A DNA stretch of 64,000 nucleotides, from IMG/VR virus record IMGVR_UViG_3300038393_002936; one strand, written 5' to 3'. A program made the translations under genes and the position numbers. This document shows positions 1 to 64,000 of the stretch, piece by piece. The notes under the pieces are model-generated. The model searched no databases, had not been told where the DNA came from, and worked only from the letters and a program-made list of their open reading frames with translations. How positions within the stretch are numbered: the first letter of the stretch is position 1; the number at the start of each line of letters is the position of its first letter. This DNA comes from a virus.

Positions 1-917
1 GCGGGTCGGCATCTGGAGTGGGTGGAAATGGTCAGCCGGACGGGACTGGAGGGATAGCTGGGACTGGCGGTGGAAATGGAGGTGCGGGTGGGGCACCTTC
101 TGTCGCGGCCCAGAACGGGTTTTCTCCGGGTGGTGGCGGGGGTGGGGTGTACGCCGGGGCGGTTGGGAGCGGGGGGGAAGCTTCTCCGGCAGGGAAGGGA
201 GCAGACGGACAAGTCGTACTGACCTGGGATGACCCCCCGACCAGCAGCCTTCCGCTCTATATTTGCGGGGCGTCCCCCGTCTCGGGCGGGCTGCCACTAT
301 GCGTGAGCGGGGACCAGGTTAAAAGTGGCGGGCTTCCCCTCGTCCTGCTCGGGTCGGCTCCCTTTTCGGGCGGCCTGTCACTTGTCCTCCAGGGCCCGCA
401 CCCGTTCAGTGGTGGGTTACCTCTGGTGGCGGTCGGGGCCGGACCCGTTAGTGGTGGGCTGCCTCTCTTCCTACACGGGGCGACCCCTCTTTCGGGTGGG
501 CTCCCGCTTTACGTCGGTGCGGCCTTCGCTGTGTCCGGCGGACTCCCCCTATTCACCAAGGGCCCGATGCCAGTGTCGGCCGGGCTCAACCTGTACGTGA
601 AGGGGGCACCTCCCTCGGCCGCGGACGGCCTTCCCCTTATTCTCGTTGGTGACCAACCCTGGCGGCAAGACGGGTTACCGCTCGTCCTCTGGGGCTCCCC
701 CATCGGGTACGAGTCGGCCGGGCTGAACCTGTATTTGAGGACCGGCGAGGGGGGTGGGTTACCGCTCGTGCTATTGGGCCCGGGTGCTCCCTCCTCTGCC
801 GGAATCCCCCTGGTCATTACCGGGGCGACTGGCGTGACCGGCGGCCTCCCCCTCGTCATGGCGAGCCCGGTCGGGCCCGGCTCGGGACATCTTCCTCTGT
901 ACGTATGCGGGTGGTGA
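1..917 (+). CDS. Gly-rich tail fibre/minor tail protein with ~14-aa GGLPL repeats (5' end outside window)
   Basis: Frame is open from the window start. Gly-rich block ending GKGADGQVVLTW, followed by about 16 SGGLPLxxxG repeats. Lies next to other tail-like genes. Confidence 0.6.
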   Translation, partial: GSASGVGGNGQPDGTGGIAGTGGGNGGAGGAPSVAAQNGFSPGGGGGGVYAGAVGSGGEASPAGKGADGQVVLTWDDPPTSSLPLYICGASPVSGGLPLCVSGDQVKSGGLPLVLLGSAPFSGGLSLVLQGPHPFSGGLPLVAVGAGPVSGGLPLFLHGATPLSGGLPLYVGAAFAVSGGLPLFTKGPMPVSAGLNLYVKGAPPSAADGLPLILVGDQPWRQDGLPLVLWGSPIGYESAGLNLYLRTGEGGGLPLVLLGPGAPSSAGIPLVITGATGVTGGLPLVMASPVGPGSGHLPLYVCGW

Positions 918-918
918 T

Positions 919-2415
919 GTGGCAGATTATCAGGTCAGTTTGAGTTACGCCGGACGGAAGCTGGTGCCCGCCGGGCAGGTGTCTTGGAAGCTGGTCCCGC
1001 AACGGTCCGCGGACGGCACTCGCCGGACCGGCGTCTTCCAAATCACGCTCAACGGCCGCCTGGTCGCCTTCAAGGGGAGTCCCGACCCGTCCCTGGGCGG
1101 CGATTTTTTCTGGCAGGGAAGCGGGTATCCGCCCGACCCCGACCCCGCCACGACCGACCCCTCGACGCGAGTGGCCCGTCTGCGAGACAAGATGGGTGCG
1201 CTCCGCGCACTGTTTAGTCAGGACGGGCAGACCTTTCTGATTCAGCCGGGCGACGGTTCGGCCCCCATCCGGTTCAACCCCCGTATCGGCGATATTGCGA
1301 TTGATGAGGGGTCCTGGTTTCAAGATGCCAAGTACAGCATCTCGATGGAAGCCGACGTTATCTATTTCGGGACGACGGCTCTCGACGCCTCGCAGATGGG
1401 TCAGGCCGACAACGCCCCGAGCCACGAGTGGTCCACCGAGCAGGCGGACGACGTCGGGCGCATTTTCAAGGTCACGCACACGGCATCCGCGGTCGGCCGC
1501 CGGCAATACGACGGCAGCGGCAACGTGACGGCGGAGGGCTGGCAGGTCGCCCGGGATTTGGTCCTGGGAGGGCCACTGGCCGGGACCGGGGCCGCAACGC
1601 AGCTGGGGTTCGACTCGCAGTTTTTGACCGCGACCGGCGTTCTCAACCAGTCCTCGTTTCAGCCCTACAACTACGTGAGAGGCCAACAGGTCGACGGGCC
1701 GGGCGGGCGGTTCACGGTCACCGAGACCTGGACCTGTGTCGACCCGACCGCCGCGGGGCCGACCGGGCAGACTGCGGGTAAGGCGGTCGAAGATTTGACG
1801 GTCGAGAACCGGTATGATGTCGAGACGGGTTTATATACGGTCACGGCGAACGGGGTGGTGACGGGGCTCGAAGAACGAGACCCGGTCACCCGCAATTTTA
1901 TCCGCTCGCGATACGACAATGCTCAGCTTCGCTTCACGGCCATCACCCCGTCGGTGCTGCTGGGAGTGTGCCAGAACACAACCGGGCTCACGCTCAACCC
2001 ACAAGTAGTTTCGAGCACGATTGCCCGCAACAAAATCACCGGCGTTTTTCAATACTCGATGGTGTTTAACACGCGGGTCGGTAATACCGATGCGAGCTAC
2101 CTGACCGAGTCCATCGAAATCGAATGGGAGAACCCGGCGGACGTGTTCGCGGAAATCGGCGTCGTGGGGCGGGCGGCCGGGCCCATCCTACAGGTGATTG
2201 GTTCGAAAACCCGGGCCGCGGTCACGGTCTCAGCCTCCATTCAGGTGCCGGTCGCCTATAACGTGTGGCCCACGATTCCCGTCTTTAATCCCTTGCCGTA
2301 CGCCCTGACGGCCATCGGGCGGGTTCCCGCACAGATTTTCGTCGCGAGCGACAGGCCTCATTTTGATTTGAAGCGGGGTCATTATAGTCGGTCTACGACC
2401 TACGTATTTCAGTGA
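919..2415 (+). CDS. Putative minor tail/baseplate protein
   Basis: 498-aa ORF starting 2 nt after the previous stop; Thr/Val/Gly-rich beta-type composition; tail-cluster context. Confidence 0.55.
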   Translation: MADYQVSLSYAGRKLVPAGQVSWKLVPQRSADGTRRTGVFQITLNGRLVAFKGSPDPSLGGDFFWQGSGYPPDPDPATTDPSTRVARLRDKMGALRALFSQDGQTFLIQPGDGSAPIRFNPRIGDIAIDEGSWFQDAKYSISMEADVIYFGTTALDASQMGQADNAPSHEWSTEQADDVGRIFKVTHTASAVGRRQYDGSGNVTAEGWQVARDLVLGGPLAGTGAATQLGFDSQFLTATGVLNQSSFQPYNYVRGQQVDGPGGRFTVTETWTCVDPTAAGPTGQTAGKAVEDLTVENRYDVETGLYTVTANGVVTGLEERDPVTRNFIRSRYDNAQLRFTAITPSVLLGVCQNTTGLTLNPQVVSSTIARNKITGVFQYSMVFNTRVGNTDASYLTESIEIEWENPADVFAEIGVVGRAAGPILQVIGSKTRAAVTVSASIQVPVAYNVWPTIPVFNPLPYALTAIGRVPAQIFVASDRPHFDLKRGHYSRSTTYVFQ

Positions 2416-2465
2416 GTTACGCTTCACTCCACGCTCGCTATTTTTAACGTGCCTGAGTTTCCCAA

Positions 2466-5423
2466 ATGGCATTTTTTCAGAGTCGGTTTTTCGGGTTAAC
2501 TCTCCGCGATGTCAAGACTTCACTCGGGTGGGGAACGCAGCCGTCGACTTTGACGTGCCAGCTCGTCCAGGACGTCCTGAGCGGGGACCGGCTGACGGCT
2601 CCCCCCGTCGGCTCTCCTTGTTTTTTTGAGTTCGGTTCTTTGACGTTTTGGGGACTTCTCCAGCGATTGACGCAGTCCAACGGGGTCGACGGCCAAGTCT
2701 ACGAGGCCACATTGATTGACCCGCGAGAGGTGCTCGAGGGAGCTCAGGTTATCACGAGCGGGTACGCGGGGACCGTGCCAGGCGGGCTGGCCAACGTTTT
2801 TAATGTCTACGGATATTGGGAGGCCCGGGGGTTCGGGCTCTCACAGTCGACTCCGGCAGGGATGCCAGGGGCTCTGGTGGTCTCGGCTTTGCGAGACCTG
2901 GCGAATACCTCGGGGCCGGGGGCATTTGGTGGGCCCCTCAATTACAAGGGCTATCAATACGGGCTCGACCTGAGTCAGTTGCCGACACCACCGGGTTATT
3001 ATCGGCTCCCGGGCGGGTCGATGAATCTTTTGGATTTGGTCCAGACGATTTGCGAGGATTCGGGCTGCGACTTTTTTGTGGAGCTGGTCGGCCTGACCAT
3101 CGTCGTGCGGGTCGTCTCGCGGTTCTTCCAGCCACCGCTCGGGACCATTACGGCATTGGCCGCCGGAGCGACTTTCTCGGGTCAGGCGGTCCGGACCGAG
3201 GCCGGGGTTGAGGCCCGGAATGAGACGACGTCAGTTTTGTTGACTGGCGGGGAAAAGACCGGGGTTTACATTACGTCCTCGCTACTTTCGTACTGGGGGA
3301 CGGACGTTCTTGGTAATCCGGTGGTCGGGACGGCCGGCACACTATCGCCGTTCGGGACGGTCGAGTTCGCGAATTTGAATGCGGCCGACTGTGCGGATAT
3401 CGTTGGGTCGACAACTTATCAGTGTAGCACTATCGAAATGCGGTTCGCCCTGTGGGGCGTGGAAATGTGGGCCGCTTTTGTCAATAAGTTCAAACCAGAT
3501 ATCGGGACCCTGATTGGGGATACGCTATATGGTGACAACGGGATTCCGTTCCCCGGAGGTGCCCAGCCGGACATGATTAAAGACGCCCCGGAGGTCGTCA
3601 ACCAGAACGTTTCCGATGTGTTGGCCGACCGGAGAAGTCGGCTGTATGACTTGGTCCGGCGGTATGCCGAAGACTTTTATGGTAAGCAGTTTTTGGTCCA
3701 GATTCCGGACATCGCTGCCAATATCGACCCCGAAACCGGCATTATCACTTCCTCGATGGAAGTGTCACAGGCCGGCTATCTGGAATTTGGTGCCGCATCA
3801 CTCGGCGTCCCAGAGACGCGACTGGACGTGCTCCAGCAGGAGGACGACCGGGTCGTGGCGTTCGCCTATTACCAGAACGTGGTCGGGGCGGACACCTCCC
3901 GCATGAACTGGGGTGAAACCGCCGTTGACGCGAACGGCCAACTCTGGTGTCGCGTGCAGGCATCCTCTCGGATTTTGTTTTTGCCCAATAATACGACTCC
4001 GTACGTACATGTCCGTCTCGGGGCCCCCCTCTACGACATCAACGCGGACCAGTTCGGTGACATAACGGTCCTTAAAAACATTTTCGGCCCGAATATTGAC
4101 GAGACTGCAATCCAGAACGTGAACACATCTCTGACCGGAACGGTCGGGTATTGCGGAGTGCATCAGGCGGCCCGTTACCCAGCGGCCATCGGGGTGCCAC
4201 TTAAATCAAATGTGGAAGTGTATGGACCATGGTTTATCGCCGGAACCCCCGGACGAGTGCGGGTCGAACAAGACCCCTCCCTGACCCCCTGGGATTACGG
4301 GTCGGCCGACGTGATGAATTTGGCCGGACAGGCTCGTGTACAGACTACGGTCACCAACCAGACCGTCCAGGAGTCAGGTGGGATTGTCGTGGCCGGAGCT
4401 CCGTCGTGGTCGCTCGGCAACACCATGACGACCGGGGGGCCGAACCTGACGAACCTCGAGGTGCAGTTCGGGCCGCAGGGGGTGACGACCTCGTATCGGT
4501 TCCAGACCTTTACCCCGCGGTTCGGCCTGTTCGCTCGGCAAAACGTCGAGCGGATTCGCCGATTGGCCCTGAGTGCGGTCGAGCAGAGGCGGCAGATTCG
4601 ACGGGCACTCAACCGGGCCCTGATTGCGGCTTCGACGTTCGATAGGGCGGCCCGGGGAGCGAAAGCCAACAAGGAGTTCTGGAATAAAAAGCAGAGCCCG
4701 CACACCGTGCTTATGGCCCAGTCCATCGCAAACGGGGATGATACGCGAGCGTTTTCCGGGACCGAGACCTACGAGACATCGCTGTCGCTACTGAATCAGG
4801 GCGGCAGCTTTACGGACCGGGCCATCATGTCTCTGTCGGGGTTGGTCCGCGGGTTTTCCACGAACCGCAGTGGGGGCACAAAACTGGCCTACTACCCGCA
4901 GGTGGTCGGGTCCTCCTGTCCGATTACGCAGACCACGCTCGACCCGTTCCAGGCCGGGAACGATGTCGAGGTCCTGGCGTGGGGACAGAGTTATAGCGGG
5001 GCTCATGCCTACCGGCGGGGGGCGACAGCGGGCGACACACGGGCCCTGGCACTCCGCGGACCTCTGGTCGTCGCGGGGTGGGGCTGGGGGATTGATGGGA
5101 AGCCGGTGCCAGGAGACGGAAATGGTGGGTTCGCCTCGAATTATCTGAGACGGTCTGACCTGTGGCCGGCGGGCCCGCTCGAGGTGTTCTGGGACAAATG
5201 GAGGGGTGTCTGGACCGGACAGGCCCTTTTGTCAGCGGTCAACGTGGGGGACGTGGGAGCCGGCGGGACCGGCTGGGTGAATGTCGTGGGGTATACGGCA
5301 CAGTCTCCGGGGCATGTACAGGTTTTCAACCAGTGGTCGAGCACGATTAAGGCCGGCAAAAAGTGTTTAATTAGCTGGGTGGGCAACGAGGGACGATTTC
5401 AGTTTGTCGCGGTGGATTGTTAG
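2466..5423 (+). CDS. Putative tail tip/baseplate hub-like structural protein
   Basis: 985-aa ORF with a hub-like N-terminus (SLGWGTQPSTLTCQLVQD...LLDLVQTICEDSGCDFFVEL); tail-cluster context. Confidence 0.55.
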   Translation: MAFFQSRFFGLTLRDVKTSLGWGTQPSTLTCQLVQDVLSGDRLTAPPVGSPCFFEFGSLTFWGLLQRLTQSNGVDGQVYEATLIDPREVLEGAQVITSGYAGTVPGGLANVFNVYGYWEARGFGLSQSTPAGMPGALVVSALRDLANTSGPGAFGGPLNYKGYQYGLDLSQLPTPPGYYRLPGGSMNLLDLVQTICEDSGCDFFVELVGLTIVVRVVSRFFQPPLGTITALAAGATFSGQAVRTEAGVEARNETTSVLLTGGEKTGVYITSSLLSYWGTDVLGNPVVGTAGTLSPFGTVEFANLNAADCADIVGSTTYQCSTIEMRFALWGVEMWAAFVNKFKPDIGTLIGDTLYGDNGIPFPGGAQPDMIKDAPEVVNQNVSDVLADRRSRLYDLVRRYAEDFYGKQFLVQIPDIAANIDPETGIITSSMEVSQAGYLEFGAASLGVPETRLDVLQQEDDRVVAFAYYQNVVGADTSRMNWGETAVDANGQLWCRVQASSRILFLPNNTTPYVHVRLGAPLYDINADQFGDITVLKNIFGPNIDETAIQNVNTSLTGTVGYCGVHQAARYPAAIGVPLKSNVEVYGPWFIAGTPGRVRVEQDPSLTPWDYGSADVMNLAGQARVQTTVTNQTVQESGGIVVAGAPSWSLGNTMTTGGPNLTNLEVQFGPQGVTTSYRFQTFTPRFGLFARQNVERIRRLALSAVEQRRQIRRALNRALIAASTFDRAARGAKANKEFWNKKQSPHTVLMAQSIANGDDTRAFSGTETYETSLSLLNQGGSFTDRAIMSLSGLVRGFSTNRSGGTKLAYYPQVVGSSCPITQTTLDPFQAGNDVEVLAWGQSYSGAHAYRRGATAGDTRALALRGPLVVAGWGWGIDGKPVPGDGNGGFASNYLRRSDLWPAGPLEVFWDKWRGVWTGQALLSAVNVGDVGAGGTGWVNVVGYTAQSPGHVQVFNQWSSTIKAGKKCLISWVGNEGRFQFVAVDC

Positions 5424-5424
5424 T

Positions 5425-5988
5425 GCAGTTCCGGCAGGGAAGGGAGTAGTTCGGTGTATTTTCCTGTGGATACTGTCTAAACGCCACAGGGACCAACCAT
5501 GACCTCTCAACTCCTTCCGCCTAACTCACCGGATGACGCGGAGGGATGCCTGCACCGAACCGTCATATCCCTCCAGGTCGACGACGACGTGCCAGTGACC
5601 CCGGTGCGGCGGGGCCATCTTCACCGGGCTGACCAGAGCCAACCCACCGCGAAACTCGTACGAGTCCCCGCGGTCGTATTTGGCGAACTCGTGGTGCTCC
5701 AGAAGGCGGACGTTGGCCTGCTTATCGAGGCTGATTTCGATGACGCTTTCTGGGCCAATAATTCCCAAGTCGCGGTGCAGATAAACCATCATGACACGCC
5801 CTGGGGTGACGGTCAGTTCGCCTGACGGGTAACGCCGGCACTATTCCGGCCGTCCTCGTATCGGCATGACAACACGGCGAGTGTAACGAGAACTTATGGT
5901 CGACGCCAGAAAAAACTTGTCGTGACGGCGGAGAGGCCGACCGGAACGCAGTTCCGGCAGGAAAGGGAACAAGGGTAGTCCGGTGTAT
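5425..5988. repeat. Imperfect direct repeats (5425-5459 and 5948-5988) flanking the DUF1883-like gene
   Basis: GCAGTTCCGGCAGGGAAGGGA-GTAGTTCGGTGTAT versus GCAGTTCCGGCAGGAAAGGGA(ACAAGG)GTAGTCCGGTGTAT. Confidence 0.8.
5526..5792 (-). CDS. DUF1883-like protein
   Basis: ANVRLL...YxGGLA..SPV....P..GHWHVVVDL pattern recalled for DUF1883. Confidence 0.65.
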   Translation of the reverse strand: MMVYLHRDLGIIGPESVIEISLDKQANVRLLEHHEFAKYDRGDSYEFRGGLALVSPVKMAPPHRGHWHVVVDLEGYDGSVQASLRVIR

Positions 5989-6031
5989 GAGACTGGCACA
6001 GACTATGTCTATTTCCTGCCGGAAACTATAA

Positions 6032-6685
6032 ATGTCAGCTCAGATTACGTGGTGGGGGAGCGACGGCACGAACCTGAATAGCTTAGCCGGCTCTGGCATC
6101 GGCTTTTACGGGGCCGGCGGGTTCGGTGCGTCTGTTACAATTGGAGATTTCAACAGTCGGTCCTTCGAAACAGACGCAAGCGGCCTTCTTCAAGGCAACG
6201 AACTCTGGAACAACAAATATTTGAACCCGACCGGGGTCATTCTCGGCCAAACCGGGTCGGGAATTCCACTTAACTGCATCCCGAACCAACAAGCGGTGGT
6301 TAACCCTCGCTTCGTCGCGGATTCTCCTGTCCGTGTTCAAAACGCGACTTTCACGTTTTACGACCGAGTTTCCACGTCGAACCCGCCGTCTGGTCTTGTG
6401 GCTGTCGCGTACGAAGTCCGACATCCGGGCTCTGGCCAAACCCCCGACGGGTCTGGCGGGCCGGGCACGCCTGTTATCAGCGGGAATCACGCCTGGTGGC
6501 TGTGGGGGACCGGCACCCCCACTGGCGCAATGCCGCTTTCCGCCTCCCCGGGGACAAGCGGTCTGAGCCCGAGTGGGTCGAGTACAGTCGACACTCGCCA
6601 TGACTATTATCTAAGTATTAGTACGAGCCCAACCACAACGGGCACAAAGCTATTTGCGTGTTCATTATACTTAGAATATCTTTAA
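6032..6685 (+). CDS. Putative virion structural protein
   Basis: 217-aa Gly/Ser/Thr-rich ORF preceded by the GGTGTAT motif and followed by a terminator. Confidence 0.55.
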   Translation: MSAQITWWGSDGTNLNSLAGSGIGFYGAGGFGASVTIGDFNSRSFETDASGLLQGNELWNNKYLNPTGVILGQTGSGIPLNCIPNQQAVVNPRFVADSPVRVQNATFTFYDRVSTSNPPSGLVAVAYEVRHPGSGQTPDGSGGPGTPVISGNHAWWLWGTGTPTGAMPLSASPGTSGLSPSGSSTVDTRHDYYLSISTSPTTTGTKLFACSLYLEYL

Positions 6686-6705
6686 TATATTATAGTAATT
6701 AGCCG

Positions 6706-6742
6706 AAACAAAGCCCGGCAATTTGCCGGGCCCTTTTGTTTT
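6706..6742. terminator. Probable bidirectional intrinsic terminator
   Basis: GCCCGGCA-ATT-TGCCGGGC stem with AAACAAA on the left and TTTTGTTTT on the right, between convergent units. Confidence 0.75.
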
Positions 6743-6822
6743 ACGGGACCATCAGGTCCGAATTGCCGATAGCTATAAACTGAATATTTATAGCGTTTTG
6801 CCCAATTTTTCCCACCTGCATA

Positions 6823-7095
6823 TCATTTAGAACCCGAATGTCCGTCCGTTCGTCCCTGGACCGGCACGCGGGCCCAGGTCCCGGTCGGCAGGGCGAACAC
6901 GGTGCCGTTTTCGGCCGCGAAGAAGTCGAGTTCCCCAGTCGAGTCGGGCTCAAGAGAACGGACCCTGAACACCTCTCCTGCCGGAACATCGACACTGTCC
7001 CAATCAGGCATACTGTTCACGAAGGCCTCAGGCACAAGCAGAACCGAAGCGGGGACGAGCAGGACGAGCGTGAACATCGGGCGGGTCCTCGGCAA
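6823..7095 (-). CDS. Small hypothetical protein with hydrophobic N-terminus
   Basis: Lies downstream of a leftward sigma70-like promoter; MFTLVLLVPASVLLV segment. Confidence 0.35.
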   Translation of the reverse strand: MPRTRPMFTLVLLVPASVLLVPEAFVNSMPDWDSVDVPAGEVFRVRSLEPDSTGELDFFAAENGTVFALPTGTWARVPVQGRTDGHSGSK

Positions 7096-7202
7096 GGTGC
7101 GCAGCGGGACGAATGGAAATCAGCCCCCAAGGGGGTTGACGCCGGCAGAATAAAACGCGAGGATAAAGCCCCCACGGGGTGAGGGCCGTCAGGGTTTCCA
7201 GT

Positions 7203-7231
7203 ACAGTATCCCACTTGGGAAACCGTGTCAA
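7203..7231 (-). promoter_or_regulatory. Sigma70-like leftward promoter
   Basis: Minus strand TTGACA-N17-TACTGT. Confidence 0.65.
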
Positions 7232-7256
7232 CTGAAAAACCATATGCAATCACCTC

Positions 7257-7265
7257 TGCTACAAT
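7257..7265 (+). promoter_or_regulatory. Extended -10 promoter for the XRE gene
   Basis: TG-C-TACAAT ending 17 nt before the ATG at 7283; divergent from the leftward promoter. Confidence 0.45.
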
Positions 7266-7282
7266 CTGGCTTTGGCTTCAGA

Positions 7283-7531
7283 ATGCCTAAAGATGCGTTC
7301 AGTGAGGAGTTACGGCGACTCAGAAAGGAATCTGGCCTGACCCAGGAAGAGGTTTCGGTTGCCGCAGATGTGCCCATCTCAACGTATCGGAACTGGGAAG
7401 GTGGACACCGAAGACCTGAATTGGCGGCGGCTTACCGTCTGGCAAAGGCCCTCGGTGTCGAGGTGTCGGTTCTCGCAAAGCTCGCTAACGAACATCCACT
7501 TCGCAAAAAACGAGAGTCCGGAGAAGAATAG
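7283..7531 (+). CDS. XRE/Cro-CI family HTH regulator (candidate immunity repressor)
   Basis: LRRLRKESGLTQEEVS...STYRNWEGGHRRP...LAKALGV, a canonical HTH_3 pattern. Confidence 0.85.
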   Translation: MPKDAFSEELRRLRKESGLTQEEVSVAADVPISTYRNWEGGHRRPELAAAYRLAKALGVEVSVLAKLANEHPLRKKRESGEE

Positions 7532-7539
7532 GAACCGTT

Positions 7540-8265
7540 ATGGCCACCGCCCTCGAAACCACCTGTCCGACATGTCAGACATCCTTTTCGCTGACATCTC
7601 GAGTGGTCAGCCGTAACGTGGTCTGTCCTGTTTGCAGGTCCATCGTCAAGGCTCAGCCAGTCAGGGCGAAAGAATCCGCCACTTCCTCTTCAGGTCCCTC
7701 TCTTGCCAGACGGGCCGGAAAATGGACCCGAAATAATGCGGCGATTGCGGCGATTATCGTGAGTGTTGGTGGAACCTCATTACTTATCTTCATAATTGTT
7801 TTGTTTTTACAGAACCGCACGATATCTGCTGACTCGGGCATCCTGACAACTCAACCAACAGGCCGGGCAAAATACGACATCTCGGGTCGGACAGGCCCCG
7901 AGCCGGCGAAGGCAACCGAGAGCGAGGAAACATACAAAGCCTGGCTGAGCCGAAAAGTGCCATCTCGCTGGACCGTCCACCGAGTCACGCTTTCCGACAG
8001 ATACAACATCTCGAGCGCGACTTTTTTCACATACCTGGGTGGTGCCCGCTGCCGGTTTTCAGTTAGTCATATTAAGGCTTACGCTTGGGTCGTTACGGCC
8101 GAAGAGCAAGGTGTGGACGCACCACGGACCGCAGACATCACCTTCTTCCCCGATTACACTTACGATTACTTCTTCGCAACCGGACAAAACAAAAAATGGA
8201 CCGAAGAAATCACGCCACAGGCAAAAGAACTTGTGGAATATTTCCGTTCAGTTCTTCCGGACTAA
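7540..8265 (+). CDS. Zn-ribbon + single-TM membrane protein (possible superinfection-exclusion/lysogeny gene)
   Basis: CPTC...CPVC, then TM segment AAIAAIIVSVGGTSLLIFIIVLFL; directly behind the XRE gene. Confidence 0.6.
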   Translation: MATALETTCPTCQTSFSLTSRVVSRNVVCPVCRSIVKAQPVRAKESATSSSGPSLARRAGKWTRNNAAIAAIIVSVGGTSLLIFIIVLFLQNRTISADSGILTTQPTGRAKYDISGRTGPEPAKATESEETYKAWLSRKVPSRWTVHRVTLSDRYNISSATFFTYLGGARCRFSVSHIKAYAWVVTAEEQGVDAPRTADITFFPDYTYDYFFATGQNKKWTEEITPQAKELVEYFRSVLPD

Positions 8266-8268
8266 GCC

Positions 8269-8610
8269 ATGACAACAGTGGTAATCCAAATAAAAAAGAA
8301 TTCCGGGTCGCGCAATGTGTTTTACAGATTCTGCAAAAATCACAATCTTAACTATGAGGCAATTGAGTTTTATTCCCCAGATGGGGCCTACCACAAAAAT
8401 ACTGGAGCGATAAGGGCTTGGGCAGTGGTTAATAGTGAATTAAAAAAGTTACCGTATGTCTTTGTTGTTTCTGGCAAACTTGAAGCAATTGACGAACTTA
8501 GTAGGAGACCGTTTGTCGAACTGACCACTGAATCGAGCCGCCGTTCGGTCCTACCGGCCCAAGGTCAATCCAAGAAGGACGGAGCACATAGTCAAAGTCG
8601 GCACAGTTAG
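8269..8610 (+). CDS. Hypothetical protein, paralog of 8620-8961 and 41396-42244
   Basis: Shares YxAIEFYSPxG.Y.KN.G..R.WA and VLPAQGQSKKDG with the next ORF. Confidence 0.7.
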   Translation: MTTVVIQIKKNSGSRNVFYRFCKNHNLNYEAIEFYSPDGAYHKNTGAIRAWAVVNSELKKLPYVFVVSGKLEAIDELSRRPFVELTTESSRRSVLPAQGQSKKDGAHSQSRHS

Positions 8611-8619
8611 GGGATACCG

Positions 8620-8961
8620 ATGGCAACACTCGTAGTTAGAATTAAAATGAAAGGAAGATGTCGTCGCAGTTTTTACGGGTTTTGCGAACTTCATGGCCTT
8701 GCTTATCAGGCAATCGAATTTTACTCGCCGAACGGAACTTACCGCAAAAATGACGGCACACCGCGAGATTGGGCAATAGAAAACGGCGAGGTCACAGAGG
8801 TTCCTTGCGTTTTTGTTGTCAATGGTGACAAAGAGAAACTCGAAATACTCAAGTCCCTAAAATGCACTGAGGGTTGCGAAGAAACACAAAAGGGATGTGT
8901 GCTGCCAGCTCAAGGTCAATCAAAGAAAGACGGGTCGCACGGCCAAGGTCGTCACAAATAA
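8620..8961 (+). CDS. Hypothetical protein, tandem paralog of 8269-8610
   Basis: Same length (113 aa) and same motifs as the previous ORF. Confidence 0.7.
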   Translation: MATLVVRIKMKGRCRRSFYGFCELHGLAYQAIEFYSPNGTYRKNDGTPRDWAIENGEVTEVPCVFVVNGDKEKLEILKSLKCTEGCEETQKGCVLPAQGQSKKDGSHGQGRHK

Positions 8962-9161
8962 TGAGCGAAGAGGTTTTTGTTGAGTTGTGGAATCGAGCAG
9001 AAACTTTTGAAGACGCCTGCCGCAGTATCGCCGAGTACGCCCGCAGCCACGGTCTTCCCGACCTACCCAAGGTGAAAGTCGCCGCCCGCGTGGCCGAGTA
9101 TAGGCTTCGCGGGCTGGAATTAAAAAGGCAGGTTTCCGGCAGGTCGGCTCCGCCGACGTGA
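8961..9161 (+). CDS. Small hypothetical protein
   Basis: ATG overlaps the previous stop (TAATG); MSEEVFVELWNRAETF. Confidence 0.55.
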   Translation: MSEEVFVELWNRAETFEDACRSIAEYARSHGLPDLPKVKVAARVAEYRLRGLELKRQVSGRSAPPT

Positions 9162-9170
9162 CGAAGTCAG
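9133..9170 (+). repeat. Mini-hairpin pair attached to TTCCGGCAG
   Basis: TTTCCGGCAG GTCGGC-TCC-GCCGAC G TGAC-GAA-GTCA. Confidence 0.75.
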
Positions 9171-9796
9171 GCCCGACCATCCCCTGGGGACGAACCGGGC
9201 GTGTATTGCCAGTGCAGCTCGACAAGAGGGCCGAAGTCGTTCTTGTCGGCCGCCCGGATGGCCGAAAGGTACGTCGCTCGGATGGGGCTCACCTCACCCA
9301 TCTGGGGCTCGGGCCAAACCGTGGGGTGGGCTCCGTGTCTCCGAAGCCAAATGTTCGCCAGCATCCGCGACCACCGACCGTTGCCGTTCAAGAAAGGGTG
9401 GATTTTGACCGCCCGGTAGTGCAGGAGGGCGGCGTCTTCGACTAGCGAGAAAGGGCCTTTTCCCCAGTAGGGGATGGTTTCGACGAGGTCTAGAACCTGA
9501 GCCTCCACGTCGTAGAACCGACATCCTAAGTTCAGGTCGCACTTCCTGGGAGTACCAGCCCAGGCCCAGACCTGTCCGAACATCTCCTTGTGCAACCCGA
9601 ACACCCAGTCGAAGGTGAACGGGGCTTCGGCCGGCCTCAGCCGACCCACCAAGTATTTTGACGCGGCGACGGCGATATTTTCCGCCTCGACCTGGTTTAG
9701 TTGGCGGCGGGTTCCGACCCAGGGCAGGAGCAACCCGGACACGTCGTCGATGGGTGTTTCGCCGGGAACATGCCCCCAGTCAATTTTAGTCGTCAT
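9167..9796 (-). CDS. Fic-domain protein, mobile mystery protein B type
   Basis: Fic motif HPFLNGNGRWSR; N-terminal PGETPID..GL...TR.QLN..EAENI typical of this subfamily. Confidence 0.85.
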   Translation of the reverse strand: MTTKIDWGHVPGETPIDDVSGLLLPWVGTRRQLNQVEAENIAVAASKYLVGRLRPAEAPFTFDWVFGLHKEMFGQVWAWAGTPRKCDLNLGCRFYDVEAQVLDLVETIPYWGKGPFSLVEDAALLHYRAVKIHPFLNGNGRWSRMLANIWLRRHGAHPTVWPEPQMGEVSPIRATYLSAIRAADKNDFGPLVELHWQYTPGSSPGDGRA

Positions 9797-10151
9797 CCCA
9801 CAACTTCCGTTTTTTTCCTGCGAGCAGGGTCGCGGTCGAGACCTCTACCAGACGTTCGAACCCGGGCCCGTCCACGCCCGCGGATTCGAGTCCCTGTGTT
9901 CCCTGCACGAGCTTGGCCACGTACCGGGCCTTGGCGGTCGCCCGGTCGCGGAGAATCCGCTTGACCGGAATCCTGCTCCCCGTCGCAAAGTCCACGCCGA
10001 GGGCTTTTGCGACGGACGCGACGTGTTCGAACCGGACCTTGGTCGGGTCGGCCAGGATGCGGTTAACGGTGGCGACCGGGACACCGCTCAGTTTCGCCAA
10101 ACAACTGATGGTCATGCCGAGCTGTCGACGTCGCTTGTTGAGAAGTTTCAT
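9786..10151 (-). CDS. HTH protein, mobile mystery protein A type (partner of Fic)
   Basis: XRE HTH (RRQLGMT...LAKLSGV), TQGLE motif, C-terminal KLWDDD; overlaps the Fic start. Confidence 0.75.
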   Translation of the reverse strand: MKLLNKRRRQLGMTISCLAKLSGVPVATVNRILADPTKVRFEHVASVAKALGVDFATGSRIPVKRILRDRATAKARYVAKLVQGTQGLESAGVDGPGFERLVEVSTATLLAGKKRKLWDDD

Positions 10152-10209
10152 CTGCGTTACTCCCCCTTGAAATATATCACTGGTGATACAAAAAATCCAG
10201 AGCCGCTCG

Positions 10210-13200
10210 TTATCGCAGCGACCCCGAATCAGACGCAAGAGGAGCCGTCGCCTCGGGCATCCGCCGGTTGAATTCGCCGCCCATCATGCTGCGAATCTGG
10301 CGGTTGATTTCTGCTTTGACCGCGTCGGATACGCCCGGCTGGGCCACCGCACCGCCAACCAGATTCACGTCGATTTGCCCGGAATACTCGATGTGGGTCG
10401 GGATTTTGTCGAGCGACGTGACAAGCTTGTCCACTGTCGACTCGAACCTGCTGAACCCGCTATTCATGGTCGTAACCGAGTTGTTAAACCCGCTCATCCC
10501 CTCGTTAAATCGGGCCGCGGATTCGCCCATTTTGGCCGCCGCATCCGACGCCCGGCTCGACCCGTCCGAGCCGCCGGGGGACCCACCACGATTCAGTGAC
10601 GCCAACCCGGACGCCCCGAGCGACTGCATGCCGGCCCGGCTGACGACACCTTCGCCTTTTTCGAGCATGGCCAGCGTGCTGTCGTAGTTCGGAGAACCGC
10701 TGGTCACCAACCCACCCGCTGCGAACCGGTGAATTGGCTCGGTCGGAGCGGACACCAAAAAGTGCCGGTCGAGCGGGGGGTTATTCTTTGGACGAGGGGC
10801 CGGGGCGATGGGCAGTTTGCCCTTGGTCGGCCGCTTGAGGGCCGCTCGCTGGGCCTTCTTCCACGCGACATCAGCCGCCCGCTGGTCGGCTCGCTCGGCC
10901 ATCCGGTGGGCGACGTCGCGGTGGACATCCCAGAACCCACGGCCGAACTTTTGCATGAATAGGGCCTGGTCTTCGGCCTCGCGGTGTTGGAGGCGGGCGA
11001 CCACCCCGCCGTACACCTCATCCTCACCGGGAAGCCCTCCGGCACCCGCGTAGGCTTGTTGCTCGAGGAGCGAACCGACCTGACGGCGGGCGTTGACCTG
11101 CGCGAGGTTCCTCGCCATGTACAGCCCCAGGTCTTCAGCTTTCAATTTGCCCTTTGCGATTAATGCCCGACCTTGTTTCTCTAGCTGGTGGTGCATCCGG
11201 TCCAGCCCGGCTTCCCCGTTCGGGTTATAGCTTGTCTCGAAGATGGCCTTTTTGTTGGACTCGGCGAATTTAGTCCGAGCGTCTTTGATGGCTTCGCGGT
11301 AGAGCCGTTCTTCGGCCGGGGTCTTCGACTTTTTTAGAGCCTCTTTATAACGGGCAATGTCGCCCTCAATTTTGTCGGCTTGTTTGTGATTCCACCCACC
11401 CAGGAAAAATGTGTCGAACGGATTGGTCGCCCCCTCCGCTGCCGCTCCCCGCTGAGCGCGTTCCATGTCACGAGCTCGAGCTTCATCCTCTTTAGTGAGC
11501 TTTCGAGCCACCCCACCGGCAGCCAAATACTGGGGCACCACCCCGCCCCGGGCGAGTCCCAACCAGTCTGCGGCCGATACCATTCCTTGGCGGATGGTTT
11601 CGTAAGTGCCCATCGCCCCACGGATGATGCGTCTCTTACGGTCGTCCCCGTCCGCCACAAATCGACTGTCGTCCAGAGGGCCACGGGCGTTGTTTATCGC
11701 ATGGAGCAAAGGCCGGTTGGCAACTGATGACTTTGCATTAATAATATATTCATTTGGACTTAACATCGCTGGAACAACATCGCTGCCCCTGGGCGACCAG
11801 TTAATAAGTCCGCCCTGGGCCCTGTGCTGGGGCTGGGCCGGCAATTGTTTGTTCAAATCACTCAACATCGTCCCGAGGGCAGCTAGCTCCTTGTTGACGT
11901 TTCGTAGGTTCTCGTCGAGTTTGTCCAGCCCCTGAATGGACTCGGATTTTTTCTCAGGGTCCAAGGCCGACATAAGCTTAGCACGGTCTTCCCGGTTGAT
12001 GCCGGCGAGTCCTTCAGGGCTGATTTTTCCGAGCCGGAGTTCGCCGGCCGCCTTGTCCATTTCGTCCCGAGCCCACCCCTTCACCGTATCAACCCGCCGG
12101 AAAACGGCCCCGTGGAGCCGCTCGGCGGCGACATCATTCATCGTGTCCTGCCGTTCTTCGGGAGTCAATGACCGGCCGAGCTCTTTGGAACGGTGGCCCA
12201 ACTTCTCGTTGATGTCCATAAACAGGGAACCATTGGCGGCCTCGTCGATGGCGTTCGATTTGTACTCCGGTAGCAGGTCCTTGCCGATTTTGCTGCTGTC
12301 CAGAATCCTGGAGAAAATCAGTCTCCGTTCTTCCCGGCTCGCGTGCAACAGGTCGGTCTCGTTGCCGCCGGCCGACCGCTGCAAATATCCCCGGGCCTTT
12401 TCGCGGTCCTCCCCCGGTGCGTTCACCTCGTCAAGCTTCTCGAAATACTTTTTCAGGTCGGGGAAATATCGTTGAGCTTCCTTTACGCTCGCATCTGTTC
12501 CTTCAATACCCACCGCTCCGAGTACCTTTCTCAGATTGACCTGCTCATTGAGCCTGTTTTTTTCGAGGGCCTGCGAACTAATCATTGACTGGGTCTGCCG
12601 CCGTTGTTCGTAAACGGACTGGGTGGCGAGTCCGGAAACGACCGTGTCCCGGGCCCCCTGGACGAACTTCTTGACCCAGTCGTTCGCCTTGACTAGGTCC
12701 GCCGCGATGCCGCCCTGGGCCCGCACGCTTACCCCAGCAACCCGAGCATTTTCGTCAGTGAGTTTCTGTCGCCCCCGCCGCATCTCGGGCGGAACAATCC
12801 CCGTGTCCTCGAGCACGAAATTCCGCAGGCTGTCCCCAGTAAACCCGTTCTTGAATTGAGAGGGTCCAATGTCGTGAGAGGCCTGTATGAACAATCGCTT
12901 GTTTTCTTCCGACATCCTCTTAAACAACTCCGGGTCTTGGGCGACCTGAGCGGCCAGCGTCTGCCCTCGCCGCATTTTTTGGCGTTCTTCTGGACTCGCC
13001 ATAATAAATTTCTCCGCGAAACTCAAACGATTATCGCGGTCACTATTAATGGTGTTGAGTCGCTCCTGAATGGCGGCCCCCCTTTTTCCCGCGTCGGCCA
13101 GATTCCGAAGGGCTTCCTGCAAATTCTGGGTCCGCTGGACGGTTGCCTCGAACTCTCTCGACAACTGCGCAAAGCGTTCGGGATTACCTTCGGCCTTATC

Positions 13201-16200
13201 CTTGTTAGTTTTTATCGAGTCGAGACTTTGCCGTTCTTTCTCCAGCAAACTCGAAATACCGCTGACGTCCTCGTTACGGAGCCCAGTCCCCGCCAACAAC
13301 CGGGACTGTCGAGCTTCGTGCGGTGCGGTCAGGTCTTCGAGCGATAAAAACCGACTCGCGTCACCACCCCCCAGGCGTTCCGACCGGCTCACCGCCAGGG
13401 CCCGCGTGAGCCCCAGACGAGCTTCGGCAAGTCGGTCCTGTTCGGAGCCGACCGTGCTCGCGTTCTGCCGCACGGTGGATAGGCCGGTCGCATAGGCCAG
13501 GTTCGCCTCCTGGATGCGGCGGGCAATCTCCTGGCTGTAAGCCGCAGCCTTGGCGTTATCGACGTTCAGGTTTTTGGCCGCCCCCTGCGTATCGTGCCCG
13601 ATGTAGGGCAGGGCGTTCCCGCCGTGTTGCTGGTCCAGTTTCCGGACCTGAGAACTGACGTTCGCGATTGCCAGCCGCAGTTCCGGGTTCTCCTTCAGGG
13701 CCTTCTCCCGAGCCTCGTCCGACATTTCCGGCAGGAGAGATTCCCGCAGGCCCTTCTCGACCCGCGTGTGCGTCGTGTGCTCGGTCGAATTCCCTTCCCG
13801 GACGAGCTGGTCCAGAACGCTGGGCAGAATTCGGGCGATGTCGTCGGCGGCCTGACTGCTCCTGACCAGTCCCTTCCCTGCCGGACCGAGCATTCCCCCG
13901 ACCACGCCGAGGGCCTCGCGGAAGCCGCCCGGGTTGGGGGCCCCGAGAATACCCAGGTTGTTCGCGTAGTTCGGGGCACCCACGGGCGTGTGCCCGCCAA
14001 ACGCGAGCATTGGTAAATCTAGTTTGGTCTTAAAATCATTCAATGATGCAGAAACGGCATCGAACGCCACGACCAGCCGACCCGCCGAGTGCGCCTGCCG
14101 CTCGCTCACCACCCGGGCGTCCTCTACGGCCTTCTGGCCGGCGAAGTTTCGCTGGGCCTCACGCACGTCCTGTGCCATTTCGTTTAGGATTTTTGCCAGC
14201 GGCACATTGCGGATGTCGGCAACCACTCTCAGCAGTTCACCCCGGACGCCCTTATTGAGTTCGTCCACCAACTCCTCGGGCCTCGCCTCCGGCCGGGCCT
14301 TGGCCAGTCCGGTCGCTTCGGACGACAAAATACTGGCGAACCCACCCGCTTGGTTCGCGAGGGCTTTGCGGAGTTCGAGAGTCTGCGCCTTGGCCAACAC
14401 GTCCGAGTCCGGCGTTTTCCGCCAGAAACTGCTCGAATTTTCGAACGCCCGCGTGGTCGCGGCTGCTCGGACCTCCCGAATATCGCTGATGATGCCGTAC
14501 CGGTTGGCGCTCATCAGGCCTTCCTTGCCCTCGACCACCCGCCGCAAATTCTCGTTGAGGTGTTCGGTGGCGTTCGCCGCCTTGGCCTCGGCCAGGTTCT
14601 TCGAGGCGTCCTTTAGAGAGGTCGTAAACCCGTAAACCGCCCCGATGGCTCCGCCGATAGCCGCCCCCCACGGGCCGAACACCATCCCCACGCCGGCTCC
14701 CATCGCGCCGTACTGGAGGGTCCCACCCGTCACCGTTTGGTTCGTAAAAGAGGATTCGGCACCACTGTTGCCGACCGCCCTCGCCGCCGCTCCGTCTTCC
14801 GGGCTGAACGCCTGACCGATGAGCGGAGCGGCCATCATACCGGCGTAAGCCGCCCCCGCCCCGCCACTTCCCCGGATGCGACCCAGGGCACCCGACCCGA
14901 CGGACACGACTCCGGCCGCCTGTCGACTCAGCCAGCCCCCTTGTCCCAGTCGGTCGGCCAGCCGCCCGAACCGCCCCCGGCCACTTTCATCAATCGTGCC
15001 GCTGAACCAGCTCCGCCGGGTCGTTTCCGTAATCTGTTGACCCAGGTCGGCGAGCCCGACAACTTTCCCGTTCCTGTTTCGAATCACCTGGGCGTTCGTC
15101 CGGTACGCCTCTGCCGCCATTTCCTCGGCGATGGCCAGTCGTTCTTGGGCCTTGAGGGCGGGGGCCAGTGTCTGAAGCTGTCGACGAATCCCCGCGGCTA
15201 ACTCATTCTGGGCCTTTGAGACCTCTCGACCGGCTAGGTTGGCGGTCGCAGCGGGGGCCAGGCCGCCCAACCGGTGCATCTGGGCCGCATCCAGGGACGT
15301 AGCCCCGCGGGCATTGGCGATATCGGCGAATCCGAGTCCGGTCGGACTGAGCGGCCGGTCCCGGAACCGTTCCCCGGCCAGGAGGTCGTTCAGGCGGAGA
15401 CGGGCCCTGAAGGTATTGACGGCACCGTCACCGGGACCGTTCGGCGGGGCCACCGCCGGCAGACGCCCGGCCAAGAAATCGCGGACCGTCAGCGGGTTAT
15501 AGGCCACCGACCCGCCCGGCCGGTACTGAGTTTCACGGTGTCGGTACGGGGACGGTTCCCCCTCGACACTCAGGAGGGACGCAGCCGCGTTCGGCGTGAT
15601 GGGGCGGCCGGGAGCATTTCCGAAACCGTACGTGGGTCCGACCGGACCGGGTTCGCCCGGCCGGTATCCGGGGCGGTTCGTCGGGGACTGGCCGCGTCCG
15701 ATGGCCGGCATGAGGCCGTACGGGGCCGGGAACAAACCCGTTTTGGGAGAGGACGGGGATTCGACCCACGGGTCCGTCCGGAAGCCGATAGGGGACCCGG
15801 CGACCGGGTCCCGCAAATTTCTCATTTCCTGCCGGAATCGCCGTTCCACTTCCTTTTCGGCGTACCCCGGGATGACGGCCCCCCGGCCCCCGCTCAGGTG
15901 GACGTAGCCGGGCGGCAAAGACGGGACGTGAACGAGCGGGTACGACGGCCTGTCATTATTTGACGGAGCCGGACTTCCGGCAGGAGAGGGAGGGGCCGGC
16001 GGTGGGGGCGGAGGTAACGGCGGCTGGCTCCCCGAAGTGGCTGGACCAGTTCCGCCGGCCTTTCTCGCCTTCAGCCACGCCGTGAGGGAGGCCGGGTTGC
16101 CCAACTGGACGCCCGCCGTGTCCCCGGTCGTATACGCGGCAGTTCCCTTGAGGGCCGCCTGGCGAATTTCATTGGCCTTCGCCTTGCGACGGGCCACTTC

Positions 16201-19200
16201 CTCCTCGGTCCTGCGGACCTCGTCGGCACTCAGTCGCTGGAGGGCTTCCTCCGCGGCGGCCGGGGCATGCCGCTTGTGCGAATCGGGGTTGTTCTCGGCA
16301 CTGGTCAGGCTGACGCGACTGAGGTTTTTGCCGCCGAGCCGCCCGGCACCGTAGTGCTTGTTGAGTTCGTCCTTGACCTTTCGCTGGGCGGCCCGGAATA
16401 TCAAGGCATTAATATTGCCCTTCGAGGGGTCGTACCCGACCATCACGGTGCGGGCCGCGTCGTGGACGGCCCCCAGGGCGTCTTCCCGGCCGAACGTGGG
16501 GTGATTGCGGCTGAGGTTGGCCGCGAACCGCTCCAATAACCCAGGGTTCTTCTCCAGGTACTGGGTGAAAACGTCCCGCTGATTGTTAGTGAGGGCGGTC
16601 CGGGTTTTCGGCCGAGCCCGGCTCGCGAGTCGGCCCAGAACCGCCTGAATCTGGTTATCGCCCTTCCCGGTCAGGAAGTCCGCATGGGCTCGGGCGAATC
16701 CCTCCTTGTCCGAGTACAGGTACTGGGATTCTTTTTCGCTCAGGATGCGGCCCGCCTTCAGCATCTTTTCGCGGGTCGCCACCACGTTAGCCTGGGCCAC
16801 CTGCCTGGCACTGTCGTCACTGAGCGAGGCCGCCTTGCCGCCGCCCACCTTATAGTCGACCGCGTGCCCCAGCTCGTGGGCGAGCACCTCACGAAGTTCG
16901 TCGGCCGTCTTGATGCGGTCCTGGTTCAAGAACAGGTTCCCGCTCTTGTTGGCGTACCCGCCTCGGGCCACCTTCCCGGGCTGGACCGCCAGCGAGCGAT
17001 TGAAGAGAGCCAGGGTCTCTTGGTCCAACCCTCGGTGGTTAACAATAAGACGCTTGAACAGACTCTTATAGTCAATGCCGGTCTTTGTTTGAAACTCTTG
17101 GAGGATGCTGTTGATATTGGCTTCGGAGACGACCCCACTCGCCCCGGCACTAATCAAACCACCGTCGGCGAACCGGGGAAGTCGGCCCGTCCGGTTCATG
17201 TAGCGGACGCGGTTAATGCCTAGTCCTTGGACTGCGTTGCGGTTCAGTACGAACTCGCCGTCCTGCGCAAGAATTTCGACACTATCAACGCCCCGAGTTC
17301 CGCCCCGTACCTGCCCGCCGCCCGCGAACTTCCGCTGTGGTTTTAGGCCGAGTGGAGAACCTTGCACGACGGCGACTTGACTGCGTTCGGTCTGGCGCCG
17401 CTGGACGTATTCCAGTAGGTCGTCCTGGCCCACGCCCGTGGCGAGCGAGAGAGAAGACACGAGCTCGGCGACCCGCTCTCGTTTGCCGAGCGTCCGCCCC
17501 ACTTTGCGGCCGACCGCAGCCACACCGCGACCGACGAACCCGCCGAAAGCGTACCGCGGGAATCGACCCGTGCGGTTCAGTTCCTCGACCCGCCCCCGCC
17601 CCAGTCGGTCCACCGCGGCCTTCCGCAGCACATACTCGCCCTCCTGGGCCATGATGGGGACACTGTCGACGCCGGGGGTGCCGCCGTGGACCGGGCCGCC
17701 GGCCGCGAAGCGGCGGGTCGGAGCCCGCGACGACCCGTACAGTTCGGGGGTCAGCACACCCGTCGCAAACCGCCCGGCCCCGCCCATCAGCCGTCCGATA
17801 CCCAGGGCCGCGACTACCGGCAGGAGAGGGCCCAGGGCCTTGACGAGTTCCGAGGCCGCTGTGGCCGCCGTGGTGAGCCCGTCAGAAAAAGCCTTAAAAC
17901 CTTTTGACTGAATTAAATCATTAGCTAATTGCTGATAAGTTTCTTTTACCTTAGTTAATTTTGCGATAAAAGAATCTTGCCGAATTGCGGCGGCCGTCTC
18001 TATCGACGCCGCCCCCAGCCTGGCAACATTAAGTGCTTTTTGCGATTCCCCGAACTGCTGGATTAACGGCAGGACGCGAGACACTTGCCGGATGCCGCCC
18101 AGGTCTTCCACTATCTGGGCGTACCGGAAATCGGTGCTCCGGAGTTTACTGAGTCCTTCCGAAAGTCGCTGCACGGCTCGGAACTGGCCCACGAACTGGT
18201 CGGTCAAATCTTCCTGGCCGAGGGCGCGGGCTTCTTCCTTAGTATAACGAAGGTTAATTCCTAATTGTTTTAGATTCTCTATAGTATCAGAGCGTTGCAC
18301 ATAGGTGAATATGCTCCGGAGCCCGGTCGCGATTTGGTCGGCCGATTCCCGCGTGGTCGCTCTGACGCTTGTAAAAAGTGCCAACAGCTCGTTTAGTTGC
18401 CCTCCGGCCGTGGCAAACGCACCGCCGCTTTTTTGCACGGCAGTGATTAAATCCTGGCTCTCGACAGCGAAGGTCGCGGCGACCGCATTTACCGAGCCCA
18501 GTTGGTCTTTCAGCTTTTCGGTGTCCTTGCCGAACTGCTGAAAAATCGCAATCATCCCCTCCGTGGTTTTGCGGGCGTCCGCGAAGGACGGACTGGACAA
18601 GGCGAGGGCCAGTGTCTCAATAGCCTGAGCACTCTGTCGAGCATTAAGACCAGCTTGTACGAAACTCTCCGCCCCGGCCGCCAAATCGCGACTGGCCACG
18701 CCGTATGTGGTCGCCAGTCGGCCAATCTCGGCCCGCAGGCGAGACACGCCCCTCTGCCCATCGTCAGACACTTGCAATAGCTTATTCATTGCAAGGTCAA
18801 ATGAGATTGCTTCCTTTCCGACCGCTTTGAGGGCATTAACAGCCGCGAACATCCCACTGGTCGCCACGCTGAAGGCCACGAACCTGCGGCCCGCAAGGGA
18901 GACCTGTCGGCCGAAATTTGTCACCGAGTCAGAGGCCTCGGCGTAGGCCGCGGACGCCCGGCGGGCCGCTCCGGCAGAGGTGGTCAGGCTCGCGACAGAC
19001 GCCTGGGCCAGGGGGTTCACCCGGGCGTAGGCGGTCGCCATCTGGCTGATTCGACTGGTTGTCGATGCCGCTTCTCCACCAAGGCCTCGCATGGCCGCCC
19101 GCAAAGCATTCATGTTTTGGGCGAGCGCGGCAATTTCACTTTTGGCTCGGGGCGAAATTTCCAGGTCGATTTTTCCCGACAAGCCGCTAATTGCCCCTTG

Positions 19201-19272
19201 AATTTGCGAGCGAATGACAGAAGTCGCGCCGCGGGCGAGATTTAAGTTAATCTGGGAGTTAATCAAAAACAC
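10210..19272 (-). CDS. Tape measure protein, 3020 aa, multidomain
   Basis: TP901-type core (ESQDLITAVQKSGGAF...TRESADQIATGLRSI), Ala/Gly-rich helices, TM-like segments, repeated [FY]AxGG...DSV.AML..GE[YF]V modules; lies downstream of tail tube and chaperones. Confidence 0.9.
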   Translation of the reverse strand: MFLINSQINLNLARGATSVIRSQIQGAISGLSGKIDLEISPRAKSEIAALAQNMNALRAAMRGLGGEAASTTSRISQMATAYARVNPLAQASVASLTTSAGAARRASAAYAEASDSVTNFGRQVSLAGRRFVAFSVATSGMFAAVNALKAVGKEAISFDLAMNKLLQVSDDGQRGVSRLRAEIGRLATTYGVASRDLAAGAESFVQAGLNARQSAQAIETLALALSSPSFADARKTTEGMIAIFQQFGKDTEKLKDQLGSVNAVAATFAVESQDLITAVQKSGGAFATAGGQLNELLALFTSVRATTRESADQIATGLRSIFTYVQRSDTIENLKQLGINLRYTKEEARALGQEDLTDQFVGQFRAVQRLSEGLSKLRSTDFRYAQIVEDLGGIRQVSRVLPLIQQFGESQKALNVARLGAASIETAAAIRQDSFIAKLTKVKETYQQLANDLIQSKGFKAFSDGLTTAATAASELVKALGPLLPVVAALGIGRLMGGAGRFATGVLTPELYGSSRAPTRRFAAGGPVHGGTPGVDSVPIMAQEGEYVLRKAAVDRLGRGRVEELNRTGRFPRYAFGGFVGRGVAAVGRKVGRTLGKRERVAELVSSLSLATGVGQDDLLEYVQRRQTERSQVAVVQGSPLGLKPQRKFAGGGQVRGGTRGVDSVEILAQDGEFVLNRNAVQGLGINRVRYMNRTGRLPRFADGGLISAGASGVVSEANINSILQEFQTKTGIDYKSLFKRLIVNHRGLDQETLALFNRSLAVQPGKVARGGYANKSGNLFLNQDRIKTADELREVLAHELGHAVDYKVGGGKAASLSDDSARQVAQANVVATREKMLKAGRILSEKESQYLYSDKEGFARAHADFLTGKGDNQIQAVLGRLASRARPKTRTALTNNQRDVFTQYLEKNPGLLERFAANLSRNHPTFGREDALGAVHDAARTVMVGYDPSKGNINALIFRAAQRKVKDELNKHYGAGRLGGKNLSRVSLTSAENNPDSHKRHAPAAAEEALQRLSADEVRRTEEEVARRKAKANEIRQAALKGTAAYTTGDTAGVQLGNPASLTAWLKARKAGGTGPATSGSQPPLPPPPPPAPPSPAGSPAPSNNDRPSYPLVHVPSLPPGYVHLSGGRGAVIPGYAEKEVERRFRQEMRNLRDPVAGSPIGFRTDPWVESPSSPKTGLFPAPYGLMPAIGRGQSPTNRPGYRPGEPGPVGPTYGFGNAPGRPITPNAAASLLSVEGEPSPYRHRETQYRPGGSVAYNPLTVRDFLAGRLPAVAPPNGPGDGAVNTFRARLRLNDLLAGERFRDRPLSPTGLGFADIANARGATSLDAAQMHRLGGLAPAATANLAGREVSKAQNELAAGIRRQLQTLAPALKAQERLAIAEEMAAEAYRTNAQVIRNRNGKVVGLADLGQQITETTRRSWFSGTIDESGRGRFGRLADRLGQGGWLSRQAAGVVSVGSGALGRIRGSGGAGAAYAGMMAAPLIGQAFSPEDGAAARAVGNSGAESSFTNQTVTGGTLQYGAMGAGVGMVFGPWGAAIGGAIGAVYGFTTSLKDASKNLAEAKAANATEHLNENLRRVVEGKEGLMSANRYGIISDIREVRAAATTRAFENSSSFWRKTPDSDVLAKAQTLELRKALANQAGGFASILSSEATGLAKARPEARPEELVDELNKGVRGELLRVVADIRNVPLAKILNEMAQDVREAQRNFAGQKAVEDARVVSERQAHSAGRLVVAFDAVSASLNDFKTKLDLPMLAFGGHTPVGAPNYANNLGILGAPNPGGFREALGVVGGMLGPAGKGLVRSSQAADDIARILPSVLDQLVREGNSTEHTTHTRVEKGLRESLLPEMSDEAREKALKENPELRLAIANVSSQVRKLDQQHGGNALPYIGHDTQGAAKNLNVDNAKAAAYSQEIARRIQEANLAYATGLSTVRQNASTVGSEQDRLAEARLGLTRALAVSRSERLGGGDASRFLSLEDLTAPHEARQSRLLAGTGLRNEDVSGISSLLEKERQSLDSIKTNKDKAEGNPERFAQLSREFEATVQRTQNLQEALRNLADAGKRGAAIQERLNTINSDRDNRLSFAEKFIMASPEERQKMRRGQTLAAQVAQDPELFKRMSEENKRLFIQASHDIGPSQFKNGFTGDSLRNFVLEDTGIVPPEMRRGRQKLTDENARVAGVSVRAQGGIAADLVKANDWVKKFVQGARDTVVSGLATQSVYEQRRQTQSMISSQALEKNRLNEQVNLRKVLGAVGIEGTDASVKEAQRYFPDLKKYFEKLDEVNAPGEDREKARGYLQRSAGGNETDLLHASREERRLIFSRILDSSKIGKDLLPEYKSNAIDEAANGSLFMDINEKLGHRSKELGRSLTPEERQDTMNDVAAERLHGAVFRRVDTVKGWARDEMDKAAGELRLGKISPEGLAGINREDRAKLMSALDPEKKSESIQGLDKLDENLRNVNKELAALGTMLSDLNKQLPAQPQHRAQGGLINWSPRGSDVVPAMLSPNEYIINAKSSVANRPLLHAINNARGPLDDSRFVADGDDRKRRIIRGAMGTYETIRQGMVSAADWLGLARGGVVPQYLAAGGVARKLTKEDEARARDMERAQRGAAAEGATNPFDTFFLGGWNHKQADKIEGDIARYKEALKKSKTPAEERLYREAIKDARTKFAESNKKAIFETSYNPNGEAGLDRMHHQLEKQGRALIAKGKLKAEDLGLYMARNLAQVNARRQVGSLLEQQAYAGAGGLPGEDEVYGGVVARLQHREAEDQALFMQKFGRGFWDVHRDVAHRMAERADQRAADVAWKKAQRAALKRPTKGKLPIAPAPRPKNNPPLDRHFLVSAPTEPIHRFAAGGLVTSGSPNYDSTLAMLEKGEGVVSRAGMQSLGASGLASLNRGGSPGGSDGSSRASDAAAKMGESAARFNEGMSGFNNSVTTMNSGFSRFESTVDKLVTSLDKIPTHIEYSGQIDVNLVGGAVAQPGVSDAVKAEINRQIRSMMGGEFNRRMPEATAPLASDSGSLR

Positions 19273-19390
19273 GTCTTATTATCCAAATTTTTCGCGAGTC
19301 TCCTTCTGGTTAATACACCGCCCGATTCCGCGAGATTTGTTACCGTGCGGCGTGAGCCAACCTGTCTTTTTAAGTTCGGCAAAAACAAGA

Positions 19391-19418
19391 TTGACCTAGC
19401 TGTTTTTTACGCTAAAAT
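19391..19418 (+). promoter_or_regulatory. Sigma70-like promoter of the HNH gene
   Basis: TTGACC-N16-TAAAAT, followed by a GGAGG ribosome-binding site before the ATG at 19455. Confidence 0.55.
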
Positions 19419-19454
19419 ATAATCCAGAGGCAATCCATCGGAGGTTTTTATGAC

Positions 19455-20438
19455 ATGAGCGAAGTCGAAGCGAAACCCCTTGGTGAGGGGGACCGGTTTG
19501 GATTTTGGGCGGTAATCAAAAGGGACACAAAAAGGAATGGGAAGTGGCATTATATTTGCCGCTGCGGCAAATGCGAAGGGCTTGTTTCGGTACTGAAACG
19601 CTCTTTGCTTCTCAGCAAGAGCACGCAGTGCGCCGCATGTGCCCAAAAAGAAAGGACGAAATACAAAAGAGAGATTCAATCCGGGGAAATGTTTGGCTCG
19701 TGGAAGGTGCTGCGTATCCACTCAAAGGATGACACGTCCAGGGTTAAATATGTATGCCTTTGCACAAAATGCAATAGAGAATTTATTATCTCGTGGTCAT
19801 CTCTTACTTACAAAAAAAGCGAGGCCTGTCGTGGATGCCAAAACAAAGAAAAAATTTGCGATAATAACAAAATACCACCAGGAACAAAGTTTGGCTTCTG
19901 GGAAGCCCTCTATTTCGATAATTCACAAAAGGGGAATAGATATATTTGCAAGTGTCATCGGTGCCAAAGCGAGCATTCAATTCCAGCTACTTACTTGAGA
20001 AATAACAGAACCAAACAGTGCGAAACATGCTACAAAAGAAAAAAGGGGAAATTGAGCTCAAAATGGACCGGATATCAAGACTTGTCAGGCAGTATGTTCG
20101 GAAGGTATAAAGCAGGGGCTAAATGGCGACAAATTGAATTCAACATAACAATTGAATACGCATGGGGCCTATTCGTTAAGCAAAATGCCCGCTGCGCAAT
20201 TAGCGGCGTACAACTTCATATTAAGCCGAGTGAAAACAACGAGGTAACCGCCTCGCTAGACAGAATCGACTCTGCCGCCGGATACATCGTCGGGAATCTC
20301 CAATGGATACATAAAAAATTAAATGCCATGAAAAGTGACTACTCAATTGAAGAGTTTATAAGTTGGTGTCATTTAGTCGCCGAATCTAACCCTCGGCCAA
20401 GTCAAAAACTCGCGACCGAACCAACAACCGCTGCCTGA
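19455..20438 (+). CDS. Free-standing HNH-type homing endonuclease
   Basis: Three G..FG.W...Y.C.C..C repeats plus CAISG...SLDRIDS..GY..GNLQW.H..N.MK; AT-rich; antisense to the late operon. Confidence 0.8.
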   Translation: MSEVEAKPLGEGDRFGFWAVIKRDTKRNGKWHYICRCGKCEGLVSVLKRSLLLSKSTQCAACAQKERTKYKREIQSGEMFGSWKVLRIHSKDDTSRVKYVCLCTKCNREFIISWSSLTYKKSEACRGCQNKEKICDNNKIPPGTKFGFWEALYFDNSQKGNRYICKCHRCQSEHSIPATYLRNNRTKQCETCYKRKKGKLSSKWTGYQDLSGSMFGRYKAGAKWRQIEFNITIEYAWGLFVKQNARCAISGVQLHIKPSENNEVTASLDRIDSAAGYIVGNLQWIHKKLNAMKSDYSIEEFISWCHLVAESNPRPSQKLATEPTTAA

Positions 20439-20446
20439 GCCGCCAA

Positions 20447-20482
20447 TAAAAAAGAAAAAGAGGAGGGGTCGTCCCCTCCTCT
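20447..20482 (-). terminator. Intrinsic terminator
   Basis: AGAGGAGGGG-TCGT-CCCCTCCTCT stem with an A-run on the left (U-tract on the minus strand). Confidence 0.7.
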
Positions 20483-20512
20483 CCCGACCAACCATTAAGG
20501 TCAATAACCGGG

Positions 20513-20719
20513 TCAGTCCGCCTTAAACCCAATTGTCTGCTTCTCGACTTCCCCGGCACTGTCGATTTCGCACGGGTCGACCCACTGACAACAGCGAGTC
20601 TTCCCGTCCCACCAAACGACTTCGTAGGACAGGGCGGCAGACCGGATGCTAGCGGCAGTTACCTGAGCCGCCTGGCCGCCGACCAGTGTGACTTTCTGGC
20701 CGGGCTTGATAATGGTCAC
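20513..20719 (-). CDS. Small hypothetical protein (SH3-like)
   Basis: Start overlaps the previous stop; IKPGQKVTL...YEVVWWDG. Confidence 0.55.
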   Translation of the reverse strand: MTIIKPGQKVTLVGGQAAQVTAASIRSAALSYEVVWWDGKTRCCQWVDPCEIDSAGEVEKQTIGFKAD

Positions 20720-21504
20720 GCCCCAGCCCCCCAGTCGTCCTCGACCTCGAAAGTCTCGGCCTCGCCCCCCTGCCCTTCTTCTGGCAGAGGATTGCCGTCT
20801 TCCCCAACCGGATTCCCCTCCACGTCACACAATCGACCTTCTCGGTCGACCAACGCCAAGTCCTTGTCCCGAATCATCCGGTGCTTCAACAGGAACTGAT
20901 TCTCGACCAAATTCCGCTCGTCCGCGTCCGGGTCGTACCCGAAGTACAAGTTCGCGAACTCCTCGGCCGCCTTCAGGGTGTCCGGGTCCCCGCCGCGGGC
21001 CTTGTAGTCCTCGACGTCCTTGAAGTAAGCCTTGCCCGTGTCGGCTACCTTGACGCACCGGCTGGCCAGGAAGTTGAACCGGTCCTGGTTGGCGAGCCCC
21101 TCGGCGGTCAGCGACTTGAGCCGCGTGAAATCGCCCAGGAGGCGGACCCGCTCGACCCGGGCCACCCGCATATCAATGGCGGCTCTTCGAGCCGCCGACA
21201 ACTTCACCCCCTTCTTGCGGACCCGCCCGTTCGCGTCGGGGAGCGTGGCCTCGCCGTCCTCGAGGCGGCGGTCAATCTCCTCCAGCTGCTTTTGTTTGGC
21301 GTCGTCCCACAGGCCCCGCTTCCGAACCGCGTCCCACAGGGTGGTCTCGAGGAGGATGTCCGGGTCCTTGGCGTACCGGCCCCAGGCCTTGGCGTACTCG
21401 AGGTCCGCTTCCTGCCGGGTCTTCTGGTCCGGGCGGACGGCCACCAGCTGGAGCTCGACCCCGTCCTTCTCGACCTCGAACTCTCGCTTGTTTTGCGTCG
21501 ACAC
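20716..21504 (-). CDS. Putative tail assembly chaperone
   Basis: Charged 262-aa ORF between tail tube and tape measure. Confidence 0.55.
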   Translation of the reverse strand: MSTQNKREFEVEKDGVELQLVAVRPDQKTRQEADLEYAKAWGRYAKDPDILLETTLWDAVRKRGLWDDAKQKQLEEIDRRLEDGEATLPDANGRVRKKGVKLSAARRAAIDMRVARVERVRLLGDFTRLKSLTAEGLANQDRFNFLASRCVKVADTGKAYFKDVEDYKARGGDPDTLKAAEEFANLYFGYDPDADERNLVENQFLLKHRMIRDKDLALVDREGRLCDVEGNPVGEDGNPLPEEGQGGEAETFEVEDDWGAGA

Positions 21505-21562
21505 TTTTTCAAAACCCTTATTACAGACTCTGGCGTTTTACACTGATGCGAAGCATCAGATA

Positions 21563-22666
21563 TTACCCACTCTTCAAACGCGCCCGCGTCATCGCCGCCA
21601 ATTGCCCCTGGATGGTCCGCTGGCTGTCGGGCATGTCGGATTCTTTAACAGAGCCCGCCCGCCACAGGCAGGCCATCCGCTCGTTCTTCAATGCGGCGGC
21701 CTCCGCGGTCATCAGTGACGATATCTCTTCGCGGTCTTCCTCCGTCAGGTGCCCGGTCTCCTCGCCCGGCTTGGCCCCCACAATGAACACCTCGCCACTA
21801 TTGGCAATCTGCTCGTTCTCCAGGGCCGCGTCGGTCCGGGTCAACGTCACCGTCTTCTCCCGCTCCTGTTTCTTGACCAATAACCACCCGTCGAACGCAT
21901 CGTCGTCACTTATGACGTCGTCCGGGGGTCGCTCCGGGTCCTCGTAACACTGGTCGTACAGGCGGGTCCAGCTCACGAGGGCCCGCTGGTCGTCACTGAG
22001 CTCGGCCGCCGGCCGCCCGAACACGCTCCCCTCACCGTGCCGGCAGGCCCACACGGTCCGCCAGGGGTCGGTCCTCGCCGCCTCTCGCAGTTCGGCCTCG
22101 GACGGCCTCTGTTGCTGAAACGCCCGCACGGCCTGGTCCAGAAGTGGCCCGCAGTCCCGCCAAAAATCCTCGCGGGGCCAGACGGGCTCCCCCCCGGCCC
22201 TCAACAGGCACCGGCCGACCAGATAACGCTGGCGGGCGATGGTCGCGGCCCAGGTCGCGGTCCGGTCGTCGAAGCGGTGCCGGCGGACCAACAGTTCGCC
22301 AATCAACGTGCGGGTCCGGGCGAGCATCTCGCGGGCGGCGTCCCGCTCCCGTTTCCGGCGGCCCGACTTGTAAAGGCGGATTTTGAGCTTGTCCAGGTTC
22401 CCGCGGGCGGTTTCGAGTTCTTCCTCGTCGGTCGCGGACCAGTGCCCGAAACTCACGAGCAATCCAAGAACTTCGTCTTCGCTCAGGAGGCCGTCGAATT
22501 CGGCCTCGCGGAGGACCTCATCATAAACTTCGGCTGCCCCGTAGCGGTCGAGCGGGGTCGGACTGGTCACCCAGAAAATCTCGCGACCGGCGTCCGTCCT
22601 GAGCACCAGCCGGTCCCGCCCGGCAAGAATCCGGTACACGAGCCGTTCGCGGTCCTTGTCGTTCAT
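21563..22666 (-). CDS. Putative tail assembly chaperone-like protein
   Basis: Position after tail tube; YDQCYEDPERPPDDVISDDDAFDGW motif. Confidence 0.5.
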   Translation of the reverse strand: MNDKDRERLVYRILAGRDRLVLRTDAGREIFWVTSPTPLDRYGAAEVYDEVLREAEFDGLLSEDEVLGLLVSFGHWSATDEEELETARGNLDKLKIRLYKSGRRKRERDAAREMLARTRTLIGELLVRRHRFDDRTATWAATIARQRYLVGRCLLRAGGEPVWPREDFWRDCGPLLDQAVRAFQQQRPSEAELREAARTDPWRTVWACRHGEGSVFGRPAAELSDDQRALVSWTRLYDQCYEDPERPPDDVISDDDAFDGWLLVKKQEREKTVTLTRTDAALENEQIANSGEVFIVGAKPGEETGHLTEEDREEISSLMTAEAAALKNERMACLWRAGSVKESDMPDSQRTIQGQLAAMTRARLKSG

Positions 22667-22751
22667 GTAAGGGTATTACCGGCAGGAGAGGGGCAATGGT
22701 CGCAAGGCGAGGCGCAAGAGCGACTTGTTATTTAAGGGTGTCCCTGGTCTA

Positions 22752-22831
22752 CTTCCCTGCCGGACCTTCGGTCCCGTCGGTTGCGCCGACTGTGGAAGCT
22801 TCGCTTCCGTTGACGAAGTCAACTGCCGGAA
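22752..22831 (-). repeat. 80-bp four-hairpin array inside a split TTCCGGCA...GGCAGGGAAG motif
   Basis: Minus strand: TTCCGGCA GTTGAC-TTC-GTCAAC GGAAGC-GAA-GCTTCC ACA GTCGGC-GCA-ACCGAC GGGACC-GAA-GGTCC GGCAGGGAAG. Confidence 0.9.
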
Positions 22832-22933
22832 CTGTATTTCCAGTGAACGGGCCGCCCCGGGACCGTTCACGCACGAAGGGCAGGAGCCAAGCCCCTACCC
22901 TCCGTTTGTTATTCACAAGTGGCGCAGCCACTC

Positions 22934-23974
22934 TTAGGCCCGAAGAGCGACGGTTGGGTCGGCGGGGTGACTTACAGTCAAAGTATTCCACCCTTGGTAA
23001 GAATATGTAATGGTCGCGTTCCCGCCGCCCCGGCCCGCGTTCCCGCCGCTCATGTTGACCGAGGTCAGGCGGTTTTGGGTGCCCATGTCGACCTTCGTCC
23101 CCTCCTGGGTGGCCACGTAAATGTGCTCGTCCTGGGTGTTCTGGTAGTTCGCATACACCCCGGCCTGGGTGGCGGCCACGTGGTCCCCATCCTTGGCCAT
23201 GATTTCGATGGCGGTCGTGGTTTCGACCGGGAAATCCACGTAGCGGAAGTAGGGCCCGAACCGCCCGAGTTCCAGCATGTCGTTCCGGCCGAACGAGGAC
23301 GAAATCCGGACTGACTGGATGCCCACGGTGAACGACCCGGACCCCGTGTCGTCGTTGGTCCCCGAGCTCGAAATCCCGTAGATGGACTTCGGCCACAGGC
23401 ACCCCGACATAATCATATTCTGCCGGCGGTTGACCCCTTCCGGGGCGGCCGGGGAAGGGCTCGACACGCCCATCCCGGCGGTGAACCCCGTGAAGCTGAA
23501 CGAGCCGGTCGCCCAGACCTTGTCGTTGCCGACGAGCGTGACGCTCTCGCGGCTGGCCCCCTGGACCTGGAAGTCGTAGCCCAGCTGCGACACGTACATG
23601 CCGCTGCAAATCACCTGCGAGAGCTGGTTCCCGCTGGCGGTCGCGTTCGTGTCGGCGAACACGCCAATCGCGATGTTGGCCCGCTGGTTCGACCGGCCGA
23701 CCAGGGTTCCCGCGGTCGCGCCCTGGGTGCAACTGTGCCAGATGAGCGGGTAGCCGTCCAGGCACTTCTCGAGGGTCACACTGATATCGGGTACGCCGTC
23801 GACATTCTGGTATACGGCCAACTGTCCGAGTTCGAAGAATTGTTCAGGATTAAAAGAGGTATTAATCCCGACACTCTGAACACCTCTTAAAGTCGTGTAA
23901 GAGGTCGGCGACAGGTCGTAGGAAGCAACCCCCACAGACTCAGCCGCATAATAGACTCTGTGATTCAAAGACAT
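22934..23974 (-). CDS. Major tail (tube) protein
   Basis: GVQSVGINTSFNPEQFFELGQLAVY...PDISVTLEK pattern with an internally duplicated fold; position after the neck genes. Confidence 0.75.
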   Translation of the reverse strand: MSLNHRVYYAAESVGVASYDLSPTSYTTLRGVQSVGINTSFNPEQFFELGQLAVYQNVDGVPDISVTLEKCLDGYPLIWHSCTQGATAGTLVGRSNQRANIAIGVFADTNATASGNQLSQVICSGMYVSQLGYDFQVQGASRESVTLVGNDKVWATGSFSFTGFTAGMGVSSPSPAAPEGVNRRQNMIMSGCLWPKSIYGISSSGTNDDTGSGSFTVGIQSVRISSSFGRNDMLELGRFGPYFRYVDFPVETTTAIEIMAKDGDHVAATQAGVYANYQNTQDEHIYVATQEGTKVDMGTQNRLTSVNMSGGNAGRGGGNATITYSYQGWNTLTVSHPADPTVALRA

Positions 23975-24034
23975 ATACTAATACCGCCTGTTTGTCTGGG
24001 GTAGTCTCTTCACCACTCCCATACACCAAGGCGG

Positions 24035-24973
24035 TCAAGCACCATCAACTTCCAGCGTCAACCTCACGGTCGACCACCACACTTTTCGGCCAATATTCTC
24101 ATTGTCGTGCGACGTGACTTCGGGCACGCGGATTTGCAGCCAGGGGTAGGTCTGGCACAACTGAGGATAGGTCAAAGCGGAGGGGGTCGGCCGCCCGTAC
24201 GGGTCGAGCGGGAGCGGGGCCGCATTGCGGTCGAACGACGGGATTCGCTTGTCCCGCTGTTTGACCAGCATCGCGTTCAGCCGCTTGCGGTCCCACGGGG
24301 TCTCGGCGAATACATGAACTAAAAAATTCTCGCTATAAATCTGGGCCTCGTTCCCGAGCTCGTACGGGTAACCGGTCCCGTTCAAGACGGATTCGACCAC
24401 CAGACACGGCAACTGAATGCGGTTCTGGGCCGGGACCGCCCAGGCCCCCGACGAGTTCGGCCCCCACTGCGGGTCGTCGGTCCGGAGGGAGCCCGCCAAC
24501 AGGGACTGAAACCACGGCTCGTCCGACCGGCGGACGCTCACGAACCGCGGGCTGTACGCGGCCTGGATGACGGTCCCGGTCGGCACGGCATTTTGGAAAA
24601 AGACCTGCCCCAGCGGGTAGTTCACGTAGTGGGCGTACGTGCCAGTTGTGGACGAGCTCGGGTAAAACGTGCCAGACACCCACAGGCCGCTCACCGGAAT
24701 CGGCTGGGTGTCGCGGGGGACCCCGCTCTCCCAGCACCAGTCGCCGCGGTGGGCTTGCCAGACGGTTCCGTCAGGGAAGCGAGGGTCGGCGGCCGGCTGG
24801 AGACGCGACCGGTCGCCCCCGTACGCCCCGAACTGGCCGACGCCCACGTTCTCGTAGGCCCCGACTTCCAGAAGTGCCCAGTTGAGCCACGCCGTTAAAT
24901 TGCCCTCCAGTTGTTCGGTGGGCAAATAGGACCCGTACTCGCCGATGCCGCCCTTGAACCCGTAATCGCTCAT
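24035..24973 (-). CDS. Putative tail terminator/completion protein
   Basis: Directly upstream of the tail tube gene; RIQLPCLVVE...FLVHVFAET..DR motif. Confidence 0.55.
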   Translation of the reverse strand: MSDYGFKGGIGEYGSYLPTEQLEGNLTAWLNWALLEVGAYENVGVGQFGAYGGDRSRLQPAADPRFPDGTVWQAHRGDWCWESGVPRDTQPIPVSGLWVSGTFYPSSSTTGTYAHYVNYPLGQVFFQNAVPTGTVIQAAYSPRFVSVRRSDEPWFQSLLAGSLRTDDPQWGPNSSGAWAVPAQNRIQLPCLVVESVLNGTGYPYELGNEAQIYSENFLVHVFAETPWDRKRLNAMLVKQRDKRIPSFDRNAAPLPLDPYGRPTPSALTYPQLCQTYPWLQIRVPEVTSHDNENIGRKVWWSTVRLTLEVDGA

Positions 24974-25632
24974 AACAGCTTTCGGGCCTCCCGCTCGAGG
25001 AACTGGAGCAGGCGGGGGGCAGCCAGTTCGGCGGCCCGGGTCAGCCAATTCGACCGGGCGGTCCCGGCGTACGCGGGCGGGACCCGGAACGGGGCGAGTT
25101 TTCCGCCGGCCTTACGTTTGGCCATAATCAGTCGGCCGGTCCGGCTGTAAGAGGGGTCGGCCCCGCTGAACAGCCCGTACTCGGTCAGCACGACGGTATC
25201 CCCGGCGAACAGCAACCACTTGAGCCACTCGACGGGCGACGACTGGCCCTTGGCGTTCGTCGACAGGTAATACGCCCCTTCGGCCCCCAGGGCGTCCCCG
25301 AAGTCCTCGCGGATGGCCCCGGCCCACACCCCACCTAGATACTCTCCTGCCGGAGGAATCACCTCAACCCGGGCGGCGACCTGAATGGCCCGGATAATCG
25401 AGGCGACAGCCTCCTTCCCGTCGACCACGCCAAACTCCTCGCGGAGTTGGCCGGCGACGAGCGAGCTGTACTCGGAGGTGGCACGCAGGGCTTCGGCAAC
25501 GGTCTCGCGGACTTCCGGCAGGAGAGTCTCAGCCAGGGTCCGTAATTTGGGTACGGCCTGCCGCTGGAGCTCAACCAGAATCTGACCGGGGAGGCGGGCA
25601 AGGTCGGCGTCGACCGTGACGGTGATGGCCAT
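24970..25632 (-). CDS. Putative neck/tail completion protein
   Basis: Translationally coupled within the head-tail cluster. Confidence 0.5.
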   Translation of the reverse strand: MAITVTVDADLARLPGQILVELQRQAVPKLRTLAETLLPEVRETVAEALRATSEYSSLVAGQLREEFGVVDGKEAVASIIRAIQVAARVEVIPPAGEYLGGVWAGAIREDFGDALGAEGAYYLSTNAKGQSSPVEWLKWLLFAGDTVVLTEYGLFSGADPSYSRTGRLIMAKRKAGGKLAPFRVPPAYAGTARSNWLTRAAELAAPRLLQFLEREARKLL

Positions 25633-26123
25633 TATGGAGCCCGCTTCCACTGTGTAACGACGAACACACCCTGGACGATGTTCGACACGTCCACGGGGTC
25701 GTCGTCCCGGACGTACATCCACCGGGCGACCGCGTCGAGCTCGGGCTGCAACTGGAGCCGCTCGGCGGCCCGGAGTTTAGGGAGGTCCGTTAAATACCCC
25801 TTGGTCTGAATGGTCCCGTCGGGAATCTGGACGTTCGGCGGGGGCTTTTTCCAGAAGTCCTTGGGGTGGACGGCCACGCCCATCTTGAGCGTCTCGGTCA
25901 CCTCCTTCGCCCGGAACCCGTTCCCCCCGCACAGCGGGCAGGTCGTCACGTCGCCGGGCGGGGCCGGGCCGCCGCTCAGCCAGACGTTCCCCGCACACCC
26001 GCACGCCTCCTGGGTCGGCGGATAAAACAACTTGCAGTTCTTGCCCAGCTCGGTAATCAGGTCCTCCAGGGCCTGCTGGGTGACCGATTTGATGGCCGGA
26101 GTGAGAGTGAAGAGAACTCCCAT
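25632..26123 (-). CDS. Putative head-closure protein with Zn finger
   Basis: CGC...CPLCGGNG; head-tail cluster position. Confidence 0.5.
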   Translation of the reverse strand: MGVLFTLTPAIKSVTQQALEDLITELGKNCKLFYPPTQEACGCAGNVWLSGGPAPPGDVTTCPLCGGNGFRAKEVTETLKMGVAVHPKDFWKKPPPNVQIPDGTIQTKGYLTDLPKLRAAERLQLQPELDAVARWMYVRDDDPVDVSNIVQGVFVVTQWKRAP

Positions 26124-26160
26124 TGTTGCTCGCTTCGCTCGCCGTCGAACAAAGTTCGAC

Positions 26161-26391
26161 TCAAGAAGTTGCCGGGCCCCCGGGCCGTTCCCACCCGTCC
26201 GTACCGCCCACTTTGAATCGGGCATCGAGCGTCGTGCCGAGCCCAGGGTCGGTCATCCCATCGACTACCGCGAAGGTCCGGTCCAGTTCGTAATCGGTGG
26301 AACTGGCCGACGGCCCGCCCTCGGGGGCCAGGATGGTCGCCCGGACCTGGTCAATCGTTTTCTTGGAGTCGTCGTGGTAGTAGATTGGCAT
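26161..26391 (-). CDS. Small hypothetical protein
   Basis: Fills the gap in the late operon. Confidence 0.45.
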   Translation of the reverse strand: MPIYYHDDSKKTIDQVRATILAPEGGPSASSTDYELDRTFAVVDGMTDPGLGTTLDARFKVGGTDGWERPGGPATS

Positions 26392-26405
26392 TTGTCCCAC
26401 CCGCG

Positions 26406-26930
26406 TTAGCGGGTGCCCCACCTATAAATCCCGGCCGTCCCGAACGGCATGTCGGTCCCGTACCCGCTGAACAGCCGGAACGGGCTGACCACCGCGGCCC
26501 CGGTCTGGACCCCCCGCTGGCTGACCAAGTACTGTTCCCGCATGTCCTGGTAGACCGCGTTCCACCCCTTCAGCATCAAATCGAGTTTGGCGGTGAAGGC
26601 GGCCCGCAGGTCGACCTCGCTCGCCCCGTCGCGGACCCGGATGGCCTGGTCGGCGGCGGCGGTCGCACTCCCCCGGTCGATAATCCCGGCCGTCTTGACC
26701 GTGACCAGGTCCACGAAATTGTCGTCGGGTTGGGCCAGCAGCGTGGGGTCCGGGTCAATCGTCCGGCCGACCACATCGACCGTGAAGGCGGTCGGAAAAT
26801 CCACGTCGAAAATGACGAGCCGGGCACCCACGCACAGGGCCTGGGTCAGGTCGTCGTTGCTGTACTTGGTGGACGCGCGGTCGCTCACGTACCACCGCAG
26901 CATCGGAATCATCACGTCGGTCCAGGCCAC
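26406..26930 (-). CDS. Putative head-tail adaptor
   Basis: First gene after the capsid; LRWYVSD...YSNDDL, typical of helical adaptors. Confidence 0.6.
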   Translation of the reverse strand: MAWTDVMIPMLRWYVSDRASTKYSNDDLTQALCVGARLVIFDVDFPTAFTVDVVGRTIDPDPTLLAQPDDNFVDLVTVKTAGIIDRGSATAAADQAIRVRDGASEVDLRAAFTAKLDLMLKGWNAVYQDMREQYLVSQRGVQTGAAVVSPFRLFSGYGTDMPFGTAGIYRWGTR

Positions 26931-27036
26931 GGTCAGCGGGCCTCCCCCGGCGTCCCCAGCAACACAATCAGTACGAACATGGTGGCTCTCCTGCCGGACT
27001 CATACACCACACTCGCTCTGCTCGTGTGGGCGGCAC

Positions 27037-27071
27037 AAAACGAAGGGGCCGGGCGTTTCGTGCCCGGCCCC
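27037..27071 (-). terminator. Intrinsic terminator after the major capsid gene
   Basis: GGGGCCGGGC-N7-GCCCGGCCCC followed by TTCGTTTT on the minus strand. Confidence 0.7.
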
Positions 27072-27098
27072 ACGAGGCGACATTCTAATTTATGTCTG

Positions 27099-28133
27099 TT
27101 AGATGGCCCCGACGAGCACTCTCCGCCCGTCACAACACAACCAGCCGTTTTCTCCGTACAGATAATACGACTGTCGCCGCTGCCGCTTGAACCCCTCGTC
27201 TTCCTCAACCGTCGGCTCCTGCCGGACCGGGTTCATGAACACCCCGTCGTGGGAGAGGTCGAGCCCGACAACCAGTTCGAGCTTGGTCTGGGACGAGTTA
27301 TCGCCCGTGTAGGTGTAGGTCGGAAGGCTTCCACCCAGGGTGTTCAGGTAATACTGCTGGAACTCCTGTCCGAGCCCGAGTTCGTCCAGGGACCGAATCT
27401 CGGTCCCGAAAACCTTCATCCGGTCGAGGTCCTCGGCGTCGTAGATGTCCCGCCGGGTCCACGGGTCGAGGGTCTCGACGCCCCACGACCGAATGTCGCC
27501 CATCGCCTCGGGGCTGGTGTACAGCCGGTCGAGCCGCCCGCGGTTGACGCTCGTGCTGTTCCCCCCGGCCTGCCGCCGCATGATAATCTTCATGAGCTCG
27601 ACCTGCCGCTTGGTGAAATACCCGGGCTTGGCGGCGTCGTCGTACACGGTCAGGAACCGGTTGTAGCCGGCGGCCAGGAGCACCCGCCAGGCATCGCTGT
27701 TCTTCTTGCGGGTGACCCCGCCCTCGAGCACCTCGAGGGCTCGCCCGACGATATTCCAACGGGCGTCGCGAGCGTACTTGGTGGCGAAGTCGATGCTCGA
27801 GCCGTACTCGTAGGTCGGGACCACAATGTAGTCGCCGTCCACGTGCCGCTCGGGAATCCGCCCCTGGGCCGGGACCGTGTAGGCGACGTGGTCGACTTCG
27901 GTCCCAGGAGTGAGGAAATCCAGCGGATATTCGGCCGAGACGCCGGGTTGGAGCTTTTCCTCTTCGAAAACGTCGGACGAGATGTCGCCCTTGAGCACGC
28001 CCTGCCTCAGGACAGGTGTGAGGGCCCTGGCCAGTTCGTACCGGCCTTGGGCGGCGACGGCCCGGTCGTCGCTCCCCGCCCGCTTCAGCAGGGCAGTCAT
28101 CAGCGGGCCGGGTTCGCTCGAAAAACGGGCCAT
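27099..28133 (-). CDS. Major capsid protein (HK97-like)
   Basis: 344 aa; AYTVPAQGRIPERHVDGD.IVVPTY.; AGGAG RBS; order protease-decoration-capsid; terminator downstream. Confidence 0.85.
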   Translation of the reverse strand: MARFSSEPGPLMTALLKRAGSDDRAVAAQGRYELARALTPVLRQGVLKGDISSDVFEEEKLQPGVSAEYPLDFLTPGTEVDHVAYTVPAQGRIPERHVDGDYIVVPTYEYGSSIDFATKYARDARWNIVGRALEVLEGGVTRKKNSDAWRVLLAAGYNRFLTVYDDAAKPGYFTKRQVELMKIIMRRQAGGNSTSVNRGRLDRLYTSPEAMGDIRSWGVETLDPWTRRDIYDAEDLDRMKVFGTEIRSLDELGLGQEFQQYYLNTLGGSLPTYTYTGDNSSQTKLELVVGLDLSHDGVFMNPVRQEPTVEEDEGFKRQRRQSYYLYGENGWLCCDGRRVLVGAI

Positions 28134-28191
28134 GTTACCAAAACTCCTATTGTATGAAGTCAGTTTTATTTGTTAGTGTGAGCCGCAGGCC

Positions 28192-28659
28192 TCACGGCAC
28201 CTTGATGGTGACGATGGCGAACCCGTCGGTCCCCTTGCCGGTCTGAAAATACCCGACCGCCGGGATGCTGTTGACCTGCGAGTTCTGAATCTGGCCGTTG
28301 CTGCCGAGGTACGCGGTGTCGCCGGCCGTCGGGGTCCCGCTCACCTGATTGGTCCGGACCCACCCGTCCTTGAGAATCGCCACGTTCTCGCCAACGAGCT
28401 GTTCGGTCCGCTGGAAGTTCCGGTGCTGGCGGGTCGGGTCGATGTTGACCACGTAATCCATCAGGATGCCCAGCACGCGGGTGCCCGAGGCCGGGGTGCC
28501 CGAGCCGGGGGCGGCCACGGGAGCACTATCGTTGATGCCGGGGCTGACCCCGCGGCCCCCCGACTGCGACGGGAGGACCATCACGACCCCCTGCTCCGCC
28601 GCAACATTGCAGATGTGTCGGATGTCGGTGATGTAAACGGCGCGGTCGCCCTTGAGCAC
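28192..28659 (-). CDS. Head decoration/cement protein
   Basis: 155 aa between scaffold and capsid; GWVRTN...PTAGDTAYL..G motif. Confidence 0.65.
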   Translation of the reverse strand: MLKGDRAVYITDIRHICNVAAEQGVVMVLPSQSGGRGVSPGINDSAPVAAPGSGTPASGTRVLGILMDYVVNIDPTRQHRNFQRTEQLVGENVAILKDGWVRTNQVSGTPTAGDTAYLGSNGQIQNSQVNSIPAVGYFQTGKGTDGFAIVTIKVP

Positions 28660-28671
28660 GGCTATCTCCTG

Positions 28672-30288
28672 TTACTTGACGTTGTTCTTGGTCTTCTTGC
28701 GGGCGGAAGCCCGGGTGGCCTTACCGGGACGTTTGCCGTCGCCCGGGGCGTCCTGGTCGTCGCCGTCCGGGTCGTCACCCGGGTCCTTGTGGCCGAAGTA
28801 GTTCAGCATTTCCGAGGCGAGGGCCTGGGCCGCGTCGTCGGCGGTCGCGGTCGAAGTGGCCGTCAGGTCGACCTGGGTTTCAGCCGGCTTCTGGGTGGCG
28901 GAGGTAACGGCGGCAGCAGCAGCCGCAGCCTTTTCGGCCTCGGTGGGTTGGACCGCAGGGGCGGGCGGCGGGGGAGCAACAGCGACCCCCTTCTTGAGTT
29001 CAGTAATCGTCGCGAGATGAGCCGCGAAGGCCTCGTCCGGCAGGGAAGCGAGGGTGGTGACCGTGGCCAGGGCCTTTTCGTCGCTCTCGAACCCGTACGC
29101 GGTCCGGACCTGGACAACCCGGTCGGCCTGCTTGCGGGCGGCTTCGGCCTTCGCGGTCTCTTCCTTCACCTTGTCCAGCTGGGCGGCGAGTTCGGCCTTG
29201 GCGGCTTCGGTCGTCGCGAGGGCCGTCTTGGCGGCGGTCAGTTCCGCGTCCTTGGCGACCAGCCCGGCCTTGGCCGTCTCGAGGTCGGCCGCAATCGCGG
29301 TCTTGGCCGCGGTCAGGTCTTGGACCTGTTTCTCGAAGTTCGCCTGGCGGGCCTCGTCCAGCTTCTTGTTGGCCTCGGCAAGCTCGGCCTTAAGTTTATC
29401 AAGCTCGTTCACTGATACTTCCTTTTGGTCGGCTTTATTATTGCCGCTGGCAGTCTCATACCCCGACACGGAAAAAACTTTCGAAATTTTCTTGGCGGTC
29501 GCCCCGGAGGTCGGGGGCAGGATGACCGACTGAGGGTTCGCCGGCACCCGGACGAGCCCTACGCCCGAGAACGTCAGGTTCTTAAAGACACGAAGAACCC
29601 GGCGGTCCCGATACTTGCCGGTCCCGCCGTAAGCCCTCAAATGTTTGGTCAAAAAGGCGGTCGAGTCGTTGCGTTCGACGAGTTCGGCGTCGGCGGTCGC
29701 GATGGCTGTTCCGTCGGAGCCGGCGGGCTTCGCCAGCAAATAATCGAACCCGCGGAACCGGCACTCCATCGAGACGAACCAGGCGTTCTCGGGGGTGGGA
29801 TTATCCAACTCCGCAATCGCCCGGTTCATCCACTCCTGGCGGTCGGGGTAGCCCGGCCAGTGCCGGTACAGAACCGCGGAGCCGCCGACGTGAAAGGCGT
29901 CGGGAGCACTGTCGCCTGTGAAAACCGAGCCGTCCTCGGCGAGCACGCGAGCGGCGGTCATATGCCCGATGACCACGGCCGCCTTGTGTTCTTCGTTGAA
30001 GGGTTTGTCAACGGGGGACTGTCGAGCACCCCAGGTCTCGGCGGTCGTGAAAAAGTCGTCGTTCAGGTTGGCCCCGGTCGAGGCCAACACGAAATCAATC
30101 GGGTACAGGTCCGGCAGGGAAAGGTTGGTGCCCGAACCCGCGGTGGCCCTCAACCGGTCGAGCGTGTCCTGGTTGACTTCCCTGCCGGAAAAGACAGCCC
30201 GACTGGCGGTGCAGACGGACGCACTGGCGAGGATGAGGGGCTCGAGGCCGGCGTCGATTTCGTCGCGAAAAACCGTCACGGAGTCCAC
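28672..30288 (-). CDS. Prohead protease-scaffold fusion
   Basis: N.NDDFF, KPFNEEH...IGH, VSMEC, F.GVGLV..PAN protease motifs, then an Ala/Lys/Glu coiled-coil scaffold; possible internal start at 29412. Confidence 0.8.
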   Translation of the reverse strand: MDSVTVFRDEIDAGLEPLILASASVCTASRAVFSGREVNQDTLDRLRATAGSGTNLSLPDLYPIDFVLASTGANLNDDFFTTAETWGARQSPVDKPFNEEHKAAVVIGHMTAARVLAEDGSVFTGDSAPDAFHVGGSAVLYRHWPGYPDRQEWMNRAIAELDNPTPENAWFVSMECRFRGFDYLLAKPAGSDGTAIATADAELVERNDSTAFLTKHLRAYGGTGKYRDRRVLRVFKNLTFSGVGLVRVPANPQSVILPPTSGATAKKISKVFSVSGYETASGNNKADQKEVSVNELDKLKAELAEANKKLDEARQANFEKQVQDLTAAKTAIAADLETAKAGLVAKDAELTAAKTALATTEAAKAELAAQLDKVKEETAKAEAARKQADRVVQVRTAYGFESDEKALATVTTLASLPDEAFAAHLATITELKKGVAVAPPPPAPAVQPTEAEKAAAAAAAVTSATQKPAETQVDLTATSTATADDAAQALASEMLNYFGHKDPGDDPDGDDQDAPGDGKRPGKATRASARKKTKNNVK

Positions 30289-30295
30289 GGCACCC

Positions 30296-30640
30296 TCAAT
30301 TGGTCCACTCGGGCAACTCGACCGTCTGCCCCTTCAGGTCGTGCGAGCAATCGTCAAGAAATCGAATCCGACCGTCCGTCACGAACGAATGGCACCGCGG
30401 CGTGTTGGTGACGTTGTCCGGCGAGGTGAGGGCTTCGCCCTGAAGGTCGTGGTCGACAAACGTCGGGTGCGGGCGAGCCAAGATGGACGGTATGAACGTC
30501 GGCCGGTCGTCGCTCCCGTTCCAATCCCAGAAGAACTTGTCGGCGGCCCCGTCTTCCCGGACCGCAACGCCGTGGGCAGTCTTGCACCCCGGGCACTTGA
30601 ACATCCGGAGGCCGGGACACGGGCGGCGGAGCTTGGCCAT
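30296..30640 (-). CDS. DUF6527-like Cys/His protein
   Basis: CPGC..AH...W.WNG...PTF.PSIL...CHSFVTDG.I.FL.DC.H. Confidence 0.65.
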   Translation of the reverse strand: MAKLRRPCPGLRMFKCPGCKTAHGVAVREDGAADKFFWDWNGSDDRPTFIPSILARPHPTFVDHDLQGEALTSPDNVTNTPRCHSFVTDGRIRFLDDCSHDLKGQTVELPEWTN

Positions 30641-30655
30641 AATAATGAACCTCCC

Positions 30656-30958
30656 TCAGCAACTCGTGTACGTGCCGTTGGTCAACCAGCCGTGCCACCC
30701 ACAACAACCTTGACAGTTGATAGAGGGCCGAAGTGTCAAAGCGTCCGGCGTACCCGTCATTTCCCAGCTCGGGGACTTCGCCGGCTTGGGATTGCCGACC
30801 CGCATGCCGCTCACCCGGCCGCAGCCGGGGCAGGCGAGAATTGCGAGTTCGCCGGACAACTCGAAAGTCCCGGGTTCGGCGTAGTCCGGATACCAGTCGG
30901 CATCAGGGAACACGACAGGTACGGCCTTCAGGTTCGTCCGCTTCGGGTCAACGGTCAC
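30656..30958 (-). CDS. DUF6527-like Cys/His protein
   Basis: CPGCG...W...LTLRPSI...CGWHGWLTNG. Confidence 0.65.
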   Translation of the reverse strand: MTVDPKRTNLKAVPVVFPDADWYPDYAEPGTFELSGELAILACPGCGRVSGMRVGNPKPAKSPSWEMTGTPDALTLRPSINCQGCCGWHGWLTNGTYTSC

Positions 30959-30959
30959 G

Positions 30960-31289
30960 TCAGTCCCGCTTAAAAAACGACAGGAGCTCGTCGGCCAGCC
31001 CGTCATCACCGAAGGCTTCTGTTGCCGTCACGAACCCCGCCACAGAAGGCTTCCCCCCGGCGGAGGCGAGAGCCCGGCCCTTTTCGGTGTCGGCCGCGAC
31101 CGTCCGGTGGACCTGCCGGTAATCCTCGTCGTCGTTCTCGTCGACCTGACAAATTTCGAGACTGTAGTCGTCCCGGCTGCCGTAGGGCAGGTAAATATTG
31201 ACACTGTTGACATTCTCGAGAGCCTTGCCGTCCACCGAGCACGCCAGCGTCTTGTCGACCGTATCAAATTCAATTGCAATTTTGGCCAT
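30960..31289 (-). CDS. Hypothetical late protein
   Basis: GAGGA RBS; coupled to the portal stop. Confidence 0.6.
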   Translation of the reverse strand: MAKIAIEFDTVDKTLACSVDGKALENVNSVNIYLPYGSRDDYSLEICQVDENDDEDYRQVHRTVAADTEKGRALASAGGKPSVAGFVTATEAFGDDGLADELLSFFKRD

Positions 31290-31291
31290 TT

Positions 31292-33529
31292 TTATTCCTC
31301 GTCCTCACATACACCGTCGTCGTCGTCGAACGTGACAAGTGCGTACGCCATCGCCCGCAACTGGCGGGTCTGGTCGGCGGCCGGAGGCTTCCCGTATTCG
31401 GCCACGTGCCGGGCGACCGCGGTCTGAACCAGTTGGTCGACGGCCGGGAATACGCGGGGGCCGGCGGCGAGAGCGGCCCGAACACTCTCGGGGCTGGCCG
31501 GCGAATTGACCGCGTGAGCACACAGGACGCCCAACTTGACCCGCTCGAAGGCCTCGGCGTCGGCGTCCGTCAGTTCCCGGGCGGTCTTGAGTCCCTTGGC
31601 GGCCAACAGAGACGGCCGGAGGACCTCGTCGACCGTCTTGAGGGTCGCGTCGGCCCACAACGAGGCCCGAGCCAGGGCGGCCGAAGCCTGTTTGGGAGCC
31701 GGTCGCTTGGTCTTACGTTTGGCCTGGTCTTTGGACCCGGCCGGTCGCCCGTTCGGCTTGGGGTTTTTCTTGTCGCCTGACGGCGCACCTCCGGCAGGTC
31801 GGCTTCGCCGACGTGAGCTTTGCTCACCAGGAGAGGGAGCAGTAGGACGCTTGGCCGGGGGAACCTCGCCGGGCTTGGGCGGGGGCAAGTCGAGCCCGAC
31901 CTGGGACGGGGTCACCTCGCCCTGGCCCAATAGGGTCTGGTGAAGCTTCGCTTTTTGCTGAGAGTCCTGGTGGTACGGCCCGGCCTTCGGCGGCAAAGCC
32001 CCCTGCTCCCGCTTCCGCCCTTCCTGCCGGATACGGGCCTGCTCGATGTCGGGGTCGGCCCCGAACCGCTGCTGGACGTAGGTCGCACTGATGACATCGC
32101 GGTCGATGAGGTCCCTCAACAGGGCCTTCTCGGCGGCATCGTCGGACAGGTCGGGGACCGCGAACGACAGGCTGAACGGCTGGCGGAACCCGAACGTCTG
32201 CCGGAGAATCTCGAGCTCGCCCAGCCAGAACTGCGAGAGCACCATCCGGGCGTACTGGAGTCGTTCGACGAGCACCCGCAGGGACACAAAATTGTTCGTC
32301 ATCCCGGCGTCGGTCATCGCCCCGGTCAGGGTCGGCGGGACCCCCAGGCCGATGAACAGGTTCTGCATGGTCTGGGCGTACTTGTCCTTGCCCAGGAACC
32401 GGTAGATTTCCGTGCCGGTCTCGACCAGTTCGAGGTCGGGGCCCCAGACCAGGTCCATGCACCCGCCGCCGGTCGAGTGCAGGAGGATGTCCGCCAGCAT
32501 TTGGCAGGCTTCCTGGTTCGGGATAATCTCCTTGTCGAGGTTCCCGAGCTTCCACACGCGGACGTGCGAGATGGCCCCGTCGAGGGCACTGCGGTCCGCC
32601 ATCCGCAGCTTCTCGAACATCTGGAGGTCGTCCAAAACCGCGTTCAAAAGCGGCGTGGCCCAGACCTCGTCGTCGTCCTTCTTGTACTGCAAAATAACGG
32701 TTTTGTTGGGTTCGAGCGGGACCCACTTGTCGTTGACCATCCGCTGCCGGAGGGCGGCCGGGATGCGGCTAACTAGCTGCTTGTCGGCGACACTCCGCGG
32801 GGTCGTGATGCGTTTGAGGAGGGAGTCCGGCGGACGGACCGCGTACGTGACGACGTCGTCGCCAATGAACTGGGCCAGTTCCCCGCCGATGGCCTCGACG
32901 GTGACCGGGTTCAGGACCTTGTAGCCGACCGGAATCTCGCCCGGGGGTAATTTCGTCCTATCGGAACCATTATCGGCCCCCACCGCCGCAACAGCCCGTA
33001 AGGAGGCTATGTCGTTATTGGCCAGTTTGGCAGTTCGACGCCTGATGGGGGCGACGGCTTCACGGAAAAGTCGACGGACAATCCGGTCGCTCACACCGGC
33101 GATATCGGCTTTTTTGGCCCACTCTCGCCCCCACGCCTGGACCTTGGCGGCCGGGTGAACGACCTGGATTCCCTTGTTCACGAAATCCGTCATCATGTCG
33201 ACGGTATTGCGTACAATGGAGAATCGCTTATAGGCCATCTGGCAGGCGGACTGTATCCCGTGAACTTCGGTCGGGAGCCGCTCGCCCGGCCGGAAAAAGT
33301 CGTAATCCTCGCGGTTGAACCCGTCACGGACCGAGATGCCCGGCTTGTCGATGTTCCGGAACGTACCGATGGCGGTCGCCCGTTCGGCGCCCTGGGCACT
33401 GCGGCTGGCGACGGCCCCGTACCCGACCGCGGCGGCGTTCAGAGCGGCCTGCTTGCCCTTCACGTCGCTGGACTTAAAGGTCTGGTAAAGCGGGCGTTCG
33501 GGACTGTTTTCGGGGCGAGTTCTGCGCAT
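31292..33529 (-). CDS. Portal protein
   Basis: Follows the terminase; IVRNTVDMMTDF, W.TPLL.AVLDDL...KLR.AD, GLGVP..L motifs; low-complexity C-terminus. Confidence 0.85.
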   Translation of the reverse strand: MRRTRPENSPERPLYQTFKSSDVKGKQAALNAAAVGYGAVASRSAQGAERATAIGTFRNIDKPGISVRDGFNREDYDFFRPGERLPTEVHGIQSACQMAYKRFSIVRNTVDMMTDFVNKGIQVVHPAAKVQAWGREWAKKADIAGVSDRIVRRLFREAVAPIRRRTAKLANNDIASLRAVAAVGADNGSDRTKLPPGEIPVGYKVLNPVTVEAIGGELAQFIGDDVVTYAVRPPDSLLKRITTPRSVADKQLVSRIPAALRQRMVNDKWVPLEPNKTVILQYKKDDDEVWATPLLNAVLDDLQMFEKLRMADRSALDGAISHVRVWKLGNLDKEIIPNQEACQMLADILLHSTGGGCMDLVWGPDLELVETGTEIYRFLGKDKYAQTMQNLFIGLGVPPTLTGAMTDAGMTNNFVSLRVLVERLQYARMVLSQFWLGELEILRQTFGFRQPFSLSFAVPDLSDDAAEKALLRDLIDRDVISATYVQQRFGADPDIEQARIRQEGRKREQGALPPKAGPYHQDSQQKAKLHQTLLGQGEVTPSQVGLDLPPPKPGEVPPAKRPTAPSPGEQSSRRRSRPAGGAPSGDKKNPKPNGRPAGSKDQAKRKTKRPAPKQASAALARASLWADATLKTVDEVLRPSLLAAKGLKTARELTDADAEAFERVKLGVLCAHAVNSPASPESVRAALAAGPRVFPAVDQLVQTAVARHVAEYGKPPAADQTRQLRAMAYALVTFDDDDGVCEDEE
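31790..31835 (+). repeat. In-frame mini-hairpin pair splitting the repeated motif inside the portal gene
   Basis: TCCGGCAG GTCGGC-TTC-GCCGAC GTGAGC-TTT-GCTCAC CAGGAGAG. Confidence 0.85.
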
Positions 33530-33574
33530 TCCAACTACGTTGTGTTTACAGTTCCACTGTGGGTTGACGCCCAC

Positions 33575-35794
33575 TCATACACCACCGCGGATGACGACCG
33601 CCCCACCGTACCCCCGCGACCCCAACTTGTTGGTGAACCAAGGTGGGGCCTGGTAGAGAGGTCCGCCCTCGGTACGGGCCGCCGGGTTGGTCGAGGCGAT
33701 TTCCGAAATGAACCCGCCGACCCCGCCCTTGTAGGTGAAGACGGGGAGGGCCCGGGCGAGCTGGCGGGCCCCCATGTTGGCCATCAGGAGCGCGCTATAG
33801 CGGTCTTTGCGCATCCGCCCGGCTTTTGACCCGGGCACCTTGCGGTCGGGTGTGTCCCAGCGGCGGAGTCCGGTCGACGACTCGGACACCTCAATGGTGG
33901 CCAGTTCGTCTTTCAATTTCTCGATTTCCAACATGGCCTGTTCGAGCGTGTCGTAGGTCTGGTAGACCTTCTCCCCTCGCTCGTCCTTGCCCACGCGGCC
34001 GGCGGCCTCGTCGGCGATTTCGGTCAGGCCCAGCGTCAGCGAGTTGAACATGGGGAACAGGAGCACCCGGTCTTCCAGGTCCTTCTTCATCCCGTCGTTG
34101 GCCTCGACCACCCAGGCGTTGTCGCGGAACACGACCATCTCGAGCAAATGGTCCCCGGCCAGGTTGTCGGTCGGCTTCTTGTCCTTCGGGTCGACCACTT
34201 CGTAGACGGGCAGTTCGCCGGGTTCGAGCTTGTCCGGGTCCCCGAAGGCTTCCCGGAGCGTAATCCCGCCACCGCCCGCGTCGACCAGCACCCGAGCGGG
34301 CGGAAAGACCTTGAACAGGTCGCGAATTTTCCGCACGCAATAGCGGAAAAAGTCGTGGTCGCCGACCATCTTCTTGCGGAGCTTGTTCGTGTGGTCGGCC
34401 TTGCGAGTGGTCCAGCAGTACACGACGCGGCGGTGCTCGGGCCAGATTTCCACGATGACGACCGCGAACCGGTCGTTTTCCGAGGCGGGGTCAATTCCGT
34501 ACACGTATTTACAGTTGCCACTGGCCTGCAAGGCGGCCGTGAACTTGACCGGCCCACACGACGCGAACGAAACGGGGTCGGGGTCGTCCGGTTTGCCGAC
34601 CACACATTTTTCAATCAGGGAACGCTTGTAGAAACCGTCGGAGTCTAATGCCCAAACGCAATTGTATTCAAGATTAAATTGAACAGAATTCGTAATCCGC
34701 TTGGCCCGCGCAATAGTGGCCTCGTCCATGTACCCGGGCGGGACGAGCGCGTAGGGCATGCGGATGATGCTATACTGCCGCCAGTCGAAGCCGGACGGGA
34801 CGGGTCCGGTGAAGATTTTTTCCAGCTCGTCCTTTTTCCCCCGCGACTCGATGAATGTCTTGTATTCCTTCCAGTACCGGTAGAAGTGGTTGAAGGCGTA
34901 GGTGGTCGTACCCGATAGGACGCTCTGGTTCCCCCGGACCCGCTTGGCCTCGTCGGCGTCCATCTCCGCCGTCCACATCCCGAGCCGCTTCAGGAGGCGG
35001 ATGCGGGCCCCATCCATCACGTTCCCGATGGGGTCGGCGGTGACCGACGCGAACCCCTGGACGACGACCGCGTACACTTCTTCCAAAATACTTCCGACTT
35101 CGTCGGTCAGGATATAATTACCACGAAGACCGCGAATCTTTTCGCCCGACCCCATCGGGATGCCGATAATGGACGAGTCACCGATAATGAACTCGACTCG
35201 GTCAATGTCCCGCCGGGGGCCGCACTTCCGACCGCCCGTCCGTCCGGACCGGACCAGGCTCTGGAAGACCGGTGAGTTGTGCCAAATCCGCTCGATGTAC
35301 TCGAACACGGCCTTGGCCTGGCGAAACGCGGCGGCCGTGATGACGATTTTGGCCCCCGGGGTAAAAGTAGCACGAAGAATTGCATATAATGCTAAAATAA
35401 AGCTCTTTCCAAATCCTCTAGTACCGATTAGCATAGGGAACTGCCGCCACCACAGTTCCCGGAGGGCGAGCTGTTGGAAGGGTAGGATGGTCAGCGGGCC
35501 ACCGCCGTCCGGTCGGCAGAAGAGCGACCGGCAGGTAAATGGGAAGAAATTGGGGTCGCGGAGGAGTTTGAGCAGGTGGATGTGCGGGTTGTCGAACTCG
35601 AACCGGGTCTTGGGGACGAGCGGCTGGTCGGGCGACGGCGAAATGTCCAGCAGGGAGAGGGCCTGTCTTGCCCCTTCCGCTCCGGGCTTAATCGAGTCCC
35701 ACTGTTCGGGACTGAGGGCCCAGGCCTCTTCCGCCATCCGGAACAACACATCGTGGTCTGCCGTGAAGACCGGCTTATTTCGACTGACTGCCAT
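33575..35794 (-). CDS. terL: Terminase large subunit
   Basis: Walker A GTRGFGKS, IRGLRGNYILTDE Walker B, RNase H-like GIDPA and KDRYSAL. Confidence 0.92.
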   Translation of the reverse strand: MAVSRNKPVFTADHDVLFRMAEEAWALSPEQWDSIKPGAEGARQALSLLDISPSPDQPLVPKTRFEFDNPHIHLLKLLRDPNFFPFTCRSLFCRPDGGGPLTILPFQQLALRELWWRQFPMLIGTRGFGKSFILALYAILRATFTPGAKIVITAAAFRQAKAVFEYIERIWHNSPVFQSLVRSGRTGGRKCGPRRDIDRVEFIIGDSSIIGIPMGSGEKIRGLRGNYILTDEVGSILEEVYAVVVQGFASVTADPIGNVMDGARIRLLKRLGMWTAEMDADEAKRVRGNQSVLSGTTTYAFNHFYRYWKEYKTFIESRGKKDELEKIFTGPVPSGFDWRQYSIIRMPYALVPPGYMDEATIARAKRITNSVQFNLEYNCVWALDSDGFYKRSLIEKCVVGKPDDPDPVSFASCGPVKFTAALQASGNCKYVYGIDPASENDRFAVVIVEIWPEHRRVVYCWTTRKADHTNKLRKKMVGDHDFFRYCVRKIRDLFKVFPPARVLVDAGGGGITLREAFGDPDKLEPGELPVYEVVDPKDKKPTDNLAGDHLLEMVVFRDNAWVVEANDGMKKDLEDRVLLFPMFNSLTLGLTEIADEAAGRVGKDERGEKVYQTYDTLEQAMLEIEKLKDELATIEVSESSTGLRRWDTPDRKVPGSKAGRMRKDRYSALLMANMGARQLARALPVFTYKGGVGGFISEIASTNPAARTEGGPLYQAPPWFTNKLGSRGYGGAVVIRGGV

Positions 35795-36266
35795 ACAAGT
35801 CAACGATTCGCTTGAACAAGGAAAGGGCGGCCGTACGGCCCTGTTGGCCGACGAACTCGACCCGCAGCCGGGGGTGGGCCAGCCGCATCTCGTGGTAGGT
35901 CTTGATGAGCAGGTCGGGCCGGACCTTCAGGGACCGCCATTTGGAAGGCGGGACGCCCGAGCCCCGCGGGTACTCGACCAGTTGCTTCCACTCGAACTCG
36001 AGGAACAGGTAGGGGTGTTCGAACTCGTCGAGCCGCTCGAGTTCGCGATGGAACCGGGGCTGGAATAAATTCTGACAAAATTCTGACGATGAGAATTTCC
36101 TCTCCAAACAAAACACTTTCTCAAAACCCTTGACCGTATAATCTCCGGTCGAAAGGGTTTGCACTTCTGTCCCAAGGCATCGCGCCCGAGCCTGAAAAAT
36201 CCAGCCTTCCTGTTCGCGGGTGTCGCGAATGACCGTAAATTTAACTTCTTCTTTTTTGGGCGGCAT
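35775..36266 (-). CDS. ERCC4/XPF-family nuclease
   Basis: DTREQ...L.TGDY.....CLERK...RF.RELERL signature. Confidence 0.85.
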   Translation of the reverse strand: MPPKKEEVKFTVIRDTREQEGWIFQARARCLGTEVQTLSTGDYTVKGFEKVFCLERKFSSSEFCQNLFQPRFHRELERLDEFEHPYLFLEFEWKQLVEYPRGSGVPPSKWRSLKVRPDLLIKTYHEMRLAHPRLRVEFVGQQGRTAALSLFKRIVDLYGSQSK

Positions 36267-37344
36267 TTTCCGCAATGACCCCGCACAAGTGAACGAATTC
36301 CGATTCAGGAAGCTCTTGTTTCATGAAATTAATATCCTTGAAAATCCACTGTATATTACCTTCGACATAACCCAGTTTTGAATCGATGCGGTCTAGCGAT
36401 GCGGTTCGCCTTCGCAGGTCACGGTGAGTTTCTGGCAAAACAAGCTTAATACCAGACAATGCACATCTACCCATTTGCTTCACAAACAAATCCCAGACCT
36501 GCTCAATGGACACCTCGAAAAGTTTGGAAGTGTTTGCGACTTCCGACCAAACTGAACCTGTAATCCCGCCAAAACCTGTCCTTCGACTAAGGTCAGTTGT
36601 GAACGCATAAGGTTGAGGTGGCTTCTCTCCGCTGACCGCTCGGAGCGGAAATGCAATTAGCCCGCATAGGCCCAAGAAGTAAGGAAGGGAGTAGCTCTGC
36701 TTCATGTAGTTGATGCGACGGTCAACCCACTGGCAATTGCCAACCGAATACGGCAAGGAAGAATCAATGCGGTCCAAGGATGCCGTCGACTCCCGCAAGC
36801 GTTTACCGAAATAGATATCGAGACCACTTATGGCGCACTTACCGTCCTGCGACTCGAATAATTCAGATGCTTCAGCATGGCTGATGCCAAATTCAATCCC
36901 TCTCGTGGCGACTGAGTTTTTGACAGGCGTCCAGTAAGCAGACGAGATTTTACCGATGTAAAAAAGCTTCTTACAACCACAAGAAGTCGCCCTGCCACTT
37001 TTCAAGTTATCGCACGATTTAACAGTATAATTACCACAGTCACACCGACATCGCCACATTGCCGTCGGCTCATCCTGCACACCAAGACATTCTTCGGCAA
37101 CCAATTTGCCCGAACGGAATCCCTTTATATTTTTAAATTTCCGAACAGCATGACAGTCACGAATTTTATATCCGTGTCTCACAAGATTGTTTTTGACTGT
37201 CGAATAGGAACACCCGGCCATTCTGCCAATATCTTCGAGTGAAAATTTACGATTATAGTAGGCATCCACTATCACCGGCATGACCAGGCTAACTCTGACC
37301 CCTGGCTTTCTGCCCTTGTATTTTCTTTTCTCTCGATTGGTCAT
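36241..37344 (-). CDS. HNH-type homing endonuclease with two nuclease repeats
   Basis: WRCRCDCG...SCGC plus two CA.SG...TASLDRIDS..Y..GN.QW...IN.MKQ units; AT-rich. Confidence 0.8.
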   Translation of the reverse strand: MTNREKRKYKGRKPGVRVSLVMPVIVDAYYNRKFSLEDIGRMAGCSYSTVKNNLVRHGYKIRDCHAVRKFKNIKGFRSGKLVAEECLGVQDEPTAMWRCRCDCGNYTVKSCDNLKSGRATSCGCKKLFYIGKISSAYWTPVKNSVATRGIEFGISHAEASELFESQDGKCAISGLDIYFGKRLRESTASLDRIDSSLPYSVGNCQWVDRRINYMKQSYSLPYFLGLCGLIAFPLRAVSGEKPPQPYAFTTDLSRRTGFGGITGSVWSEVANTSKLFEVSIEQVWDLFVKQMGRCALSGIKLVLPETHRDLRRRTASLDRIDSKLGYVEGNIQWIFKDINFMKQELPESEFVHLCGVIAENAAQKRRS

Positions 37345-37352
37345 CGCATTCG

Positions 37353-37508
37353 TCACTTGTCTTCCAACCCTTTGATGGCGTAGTCGCCGGTCTTCAGGGT
37401 CCCCACCTCGGTCCCCTGGCACCTCGCACGGGCCAGAAAGGTCCACCCATTTTGTTCGCGGCTGTCGCGGATGACTGTGAATTTGATTTGGTCGGGCTTG
37501 GTGGTCAT
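37353..37508 (-). pseudogene. Truncated 5' copy of the ERCC4 nuclease gene
   Basis: Translates as MTTKPDQIKFTVIRDSREQNGWTFLARARCQGTEVGTLKTGDYAIKGLEDK*, colinear with the N-terminus of 35775-36266. Confidence 0.85.
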
Positions 37509-37814
37509 TTAACTACTGGTAGACTTAGTCACAGAAATAATGATTTCCGGCTTGAGCCATTCGGCCAGGGCCCGGTCGAGCTGGTCGGCGGCGAGGCCGT
37601 ACACGTTCCAGTCCGTGTCACTGACGAATCGACAAATGTCCGGGCGGGAAAAACCCCACTTCAGACGGGCCTCGAGCGTCCGCTTGATTTCCCGATAACT
37701 CGGGCCGACCACGGCCAAAATTCGCTCTTCGCCCTCGTCGGCGAGCAACAATTTGTCCAGGAGGCGAACGGCGTCTTCAGGACTGTCGATACTCAGTCGG
37801 AGTGGGGCACTCAT
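37509..37814 (-). CDS. Hypothetical protein
   Basis: Coupled (ATGA overlap) within the operon. Confidence 0.5.
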   Translation of the reverse strand: MSAPLRLSIDSPEDAVRLLDKLLLADEGEERILAVVGPSYREIKRTLEARLKWGFSRPDICRFVSDTDWNVYGLAADQLDRALAEWLKPEIIISVTKSTSS

Positions 37815-38245
37815 GAAATTCTCATGACCGAGACGGGCTGAACCGCACCCAAATTGAAGTGCCCCCGCGGCCCGCACATCTTGATGAAGGCGGATGCGCC
37901 CCGGACCCAGAACCGACATTCGCCGTATTCGACGAGGTGGTCATCGGGTCCTGTCCCGAACGGGACAGTCACTTCTTGCCGGATGGTGTCCAGACCAGAC
38001 AAAAACCGGACCGCCACCTCGTTCGGGTCGTCCTCGGGGCCGAACGGGTACAGGGCCGGCAAGCGGTCATCCAGATACCGGGTCGGGTACTGGTGACGAG
38101 CGTCGAACTGAAAACCCTCGAACACACAGGCGTACCCAGCCGGCTTGTAATCGTTCGGGCAGCAATCACTGTGGGTGCTGCATTTGCAGCGGTAGCCTTC
38201 TTCCGGCAGGAGAGGGGCATCATGAAATAATTCAATGGGCTTCAT
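37811..38245 (-). CDS. Hypothetical Cys-rich protein
   Basis: Overlaps both neighbours in the operon. Confidence 0.5.
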   Translation of the reverse strand: MKPIELFHDAPLLPEEGYRCKCSTHSDCCPNDYKPAGYACVFEGFQFDARHQYPTRYLDDRLPALYPFGPEDDPNEVAVRFLSGLDTIRQEVTVPFGTGPDDHLVEYGECRFWVRGASAFIKMCGPRGHFNLGAVQPVSVMRIS

Positions 38246-39095
38246 TATCAGATACTACCTCGGCATCACCGAGCCCGACCGTGTCCGGAGTGAGGATGGG
38301 CCTATCGTAACTAGAGTCGCCGTACTGATGGTGTGCCGATAGGCGGTTGAGTTCTCCCGCGGTGGCCCGTCGCATGAGCTCGATATAACGGTCCCCCTCC
38401 TGCCGGACTGATTCTTCCTGGAGGCTCCGAAGGAGCCCCAAGAAGTCCATTTTGCCGCTCTCAATCCGGTCAACCCGCTGTTGACGGGTCGCCTTGAGGG
38501 CCTCCATCAATTTTTGGTGCTTCTCTTCCAATTTCACATATTCGACGGTCAGGTCCGCCTGTAGGCTGTTCGCCTTTTCGAGCAGTTCGTCCAAAATTTG
38601 CAATTTCCGGACATCTTCGTCGCTGTCGGGCAGATTGAATTTCTGGAGCTTCAATAGCTGTTCGCGTGTGACCTCGAGCCGCTCGATTTCCCGCCCGACC
38701 CGCCGCTGTTTGACCGCGTTCCGGTGTTTGAGCAGGTCCAGTTTGATGACCTTGAAGACCTGGTTCTCTTCGGTCGGAAGGACCTTGTCCTCGCTGAACT
38801 GGTCCATGAGGGCGACGTACTGTTCCTCGAAGTACGCCAGTTCGTCCTTTTCGAACTCGGCCACCAACTGTTTCCAAGCCGCGCTCTGTTTGAGCCCGAG
38901 CCGGATACTGGACTGGGTTTCGGGTTCGGGCGGACGAGGAGTCGCCGGCTTGGCGCTCATCGCCTTGAGGACGACGTTGACGGACCGGTTAAGCTTGCCC
39001 GCGATATCCTGCGGGGTCATCCGGCCGGCGTTCGCCTCGATGAAGGCGACCTCGGCGTTGCTTAAGCGTCCGCTTTTGGTGGGTTGCTTGGGCAC
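38232..39095 (-). CDS. HTH + coiled-coil protein (possible terminase small subunit)
   Basis: MTPQDIAGKLNRS HTH and a long coiled coil; upstream of terL. Confidence 0.45.
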   Translation of the reverse strand: MPKQPTKSGRLSNAEVAFIEANAGRMTPQDIAGKLNRSVNVVLKAMSAKPATPRPPEPETQSSIRLGLKQSAAWKQLVAEFEKDELAYFEEQYVALMDQFSEDKVLPTEENQVFKVIKLDLLKHRNAVKQRRVGREIERLEVTREQLLKLQKFNLPDSDEDVRKLQILDELLEKANSLQADLTVEYVKLEEKHQKLMEALKATRQQRVDRIESGKMDFLGLLRSLQEESVRQEGDRYIELMRRATAGELNRLSAHHQYGDSSYDRPILTPDTVGLGDAEVVSDNEAH

Positions 39096-39676
39096 GCGAT
39101 GACTCTCACAGCGGCTTCGACCTTTTTCCGGCGACTGGTCGGCAGCCGCTCACCGGCCAACATTCGCAAATAATCCGAGCGAAGCGTGGGGTCGAGTTCC
39201 CGGTCGATTCTGCTACGCAGTTCGTCGAACGAGGCCAGTTCGGCGGCCCTATCATCGGCCTTGAGCCCGCTCTCGCGGTCGTCGGCAATCCCGTCCAGCG
39301 AAAGCGGCCGGGTCAGGTTGGCCTTGGTCGCGTTCCGCTTCTTCCAGGCCAGGTACTTGCGGCAGACCTTGCGGTCCGCGTGCTCGCTTTCGCGACCCTG
39401 GTGGCACAAGTTACACGGCGGGTCGGTCCGCCTATAATTATCACGCTTGAAGTTAATAAGCCGGCGAACGGCGTGTGTGTACAGATACTTTTCGAGCGGC
39501 CGGGATGGGTCGTACTTGCCTTTGGCAAGCAGTTCTAAGCAGAACACTCGTGTTTCCTGCCGGACGTCTTCGGCCTCCAGGTATCCAAACACGAACTTGT
39601 CGGACGCCTGGTTAACAACCTTCTCGATGGCCTCGAGGACACTTGCCTCGGTGTGGCCGGGCGGAATTTCCATCAC
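39062..39676 (-). CDS. Phage-encoded sigma-70/ECF-like factor (candidate late sigma)
   Basis: EAEDVRQE...KYDPSRPLEKYLYTHAVRRLINFKRD region-2 pattern; inserted Cys/His loop; short C-terminal region. Confidence 0.75.
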   Translation of the reverse strand: MMEIPPGHTEASVLEAIEKVVNQASDKFVFGYLEAEDVRQETRVFCLELLAKGKYDPSRPLEKYLYTHAVRRLINFKRDNYRRTDPPCNLCHQGRESEHADRKVCRKYLAWKKRNATKANLTRPLSLDGIADDRESGLKADDRAAELASFDELRSRIDRELDPTLRSDYLRMLAGERLPTSRRKKVEAAVRVIACPSNPPKADA

Positions 39677-39849
39677 TCGCTTTGCTCGTGTTTCACAGGC
39701 TTGTCCTTTTCGCTGGCCCAGTCGACCCCGTAGAGGCGTCGACCGTGCGCCCTCAGTATCTCATCTGAGCCGTCAGGCTCAGGGTCCGGCAGGGAAAGTT
39801 CTACCTGGGCCCGCTCTTCGTCTTCGTCCACTGCATATTTGGGATTCAT
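39673..39849 (-). CDS. Small acidic hypothetical protein
   Basis: Strong AGAGGAGGA RBS; stop overlaps the sigma start. Confidence 0.6.
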   Translation of the reverse strand: MNPKYAVDEDEERAQVELSLPDPEPDGSDEILRAHGRRLYGVDWASEKDKPVKHEQSE

Positions 39850-40592
39850 AATTCCTCCTCTTTGTAATACACACATAAAACGCACGGCTTTTAGTGTTGC
39901 CGCACAACGAGTTGCGGACGGAGCCTTAATAGGGGGGTTTGCTTGGTTCACTTCGTTCACGGGCAAGGCTGGGGATTTTTTTGGACTCATTGTGGCGAGG
40001 GGGCCGGTGGCTGTGAAATCTAGTGGTGGTAGAAAAGGGGCGGCGTCGTTCCTACACTGATAAGAATGTCAACGGTGGATTTTGCTGCTCCCTGTTGTTT
40101 CTCGATGCCCTCGCCCGCCCCACCCCTCCCGCCTGGTCCCCCTCCCCCTCAAACAACTCCCCCGGTGGGCCTCCCCCTACATCCGGTTGAGCCGACCGGG
40201 CGTTCCGGACGGCCGGAGGGTACATCTCGTGCGGGAGGGTAGGCGTATGGGGAGCTCAATTCTACTGGTCACGCTCGCCGGGCTCATCCTGGTTCACGGT
40301 GCGGTGCAAGCCTGCCGGGGCAAGCGGTTCTCCCCCTCGCGGTGCAAGTGGGAGTAACGGCCGGTCTGTCGGGATGTGCGACAGGGTATTGCCCCTACAT
40401 GGGTCCGTCGGACCCTACATAGATGCGGGCGGGAGCTGGTATCCCGCCATCCGCCGGTGAGCGTTCTCTGCATTCGCAGAGGAGTGCCCGGGGGGTTGCT
40501 CCCGCGAGCTGCGGGCCGCACGTTGCGGCCCGGGTTTTTGCGGGTAGCGGACGGCGGGCCGTCGAAACGGCCCGCCCGATGGAGATTCTCAC

Positions 40593-41030
40593 ATGGCGAA
40601 CTACGCGATTGCGGATATGGCGTTCACGGGGCCCGAAGTGTCGGTGACGCTACGGCACAAGGGGACGGACGGGAAGGTACGGAGCCACCAGCTCCCGGCC
40701 GGGGTGATTCCGGCGGAAGACACGCTCGCCGCGTTCGCCGACGCCGCGGCCGAACATGGGACGGCCCGCAGCACGCGGACGGTCCAACTCGACACCGATA
40801 ACCAGGTCAGCCGCCGGGGCAAGTTGGCGAAGGGGGAAGAGCTCCGGCAACGCATCCTGGCATTGGGCAAGAACTACGTTCCCCCGGCCCCAGCCGTTCC
40901 GCCGGCCCCGGTGGTGAACGAGACTCCGGCCCCGGTGGTTCCCCCGACCGCGGACAGCCCGCCGGAGAACGAGACGGGCGAAAGCCGGGCACGCAACCGG
41001 GCCCGCAAGGCGAGCAACGCGACGACGTGA
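40593..41030 (+). CDS. Hypothetical early protein
   Basis: GGAG RBS; first clear gene of the + strand arm. Confidence 0.6.
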   Translation: MANYAIADMAFTGPEVSVTLRHKGTDGKVRSHQLPAGVIPAEDTLAAFADAAAEHGTARSTRTVQLDTDNQVSRRGKLAKGEELRQRILALGKNYVPPAPAVPPAPVVNETPAPVVPPTADSPPENETGESRARNRARKASNATT

Positions 41031-41131
41031 GACCGGCCGTCCCTACTGCCCCCGGACCGAACGGGGGCTATGGGGAATGCCGGTTGGCAACGTGCCAGCG
41101 GTCCGAACCAGGTTTCCACGGGGTAACGGCC

Positions 41132-41371
41132 ATGTCCGGTTACTTGTTCGTCGTCACGTGCCGCAATGTGGCTCTCGGCATCTTCGCCACGATGGACGAT
41201 GCCAAGCGGTCGATTTCGCTGACACACCAGGACTCGACCGGCCCGACGATGACGCGAACCGGCCCGAGCGGGTGTTTCGCATCCGTGCAACAGACGAACG
41301 GGAACGAGACGTTTGACTACAGTATCGTGGCGGTGAAGCCGTCGGACAAAGCGGGTAAGCTATTTTCCTGA
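41132..41371 (+). CDS. Hypothetical protein
   Basis: Protein-like ORF in the + strand arm. Confidence 0.45.
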   Translation: MSGYLFVVTCRNVALGIFATMDDAKRSISLTHQDSTGPTMTRTGPSGCFASVQQTNGNETFDYSIVAVKPSDKAGKLFS

Positions 41372-41395
41372 ACACGGCCCGAACCGGAGAACGCG

Positions 41396-42244
41396 ATGCA
41401 ACGCCAGTGGACGGAACACGAGCTAGCACGTGCCGAACGCGAGCGGATGGAGATAACCGGCCGCAAGGCACCGGTGAAGCGTCAGCACACGTCCCGTTCG
41501 GCCCGGCCGCGAGCCGTCGACAAGCCCATTTACACGGTCCCGGATGAAGAGTCGGGCGGGGATTTCGTTCACCGCCCGAAGCGTCTGGGGCCGGACCGGG
41601 TCGGAACCGGTCGCCTGGTTACGATTCGCCCGGAATATCGGACGTCCGCAAAACGCCGTTCGTTTTTCCAGACGATAGAGAAAATCGGGCTCGACTACGC
41701 GGTTATCGAATCGGCCGGACATGACGACTACTACAACGGGGAAACCGGCGAGCTCCGGGATTGGGCCGTTCTCGTTCCGGCCGTGATTCTTGTCCAGGGA
41801 GCAATCGAGAAAATAGAGCAGCTAGCTCGACACCCGGCCGTTGCGTCCGTGACTCATGTGATGTCCGTGCGGGTCGGGATGCGGGCGAGCGGGTCGGGGG
41901 AGCTGTCCGCCCGCCACAAGCGGGAATTTCGGCCGATGCCGCGGGCCGAACGGGAATCCCTTCCGTTACGGGCGGAGAACGACCGGGTATTAGCCCGGCA
42001 AGAAACCCGGGACGTGAAGCGGGCGAGTGAGGAAGCGGCCCGGTCATCCCAGAACGGCGGACGGGCGAAAACGGCCGGGCAACTAGCCTATCAGGAATGG
42101 GCGGAAGACGGCCCGGCCGACGACATTGAATCCCGGGAACGGGACACGATGGAACTCGTGTCCCTCCAGAAACTGGGATACGACAACCTCACCCCGGAGC
42201 AATGGGCGAGAGCGGCCCAGTTACTCGCCCGGTTGGGGCTGTAA
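41396..42244 (+). CDS. Hypothetical protein containing the 8269/8620 domain
   Basis: RRSFF....GL.Y..IE...G..RDWA..VP.V..V.G..EK.E.L shared with 8620-8961; GGAG RBS. Confidence 0.7.
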   Translation: MQRQWTEHELARAERERMEITGRKAPVKRQHTSRSARPRAVDKPIYTVPDEESGGDFVHRPKRLGPDRVGTGRLVTIRPEYRTSAKRRSFFQTIEKIGLDYAVIESAGHDDYYNGETGELRDWAVLVPAVILVQGAIEKIEQLARHPAVASVTHVMSVRVGMRASGSGELSARHKREFRPMPRAERESLPLRAENDRVLARQETRDVKRASEEAARSSQNGGRAKTAGQLAYQEWAEDGPADDIESRERDTMELVSLQKLGYDNLTPEQWARAAQLLARLGL

Positions 42245-42270
42245 CTCAAAGGACGACACGAACGGCGACA

Positions 42271-42296
42271 GCCCCCGGGTTTCCCGGGGCTTTTTT
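42271..42296 (+). terminator. Intrinsic terminator
   Basis: CCCCGGG-TTT-CCCGGGG followed by CTTTTTT. Confidence 0.8.
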
Positions 42297-42615
42297 CGTT
42301 TGGTAAATACGATAAACGTATCCAGATATCCGAAACGGAGCTACCATGTCGCAACTGTACGTGGCGGTCGGGGCGTGCGTGACGGCCGTGTGCCTGTGGT
42401 GGGTGTGGTCGGCGGGCCCGCGGAGCTATTAGACCGCGAGCTGTCGGGAACTATTGCTGACCTGTCGGTCAGTGGTGAAATCCAAGCGAACCGCGGGAGG
42501 GAGGGGGGAGGCCGCGATTTTGTCGCGAAAATCCCTATGGTGTTTTTACAGCGTATCCACTAGTGTAGTTTTCGAAGCGTATCCGAGTTCGAGACGCAGT
42601 CTCGTGGGGGATGCC

Positions 42616-42966
42616 ATGTCCACTGTCGCGATGAGCAAGTACCGGGAGATGACCGGTGTCCTGAAGGAGCTGGTCCGGGACGCGGTCGGCACGTCCGACC
42701 CGATTTCGCTCCTGGAGGTGGTGGCCGCTCTCGACCGTCGGTTCACCGACGCGACCAAGACGCACGGGTACGTGTGGTTCGAGTTGGCCTACCAGGGTCA
42801 GTCATTCTTGGTCGACGGCGTCAGCCGGAGCTGGGACGTTCGCATCGGGGAATACGCTTACTTGGAAGAACACCCGCGATTCCGGTCGGTCGTCGAACGG
42901 TCCAGTCGACTCACCTCGGTTGAACTGGTGCTGCTGTTCAAGAAGGTGGTCCGGGTGCTGGGGTAG
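42616..42966 (+). CDS. Hypothetical protein
   Basis: GC3-rich ORF. Confidence 0.55.
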   Translation: MSTVAMSKYREMTGVLKELVRDAVGTSDPISLLEVVAALDRRFTDATKTHGYVWFELAYQGQSFLVDGVSRSWDVRIGEYAYLEEHPRFRSVVERSSRLTSVELVLLFKKVVRVLG

Positions 42967-43059
42967 GTCGGAAGTTGTCGGTGGTCGCGAGGTCATTTCC
43001 GGCAGGAGAGGAAGGGTGTGTTCTCTTCCCTGCCGGAAGTCCCACCAGAGGGTAAATCC

Positions 43060-43368
43060 GTGAATCAGCACGCAGCACTACAAGAGGCCCTGATTGCTCT
43101 GGACATGGTGTTGACGGGCGTGTCGCGGGCCGGGGCCGAACAGATGATGCGGTCGAACGCCCGGGACACCCGGCGGTTGGTCGTCGGCGGGGCTTACTAC
43201 CTGTCCGACGGCGGGTACAGCCGAATCGTGTTCTTCGACGGCTCCCGCACGGTCAGGTTGACGTGGAACAGCACGGACGCCGTGAAGGCGAGGTGGGCGG
43301 AATGCCCCGCGGAGGTTCAACAGGTACAGGCCGAAGTTTTGAAGGTGTTCGATAGCGGCGAATGGTAA
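43060..43368 (+). CDS. Hypothetical protein
   Basis: GAGG RBS + GTG. Confidence 0.5.
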   Translation: MNQHAALQEALIALDMVLTGVSRAGAEQMMRSNARDTRRLVVGGAYYLSDGGYSRIVFFDGSRTVRLTWNSTDAVKARWAECPAEVQQVQAEVLKVFDSGEW

Positions 43369-43396
43369 ATCTGGTCACCAAAACGGGAGGCCTCTT

Positions 43397-43597
43397 GTGT
43401 CTGTTGACGAAGCGTTCAAGGCAGGTCTGGCGTCGGTCAGGGAATCGGGCGTGAGGGTCGACACGAAGGACATTGCCGTCCTGGCCACATGGAGCGTGTT
43501 CGAGAAACGAGCCCGGAAGGTCGAATTCGACCCGCGGTTCGAGGCGGACGGGCCGCGGTACGCCCGGCTGCTCATCCTGCAAGCTCTGATGGCGTGA
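43397..43597 (+). CDS. Hypothetical protein
   Basis: GGAGG RBS + GTG. Confidence 0.5.
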   Translation: MSVDEAFKAGLASVRESGVRVDTKDIAVLATWSVFEKRARKVEFDPRFEADGPRYARLLILQALMA

Positions 43598-43632
43598 CTG
43601 TTTTTCCAACTGACATTCTCGGAGCGACTCAC

Positions 43633-43863
43633 ATGGTGTCCATTTGGTTGCTCGGAACGGTCATCCCGGTCAGTCTCGGTCGACACTCGTACATGGAAGC
43701 GGTCGAATACCTCCGGCGGTTCCGGGACACGGAACAGGTCCAGTTCTTCGGTGACGAATACCACCCGTTGTTTACCGGGAACCTGGCCGAGTCGTTCGAG
43801 TGGCTGAGCACCCAGACCGCTCGGCTCATCGAGCGCGGGCTTCGGCCGGTTGGGATGGTGTAG
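43633..43863 (+). CDS. Hypothetical protein
   Basis: GGAG RBS + ATG. Confidence 0.5.
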   Translation: MVSIWLLGTVIPVSLGRHSYMEAVEYLRRFRDTEQVQFFGDEYHPLFTGNLAESFEWLSTQTARLIERGLRPVGMV

Positions 43864-43925
43864 CTGGAATTCCGGCAGGGAAGTGAGGCAGTGTCGTTTT
43901 ACCAAGTATTACCTGGAGTCTCACC

Positions 43926-44129
43926 GTGAACGAGTACCGCAAGCTGGTGACCAAGTGGGACCTGATGCAGGTTTTGTTCGGGAAAGGAACCGCTTACATC
44001 GTGGTCGGCGACATCCAAGGCATCTTGGCGACCATTGAGAGGGAGAGCGGCGACGGGAGGCATTTCCTGCTGACGGTCAACACCGAGTGCGGTGGTCTTC
44101 AGGAGGTGTACTGGAAATCGGCCGACTGA
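43926..44129 (+). CDS. Hypothetical protein
   Basis: GGAG RBS + GTG. Confidence 0.5.
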   Translation: MNEYRKLVTKWDLMQVLFGKGTAYIVVGDIQGILATIERESGDGRHFLLTVNTECGGLQEVYWKSAD

Positions 44130-44162
44130 GCAGTTTTACTAAATATAACCAAGGAGCCCACC

Positions 44163-44597
44163 ATGCACACCCAGGCCCGAACCCACATCCGGTGGATGAT
44201 TCAGCGGGACATGCCGGACATCCTCAGTACCGAATCCTACCTGGCCGAGCCGTGGTCGGAGAACGCCATCCTCGGCCGGCTCCGCCACCGCCACTGCATC
44301 GGGCTCGTCGTCGAGGCGGGCGACCGGGTGGTGGGGCACGCGATTTACGAGCTCCACAAGCGGAAGTTAGTTCTGACCCGGATGGCGGTCCACCCCATCC
44401 ACCGTCGGTGCGGGGTCGGCCGAGCCCTGATGACCAAACTCCTGAACAAGCTCGGCACCCACCGCCGCCCATTCCTGGTGGTGAAGGTCGATGAGCGAGA
44501 CCTGCTCACGACCTGCCAGTTCCTCAAACAGTTCAACCCCGCCAGGGTCGGCCTGGCTGACGGTCGGGTCCGGTTCGTGTTCCGGGCGGATGTCTAG
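44163..44597 (+). CDS. RimI-like GNAT acetyltransferase (planctomycete type)
   Basis: HIRWMI.RDMP.IL..E...PW.E....LR.R.CIG.V.E...RVVG..IYELHK...AVHP..RR.GVGR. Confidence 0.8.
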   Translation: MHTQARTHIRWMIQRDMPDILSTESYLAEPWSENAILGRLRHRHCIGLVVEAGDRVVGHAIYELHKRKLVLTRMAVHPIHRRCGVGRALMTKLLNKLGTHRRPFLVVKVDERDLLTTCQFLKQFNPARVGLADGRVRFVFRADV

Positions 44598-44668
44598 CCC
44601 GGTTGTTATACGCACCACCGGTTCCAAGTTGCCGAGAAGCCGAAATCTAACACGCGAGGTACGAGCAC

Positions 44669-45414
44669 ATGAACATCACCACCCGAAACCGGGTCCGGGC
44701 CGAGGCCATGACCGCGGTCGCCCGCGACCTGGGCCGGTTCGCCTGTCCCTACCCGCCAGGGTCGTTCGAAGAGACCACCTGGCTACAAGCCTACGCCGAA
44801 TACGAACAGGTCATCGACCGGGAGCGGCTGGACTGGGCGTGGAGTGAGGAAGAGAACAGCTCAAAAGACGAGGAAGTCGCGTTGTCGAGAGTCGTCGGCA
44901 GATGGAGGTAATTATGAACCGAACACCACAAAAAGGCGATACGGTCCGTCTCCTCACGAAACCGTCCGGGTATACCACGTCGAGCTACCCGCTCACGGTC
45001 GGCAAGGAATATTTGGTCGTCGACTTGATGGGGTCCTGCGTCGTCACCACCTGCGATGACCCGGATTGGTTTCCGCTCCCGTCGTACTGGCGGGGATGGG
45101 TCGAAGTGGTCAACTATGACTCTCCTGCCGGAAAGTAAACAAGGAGTTTTATGTACACCCTGGACCTGACGCCCGACGAACTCGCCGCCTTCCAGTGGGT
45201 CGGCCACCGCTACAATGCCGGCCCCGTCATGAAATTGCTTGAGCAGTGCGAAGTGGTCCCGGCCGAGACCCGCCCGCCGGCCATTCGCTACAGTGTGCCC
45301 GAACATGTGGCCTGGCGAATCTGCGAACTACGCGACGAAGAGCACGGGTCCTGGCCCTGTTTTGATGCCTACCTGCGGCAGAAGCTGAATCGGTTTTGCG
45401 ACGGGGTGGTCTGA
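44669..45414 (+). CDS. Three small hypothetical ORFs (44669-44911, 44914-45138, 45151-45414)
   Basis: Tightly packed, with GAGG/GGAGG/AAGGAG ribosome-binding sites. Confidence 0.5.
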
Positions 45415-45682
45415 GCCCCACCCCGGCTGTCGCCCATAATAGCATCCCGGAGAACCCATGTTCGGCGTCGTCTACACGAACCACCAGGGAGTGAGGAAAT
45501 ACTTCATGGGGTTCGACCTCGAATCCGCCTACGCCCACGCCCGGTTTTGTGAGGCGGTGGGCATGAAAGATGTGGTCGTGACCGTCCTTTGAAGGCTTTT
45601 TCCGGCAGGAGAGGGGAACAGTCCCGACCCTCCCCCGCCCCACCCACTAACCCACCTGCGCGAGCGTGAGCTGGAGGCGAAC

Positions 45683-45934
45683 ATGGACGAGACTCAAGCA
45701 CCCGACCCCGTGAGAGTCAGCGACCTACTCAAACAGGCCCGGCGTATTGCCGCCGACGCCCCGAACCGCACCTGGGCCGAAGCCTGCTGGGCCTACGGGG
45801 TGCTCGACCGACACAAGGGCAAGAGCGGCGAACGGTACGTACTGGGAGCCAACCGGGCCAGCTACGAACAAGGCCGGAGCGACCTGGAGGCCGCTCTGGC
45901 TAACGAGGCCAAAACCCCTTCAGTGTCTAGTTAA
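45683..45934 (+). CDS. Hypothetical protein
   Basis: GGAGG RBS. Confidence 0.5.
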   Translation: MDETQAPDPVRVSDLLKQARRIAADAPNRTWAEACWAYGVLDRHKGKSGERYVLGANRASYEQGRSDLEAALANEAKTPSVSS

Positions 45935-46138
45935 ACAGACACTTTTGTTGATTTCAATGGTCCCGAGTTGATTCCCCCCTAGGTCAAAAACCCGCATCGA
46001 CTGGTTTTTAACTATACATAAATATACATTAGCCACCGTTAGCAAGCACAACAACACCAGAAACGTTCGCCCGATGAAGTCCAAAAATGGGTTTTTATAA
46101 GTCCTTGCCCCACAAGGACATAATGGAGGTTTGTCAAA

Positions 46139-46396
46139 ATGCCGGAAGTCCGGACCATCAAAACCGTACGACTCAGCCGGGTCATCTCCAAGGACCCCGA
46201 TGAGTTCGCCGACCTCGTCAACACCCACGGGAAGCTCGAAGAGGGCCCCAACAACGCCTTCACCTTCTCCCCGAACGGCCGCACCGACTGGGTCGAAATG
46301 ACCGCGACCAGTGTCGATAGCTACAGCGGGCATGTCGCCGTAAGTACCGACCGTGACAATGTTTTCGTGTTTCGCGTGGCGGGCACGGAGGGGTGA
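46139..46396 (+). CDS. Hypothetical protein
   Basis: GGAGG RBS after an AT-rich promoter-like region. Confidence 0.55.
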   Translation: MPEVRTIKTVRLSRVISKDPDEFADLVNTHGKLEEGPNNAFTFSPNGRTDWVEMTATSVDSYSGHVAVSTDRDNVFVFRVAGTEG

Positions 46397-46889
46397 AAAG
46401 TCGGGGTGGGAGGGGCATGTTTGGGGTGGGGAGCGGCAATTGACTAATAGTTGTTGGAAAGAATGGTCTTGGCGCGACATCAGGATATGCAAGAGCCCTA
46501 AGAGAGTCTGGAGAGTGAGTGTAGTGCTCTAGGTACTTCTACTGGTTGTAGTAGGGGTATGGAGCTAAAGAGTATCTAAAATAACTGGCGATAGCCAAAA
46601 GAGTTAGGGAGAAAAGGGGATGGAGCTCAACCGAGGTCCAAATGAGTGTGAAAGGGGCTATTGGGAGTTCTGAGGGTGTCCTGGAAGGGATTGGTTGAAT
46701 CACAATCAAGGGGAATATCTGTGACTTCCCTGCCGGATAGATTCGTCGGGAATTCCGGGAGGATGCCGGAGATTCGGCAGAGTGGGATTGTTTAAATAGT
46801 GTCCGGCGAGACACAGGTCTTTTCCGGCAGGAGAGTTGGGGCCTGTGGAATCTGTCAATAGGGGGGATTGGAAGTTAGGGGCAATAACA

Positions 46890-47473
46890 ATGAAAGACAA
46901 ATTCATTCTCTGCTCAGGAACGGTGCAACCCTACGTCTTCCGAGAACAACCGTGGTTTATGCGACACTTTGGCTGTGCAGTCTACGACAGAGATAAACCC
47001 GTTCTGTCCGAAGGGAGGCGGGCAAGAGCGCAACCCATCATTGACCGGATGAATGCGGGAGAACTCACGCCCGAGCAAGGAATGGAATTACTCAACGAAC
47101 ACGCTTTTTGGTAGCCACGAGCCAACAAGGGGGATTGGAAGCCATGACCACAAACAAAACATGCATCAAGTGCAAAGTGGCCAACTCACCCCATGCGGTC
47201 TGCGACGAGTGCGTTAAGAAATACGCCGCAATCAAACTCAGCCCCCAAGGGGTAGCCGCCGTCCAGGCCGCGATGAAGGCCAACCCCGATGTTTCTTCAT
47301 GGTACTTGTTCCACGATGGGCGAGTCATTCTAGAGCAAGAGTATCAACAACAAATGACAAGCAGGACTGCCCAGCTGGTGGCAATCAGCCGAGACGGGTT
47401 TCCGATTCTGGTCAACCGACGATTCATGAACATTATGCACCTCCCAGCCGCAACCACGGAAGACACGACATGA
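46890..47473 (+). CDS. Two small hypothetical ORFs (46890-47114, 47144-47473)
   Basis: Each is preceded by a GGGGGATTGGAAG motif copy. Confidence 0.5.
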
Positions 47474-48126
47474 CGATTTACCAGACAATTACGGCTCTTA
47501 CGAAGGCCCGGGAAACCGGCAAGAGCATCGTGGTAATCGAGCCGGTCATCTTGGACCAGTGGCGAACGCCCGATGTGATGAAGTTAGCGTATCGGGTGTT
47601 CGTTGAGGACGACATCGGTAGCCTCCCCATCCTGGCCGACGCCCTTCAAGACGCCGGGTGTGAAAACCTCGAAATTCTGATGTCGTGCCAGACGGGGGAG
47701 ATGACCCCGGATGCGGTGGCGGTAGTCGAGGCCGTTCTCACCACGCCCGAAGTGGACCGGTTCTTTCAGGATTTTATACGGGCGGCTCTGTGGTCTTCAA
47801 ACGATGAGGACGGGATTCCACTCGACGAAAGTCACGACGTCGAGGACATCGAACCGTCTACACGGGTGCTGATGAAGGCCGAATGTGTAGAGTTCTACAC
47901 AAAGAACCGGCACGATATCGAAACCGCCTGCCTCAAGGTCCACGACGACAACGGGCCGGAAGGACAAGCCGGGTACGACTTCTGGATGACCCGACATGGG
48001 CATGGCGTCGGATTCTGGGAAACAAACGATTGGGAAGAAAAGGCCGGGGAACGGCTCACCGTGTCAGCGGGAAAATATGAAGAATGGTATCTGTACGTCG
48101 AGGATGGGGCCATCTACGGGAACTAG
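47470..48126 (+). CDS. Fusion of a Gemmata-type LPILADALQDAGC domain and a conserved phage domain
   Basis: WRT..V..LA......LPILADALQDAGC.N..IL..C followed by AALWSS...AG.DFW.TR.GHG.GFW. Confidence 0.65.
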   Translation: MTIYQTITALTKARETGKSIVVIEPVILDQWRTPDVMKLAYRVFVEDDIGSLPILADALQDAGCENLEILMSCQTGEMTPDAVAVVEAVLTTPEVDRFFQDFIRAALWSSNDEDGIPLDESHDVEDIEPSTRVLMKAECVEFYTKNRHDIETACLKVHDDNGPEGQAGYDFWMTRHGHGVGFWETNDWEEKAGERLTVSAGKYEEWYLYVEDGAIYGN

Positions 48127-48225
48127 GCAACGCGGAGCCCAGCCCCTTTCGGCCCCGAGCTCCCCTGTGCCTCTCCCGCCGATAATAGAAGGGATTGGAA
48201 GTTTCAACCGCCGGAGGTATCAGAA

Positions 48226-48955
48226 ATGATTCAAAAAGGCTCTGTCCTCCGCCTGCACGAAAAAGGGCTTTATAGGGTCGGGGACTTTCGAATTACCATC
48301 AGTGAAGAGTCAGGAAATTACGTGGCCCAGCTGATGATGACGGGAGACGATGGGGTCGAATACTGGTATCCGGTAGAAATGGTCGTGGAGCTCATTCGCG
48401 ACAGTAAACTCTACCCACACGGGCAAGAAGACATCATTGGCCGGCTTCACAAGATTCTGGCAGAGAAGCGACAAGGAACGGAGCCTTAATAGAGGGGATT
48501 GGAAGTTTAGACTACGCCTGAAGGAGCATCCCGTGACCATTATTGACCGCGATTTGAAGAACGCGAACTTCGACACCGTAACGGCCGCCTGTGACTGTTG
48601 TGGGACCAAGTGCCCCGAGACCACGCGGTGCGGGACGGGCCACTGGGAAAAGGAAATGGCTCGGCTGAATGCGCTGGACAAGGGGTGGTCGGAGAAGCCC
48701 TGGGGCTCAATGCGGGTGCTCGTCTGCCCTACCTGCCAGCAGCACGACACGAACCGCCAGCTGGCGATGTTCAAGTGGCGGGACATCCGGACCGGCCGCC
48801 GGGTGGTGATGACCGAGGCCCAGCTCGAGGCCCTGGTGTCGCACCTGATGACTGTGAACGGGGAGGAAAACGAACTGGCGAACCGTCTGGCATCCGAGCC
48901 AAACCCAAACCGGGTGGGGACACTGGATAGCTTGGTGGTCTTCATCCGTTATTAG
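48226..48955 (+). CDS. Two hypothetical ORFs (48226-48489, 48533-48955; the second has CDCCG...CPTC)
   Basis: GGAGG/AAGGAG RBS; each preceded by the TAATAG..GGGATTGGAAG motif. Confidence 0.55.
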
Positions 48956-48995
48956 AGCAAAGTGCCTACCCGACCGTTCCTACTACCTAACGGGC

Positions 48996-49024
48996 TTGAC
49001 TCACGCTGTCGTTTACACTATTTT
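48996..49024 (+). promoter_or_regulatory. Sigma70-like early promoter (copy 1 of 3)
   Basis: TTGACT-cacgctgtcgtttacac-TATTTT. Confidence 0.6.
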
Positions 49025-49128
49025 AAAGCATTGCTCCGGCAGGAAGGGGGGCAGTGGGCGGGAAGACTTCCAATCCCCCCATCAAAGCTTCCTAGGGATA
49101 TTTCCAACTCCGCCAGGGGACGCAGTCC

Positions 49129-49353
49129 ATGGACCCCGCACTCTGCTACGACGAATTCTTCGACGCCCTCAAGGCAGGTCGCCTATCGGAGGCCTGTGAC
49201 AGGGCGGACGACCTCGAACAGTGGTTTCGTAAAGGCGGCTTTGTTCCGCCAAAGCTCGAAGCCCGAAAGATGTCGGCTCCGCTTTTAGCGGAAATGTTCT
49301 TTCAGACCAGTTTGGTCCTGATGTGGGCTCGGTCGGACATCGAGGACGACTAG
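49129..49353 (+). CDS. Hypothetical protein, family P1 (paralog of 51159-51383)
   Basis: MDP..CYDEF.DALKAGRLS.ACDRADDLE.WFRKGGFVPPKL. Confidence 0.7.
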   Translation: MDPALCYDEFFDALKAGRLSEACDRADDLEQWFRKGGFVPPKLEARKMSAPLLAEMFFQTSLVLMWARSDIEDD

Positions 49354-49401
49354 CTGGCTTCGCCAGCGAATAGTTATTCCAAAAATAGGAGCGCAACACC
49401 T

Positions 49402-49689
49402 GTGACTATTCAGGAAAGGGTTCAGCGAGGGATTGAACTGCTTGATGCGAAAGTTCCCGGCTGGGCCAGCAGGATTAACCTGGACAACCTTCAGTTAAGC
49501 GACTGTGTCGAGTGCGTTCTGGGCCAACTCTTCGGCCGGTTTTCGAAAGGGGCGGACGAGCTCGGCCTGGACTACTGCTCAAGCAAAATCAGAGACCACG
49601 GATTCGACGCCCAACCGAGTGACGCAACAGGTGACTTCCAAAGACTCCAAAAAGAGTGGGTGCGACGAATCCAGGAACGCAAGGCTTAA
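49402..49689 (+). CDS. Hypothetical protein, family P2
   Basis: QERVQRGI.LL...W...CVLGQLFG...GFD...KEWVRRI. Confidence 0.7.
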   Translation: MTIQERVQRGIELLDAKVPGWASRINLDNLQLSDCVECVLGQLFGRFSKGADELGLDYCSSKIRDHGFDAQPSDATGDFQRLQKEWVRRIQERKA

Positions 49690-49941
49690 TAGAGGGGATT
49701 GCTTGGGTGAGCTTCGCTCACGGTGGCCCATTCTGTTCGTCCCTTATGTACCGAAAAACAGAAAAAGCGACCGCCACCATCAGGTAATTCCGGCAGGAGA
49801 GGGAGACACTGCCACTTTCCTGCCGGACAAAGTGCCGTCGGTTGTCCAAGCAAACTCCCCCATTAAGACCGAGCGAAGCGAGTCAAGTTTCTAACCACCT
49901 ACTCGTGCCCACCAGGGCACTTTCAGCTCTGACAGGGAACC

Positions 49942-50647
49942 ATGACAAGGGACCAAAGACACCAGATGGTCGAGGAACTTGCCGGCAAACTAGGACTGCA
50001 AATAAAACGAACGGCCAATAATGACTGGGCAGTTAGCGGCCCCGAAGGGCATCGAGGGATGCTGTCGTACAACCAGAAATCGGGAGTCTGGAAAGCAATT
50101 GGAGGCAGCCTAAGTAAAGCTCACTACGGGGAAGTTGGTGGCCTCTTGAATTTATTTGCCTGCACAAAAGCTAAGTGATGTGGGGAGAAGCAAGATGCGG
50201 AAAAAAGTAGAAACTGTGCCCGTCGACTTCGTCCGCACCATAGGCAAGGACGGGAACCGGCTTTTTGACTACATCGAGACGCAGATTTGAGAACAGGACC
50301 CAGACGAGCCAAAAGGATACGTGCGGTTCGTCCAGTGCCGACCCTTGAAAGATGTGCGGTACTTGCTCCGCAAGGCCCTCGACGCCGCGGGTATTTCTTA
50401 CGAATACGTCAGCAATTACCCGGAGGCTGACAAGGGCCAGCCGTGGCCGGGCGCCCGGGACGGTGAGACCTTCGTCAACCTGGAGCCGGGTGGGAACGAG
50501 GGTTATTCGCTGTACGTGAACGTGCGAGTCCCGAGCCCGAACCGCGACGGGACTTACACGCTTTTTCAGCCAATTCGAGTCAAGCTACTGAGCACAGTCG
50601 ATGAAGCCCTAAAGGCTCATGGCTTCGTGTCTTACTTGTTTCAATAG
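49942..50647 (+). CDS. Small hypothetical ORFs (49942-50178, 50321-50647)
   Basis: RBS-like sequences before both starts. Confidence 0.5.
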
Positions 50648-50664
50648 TTAACCCGACGGCGGTC

Positions 50665-50693
50665 TTGACAATCGCTGTTATTTACACTATTTT
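50665..50693 (+). promoter_or_regulatory. Sigma70-like early promoter (copy 2)
   Basis: TTGACA-atcgctgttatttacac-TATTTT. Confidence 0.65.
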
Positions 50694-50750
50694 ACGAAAA
50701 CCGCACGGGACGCAGTCCCGACGCAGGGCAAAGCCCCGACAGGAGCAAGC

Positions 50751-50969
50751 GTGCTAGCATCTGAACGGAACCCAATTGTCGTGGACATTGAATTTAAGAT
50801 AGATATGTTAAAAATTGGAACAACAAAGACCAAACTGGAGCTTTCACTATCTGACACTGGAGAATCAGCCGAACAAGAAGCCATCGAAGCGGCAACCGCA
50901 CGCATTCAGCGACTGTTCGCCGGGACGAGGGCAATGATGCCACAATCGGAAAATCCCAATGAGGCATGA
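50751..50969 (+). CDS. Hypothetical protein
   Basis: AGGAG RBS + GTG downstream of the promoter. Confidence 0.45.
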   Translation: MLASERNPIVVDIEFKIDMLKIGTTKTKLELSLSDTGESAEQEAIEAATARIQRLFAGTRAMMPQSENPNEA

Positions 50970-51024
50970 ACACCAAGCTCGGTAGGCTCGACCGAGTTTT
51001 TTCGGAACTGCGGCCCGGTCGGGC

Positions 51025-51053
51025 TTGAGACACGCTGTCGTTTACTCTATTTT
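51025..51053 (+). promoter_or_regulatory. Sigma70-like early promoter (copy 3, weaker -35)
   Basis: TTGAGA-cacgctgtcgtttactc-TATTTT. Confidence 0.5.
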
Positions 51054-51158
51054 ATAGCATTGTTCCGGCAGGAAAGGGGGCAGTGGGCGAGCGAACTTCC
51101 AATCCTCCCCATTAAGGCTTCCTAAGGATTTTTCCAACTCCGCCCGGGAGCGAAGCTC

Positions 51159-51383
51159 ATGGACCCAACAGTCTGCTACGACGAGTTCCTCGACGCCCTC
51201 AAGGCGGGTCGTCTGTCGGTAGCCTGCGACCGGGCGGACGACCTCGAAGGGTGGTTTCGCAAGGGCGGCTTTGTCCCGCCGAAGCTCCAGACACGAAAAA
51301 TGTCAGGCTCAGTATTAACGGGAATGTTCTTTAAGACCAGTTTGGTCCTGATGTGGGCTCGGTCGGACATCGAGGACGATTAA
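51159..51383 (+). CDS. Hypothetical protein, family P1
   Basis: Near-identical to 49129-49353. Confidence 0.7.
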   Translation: MDPTVCYDEFLDALKAGRLSVACDRADDLEGWFRKGGFVPPKLQTRKMSGSVLTGMFFKTSLVLMWARSDIEDD

Positions 51384-51428
51384 CGGTTCCGACAGGCTTG
51401 CAAAGCAAGGGTTAATAAGGGGGATAGG

Positions 51429-51674
51429 ATGGACGCCATGCAAGAGCGAGTCCAGCGAGGAATCGAGCTGCTCAACGCGAAAGTTCCCGGCTGGGTTGAG
51501 CGGATAAACATCGACGAACTCAATATGGCAATCTGCGCAAGGTGTGTTCTTGGGCAGCTTTTCGAACACTTTGACCGAGGAAGAAAAGAACTCGGCATTA
51601 AAGGCTTCGAATACACTCACGGTTTCGATGTCGAACGCTTCGCGACAGAATATCCCAGCCTGCGAAAGGAATAG
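51429..51674 (+). CDS. Family P2 member shortened by a TAG at a conserved Trp
   Basis: KE*VRRIKELKAQ versus KEWVRRI in the paralogs. Confidence 0.6.
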   Translation: MDAMQERVQRGIELLNAKVPGWVERINIDELNMAICARCVLGQLFEHFDRGRKELGIKGFEYTHGFDVERFATEYPSLRKE

Positions 51675-51718
51675 GTCCGGAGAATTAAGGAACTCAAGGC
51701 TCAATAGAGGGGGATTGC

Positions 51719-52036
51719 ATGGACAGGTGTGAAACGCCGACGATAAGTATTCAAGAACGAGTTCAAAAAGGAATCGACCTCCTCAACGGGGTCGACCTGC
51801 TGTGGTTCGAAAAGGTAGACCCCAAAACCCTTGCCATGTCCAGTTGCACACGATGTGTCCTGGGCCAAATTTTCGGGCAATTTCACACGGGCTTAGAGCA
51901 AATAAACCTCGAAGAACCCGCTGCAAATTACGGCTTCGACCGCTTCAACCGGGGGATGGAAATCGGAAGCTTTCGAGAATTCGTCGACCTCAAAAAAGAA
52001 TGGGTCCGACGCATTACCGAATTACGGGCATCTTAA
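51719..52036 (+). CDS. Hypothetical protein, family P2
   Basis: IQERVQKGIDLL...CVLGQIFG...KEWVRRI. Confidence 0.7.
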   Translation: MDRCETPTISIQERVQKGIDLLNGVDLLWFEKVDPKTLAMSSCTRCVLGQIFGQFHTGLEQINLEEPAANYGFDRFNRGMEIGSFREFVDLKKEWVRRITELRAS

Positions 52037-52059
52037 CAATTTCCGCGAGGTTCGCAGTC

Positions 52060-52578
52060 ATGCGAATGAATAGGCAAGAATACCTCGACCTCCTAATCAA
52101 AACCAGTCGAGACGGCAAATTCCCGAGCCGCTGCGAGGACGAGCGAGGACCGGACTGCCGCTACCGAACACCCGATGGCGAGCGGCAATGTGCCGTCGGA
52201 CTACTTATTCCGCCCGAGAAATACGTCGCGGGGATGGAATGCGGCTGTGCCCACGAATTGTTCCGCAAATTCCCATCGCTGGAAACCGTCGTCCCCGAAG
52301 GATTAACCGTCGATGACCTGCGAGAAGTTCAAATGGTCCACGACCGCCATTGTCTGTGGGACCACGAGAAGTTTGTCTTGCAGCTCATGGAACTGGAGTG
52401 CTTTCAGGGCCTGTGTCCTTCGGACGGTGAGCAAAACTCACAAGAGCGGTGCGACCAGTGCTTGGGAGTCGGAATGATGCAAACCCACACTTGGGTCGAA
52501 CATGGAAAGGTTCGTTACGAAAAGTGCCCAAAATGCAAAGGTAACGGGTTCGTCTCGACGACCCAAGACAAGAAGTAG
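52060..52578 (+). CDS. Hypothetical protein, family P3, with C-terminal CxxCxGxG Zn finger
   Basis: QEYLDLL..TS..G.FP...C.YR...CAVGLLIP...Q..HD..W; CDQCLGVG...CPKCKGNG. Confidence 0.7.
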   Translation: MRMNRQEYLDLLIKTSRDGKFPSRCEDERGPDCRYRTPDGERQCAVGLLIPPEKYVAGMECGCAHELFRKFPSLETVVPEGLTVDDLREVQMVHDRHCLWDHEKFVLQLMELECFQGLCPSDGEQNSQERCDQCLGVGMMQTHTWVEHGKVRYEKCPKCKGNGFVSTTQDKK

Positions 52579-52612
52579 GCACTATTTCCGGCAGGAGAGA
52601 GGAGCATTGACC

Positions 52613-53682
52613 ATGTGCAGTAGCTGGCAGGCGGGCCTGGTTGTCGCCCAAACCACTCCCAAGGAACGGGCAGACACCAACAACGGCCTGCGATGGGCCA
52701 CTTACCGAGTCCGCCGAATCGACGCGGCCGAGCACCAACTATTGAGGGTGGCCGGGACCGTCGGTCAGTTCGCCCCCTTTCAGCCTTTCGTGCTGGAGGT
52801 CCAACGCACCAAGACTGAGGGGAGCCAGGTCGACGAAGGAAACTGGGAATTCTGGGCCTCGGGTGACAGCCCAGAAGCGGTCATTAACGAGATGTTGGGG
52901 GACACAAGCTTCCTCGAAGCCCAGTCCCTACATCCACTGCATGCGGAGCTGGTCGCCGCGACCCGCGAACTGCGAGAGGCCCAGGACCAAGAATATAGTG
53001 CCGAACGCCGCATGAAGGCCGCCCACCAGGTAGTCCAGGACTTTAAGGACGAGAAGAACCGGGCGTATGCGGCGAAAATCGCCGGCATCACGGACGAGGA
53101 CAAGGTCCGGGAGATTGGCAAACGCATGCTGGCCTCGGCACTGCCTCGATTGGAAGAACTCAGACGAGAGGCGACCGAGGCCGATGCCGCATTCCGGGTC
53201 GCAACGAAGAAGGCGGAACAGCTACGGGCACGCGACAAACAACTTTCCCACCGGACCTCCGGTCAGGTCAGCGAAGCTGACTGCCGGAACGAGGATTGAC
53301 CATGCAAAACCTGCGAATCTTCTCGGCCTTCGTCTCGCCCGACGCCGTTTACGAGCACCCGCCGGACTTGCCGACGAACCCGAAGGAACTGCCAGAAGGC
53401 CCGATTGAAGGATGGGAGTGTTACGCGAGCGTATTCGGAGAATTCCGGTGTGTGAGGCTCAAGGCGGAAATCAAGTTCGAACAGACGCGGGACTCGGGCC
53501 GAGTGCCGTTCATCAGGGCCGCAGGCAGCCAGTTCTACTTCAAAGAAAAAGGCCCGGCCGGACACCCGTGCTGGTATCAGAGTGGGTTCACGCTGCGGTT
53601 CGTCCGCGAACAGCAAGACGCACATGATGTCGCGACACAGCCACCAAAACAGCTCCGAAAACTGCTCGAGGACGACACATGA
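52613..53682 (+). CDS. Two hypothetical ORFs (52613-53299 coiled-coil; 53302-53682)
   Basis: GAGGAG/GAGGA RBS; coupled. Confidence 0.55.
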
Positions 53683-53777
53683 CAATCGGCTTACCAGCCA
53701 CCATCCTGTTCATAATTGTGCTGTTCGCGGTTTTTGACCGCTCGCATCACTAATGACTACTTCCGAAGGAAGTAATT

Positions 53778-54134
53778 ATGTTATTTCACTCACGAATTTA
53801 CATCCCGGCCGCCATCGAACTCCCTGGTGGTCCTCTCAGGCTCACCTACAGCAAACACGCCCTGCACAAGGCGGCAGACAACTACAACGGTGACATTACC
53901 TCTCTCCTGCCGGAAATCCTGGACCCCGCCGACGCCGAGCTGATTGAGGTCGAGACGGACGCGAACCTGCGTCTCATCAAGGTGGTTTACCGTCTCGAAG
54001 TTCGGAACGAACTTTTCGACATCGTGTTGGCCATCCAGACCGACCGAAACCTGGTCCGCACCGTGTGGACTAACGACGTGAGAGACGAGCACCGGAGCCT
54101 CCGCAAGGCTCGATACGTAGGAGCACCGGTCTAA
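53778..54134 (+). CDS. Conserved phage protein, possibly BECR/RelE-like fold
   Basis: YSKHA....IEVE...K.VYR...D.VL.....VRTVW.N. Confidence 0.45.
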   Translation: MLFHSRIYIPAAIELPGGPLRLTYSKHALHKAADNYNGDITSLLPEILDPADAELIEVETDANLRLIKVVYRLEVRNELFDIVLAIQTDRNLVRTVWTNDVRDEHRSLRKARYVGAPV

Positions 54135-54137
54135 AAA

Positions 54138-54350
54138 ATGAATGACGACCAAAAACTATTCCGAGTCGAAAAAGTGCTCGTGCCCGAATGGGGCAAGTCG
54201 ACCACCGAATTCACTCGTTATTTCGTGGCCACAAGTCGCCACAGTGTCGAAGTCATTGTCCGCGAACGATTCGGACGTGGGGGATGGTCGCAGTGGGACC
54301 GATGCGAAACACGGTTCGAAATCGAAGAAGTTCCGGTCGAGATTCTGTGA
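54138..54350 (+). CDS. Hypothetical protein
   Basis: Coupled ORF followed by a terminator. Confidence 0.5.
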   Translation: MNDDQKLFRVEKVLVPEWGKSTTEFTRYFVATSRHSVEVIVRERFGRGGWSQWDRCETRFEIEEVPVEIL

Positions 54351-54353
54351 CTG

Positions 54354-54382
54354 TGCCCCGGGATAATCCCGGGGCATTTTTT
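54354..54382 (+). terminator. Intrinsic terminator
   Basis: TGCCCCGGGA-TAA-TCCCGGGGCA-TTTTTT. Confidence 0.85.
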
Positions 54383-54473
54383 ATTTCCCCAAGGTTGTCG
54401 CCTCTAGCGACATGACTGAAGGTCCGGCAGGGAAGAGTTCTGCCGAAGCCCACCTCACCCTTGGGGAAACAAG

Positions 54474-55163
54474 ATGCCCAAGACCATGAATGCCGCCCCG
54501 CGACTGCTCAGGCCGGCCGCCCACACGAACATTTCGATTCCGTTCGAGTTACCCGTTGTTCAGCTGGTCCCCATCAAAAACTTGAAAGAGGCCGACTACA
54601 ACCCAAAAGACCGAAGCGACCCGAAAAGCACCCAGAAGGTGCTTCAGCTGGCCTCCGCCATTCAGGCGACTCGCACGTGTGGTATTATCTGGATTCGGCC
54701 GGACCTGACAATTATCGAGGGCCATCGAACGGTCGCGGCCCTCAAGGTGCTCGACGCAAGTCACGCACCATGCGTGACATACGAAGGTGACCCGCACCAA
54801 CTGTACGCCCTAATCAATGCGAATCAGAAGCCGCTATCTTCTCGGCACAAACTGGTCAACTACCTGGCCCAGATGACCAGCGTGACCCCGTACATGCAGG
54901 TCGCATTCGCCCGGATGGAACGAATCGTCGGCCGAGTCGCGATGGAACAGGTGTGCCAGAAAGGAGGCAGCCTCGCGACCTTCAAACAGGCCATCGCCAT
55001 CGCCGAATATTGCGGCGAAGAGGATGACCGGTTCGTCAAGAAAGCTCTTCTGTGGCTGGTCAACCTCCGGATGACTCGCTTGGCCCGCCAGTTCATGGAC
55101 GCCCGCAAACCCGCCACCCGTCTTCTCGCCGCCATCGCCGGAAACACGAAATTGTGCTGTTGA
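54474..55163 (+). CDS. ParB/Srx N-terminal domain protein
   Basis: VPI..L....YNP.....L..AI......I......IIEGHR...A.K.L. Confidence 0.7.
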   Translation: MPKTMNAAPRLLRPAAHTNISIPFELPVVQLVPIKNLKEADYNPKDRSDPKSTQKVLQLASAIQATRTCGIIWIRPDLTIIEGHRTVAALKVLDASHAPCVTYEGDPHQLYALINANQKPLSSRHKLVNYLAQMTSVTPYMQVAFARMERIVGRVAMEQVCQKGGSLATFKQAIAIAEYCGEEDDRFVKKALLWLVNLRMTRLARQFMDARKPATRLLAAIAGNTKLCC

Positions 55164-55172
55164 GGAGCCACC

Positions 55173-56298
55173 GTGACCGCTCTTACTGAGGCACGAAACA
55201 TCGCCCAGGCCGTCTTCCATCACCTGCCGTTCGACGAGGTACTTGTCAAAATCGACGGCCGGGAGCTGCTTTTCACCGCCCCGTCCCCGCAGTTACCGGA
55301 CGCCGTCCTGGACGAACTTTGTGAGTCCAAGGGACACGTCTGGGAAACAGTTTACTGGTCCGAGGCCGAGCCACCGGCCCGTTACTGCCCTCACTGCACC
55401 CGTGTCGAAGACGAACACTATTTTTTACGCTGTCAGACTTGAACCCACCGCCGAGCCTGCTACAGTAAACGGGCCGGCGGACTTCTTAAGAACGGAGTTC
55501 TGATGTTCCCGCTCGAATTGTTCGCCTCGCAAATCCAAGCCGGAGACGTGTGGTCCAATCGCGTCGTCCAGCAAGTCTTGCATAGTGGGCCAAAGGTTCG
55601 AATTACGGTCGAACCAGAACAGCCGGGACCGTACGGGGGTGAAATCGTCGTGCGAGACGCGGCGGACAGACTTGTTGTTCATGTGCGTTCCGCACTTGTC
55701 CGTTCCGGACGCTGCCGCAGTTGAATTCATCACGGAGTCAGCCATGACTTTTGAAGAATGGTGGTCGAAACGACCAGGAGAGGGGTTCTTCACCTACACC
55801 CAAGTTTTGTTTGCGGAAAAGATTGCTCGAGAGGCATTCGAAGCGAGCCAAGACGAAATTCTCAGACAGGAAGAGCGAGCGAACAAGGCCGAGGCCCTGA
55901 ACGCCCCACTCCTCGAGCGTATCGAGCAGTTGAGAGCCGCGAGAGCCCAAGCAGAAGGTGAACTCAAAACCCTCGTGACGCTGACGAATGCCCACAGACG
56001 GGTTCACCCCAAGTGCCAGCACTGCGGCTGGGAACAGCAGTTTCCGGTGACCCAATACGAGGCGGCCCGGGATGCCATTAATGAGCATGCGGCCGTCTGT
56101 GAAAAGCACCCGCAGCGGGCAGTCGAAAGAGAACTCAAGGCTCTCAAGCAGGAACTCGAGGCGATTCTGGACCGTGTTCCGGAGGCGGTCCGAGTTCGGG
56201 AGGGAGGAGGTCAGGAGAACTTGGCGGCGAGCCTAGCCATGACGGTTTTCAAACTTCGCGACGAACTCAGGAACCTGAAGGGAGTTCGGCCACATTGA
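55173..56298 (+). CDS. Three hypothetical ORFs (55173-55442, 55503-55724, 55744-56298)
   Basis: GGAG RBS before each; Zn-ribbon motifs in the first and third. Confidence 0.5.
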
Positions 56299-56312
56299 TG
56301 AAAAAGGCCATG

Positions 56313-56379
56313 TTCCGGCAGGAAAGGTTAATAGGGGTGATTGGATGGATAACCACAACACTCCCCTCTCCTGCCGGAA
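56313..56379 (+). repeat. Composite element: motif A > motif B > spacer < motif A
   Basis: TTCCGGCAGGAAAGG TTAATAGGGGTGATTGGATGG ... CTCTCCTGCCGGAA; inverted homologs at 57055-57130 and 59681-59743. Confidence 0.8.
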
Positions 56380-56518
56380 ATTAGTTAGTCGCTTCAACGA
56401 GGAACGAGCAGGGGTTTACCCAAGCAATCCCCCTCATTAAGTCCGAGCAACGCGAGTAAAGTAAGCGACCACCTGACCAAACTTCAAGGACCATTCCAAC
56501 TCCGCCAGGGGCGAAGCC

Positions 56519-56917
56519 ATGCTGAGCAAACAACAATACCTAGACCTTCTCGTCCAAACCAGTCGCAAGGGCATGTTTCCGTCGCAAGATGGCTCGGGCT
56601 GCCTGTATCGAGGACCAAACGGGCGAAAGTGTGCAGTCGGGCTTTTGGTCCCGGATGAGTGCTTCGATAGAAGCATGAATAGTCTTTGTGCTTCTACTCT
56701 TTTTCAAAGACGTCCGGAATTACAAAGCATTATCCCGGATGGCATGAAGATTGAAGACATGACCCGAATTCAACGCATTCACGACACACAACCTTTTGAG
56801 ACCGACTGGAATCACGATGGGTTCGTAAGTCGACTCTTGGCACTGGAGTGTTTCCAGGGTCTCAAACCTTCGGTTGCTGCCGCCCAGGACAGCATCCCAG
56901 ACCCGGCCATTAACTGA
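56519..56917 (+). CDS. Hypothetical protein, family P3
   Basis: QQYLDLLVQTS.KG.FPS...CLYRGPNGRKCAVGLLVPDE. Confidence 0.7.
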   Translation: MLSKQQYLDLLVQTSRKGMFPSQDGSGCLYRGPNGRKCAVGLLVPDECFDRSMNSLCASTLFQRRPELQSIIPDGMKIEDMTRIQRIHDTQPFETDWNHDGFVSRLLALECFQGLKPSVAAAQDSIPDPAIN

Positions 56918-57020
56918 CTACCCATCAACTTCGAAACTTTGGCGGGTTCACCGAACAGATGCTGTCGTTATTGACGGGGGAACTGACGGACATGACTGCT
57001 GTGTAGAAGAGTTTTACTGT

Positions 57021-57067
57021 TTCTAGCAGTCGACTCTGTCGACGGGAGTGAAACTCCGGCAGGAAAG
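57021..57067 (+). repeat. Mini-hairpin pair in a split motif
   Basis: TTCTAGCA GTCGAC-TCT-GTCGAC GGGAGT-GAA-ACTCC GGCAGGAAAG. Confidence 0.75.
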
Positions 57068-57188
57068 TGAGCAGGGGTGGCCACAAAGCGAACCATGCAA
57101 TCCCCCCTGTTAACACCTTCCCCTGCCGGACAGCCACTTGCTCAAACCATCCCAAAGACACTTATGACTCCACCAGGGAGCGAAGCTC

Positions 57189-57892
57189 ATGTTTAGAACC
57201 GAAATCTCCCGCATCATTACCGACCTCCGATACGCCCTCTGTCCCCCGTCGCGGCCCGAGCAAGACGGTCGTCACAAGGGCATCATTTTCAACCTGACGT
57301 TGGACCTGAGCGATTACAGGGAAGATGGGACATCGAGCCTGCGGCAATTCGTCCAGATACTATTTTGCGGGAACACGAGCGTCTTTTACCGCAAATCAGA
57401 CTGGCCATTTACGAACCGTAATAATGAAATGGATTCATGGGTGAACACCTGCAATCATGATAGCTGTTGGCGGAGCGACGGGCTCCGGGTCCTAAACCAG
57501 ATGTATTTCGAAATGGCCGAAGCGGTGAACAGCGAAAAGGCCCCAATTTCACTGCACGACCATTCAGGCCTCGGAGTCATCGGTTCCCAACTCTGGGACC
57601 TAGTCTGGGTTCAACATGAGCGGGACCCAGACGACCAGCACAGATACAAGCGACGGCTTGTGAAACTGGAGGCGAGATGAGCACGACTCAAACTTGCCCA
57701 TCCTGCGGAAGTGAGATGGAGAAAAAGAACAGGAGGCGAATGAGCGACGAGCAAAAGTGGTGTGGCGAATGGTGGAATTGCCTGTGCCGCAATGGGAAAC
57801 AGTGCAACTCGACCGTTCTGATTCCAAGTCAAGAACTCGAGTCATTTTTGACAAAACAGGCTCTGGTTTCCGACAGGGGGCGAAGCCCATGA
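57189..57892 (+). CDS. Two hypothetical ORFs (57189-57680, 57677-57892 Zn ribbon)
   Basis: RBS and ATGA coupling. Confidence 0.55.
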
Positions 57893-58338
57893 ATTGGCAA
57901 CATTCATTCATCGCCAGAATCGACCTCCCCGAAGTGCTAAAAATAGACCCAGAGTGGGACGAACAGACTTACCTTGCCGTACTCAAGCACCGCGTGGCCC
58001 GTGTTGCCCGGTGTCCGATTGGACACGGAATAGTCGGGGTGGTGGTGTACGGGGCGACTCGACGCCTCCAGGAAGTCGACCGACTCCTGGTGGACCCCCA
58101 GTATCGGCGGTGCGGGGTGGGAACCGCCATGTTGCGCGACCTGGCGGCCCTCGGGCTTCGCAAGCACCGTCCGTGGATTGCCGGGTGGGTCGGCGAAGCC
58201 GATTTAGCCTCCCAGATTTGGCTCCGGGACCTCGGGGCCCAGGCTGTTTGTACGGAGGGAGACCAATATCGCTTTGTGTTGGCCTCCGGCCAACTGGTAA
58301 ACACCGAGACTGCGAAATTGACTGGAGGTGTCTCATGA
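57889..58338 (+). CDS. Second RimI-like GNAT acetyltransferase
   Basis: DLPEVLKID...L.VDPQYRRCGVGTAML...V.E..LASQIWLR. Confidence 0.7.
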   Translation: MNWQHSFIARIDLPEVLKIDPEWDEQTYLAVLKHRVARVARCPIGHGIVGVVVYGATRRLQEVDRLLVDPQYRRCGVGTAMLRDLAALGLRKHRPWIAGWVGEADLASQIWLRDLGAQAVCTEGDQYRFVLASGQLVNTETAKLTGGVS

Positions 58339-58682
58339 ACACTGAGCGTTTATTGAAGCTGGCTGACTTCCTCGACACTGTGCCGGCGGAGCAATTCGAC
58401 CTATCGAGTTGGAAATGCAGCACAACGGCGTGTGCGGTCGGATGGGCATGCACCATCCCTGAATTCCAAGACGAAGGACTACGCTCGGCCAACATGGCCC
58501 ACGCGGGATTGCCTTTGTTCGATAATAAGAGCGGATGGGATGCGGTTAACGCATTCTTCGCAGTTACAGACGAACAAGCCGACCATCTGTTTTATGATTT
58601 GAATTATCCAAACCGACACAGAACCACACCCGCCGAGGTGGCGAATCGAATCCGTAAATTGGTCATCGATTCAAGCAAATAA
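58335..58682 (+). CDS. Hypothetical protein, family P4
   Basis: ERLLKLADFL..VPAEQFDL..W.C...ACAVGWA...EVA.RIR. Confidence 0.7.
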   Translation: MNTERLLKLADFLDTVPAEQFDLSSWKCSTTACAVGWACTIPEFQDEGLRSANMAHAGLPLFDNKSGWDAVNAFFAVTDEQADHLFYDLNYPNRHRTTPAEVANRIRKLVIDSSK

Positions 58683-58706
58683 CTCGACTTCTGTTTAGGA
58701 GCAAAC

Positions 58707-59069
58707 ATGCATAAAGAACGATTGCTGAAACTGGCCGATTTCCTGGGCGAGGTTCCGGCCGAACAATTCGACCTGGCCCGGTGGCGATGTGACTCGAGTG
58801 CGTGCGCCGTAGGTTGGGCTTGCACGATGCCGGCCTTTATAGCCGAAGGCCTGAAAATCGCACACGACGGCCTTGGGTGGTTTCCCGCCTTTAAAGGTCG
58901 AGGCGGCTGGGAAGCTGTGGACATTTTTTTCGAGCTTAATCCTTATGACTCGGAATATTTGTTCGACGAAGGTTGTTACGATGGTGAAACGAAAGCGTCT
59001 CCCGCCGAAGTCGCCGACCGTATCCGAAAGTTCATAGAAAGTGGCGGCAAACGAGACGCTTGTAACTGA
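58707..59069 (+). CDS. Hypothetical protein, family P4
   Basis: Tandem paralog of 58335-58682. Confidence 0.7.
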   Translation: MHKERLLKLADFLGEVPAEQFDLARWRCDSSACAVGWACTMPAFIAEGLKIAHDGLGWFPAFKGRGGWEAVDIFFELNPYDSEYLFDEGCYDGETKASPAEVADRIRKFIESGGKRDACN

Positions 59070-59089
59070 ACAGTCTCTTCGTGAATTAT

Positions 59090-64000: not shown

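What the first reader, a model, noticed from the sequence alone, without database searches (positions are those of the whole stretch)
16190..16575. Sigma-factor-like domain embedded in the tape measure protein
Seen: TMP segment FTQYLEKNPGLLERFAANLSRNHPTFGREDALGAVHDAARTVMVGYDPSKGNINALIFRAAQRKVKDELNK...KNLSRVSL. It follows the sigma70 region-2 pattern (L.....A......ED.......A......[FY]DP.[KR]G.......R...D.L). It also parallels the phage's own sigma at 39062-39676 (AEDVRQE...YDPSRP...RRLINFKR...NLTRPLSL). No region-4 HTH follows; a poly-Pro linker does. Established: tape measure proteins are ejected into the cell at infection. Inference: the virion may deliver a sigma-like module, either to start early transcription or to compete for host RNA polymerase core.
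Basis: partly seen in the sequence, partly recalled or inferred. Interest (0 to 1): 0.85.

Follow-up and report, generated by a model that had tools for sequence, protein, structure and literature searches.

The report
Sigma domain inside phage tape measure
A family of large uncultured phages carries the RNA-polymerase-gripping half of a sigma factor built into the tail ruler protein that is pushed into the cell at infection, so the virus particle may deliver a transcription factor to take over the host polymerase before any phage gene is read; this was not found described, and the function is untested.

Summary
Confirmed, and broader than reported. Residues 893-976 (16345-16596, minus strand) of a 3020-aa tape measure protein (TMP) form a sigma-70 domain-2 fold. 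AlphaFold pLDDT is 81-90; 22 of the top 23 structural matches are sigma factors. The domain recurs in 27 of 222 related TMPs (about 23 firm), once each, always between the AxGG repeats and the membrane segment. Two pass Pfam's Sigma70_r2 cut-off, and a profile built only from TMP segments retrieves only sigma factors from the PDB. Region 4 is missing; about nine relatives have a SAP-type DNA-binding domain there. One relative also encodes a free-standing sigma2-SAP paralog. The domain is not a copy of the phage's own late sigma. Best reading: a virion-delivered, gp55-like half-sigma that docks on host RNA polymerase to start early transcription (0.4); a decoy is the main rival (0.25). This copy is degenerate at core-binding and melting positions, and binding is untested. 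Cargo-bearing TMPs are known (P23-45 virion RNA polymerase; earlier scan notes on other DNA), but I found no paper or scan note on sigma cargo. No close cultured phage; host possibly Gemmataceae.

The parts
10210..19272 (-). Tape measure protein, 3020 aa, modular cargo-bearing
   Evidence: ORF; Pfam PF10145 and PHROG tape-measure families
18172..18729 (-). PhageMin_Tail (TP901-type TMP) domain, aa 182-367
   Evidence: Pfam E 4e-18
17539..17709 (-). AxGG repeat 1 (cassette boundary motif), aa 522-578
   Evidence: sister strains differ only upstream of it
17158..17328 (-). AxGG repeat 2, aa 649-705
16642..17112 (-). Zincin-like metallopeptidase with HExxH (16864-16878), aa 721-877
   Evidence: weak Pfam M76/M48/SprT and PHROG protease hits; related domain in 57 of 222 TMPs; activity untested
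16345..16596 (-). Sigma-70 domain-2-like four-helix domain, aa 893-976 (the finding)
16132..16344 (-). Flexible linker then long helix, aa 977-1047, where sigma region 3.2 and 4.1 would lie; no HTH or SAP detected in this copy
   Evidence: model; Pfam Sigma70_ECF weak hit runs into it; SAP profile negative
15943..16023 (-). Proline-rich linker, aa 1084-1110
   Evidence: sequence; similar Pro-rich tracts follow the cassette in relatives
14455..14910 (-). Conserved Gly-rich hydrophobic segment, probable membrane channel part, aa 1455-1606
   Evidence: family HMM; hydropathy peak at aa 1528; Gly-zipper hit in relative P0009
11653..11823 (-). AxGG repeat 3
10558..10725 (-). AxGG repeat 4
39062..39676 (-). 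Stand-alone phage sigma (204 aa), probably late; not the source of the TMP domain
   Evidence: Pfam Sigma70_r2 E 6e-4; same strand, upstream of terminase and portal; separate group in tree

Best explanation
A virion-delivered half-sigma. The TMP is built as conserved ruler domain, AxGG repeats, exchangeable cargo, Pro linker, membrane segment. SHOWN: one cargo slot holds a sigma domain 2 in this phage and many relatives. FROM ESTABLISHED KNOWLEDGE: TMPs leave the tail at infection, and sigma domain 2 alone carries the main core-binding and -10 functions (T4 gp55). INFERRED: the N-terminal cargo region reaches the cytoplasm, tethered at the pore or released by the neighbouring zincin; the sigma2 docks on the beta-prime clamp helices of host RNA polymerase and, with the SAP-type or helical segment standing in for region 4 as a DNA tether, starts pre-early transcription on the entering DNA. 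This copy may be a weak version.
For: Fold and profile identity as sigma2. One copy per TMP in 27 of 222, always upstream of the membrane segment, the position of the virion RNA polymerase in P23-45 gp96 (PMC10770324). Family keeps structural and melting-side positions: F419-equivalent 23/28, Y430 18/28, F427 14/28, D403 17/28. A SAP-like DNA-binding domain sits 39-93 aa after sigma2 in about nine members, one above Pfam's cut-off. A free-standing sigma2-SAP gene passing Pfam Sigma70_r2 lies in one relative's genome and is 33% identical to its own TMP cassette over 186 aa, like the virion/non-virion pair of P23-45. gp55 works with similarity to sigma70 confined to domain 2 (PMC2988020).
Against: This copy has non-canonical residues at key positions: Q406 is G (or H in the alternative register), F427 is I, Y430 is L, and no SAP or HTH follows. 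The domain evolves fast (39-49% identity between TMP pairs whose N-terminal domains are 77-92% identical) and is undetected in 25 of 47 TMPs of the same clade. No dedicated early promoter motif was found. A TMP is unfolded in the tail, so refolding and membrane topology are assumed.
Confidence: 0.4

Rival explanations
1. Decoy or competitor: the delivered sigma2 binds the clamp helices (or a host anti-sigma factor) without opening promoters, displacing host sigmas and damping stress or defence transcription in the first minutes.
For: No region 4; melting aromatics lost in this copy while the fold is kept; fast evolution fits an arms race; fellow cargo in relatives is conflict-type, such as ADP-ribosyltransferases; candidate Planctomycete hosts carry 60-140 sigma2 matches per genome.
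Against: A virion delivers only a few TMP copies against thousands of polymerases (own knowledge), a poor ratio for titration but enough for initiation on one genome; core-binding residues are no better kept than melting ones; a DNA-binding SAP partner is not needed for a decoy.
Confidence: 0.25
2. Repurposed DNA-handling module: sigma2 (single-strand grip) plus SAP bind the entering DNA to pilot or shield it, with no polymerase contact.
For: SAP follows sigma2 in about nine members; Q406 and E407 equivalents are poorly kept; position next to the membrane segment.
Against: This copy lacks a detectable SAP and the aromatics; the free-standing paralog looks like a transcription factor.
Confidence: 0.15
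3. Decaying passenger: an old in-frame capture of a phage sigma gene, tolerated as helical spacer that adds tail length.
For: Among the fastest-changing parts of the TMP; patchy (at least 10 forced gains or losses); more eroded look-alikes seen by eye in the same slot; dN/dS uninformative.
Against: Still alignable and foldable where silent sites are saturated; glycine/small residue 28/28 and hydrophobic core 25/28 kept; same slot across deep branches; always one copy.
Confidence: 0.16
4. Chance resemblance of a generic helical bundle.
For: Single-sequence scores are weak; Z about 8 is common for helical bundles and an arsenate reductase N-domain ties for first; Foldseek E 0.1.
Against: Relatives in the same slot pass Pfam's cut-off (P0093 33.4 bits, P0144 26.6); TMP-only profile finds 18 of 18 sigma factors in the PDB; held-out test positive.
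Confidence: 0.04

Closest known systems
Thermus phage P23-45 gp96, tape-measure-fused virion RNA polymerase (PMC10770324)
   Same: Transcription module in the N-terminal part of a giant TMP that also has metallopeptidase and membrane domains; a non-virion paralog exists (here in one relative).
   Different: Cargo is an 84-aa sigma domain that needs the host enzyme, not a polymerase; no polymerase motif in the window; TMP unrelated at detectable level; function untested.
Polyvalent proteins of phages and conjugative elements (Iyer et al. 2017, PMC5512222)
   Same: Large injected proteins that string together zincin metallopeptidase, ADP-ribosyltransferase and other conflict domains.
   Different: The main text has no occurrence of 'sigma' or 'tape measure'; here the scaffold is a TP901-type TMP with AxGG boundaries.
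T4 gp55 with gp33, a split sigma (PMC2988020)
   Same: Similarity to sigma70 confined to domain 2; region 4 replaced by another part. gp55 is retrieved by the TMP profile (E 0.1).
   Different: gp55 is a free late protein made in the cell; here the domain is virion-borne, fused, and much more divergent.
Group 3 and ECF sigma-70 factors (FliA, SigB, SigH, SigE)
   Same: Domain-2 fold and helix 2.2-2.4 pattern.
   Different: No region 4 HTH; SAP-like domain in some members; non-canonical core-binding residues.

Membership tests
Sigma-70 domain 2 (PF04542 / fold) | Four-helix sigma2 fold | tested here: met
   Model pLDDT 81-90, four helices; 22 of top 23 matches sigma, SigH Z 8.3 rmsd 2.4 over 78
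Sigma-70 domain 2 (PF04542 / fold) | Pfam gathering score for this copy | tested here: not met
   No Sigma70_r2 hit; Sigma70_ECF 15 bits against 21.1. Relatives P0093 and P0144 pass
Sigma-70 domain 2 (PF04542 / fold) | Homology through family profile | tested here: met
   Held-out score E 4e-4; family profile retrieves only sigma factors, FliA E 5e-6
Complete sigma-70 factor | Region 4 helix-turn-helix for the -35 element | tested here: not met
   No Pfam region-4 hit; model gives a long helix and a short helix
Complete sigma-70 factor | Region 2.2 core-binding residues (sigma70 D403, Q406, E407; numbering from own knowledge) | tested here: inconclusive
   Two registers possible; D kept with Q to G and E to A, or D to G, Q to H, E to D
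Complete sigma-70 factor | Region 2.3 melting aromatics | tested here: not met
   This copy: F419 kept as Y; F427 I, Y430 L, W433 R, W434 A. Family keeps F427 14/28, Y430 18/28; ECF and group 3 sigmas also lack the tryptophans
Complete sigma-70 factor | Binds core and directs promoter-specific initiation | not testable with these tools
   Needs biochemistry
TP901-type tape measure protein | PhageMin_Tail domain, long helical protein in the virion gene region | tested here: met
Polyvalent protein (Iyer 2017) | Several disparate domains including a HExxH zincin in one large polypeptide | tested here: met
   Zincin motif plus sigma2 here; ADP-ribosyltransferases in relatives
Polyvalent protein (Iyer 2017) | Injected with the DNA | not testable with these tools
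   Inferred from TMP biology
TMP-fused virion RNA polymerase (P23-45 type) | Two-barrel polymerase with metal-binding aspartate motif | tested here: not met
   Motif absent from all window ORFs

The most novel reading that the evidence does not exclude
A widespread lineage of large, probably Planctomycete-infecting phages injects a region-4-less sigma factor as part of its tape measure protein, which reprogrammes host RNA polymerase for pre-early transcription, with a SAP domain replacing region 4 in some members: a virion-delivered sigma factor.
Probability: 0.4. Interest if true: 0.9.

Novelty: new variant of a known kind. Interest (0 to 1): 0.74.

Why it matters
Known ways to start phage transcription are strong host-sigma promoters, an injected polymerase (N4, crAss, phiKZ, P23-45) or an injected modifying enzyme (T4 Alt). 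An injected sigma domain would be a further, far smaller solution, and a natural test of how little of sigma is needed and of whether a SAP domain can replace region 4. Even as a decoy it would be a new class of virion-borne polymerase inhibitor. The domain is small, soluble-looking and comes as a natural series from near-canonical to eroded, so it can be tested without culturing the phage.

Tried and rejected
Complex prediction of the domain with Gemmataceae beta-prime clamp helices: no verdict (0.16 against a mark of 0.32); not used as evidence either way. phmmer of the segment against 1.8 billion representatives: only self and three spurious repeat proteins. Pattern scans of viral contigs with the segment or with the free-standing paralog: nothing. 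Derivation from the phage's own sigma: rejected (the tree has few columns and long branches, so only the separation is used). P0017 candidate: coiled coil, rejected. Four alignment rows (P0050, P0084, L007, P0069) fail leave-one-out and are doubtful. Designed repeat proteins at the top are sums of weak repeat hits. dN/dS: silent sites saturated or compressed by GC bias, uninformative. Early promoter search: sigma70-type sites at chance level in 44-64 kb (9 against 7.3); no dedicated motif. Foldseek gave no match under E 0.001. Literature searches for sigma domains in TMPs found nothing; the library lacks most subscription papers. No cultured phage has a close TMP (best 23.5%).
Full report
Setting. 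The finding lies in a 3020-aa ORF at 10210-19272 on the minus strand. It is a TP901-type tape measure protein (TMP): Pfam PhageMin_Tail at aa 182-367, E 4e-18, and many PHROG tape-measure families. Terminase and portal lie on the same strand further upstream. The protein is on record on a contig of 165,690 bases. No cultured phage has a close TMP. The nearest TMPs in genome bins are in Gemmataceae records, a weak hint at the host.

Is the domain real? By itself the segment is borderline: Pfam Sigma70_ECF E 0.024, no true relatives by phmmer. Three further lines agree. Language-model features place it with Sigma70_r2 clusters at 0.95. AlphaFold folds aa 893-976 as four helices, at about 80 pLDDT from the single sequence and 81-90 with six relatives. 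Structural search returns sigma domain 2 in 22 of the top 23 rows, with SigH Z 8.3, rmsd 2.4 over 78 residues; an arsenate reductase N-domain ties for first, and Z near 8 is not decisive for helical bundles. The decisive evidence came from relatives.

A family feature. I collected 270 distinct related TMP sequences. An HMM made only from stand-alone sigmas found sigma2 segments in several of them above the reversed-sequence null. P0093 (33.4 bits) and P0144 (26.6 bits) pass Pfam's Sigma70_r2 cut-off of 24, and L091 reaches E 1e-4. A model iterated on TMP segments with this copy held out scores it at E 0.001-0.005 and 4e-4 in leave-one-out. A profile built from TMP segments alone retrieves 18 PDB sequences at E up to 1, all sigma factors, led by FliA at 5e-6 and including T4 gp55. 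The domain is detected in 27 of 222 TMPs of 1600 aa or more; four fail leave-one-out, so about 23 are firm. In the clade holding this phage, 22 of 47 have it, and more eroded look-alikes can be seen by eye in the same slot (not significant).

Anatomy. In all 27 there is one copy, downstream of the ruler domain and an AxGG repeat and upstream of the conserved hydrophobic segment. Here the order is ruler domain, two AxGG repeats, HExxH zincin (aa 721-877), sigma2, linker, long helix, Pro-rich tract, membrane segment. Other cargo in the same region of relatives includes zincins (57 of 222) and ADP-ribosyltransferases. Sister strains swap sequence just before the first repeat, which fits modular exchange. 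No region-4 HTH follows in this copy. In about nine relatives a SAP-like domain lies 39-93 aa after sigma2, where region 4 would be (Pfam SAP above cut-off in P0093). It was not detected here.

A free-standing paralog. The phage that encodes TMP P0121 also encodes a 244-aa protein, HTH + sigma2 + SAP-like, which passes Pfam Sigma70_r2, is 33% identical to its own TMP cassette over 186 aa, and matches the family profile at probability 96%. So the cassette also exists as an independent protein. This mirrors P23-45, where a TMP-fused virion polymerase and a non-virion polymerase arose by duplication (PMC10770324). It is one case.

Not the phage's own sigma. The 204-aa sigma at 39062-39676 aligns at E 0.54, scores 6.5 bits against the family profile while other sigmas reach 20-23, and its family separates from the TMP domains in a tree (few columns, long branches).

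State of the functional residues. Across 28 domains the structural positions hold (small residue 28/28, hydrophobic 25/28, F419-equivalent 23/28). D403 is kept in 17, Y430 in 18, F427 in 14; the tryptophans are absent, as in ECF and group 3 sigmas (sigma70 numbering from own knowledge). This copy is among the more eroded: F427 is I, Y430 is L, and in either possible register of helix 2.2 at least one canonical core-binding residue is replaced. The domain diverges fast: 39-49% identity between pairs with 77-92% identical N-terminal domains, yet it stays alignable where silent sites are saturated. That fits an arms race or relaxed constraint; I could not tell which.

Mechanism. Domain 2 gives sigma its main core-binding and -10 functions, and T4 gp55 works with similarity confined to it (PMC2988020). 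TMPs are thought to be injected into the envelope, and P23-45 uses the N-terminal part of its TMP for pre-early transcription. I therefore favour a delivered half-sigma that recruits host polymerase to the entering genome (0.4). A few molecules suffice for that but hardly for titrating the cell's polymerase, which weighs against a pure decoy (0.25). DNA handling (0.15), a decaying passenger (0.16) and chance (0.04) remain. Shown: fold, family, position, companion domains, paralog. Inferred: ejection, cytoplasmic location, cleavage, polymerase binding, initiation.

Novelty. Cargo-bearing TMPs and polyvalent proteins are known kinds, and earlier scan notes describe AxGG-fenced enzyme cargo in a related TMP and polymerases in others. 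The polyvalent-protein paper has no 'sigma' or 'tape measure' in its main text, and literature and scan searches found no sigma cargo, within the limits of an open-access library. I file it as a new variant of a known kind: a sigma domain-2 homolog, not a complete sigma factor. Interest 0.74.

Noticed in passing
L247:5388-6122 (-): Free-standing 244-aa protein, N-terminal HTH + sigma2 + linker + SAP-like, paralog of the cassette in the same phage's TMP; neighbours at 7356-8093 and 1250-1870 carry SAP/Rho_N-type domains.
   Followed up: yes
window 17760-19272 (TMP aa 1-504): Sister strains P0004 and P0160 differ from this TMP at about 50 positions in aa 1-504 and are identical or one residue off afterwards: a recombination junction just before the first AxGG repeat.
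   Followed up: partly
P0009 (L161:10001-21589) and several TMPs: Related TMPs carry ADP-ribosyltransferase domains (three in P0009) and up to three zincins between AxGG repeats.
   Followed up: partly
window 39062-39676: The stand-alone sigma has a Cys-rich insert after domain 2 and a reduced C-terminal part; a family of it is conserved in most related phages.
   Followed up: partly
L162, L190, L194, L211: A second small (160-180 aa) sigma family in some relatives scores best among the phage sigmas first collected against the TMP sigma2 profile.
   Followed up: partly
whole window: The 7-mer TCCGGCA is the most over-represented word (64 against 33 expected), matching earlier notes on a genome-wide motif; no link to the sigma domain was found.
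   Followed up: no
window 19455-20438 (+): AT-rich, Cys-rich 327-aa ORF on the opposite strand directly upstream of the TMP, resembling an HNH-type homing endonuclease (by eye).
   Followed up: no
L251:7544-7985: In a sister contig an HTH_3 gene and a Fic-domain gene follow the TMP directly.
   Followed up: no
window 50665-50693 (+): Best sigma70-type promoter candidate (perfect -35 hexamer) in the small-gene region.
   Followed up: no
L170-L173, P0051: Closest TMPs in genome bins lie in Gemmataceae, Gemmata and Urbifossiella records (49-56% identity), hinting at a Planctomycete host; more distant ones are binned into many phyla, so binning is weak evidence.
   Followed up: partly

What the first reader, a model, noticed from the sequence alone, without database searches (positions are those of the whole stretch)
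31790..31835. Hairpin cassette sits in frame inside the portal gene with a CAG duplication
Seen: TCCGG-CAG-[two perfect 15-nt hairpins]-CAG-GAGAG. Removing 33 nt restores the exact genome-wide motif TCCGGCAGGAGAG and keeps the portal frame (APSP[GEQSSRRRSRP]AGGAP). Inference: this is the best evidence that the hairpins are secondary insertions into the motif with a short target duplication, tolerated here because the insert is a multiple of 3 and lies in a low-complexity tail.
Basis: partly seen in the sequence, partly recalled or inferred. Interest (0 to 1): 0.8.

Follow-up and report, generated by a model that had tools for sequence, protein, structure and literature searches.

The report
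Mobile double-hairpin inside phage portal gene
A 33-base piece of DNA made of two tiny hairpins sits in frame in the portal gene of an uncultured phage, at a short word repeated all over its genome, and is missing from a nearly identical sister strain, so it looks like one of the smallest mobile DNA elements seen in a virus.

Summary
Window 31790-31835 (+) reads TCCGG-CAG, two abutting perfect 15-nt hairpins, then CAG-GAGAG. It lies antisense inside the portal ORF and codes for 11 residues (GEQSSRRRSRP).

The nearest relative of the portal is a sister haplotype on 5 JGI contigs. It lacks exactly these 11 residues and otherwise differs by one substitution. All 15 more distant homologues aligned also lack them.

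Taking out 33 nt restores a 13-nt word, TCCGGCAGGRRAG, that has 38 copies in the window. An AlphaFold model puts the insert in a disordered linker.

The cassette belongs to a family. Double hairpins follow CCGGCA directly 7 times against 0.045 expected, and arrays grow in 33-nt steps between CA|G junctions.

My best reading (about 0.55) is a non-coding, non-autonomous double-mini-hairpin element that targets CA|G in the word. No enzyme for this was found in the window. The closest analogues are mitochondrial double-hairpin elements, yeast GC clusters and Rickettsia palindromic elements. I found nothing comparable reported for phages.

An earlier follow-up in this scan reached a similar reading on another stretch of the same genome.

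The parts
31292..33574 (-). Portal gene. The likely real start is the ATG at 33529, which gives the 745-aa product P0124.
   Evidence: PHROG 2739 portal. 768 homologues. P0124 is in the protein collection.
31790..31797 (+). Left part of motif A (TCCGGCAG). The insertion point is at or next to CA|G (31796|31797).
31798..31812 (+). Hairpin 1: 6-bp stem, TTC loop. On the - strand (the portal sense strand) it holds the mini-hairpin core GCGAAGC.
31813..31827 (+). Hairpin 2: 6-bp stem, TTT loop.
31828..31835 (+). Right part of motif A (CAGGAGAG), with the repeated CAG.
59124..59168 (+). Second split copy of motif A: TCCGGCA, two hairpins, then CAGGGAAG. The filling is 32 nt.
59090..59132 (+). One 33-nt unit after TTCCGGCA. 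Its second hairpin overlaps the next TCCGGCA.
59614..59693 (+). Array of four hairpins (2 x 33 nt) between TTCCGGCA and GGAGAG, 79 nt upstream of a C-5 cytosine methylase gene.
   Evidence: (z = -3.3)
22752..22831 (-). Paralogous four-hairpin array (2 x 33 nt) with compensatory stem changes relative to 59614-59693.
   Evidence: (z = -3.6)
53243..53289 (-). One 33-nt unit, antisense in the last 16 codons of gene 52613-53299 (P0127, identical on 11 contigs).
57025..57067 (+). One 33-nt unit whose second hairpin uses the TCC of motif A as its 3' arm.
9134..9171 (+). TTCCGGCAG plus two hairpins. Of the first 19 inserted bases, 18 match the portal cassette. The right half of the motif is missing. 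It supplies the stop codon of the Fic-domain gene 9167-9796 (-).

Best explanation
Shown: the 33 nt at 31797-31829 are a secondary insertion into a pre-existing copy of the 13-nt word 'motif A' (TCCGGCA|GGAGAG). That copy coded SPAG in the disordered linker of the portal protein. The insert is 11 codons long and has no stop in the portal frame, so it is carried as an Arg/Ser-rich 11-residue addition. It is polymorphic among near-identical strains.

Shown: it belongs to a family in this phage. A unit is two abutting 15-nt hairpins (6-bp stem, 3-nt loop, usually closed by C.G, reading C-GNA-G on one strand) plus 3 nt. Eight of nine units measure exactly 33 nt from one CA|G junction to the next. 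Units occur only directly after (T)TCCGGCA or after a previous unit, singly or in tandem.

Inferred: the unit is a non-coding, non-autonomous mobile element. I propose that motif A is nicked or cut at CA|G. A folded single-stranded copy is then joined in, or a filled motif A elsewhere is copied in by repair primed on the 8 + 5-8 nt of motif flanks. This regenerates CA|G on both sides, so further units can stack into arrays and a unit can be lost precisely.

The acting enzyme is unknown. Nothing transposase-like lies in the 64-kb window. It may be encoded in the unseen remainder of the roughly 165-kb genome or by the host.
For: The sister allele lacks exactly the 11 residues and has only one other change in 745 aa. 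Fragment proteins show two haplotypes: insert with G, and no insert with S. Both alleles are on several independent contigs.

Other proteins of the two lineages are identical: MCP, TerL, and small proteins seen unchanged on 8-11 contigs. The tape measure protein is identical over residues 505-3020 apart from one substitution. The indel is therefore one of about three differences in roughly 17 kb of coding DNA, although only about 40 target words exist.

The motif and hairpin statistics are far above chance. A second split motif lies at 59124-59168, and the 33-nt arithmetic holds in the arrays. The cassette at 9134 shares 18 of its first 19 inserted bases with the portal cassette, so dispersed copies are related. 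Stems covary.

The 51%-identical relative L115, syntenic over 13 kb, has no motif A system and no arrays, so the system is lineage-specific rather than a conserved portal or regulatory feature.
Against: Only one presence/absence site was verified, and only at protein level. Sister DNA could not be fetched. No identical donor copy of the portal cassette exists in the window; the best matches keep the stems but differ in the loops. No HUH/Y1 transposase, TnpB, integrase or other recombinase was found among 74 window ORFs. The stems are diverse, which a simple copy-and-paste element of recent activity would not predict. Several arrays lie upstream of genes in sense orientation, so they could be functional leader or regulatory structures.
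Confidence: 0.55

Rival explanations
1. The polarity is the reverse. The cassette is older in this lineage, and the sister haplotype lost it by precise deletion, through replication slippage between the two CAG repeats helped by the hairpins. The cassette would still be a secondary insertion into motif A, but the recent event would be excision or deletion rather than insertion.
For: A 30-nt palindromic stretch flanked by a 3-nt direct repeat is a classical substrate for slipped-strand deletion (established knowledge). The empty allele is on more contigs (5 plus 2 fragments) than the filled one (2 plus 3 fragments), but that does not give polarity. Each haplotype carries one private change.
Against: All 15 more distant homologues lack the segment. 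The filled haplotype keeps G at the only substituted site, as do P0008 and P0010, so it is not obviously the older one. Polarity cannot be decided without an outgroup strain closer than 54% identity.
Confidence: 0.25
2. The hairpins are functional signals of the phage rather than selfish DNA. Candidates are 5'-leader or translation-control structures tied to motif A, as with the SAS/ESAS repeats of Cluster K mycobacteriophages, or single-strand initiation or primase signals built on stable GCGAAGC mini-hairpins. On this reading the portal copy is a by-product of ectopic gene conversion between motif A copies.
For: The arrays at 59614 and 22831 lie 79-86 nt upstream of genes in sense orientation and are conserved as paralogues with compensatory changes. 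Motif A starts about 11 nt after two sigma-70-like -10 boxes. Motif A is kept in coding DNA by codon choice: LP[ED] is coded by the motif 8 of 17 times against 2.8 expected, and it lies on residues conserved in L115, so the word itself seems selected or driven. GCGAAGC occurs 25 times against 12.9 expected. Mini-hairpins are known at phage priming and promoter sites (PMC13037366). SAS/ESAS are described in PMC3203893.
Against: The portal copy is antisense inside a structural gene and is optional between strains. The array at 53243 is antisense in a coding tail. Promoter-like sites overall are not above chance (9 against 7.3). Motif A occurs on both strands and in coding DNA, unlike SAS. The system is absent from the syntenic relative L115.
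Confidence: 0.25
3. The insert was selected for what it adds to the protein: a basic 11-residue stretch in the portal linker.
For: The linker is already Lys/Arg/Pro-rich and varies in length among homologues.
Against: The peptide is fully dictated by two perfect DNA palindromes and by restoration of a genome-wide word. The allele without it is common.
Confidence: 0.03
4. The insert is an assembly or sequencing artefact.
For: Stable mini-hairpins are known to disturb sequencing (PMC13037366).
Against: The filled allele is recorded on at least five contigs or fragments and the empty one on seven, each linked to its own substitution.
Confidence: 0.02

Closest known systems
Double-hairpin elements (DHEs) of Allomyces and other fungal mitochondrial DNA (Paquin, Laforest & Lang 2000; cited in PMC7218506 and PMC4478555; the paper itself was not held, so details are from memory)
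   Same: The whole element is two adjacent short hairpins with no coding capacity. It is optional between close relatives. It is found in intergenic DNA and in frame in genes. No transposase is known.
   Different: The host is a phage genome, not an organelle. The length is fixed at 33 nt. Insertion is at one exact step (CA|G) of a 13-nt word that is itself spread over the genome. The loops are of the C-GNA-G mini-hairpin type. No sequence relation was tested.
Yeast mitochondrial GC clusters (GC42; PMC4478555; Weiller et al. 1989, as cited there)
   Same: These are short G+C-rich hairpin elements flanked by a 2-nt repeated target (AG). They occur singly and in tandem arrays, are polymorphic between strains, have stems more conserved than loops, and have an unknown mechanism.
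   Different: GC42 is one 42-nt hairpin in AT-rich DNA with a loose target. Here there are two hairpins, 33 nt, a 13-nt target word, and a viral genome.
Rickettsia palindromic elements (Ogata et al. 2000; reviewed in PMC10969869)
   Same: Palindromic repeats inserted in frame into many protein-coding genes and tolerated in the protein.
   Different: RPEs are about 100-150 bp, in a bacterial chromosome, and no fixed target word has been reported.
IS200/IS605-type 'peel and paste' elements and their miniature derivatives (PATEs), and REP/REPIN-RAYT
   Same: Hairpin ends are recognised as folded single strands. Insertion is next to a short fixed sequence without a true target duplication. Excision is precise.
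   Different: No Y1/HUH gene is in the window. There is no room for guide sequences between the hairpin foot and the junction. REPs are extragenic and GTAG/CGTC-tagged (PMC3733652), which these are not.
SAS/ESAS repeats of Cluster K mycobacteriophages and 13-bp stoperators of Cluster A (PMC3203893) - an analogue for motif A only
   Same: A 13-bp asymmetric word with 10-40 copies per phage genome that contains a GGAG-like core. Some copies lie just upstream of start codons and have inverted repeats upstream.
   Different: Motif A is on both strands, in coding DNA in five reading frames, and at variable distance from starts.

Membership tests
Double-hairpin elements (mitochondrial DHE) | The element consists of two adjacent short hairpins and nothing else. 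| tested here: met
   two abutting 6+3+6 hairpins plus 3 nt
Double-hairpin elements (mitochondrial DHE) | Optional (present or absent) at the same site in close relatives. | tested here: met
   at one site and at protein level only
Double-hairpin elements (mitochondrial DHE) | Sequence relatedness to described DHEs, and organelle context. | not tested
   The DHE paper and sequences were not held. The context here is a tailed phage.
Yeast mitochondrial GC clusters (GC42) | Short repeated target nucleotides on both sides. | tested here: inconclusive
   CAG is on both sides, but CA|G is also the junction between stacked units, so a duplication cannot be separated from the element's own ends.
Yeast mitochondrial GC clusters (GC42) | Single elements and tandem arrays. 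| tested here: met
REP/REPIN-RAYT | Extragenic location. | tested here: not met
   The portal copy and the copy at 53243 are inside coding sequence.
REP/REPIN-RAYT | GTAG or CGTC tag at one end. | tested here: not met
   Alignment of 22 hairpins shows starts of GTCG, GTGA, GTTG or GGGA, with no conserved tag.
REP/REPIN-RAYT | RAYT (Y1 transposase) gene in the genome. | tested here: inconclusive
   None among 74 window ORFs. About 100 kb of the genome was not visible.
IS200/IS605 miniature derivatives (PATE) | Insertion 3' of a fixed short sequence, without duplication, and precise excision. | tested here: inconclusive
   This is compatible with the CA|G rule and with the exact empty allele, but it was not shown.
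IS200/IS605 miniature derivatives (PATE) | TnpA (Y1 HUH) available. | tested here: inconclusive
Not in the window.
MITE | Terminal inverted repeats. | tested here: not met
   The unit is two separate palindromes with ends G...CA, and its ends are not inverted copies of each other.
Rickettsia palindromic elements | In-frame insertion into protein-coding genes. | tested here: met
Rickettsia palindromic elements | Size of about 100-150 bp and membership of an RPE sequence family. | tested here: not met
   33 nt
N4-type virion RNA polymerase hairpin promoters | Hairpin with a 5-7-bp stem and 3-nt loop. | tested here: met
   (shape only)
N4-type virion RNA polymerase hairpin promoters | A giant virion RNA polymerase is encoded. 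| tested here: not met
   The 3020-aa ORF is a tape measure protein.
SAS/ESAS (for motif A) | A 13-bp word in one orientation, 3-8 bp upstream of start codons. | tested here: not met
   Both strands, about half of the copies in coding DNA, and 0-86 nt from starts.

The most novel reading that the evidence does not exclude
Motif A is the recognition and nicking site of a phage or host enzyme. The 33-nt double mini-hairpin is a self-propagating DNA parasite with no coding capacity that enters and leaves at CA|G as folded single-stranded DNA. That would make it the smallest site-specific mobile element known in a virus, able to stack into arrays, to remodel 5' leaders, and to add 11-residue segments to proteins.
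Probability: 0.35. Interest if true: 0.85.

Novelty: new variant of a known kind. Interest (0 to 1): 0.66.

Why it matters
Very short hairpin elements that move without coding for anything are known from mitochondria and a few bacteria. How they move has been unclear for decades.

This phage offers a sharply defined case. The unit is a fixed 33 nt. The target step is exact, inside a 13-nt word. Filled and empty alleles coexist in near-clonal strains. The genome is small and could be passaged and deep-sequenced.

That makes the mechanism directly testable: nicking at the word, single-strand hairpin intermediates, and gain or loss rates. It also shows a way in which phage structural proteins acquire linker insertions. 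Finally, it warns annotators that such perfect palindromes inside genes need not be regulatory.

Tried and rejected
1. N4-like hairpin promoters. I rejected this because the 3020-aa ORF is a tape measure protein, not a virion RNA polymerase.

The phage collection has no tblastn match. No whole genome is held for the window.

3. Searching for the array junction word (19 nt) elsewhere. There were 0 hits in IMG/VR. The 34 single hits in species genomes carry no motif A and are chance.

4. Hairpin pairs in related portal loci. These turned out to be collagen-like Gly-X-Y coding repeats (L039, L040, L044) or operator-like palindromes (L100), which are unrelated.

5. The top repeated word in L115. 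It is a tandem coding repeat.

6. Further indels in sister proteins. I found none. The length differences of the MCP (344 vs 333 aa) and of a 78-aa protein (vs 74 aa) are differences in start-codon calls. The exact look-ups for the tape measure protein and the 538-aa protein failed because my guessed start codons were wrong.

7. A homologue of P0127, to test whether its hairpin-coded tail is an insertion. The C-termini do not align, so this is inconclusive.

8. Rfam and tRNA scans. Nothing was found.

9. Promoter and terminator scan around the cassette. No promoter-like site and nothing above chance was found.
Full report
What is there. One search shows, on the + strand at 31790-31835, TCCGGCAG, a perfect 15-nt hairpin (31798-31812, stem GTCGGC, loop TTC), a second perfect 15-nt hairpin abutting it (31813-31827, stem GTGAGC, loop TTT), and then CAGGAGAG. 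The stretch lies antisense inside ORF 31292-33574 (-). That ORF matches the PHROG portal family 2739. It has 768 homologues in the protein collection, nearly all of those listed at about 700-750 aa. The product on record starts at the ATG at 33529 (P0124, 745 aa). In the portal frame the 33 nt read GEQSSRRRSRP, residues 583-593 of the 760-aa ORF.

The window is part of an uncultured tailed phage. It has a tape measure protein of 3020 aa (10210-19272), a large terminase (33575-35803), a weakly matching major head protein (27099-28133) and a C-5 cytosine methylase (59772-60761). The contigs that carry its proteins reach 165,690 nt. Names attached to distant homologues (Gemmataceae, Urbifossiella) hint weakly at a planctomycete host.

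Is it more than chance? The 13-mer TCCGGCAGGAGAG, with at most one mismatch, occurs 24 times against 0.18 expected. Words of the form TCCGGCAGGRRAG ('motif A') occur 38 times, on both strands. Perfect 6+3+6 hairpins number 50 against 24 +/- 5 in third-order Markov simulations. Abutting pairs number 3 against 0.015. CCGGCA followed within 0-1 nt by such a hairpin occurs 7 times in 122 sites against 0.045. With one mismatch allowed, double hairpins number 14 against 1.3, and 11 of them sit at CCGGCA. Of the 50 hairpins, 28 have a C.G-closed loop that reads G/A-N-A on one strand. The heptamer GCGAAGC, the core of the exceptionally stable DNA mini-hairpin (PMC13037366), occurs 25 times against 12.9 +/- 3.7. 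One of these copies is hairpin 1 of the portal cassette, on the portal sense strand.

In an alignment of the portal with its 16 best homologues, the nearest one, P0002 (734 aa, on 5 JGI contigs), has a gap of exactly the 11 residues and reads ...TAPSPAGGAPS.... A global alignment of P0124 and P0002 shows one substitution (G437S) and this gap, and nothing else. Fragment proteins of the same 90% cluster show the two haplotypes again. P0125 and P0126 carry the insert, P0125 with G. P0123 lacks the insert and has S. The other 15 homologues (38-54% identity) have no residues in these columns. The 51%-identical syntenic locus L115 is 14 codons shorter there. An AlphaFold2 model built on this alignment is of modest quality overall (mean pLDDT 61). 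Even so, it clearly separates a core, a segment 576-628 with pLDDT below 50 and no secondary structure, and a confident C-terminal helical domain at 629-748. The insert lies in the disordered segment.

How recent is it? The two lineages are almost identical elsewhere. Five small proteins occur unchanged on 8-11 contigs. The MCP and a 78-aa protein differ only by the called start. The sister tape measure protein has the same length, with 52 substitutions confined to its first 504 residues and one substitution in the remaining 2516. Outside that patch, the 33-nt indel is therefore one of about three differences in roughly 17 kb of coding DNA compared. With only about 40 target words available, that points to a high per-site rate of gain or loss.

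The family and its grammar. The cassette is not unique.
- A second split motif A is at 59124-59168 (TCCGGCA, two hairpins, CAGGGAAG).
- Single units follow TTCCGGCA at 59090-59132 and at 53243-53289 (-), and follow AGCA at 57025-57067.
- Four-hairpin arrays lie at 59614-59693 and 22752-22831 (-).
- A unit with an incomplete right side is at 9134-9171. Its first 19 inserted bases match the portal cassette at 18 positions.

Measured from one CA|G junction to the next, eight of nine units are exactly 33 nt and one is 32 nt. The next base after every unit is G. In many units the second hairpin (GGACC-GRA-GGTCC) uses the TCC of the following motif A as its 3' arm. Folded as single strands, the motif halves pair with each other and close a multi-branch junction around the hairpins. 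The two long arrays fold far better than shuffles (z = -3.3 and -3.6). The two long arrays are paralogues with compensatory changes in hairpins 1 and 2. Over 22 hairpins, all six stem positions show changes on both sides. That set was chosen for being hairpins, so only the paralogue comparison is independent evidence.

What motif A is. About half of the copies are in coding DNA, in five different reading frames. They are not insertions. In the syntenic relative L115 the residues they encode are conserved in place; NLSLPDLYP, for example, is identical at window 30110. The phage codes LP[ED] with the motif codons 8 of 17 times against 2.8 expected. It codes PAG in a motif form 9 of 20 times against about 0.9 expected. 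So the word is kept or spread at DNA level by point changes, as uptake sequences or stoperator/SAS-type words are (PMC3203893). Intergenic copies often form convergent pairs that make long stem-loops, and two of them begin about 11 nt after sigma-70-like -10 boxes. Its function is open. Whatever that function is, the hairpin units use its CA|G step.

Mechanism.
- Shown: this is a secondary, in-frame, strain-polymorphic insertion into motif A, and it belongs to a 33-nt double-hairpin family restricted to CA|G junctions.
- Inferred: a non-autonomous mobile element. Motif A would be nicked at CA|G. A folded single-stranded unit would be joined in, or a filled site would be copied in by repair primed on the short motif flanks. 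This regenerates CA|G on both sides, which explains both the arrays and precise loss.
- Points against a simple transposon: there is no identical donor in the window; the closest copies share the stems but differ in a loop base. The stems are diverse. No transposase, HUH, TnpB or integrase domain was found among 74 ORFs. Those ORFs do include an ERCC4 nuclease domain, HTH proteins and a weak sigma-70 region 2 match.
- Rivals: precise deletion in the sister lineage, which would change only the polarity; a functional leader or priming signal copied by ectopic conversion; selection at protein level; and artefact. The last two are very unlikely.

Relatives. Portal-family loci from IMG/VR and metagenomes have other repeated words of their own, such as a promoter-like 40-nt element in L036 and an operator-like palindrome in L100. 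None has motif A or the hairpin units. The 19-nt junction word is absent from IMG/VR and gives only chance hits in species genomes. The system is specific to this lineage.

Comparison with what is known. In form and behaviour the unit is closest to three things: mitochondrial double-hairpin elements (cited in PMC7218506 and PMC4478555; the original was not held); yeast GC clusters with their 2-nt target repeat and tandem arrays (PMC4478555); and, for in-frame residence in genes, Rickettsia palindromic elements (PMC10969869). It fails defining features of REP/REPIN, being intragenic and untagged (PMC3733652), of MITEs, having no terminal inverted repeats, and of N4 promoters, there being no virion RNA polymerase. 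An IS200/IS605-like single-strand mechanism would fit the CA|G rule and precise loss, but it has no enzyme support here. Full-text searches for comparable elements in phages found none.

Earlier notes of this scan describe the same motif and hairpin system. One follow-up on another stretch of this genome reached a similar 'tiny mobile double hairpin' reading. I took the DHE lead from it and tested the portal site independently. Its claims about other sites, and a note on a tnpB element outside my window, were not checked here.

Verdict. The insertion itself is about 0.9 certain. The mobile-element mechanism is about 0.55. The polarity of the recent event and the enzyme remain open.

Noticed in passing
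window 17760-20440: Against the sister lineage, the tape measure protein differs at 52 of its first 504 residues and at only 1 of the other 2516. The same stretch has low G+C (0.53), and the neighbouring ORF 19455-20438 has GC3 of 0.47. This looks like a recently recombined foreign patch. A motif A copy (17816-17828) lies about 20 codons inside its boundary.
   Followed up: partly
window, all coding motif A copies (e.g. 30110-30122, 29036-29048, 39552-39564): Motif A in genes lies on residues conserved in the 51% relative L115 and is produced by codon choice: LP[ED] 8 of 17 against 2.8 expected, and PAG 9 of 20 against about 0.9 expected. The 13-nt word is selected or driven at DNA level, like uptake or stoperator-type words.
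   Followed up: partly
window 30110-30189: A convergent motif A pair (an 80-nt stem-loop) encloses the probable true start (about 30153) of the 538-aa structural gene. Conservation with L115 begins at 30150.
   Followed up: partly
window 56314-56378, 57055-57130, 59681-59743, and half copies near 49035, 51064, 61015: Composite elements: an inverted pair of motif A enclosing a second conserved box (CCAATCCCCC..TTAAC). They are MITE/REPIN-like in shape, and two are fused to hairpin arrays.
   Followed up: no
window 48996-49130 and 51025-51160: A duplicated expression cassette. Each copy has a sigma-70-like promoter (TTGACT/TTGAGA, 17 nt, TATTTT), motif A 11 nt downstream, the second box, and a GGGAGC-GAA-GCTC hairpin that contains the ribosome-binding site directly before the ATG.
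   Followed up: partly
window 59772-60761: A C-5 cytosine DNA methylase gene lies directly downstream of the largest hairpin array. Motif A contains CCGG, a common C-5 methylase target. No link was tested.
   Followed up: no
window 9134-9171 and 53243-53289: Hairpin units supply coding ends. The stop codon of the Fic-domain gene 9167-9796 (-) lies in one unit. The last 16 residues of gene 52613-53299 are coded by the antisense of another. Both are fixed, on 10-11 contigs.
   Followed up: partly
L036:450-3500; L100:300-4200: Distant relatives of the portal family carry their own dense repeated words. L036 has six same-strand copies of a roughly 40-nt promoter-like element. L100 has paired copies of the palindrome CTGCCATTTTGGCAG.
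   Followed up: no
L115:2336 (-): There is one exact TCCGGCAGGGAAG in a locally G+C-rich part of the 37% G+C relative, outside the syntenic block. It may be chance (about 1 in 300) or a trace of shared history.
   Followed up: no
window 50706-50738: A double hairpin of another type (CGGGAC-GCA-GTCCCG, 3 nt, then a second hairpin) lies 13 nt after a strong sigma-70-like promoter at 50665-50693.
   Followed up: no
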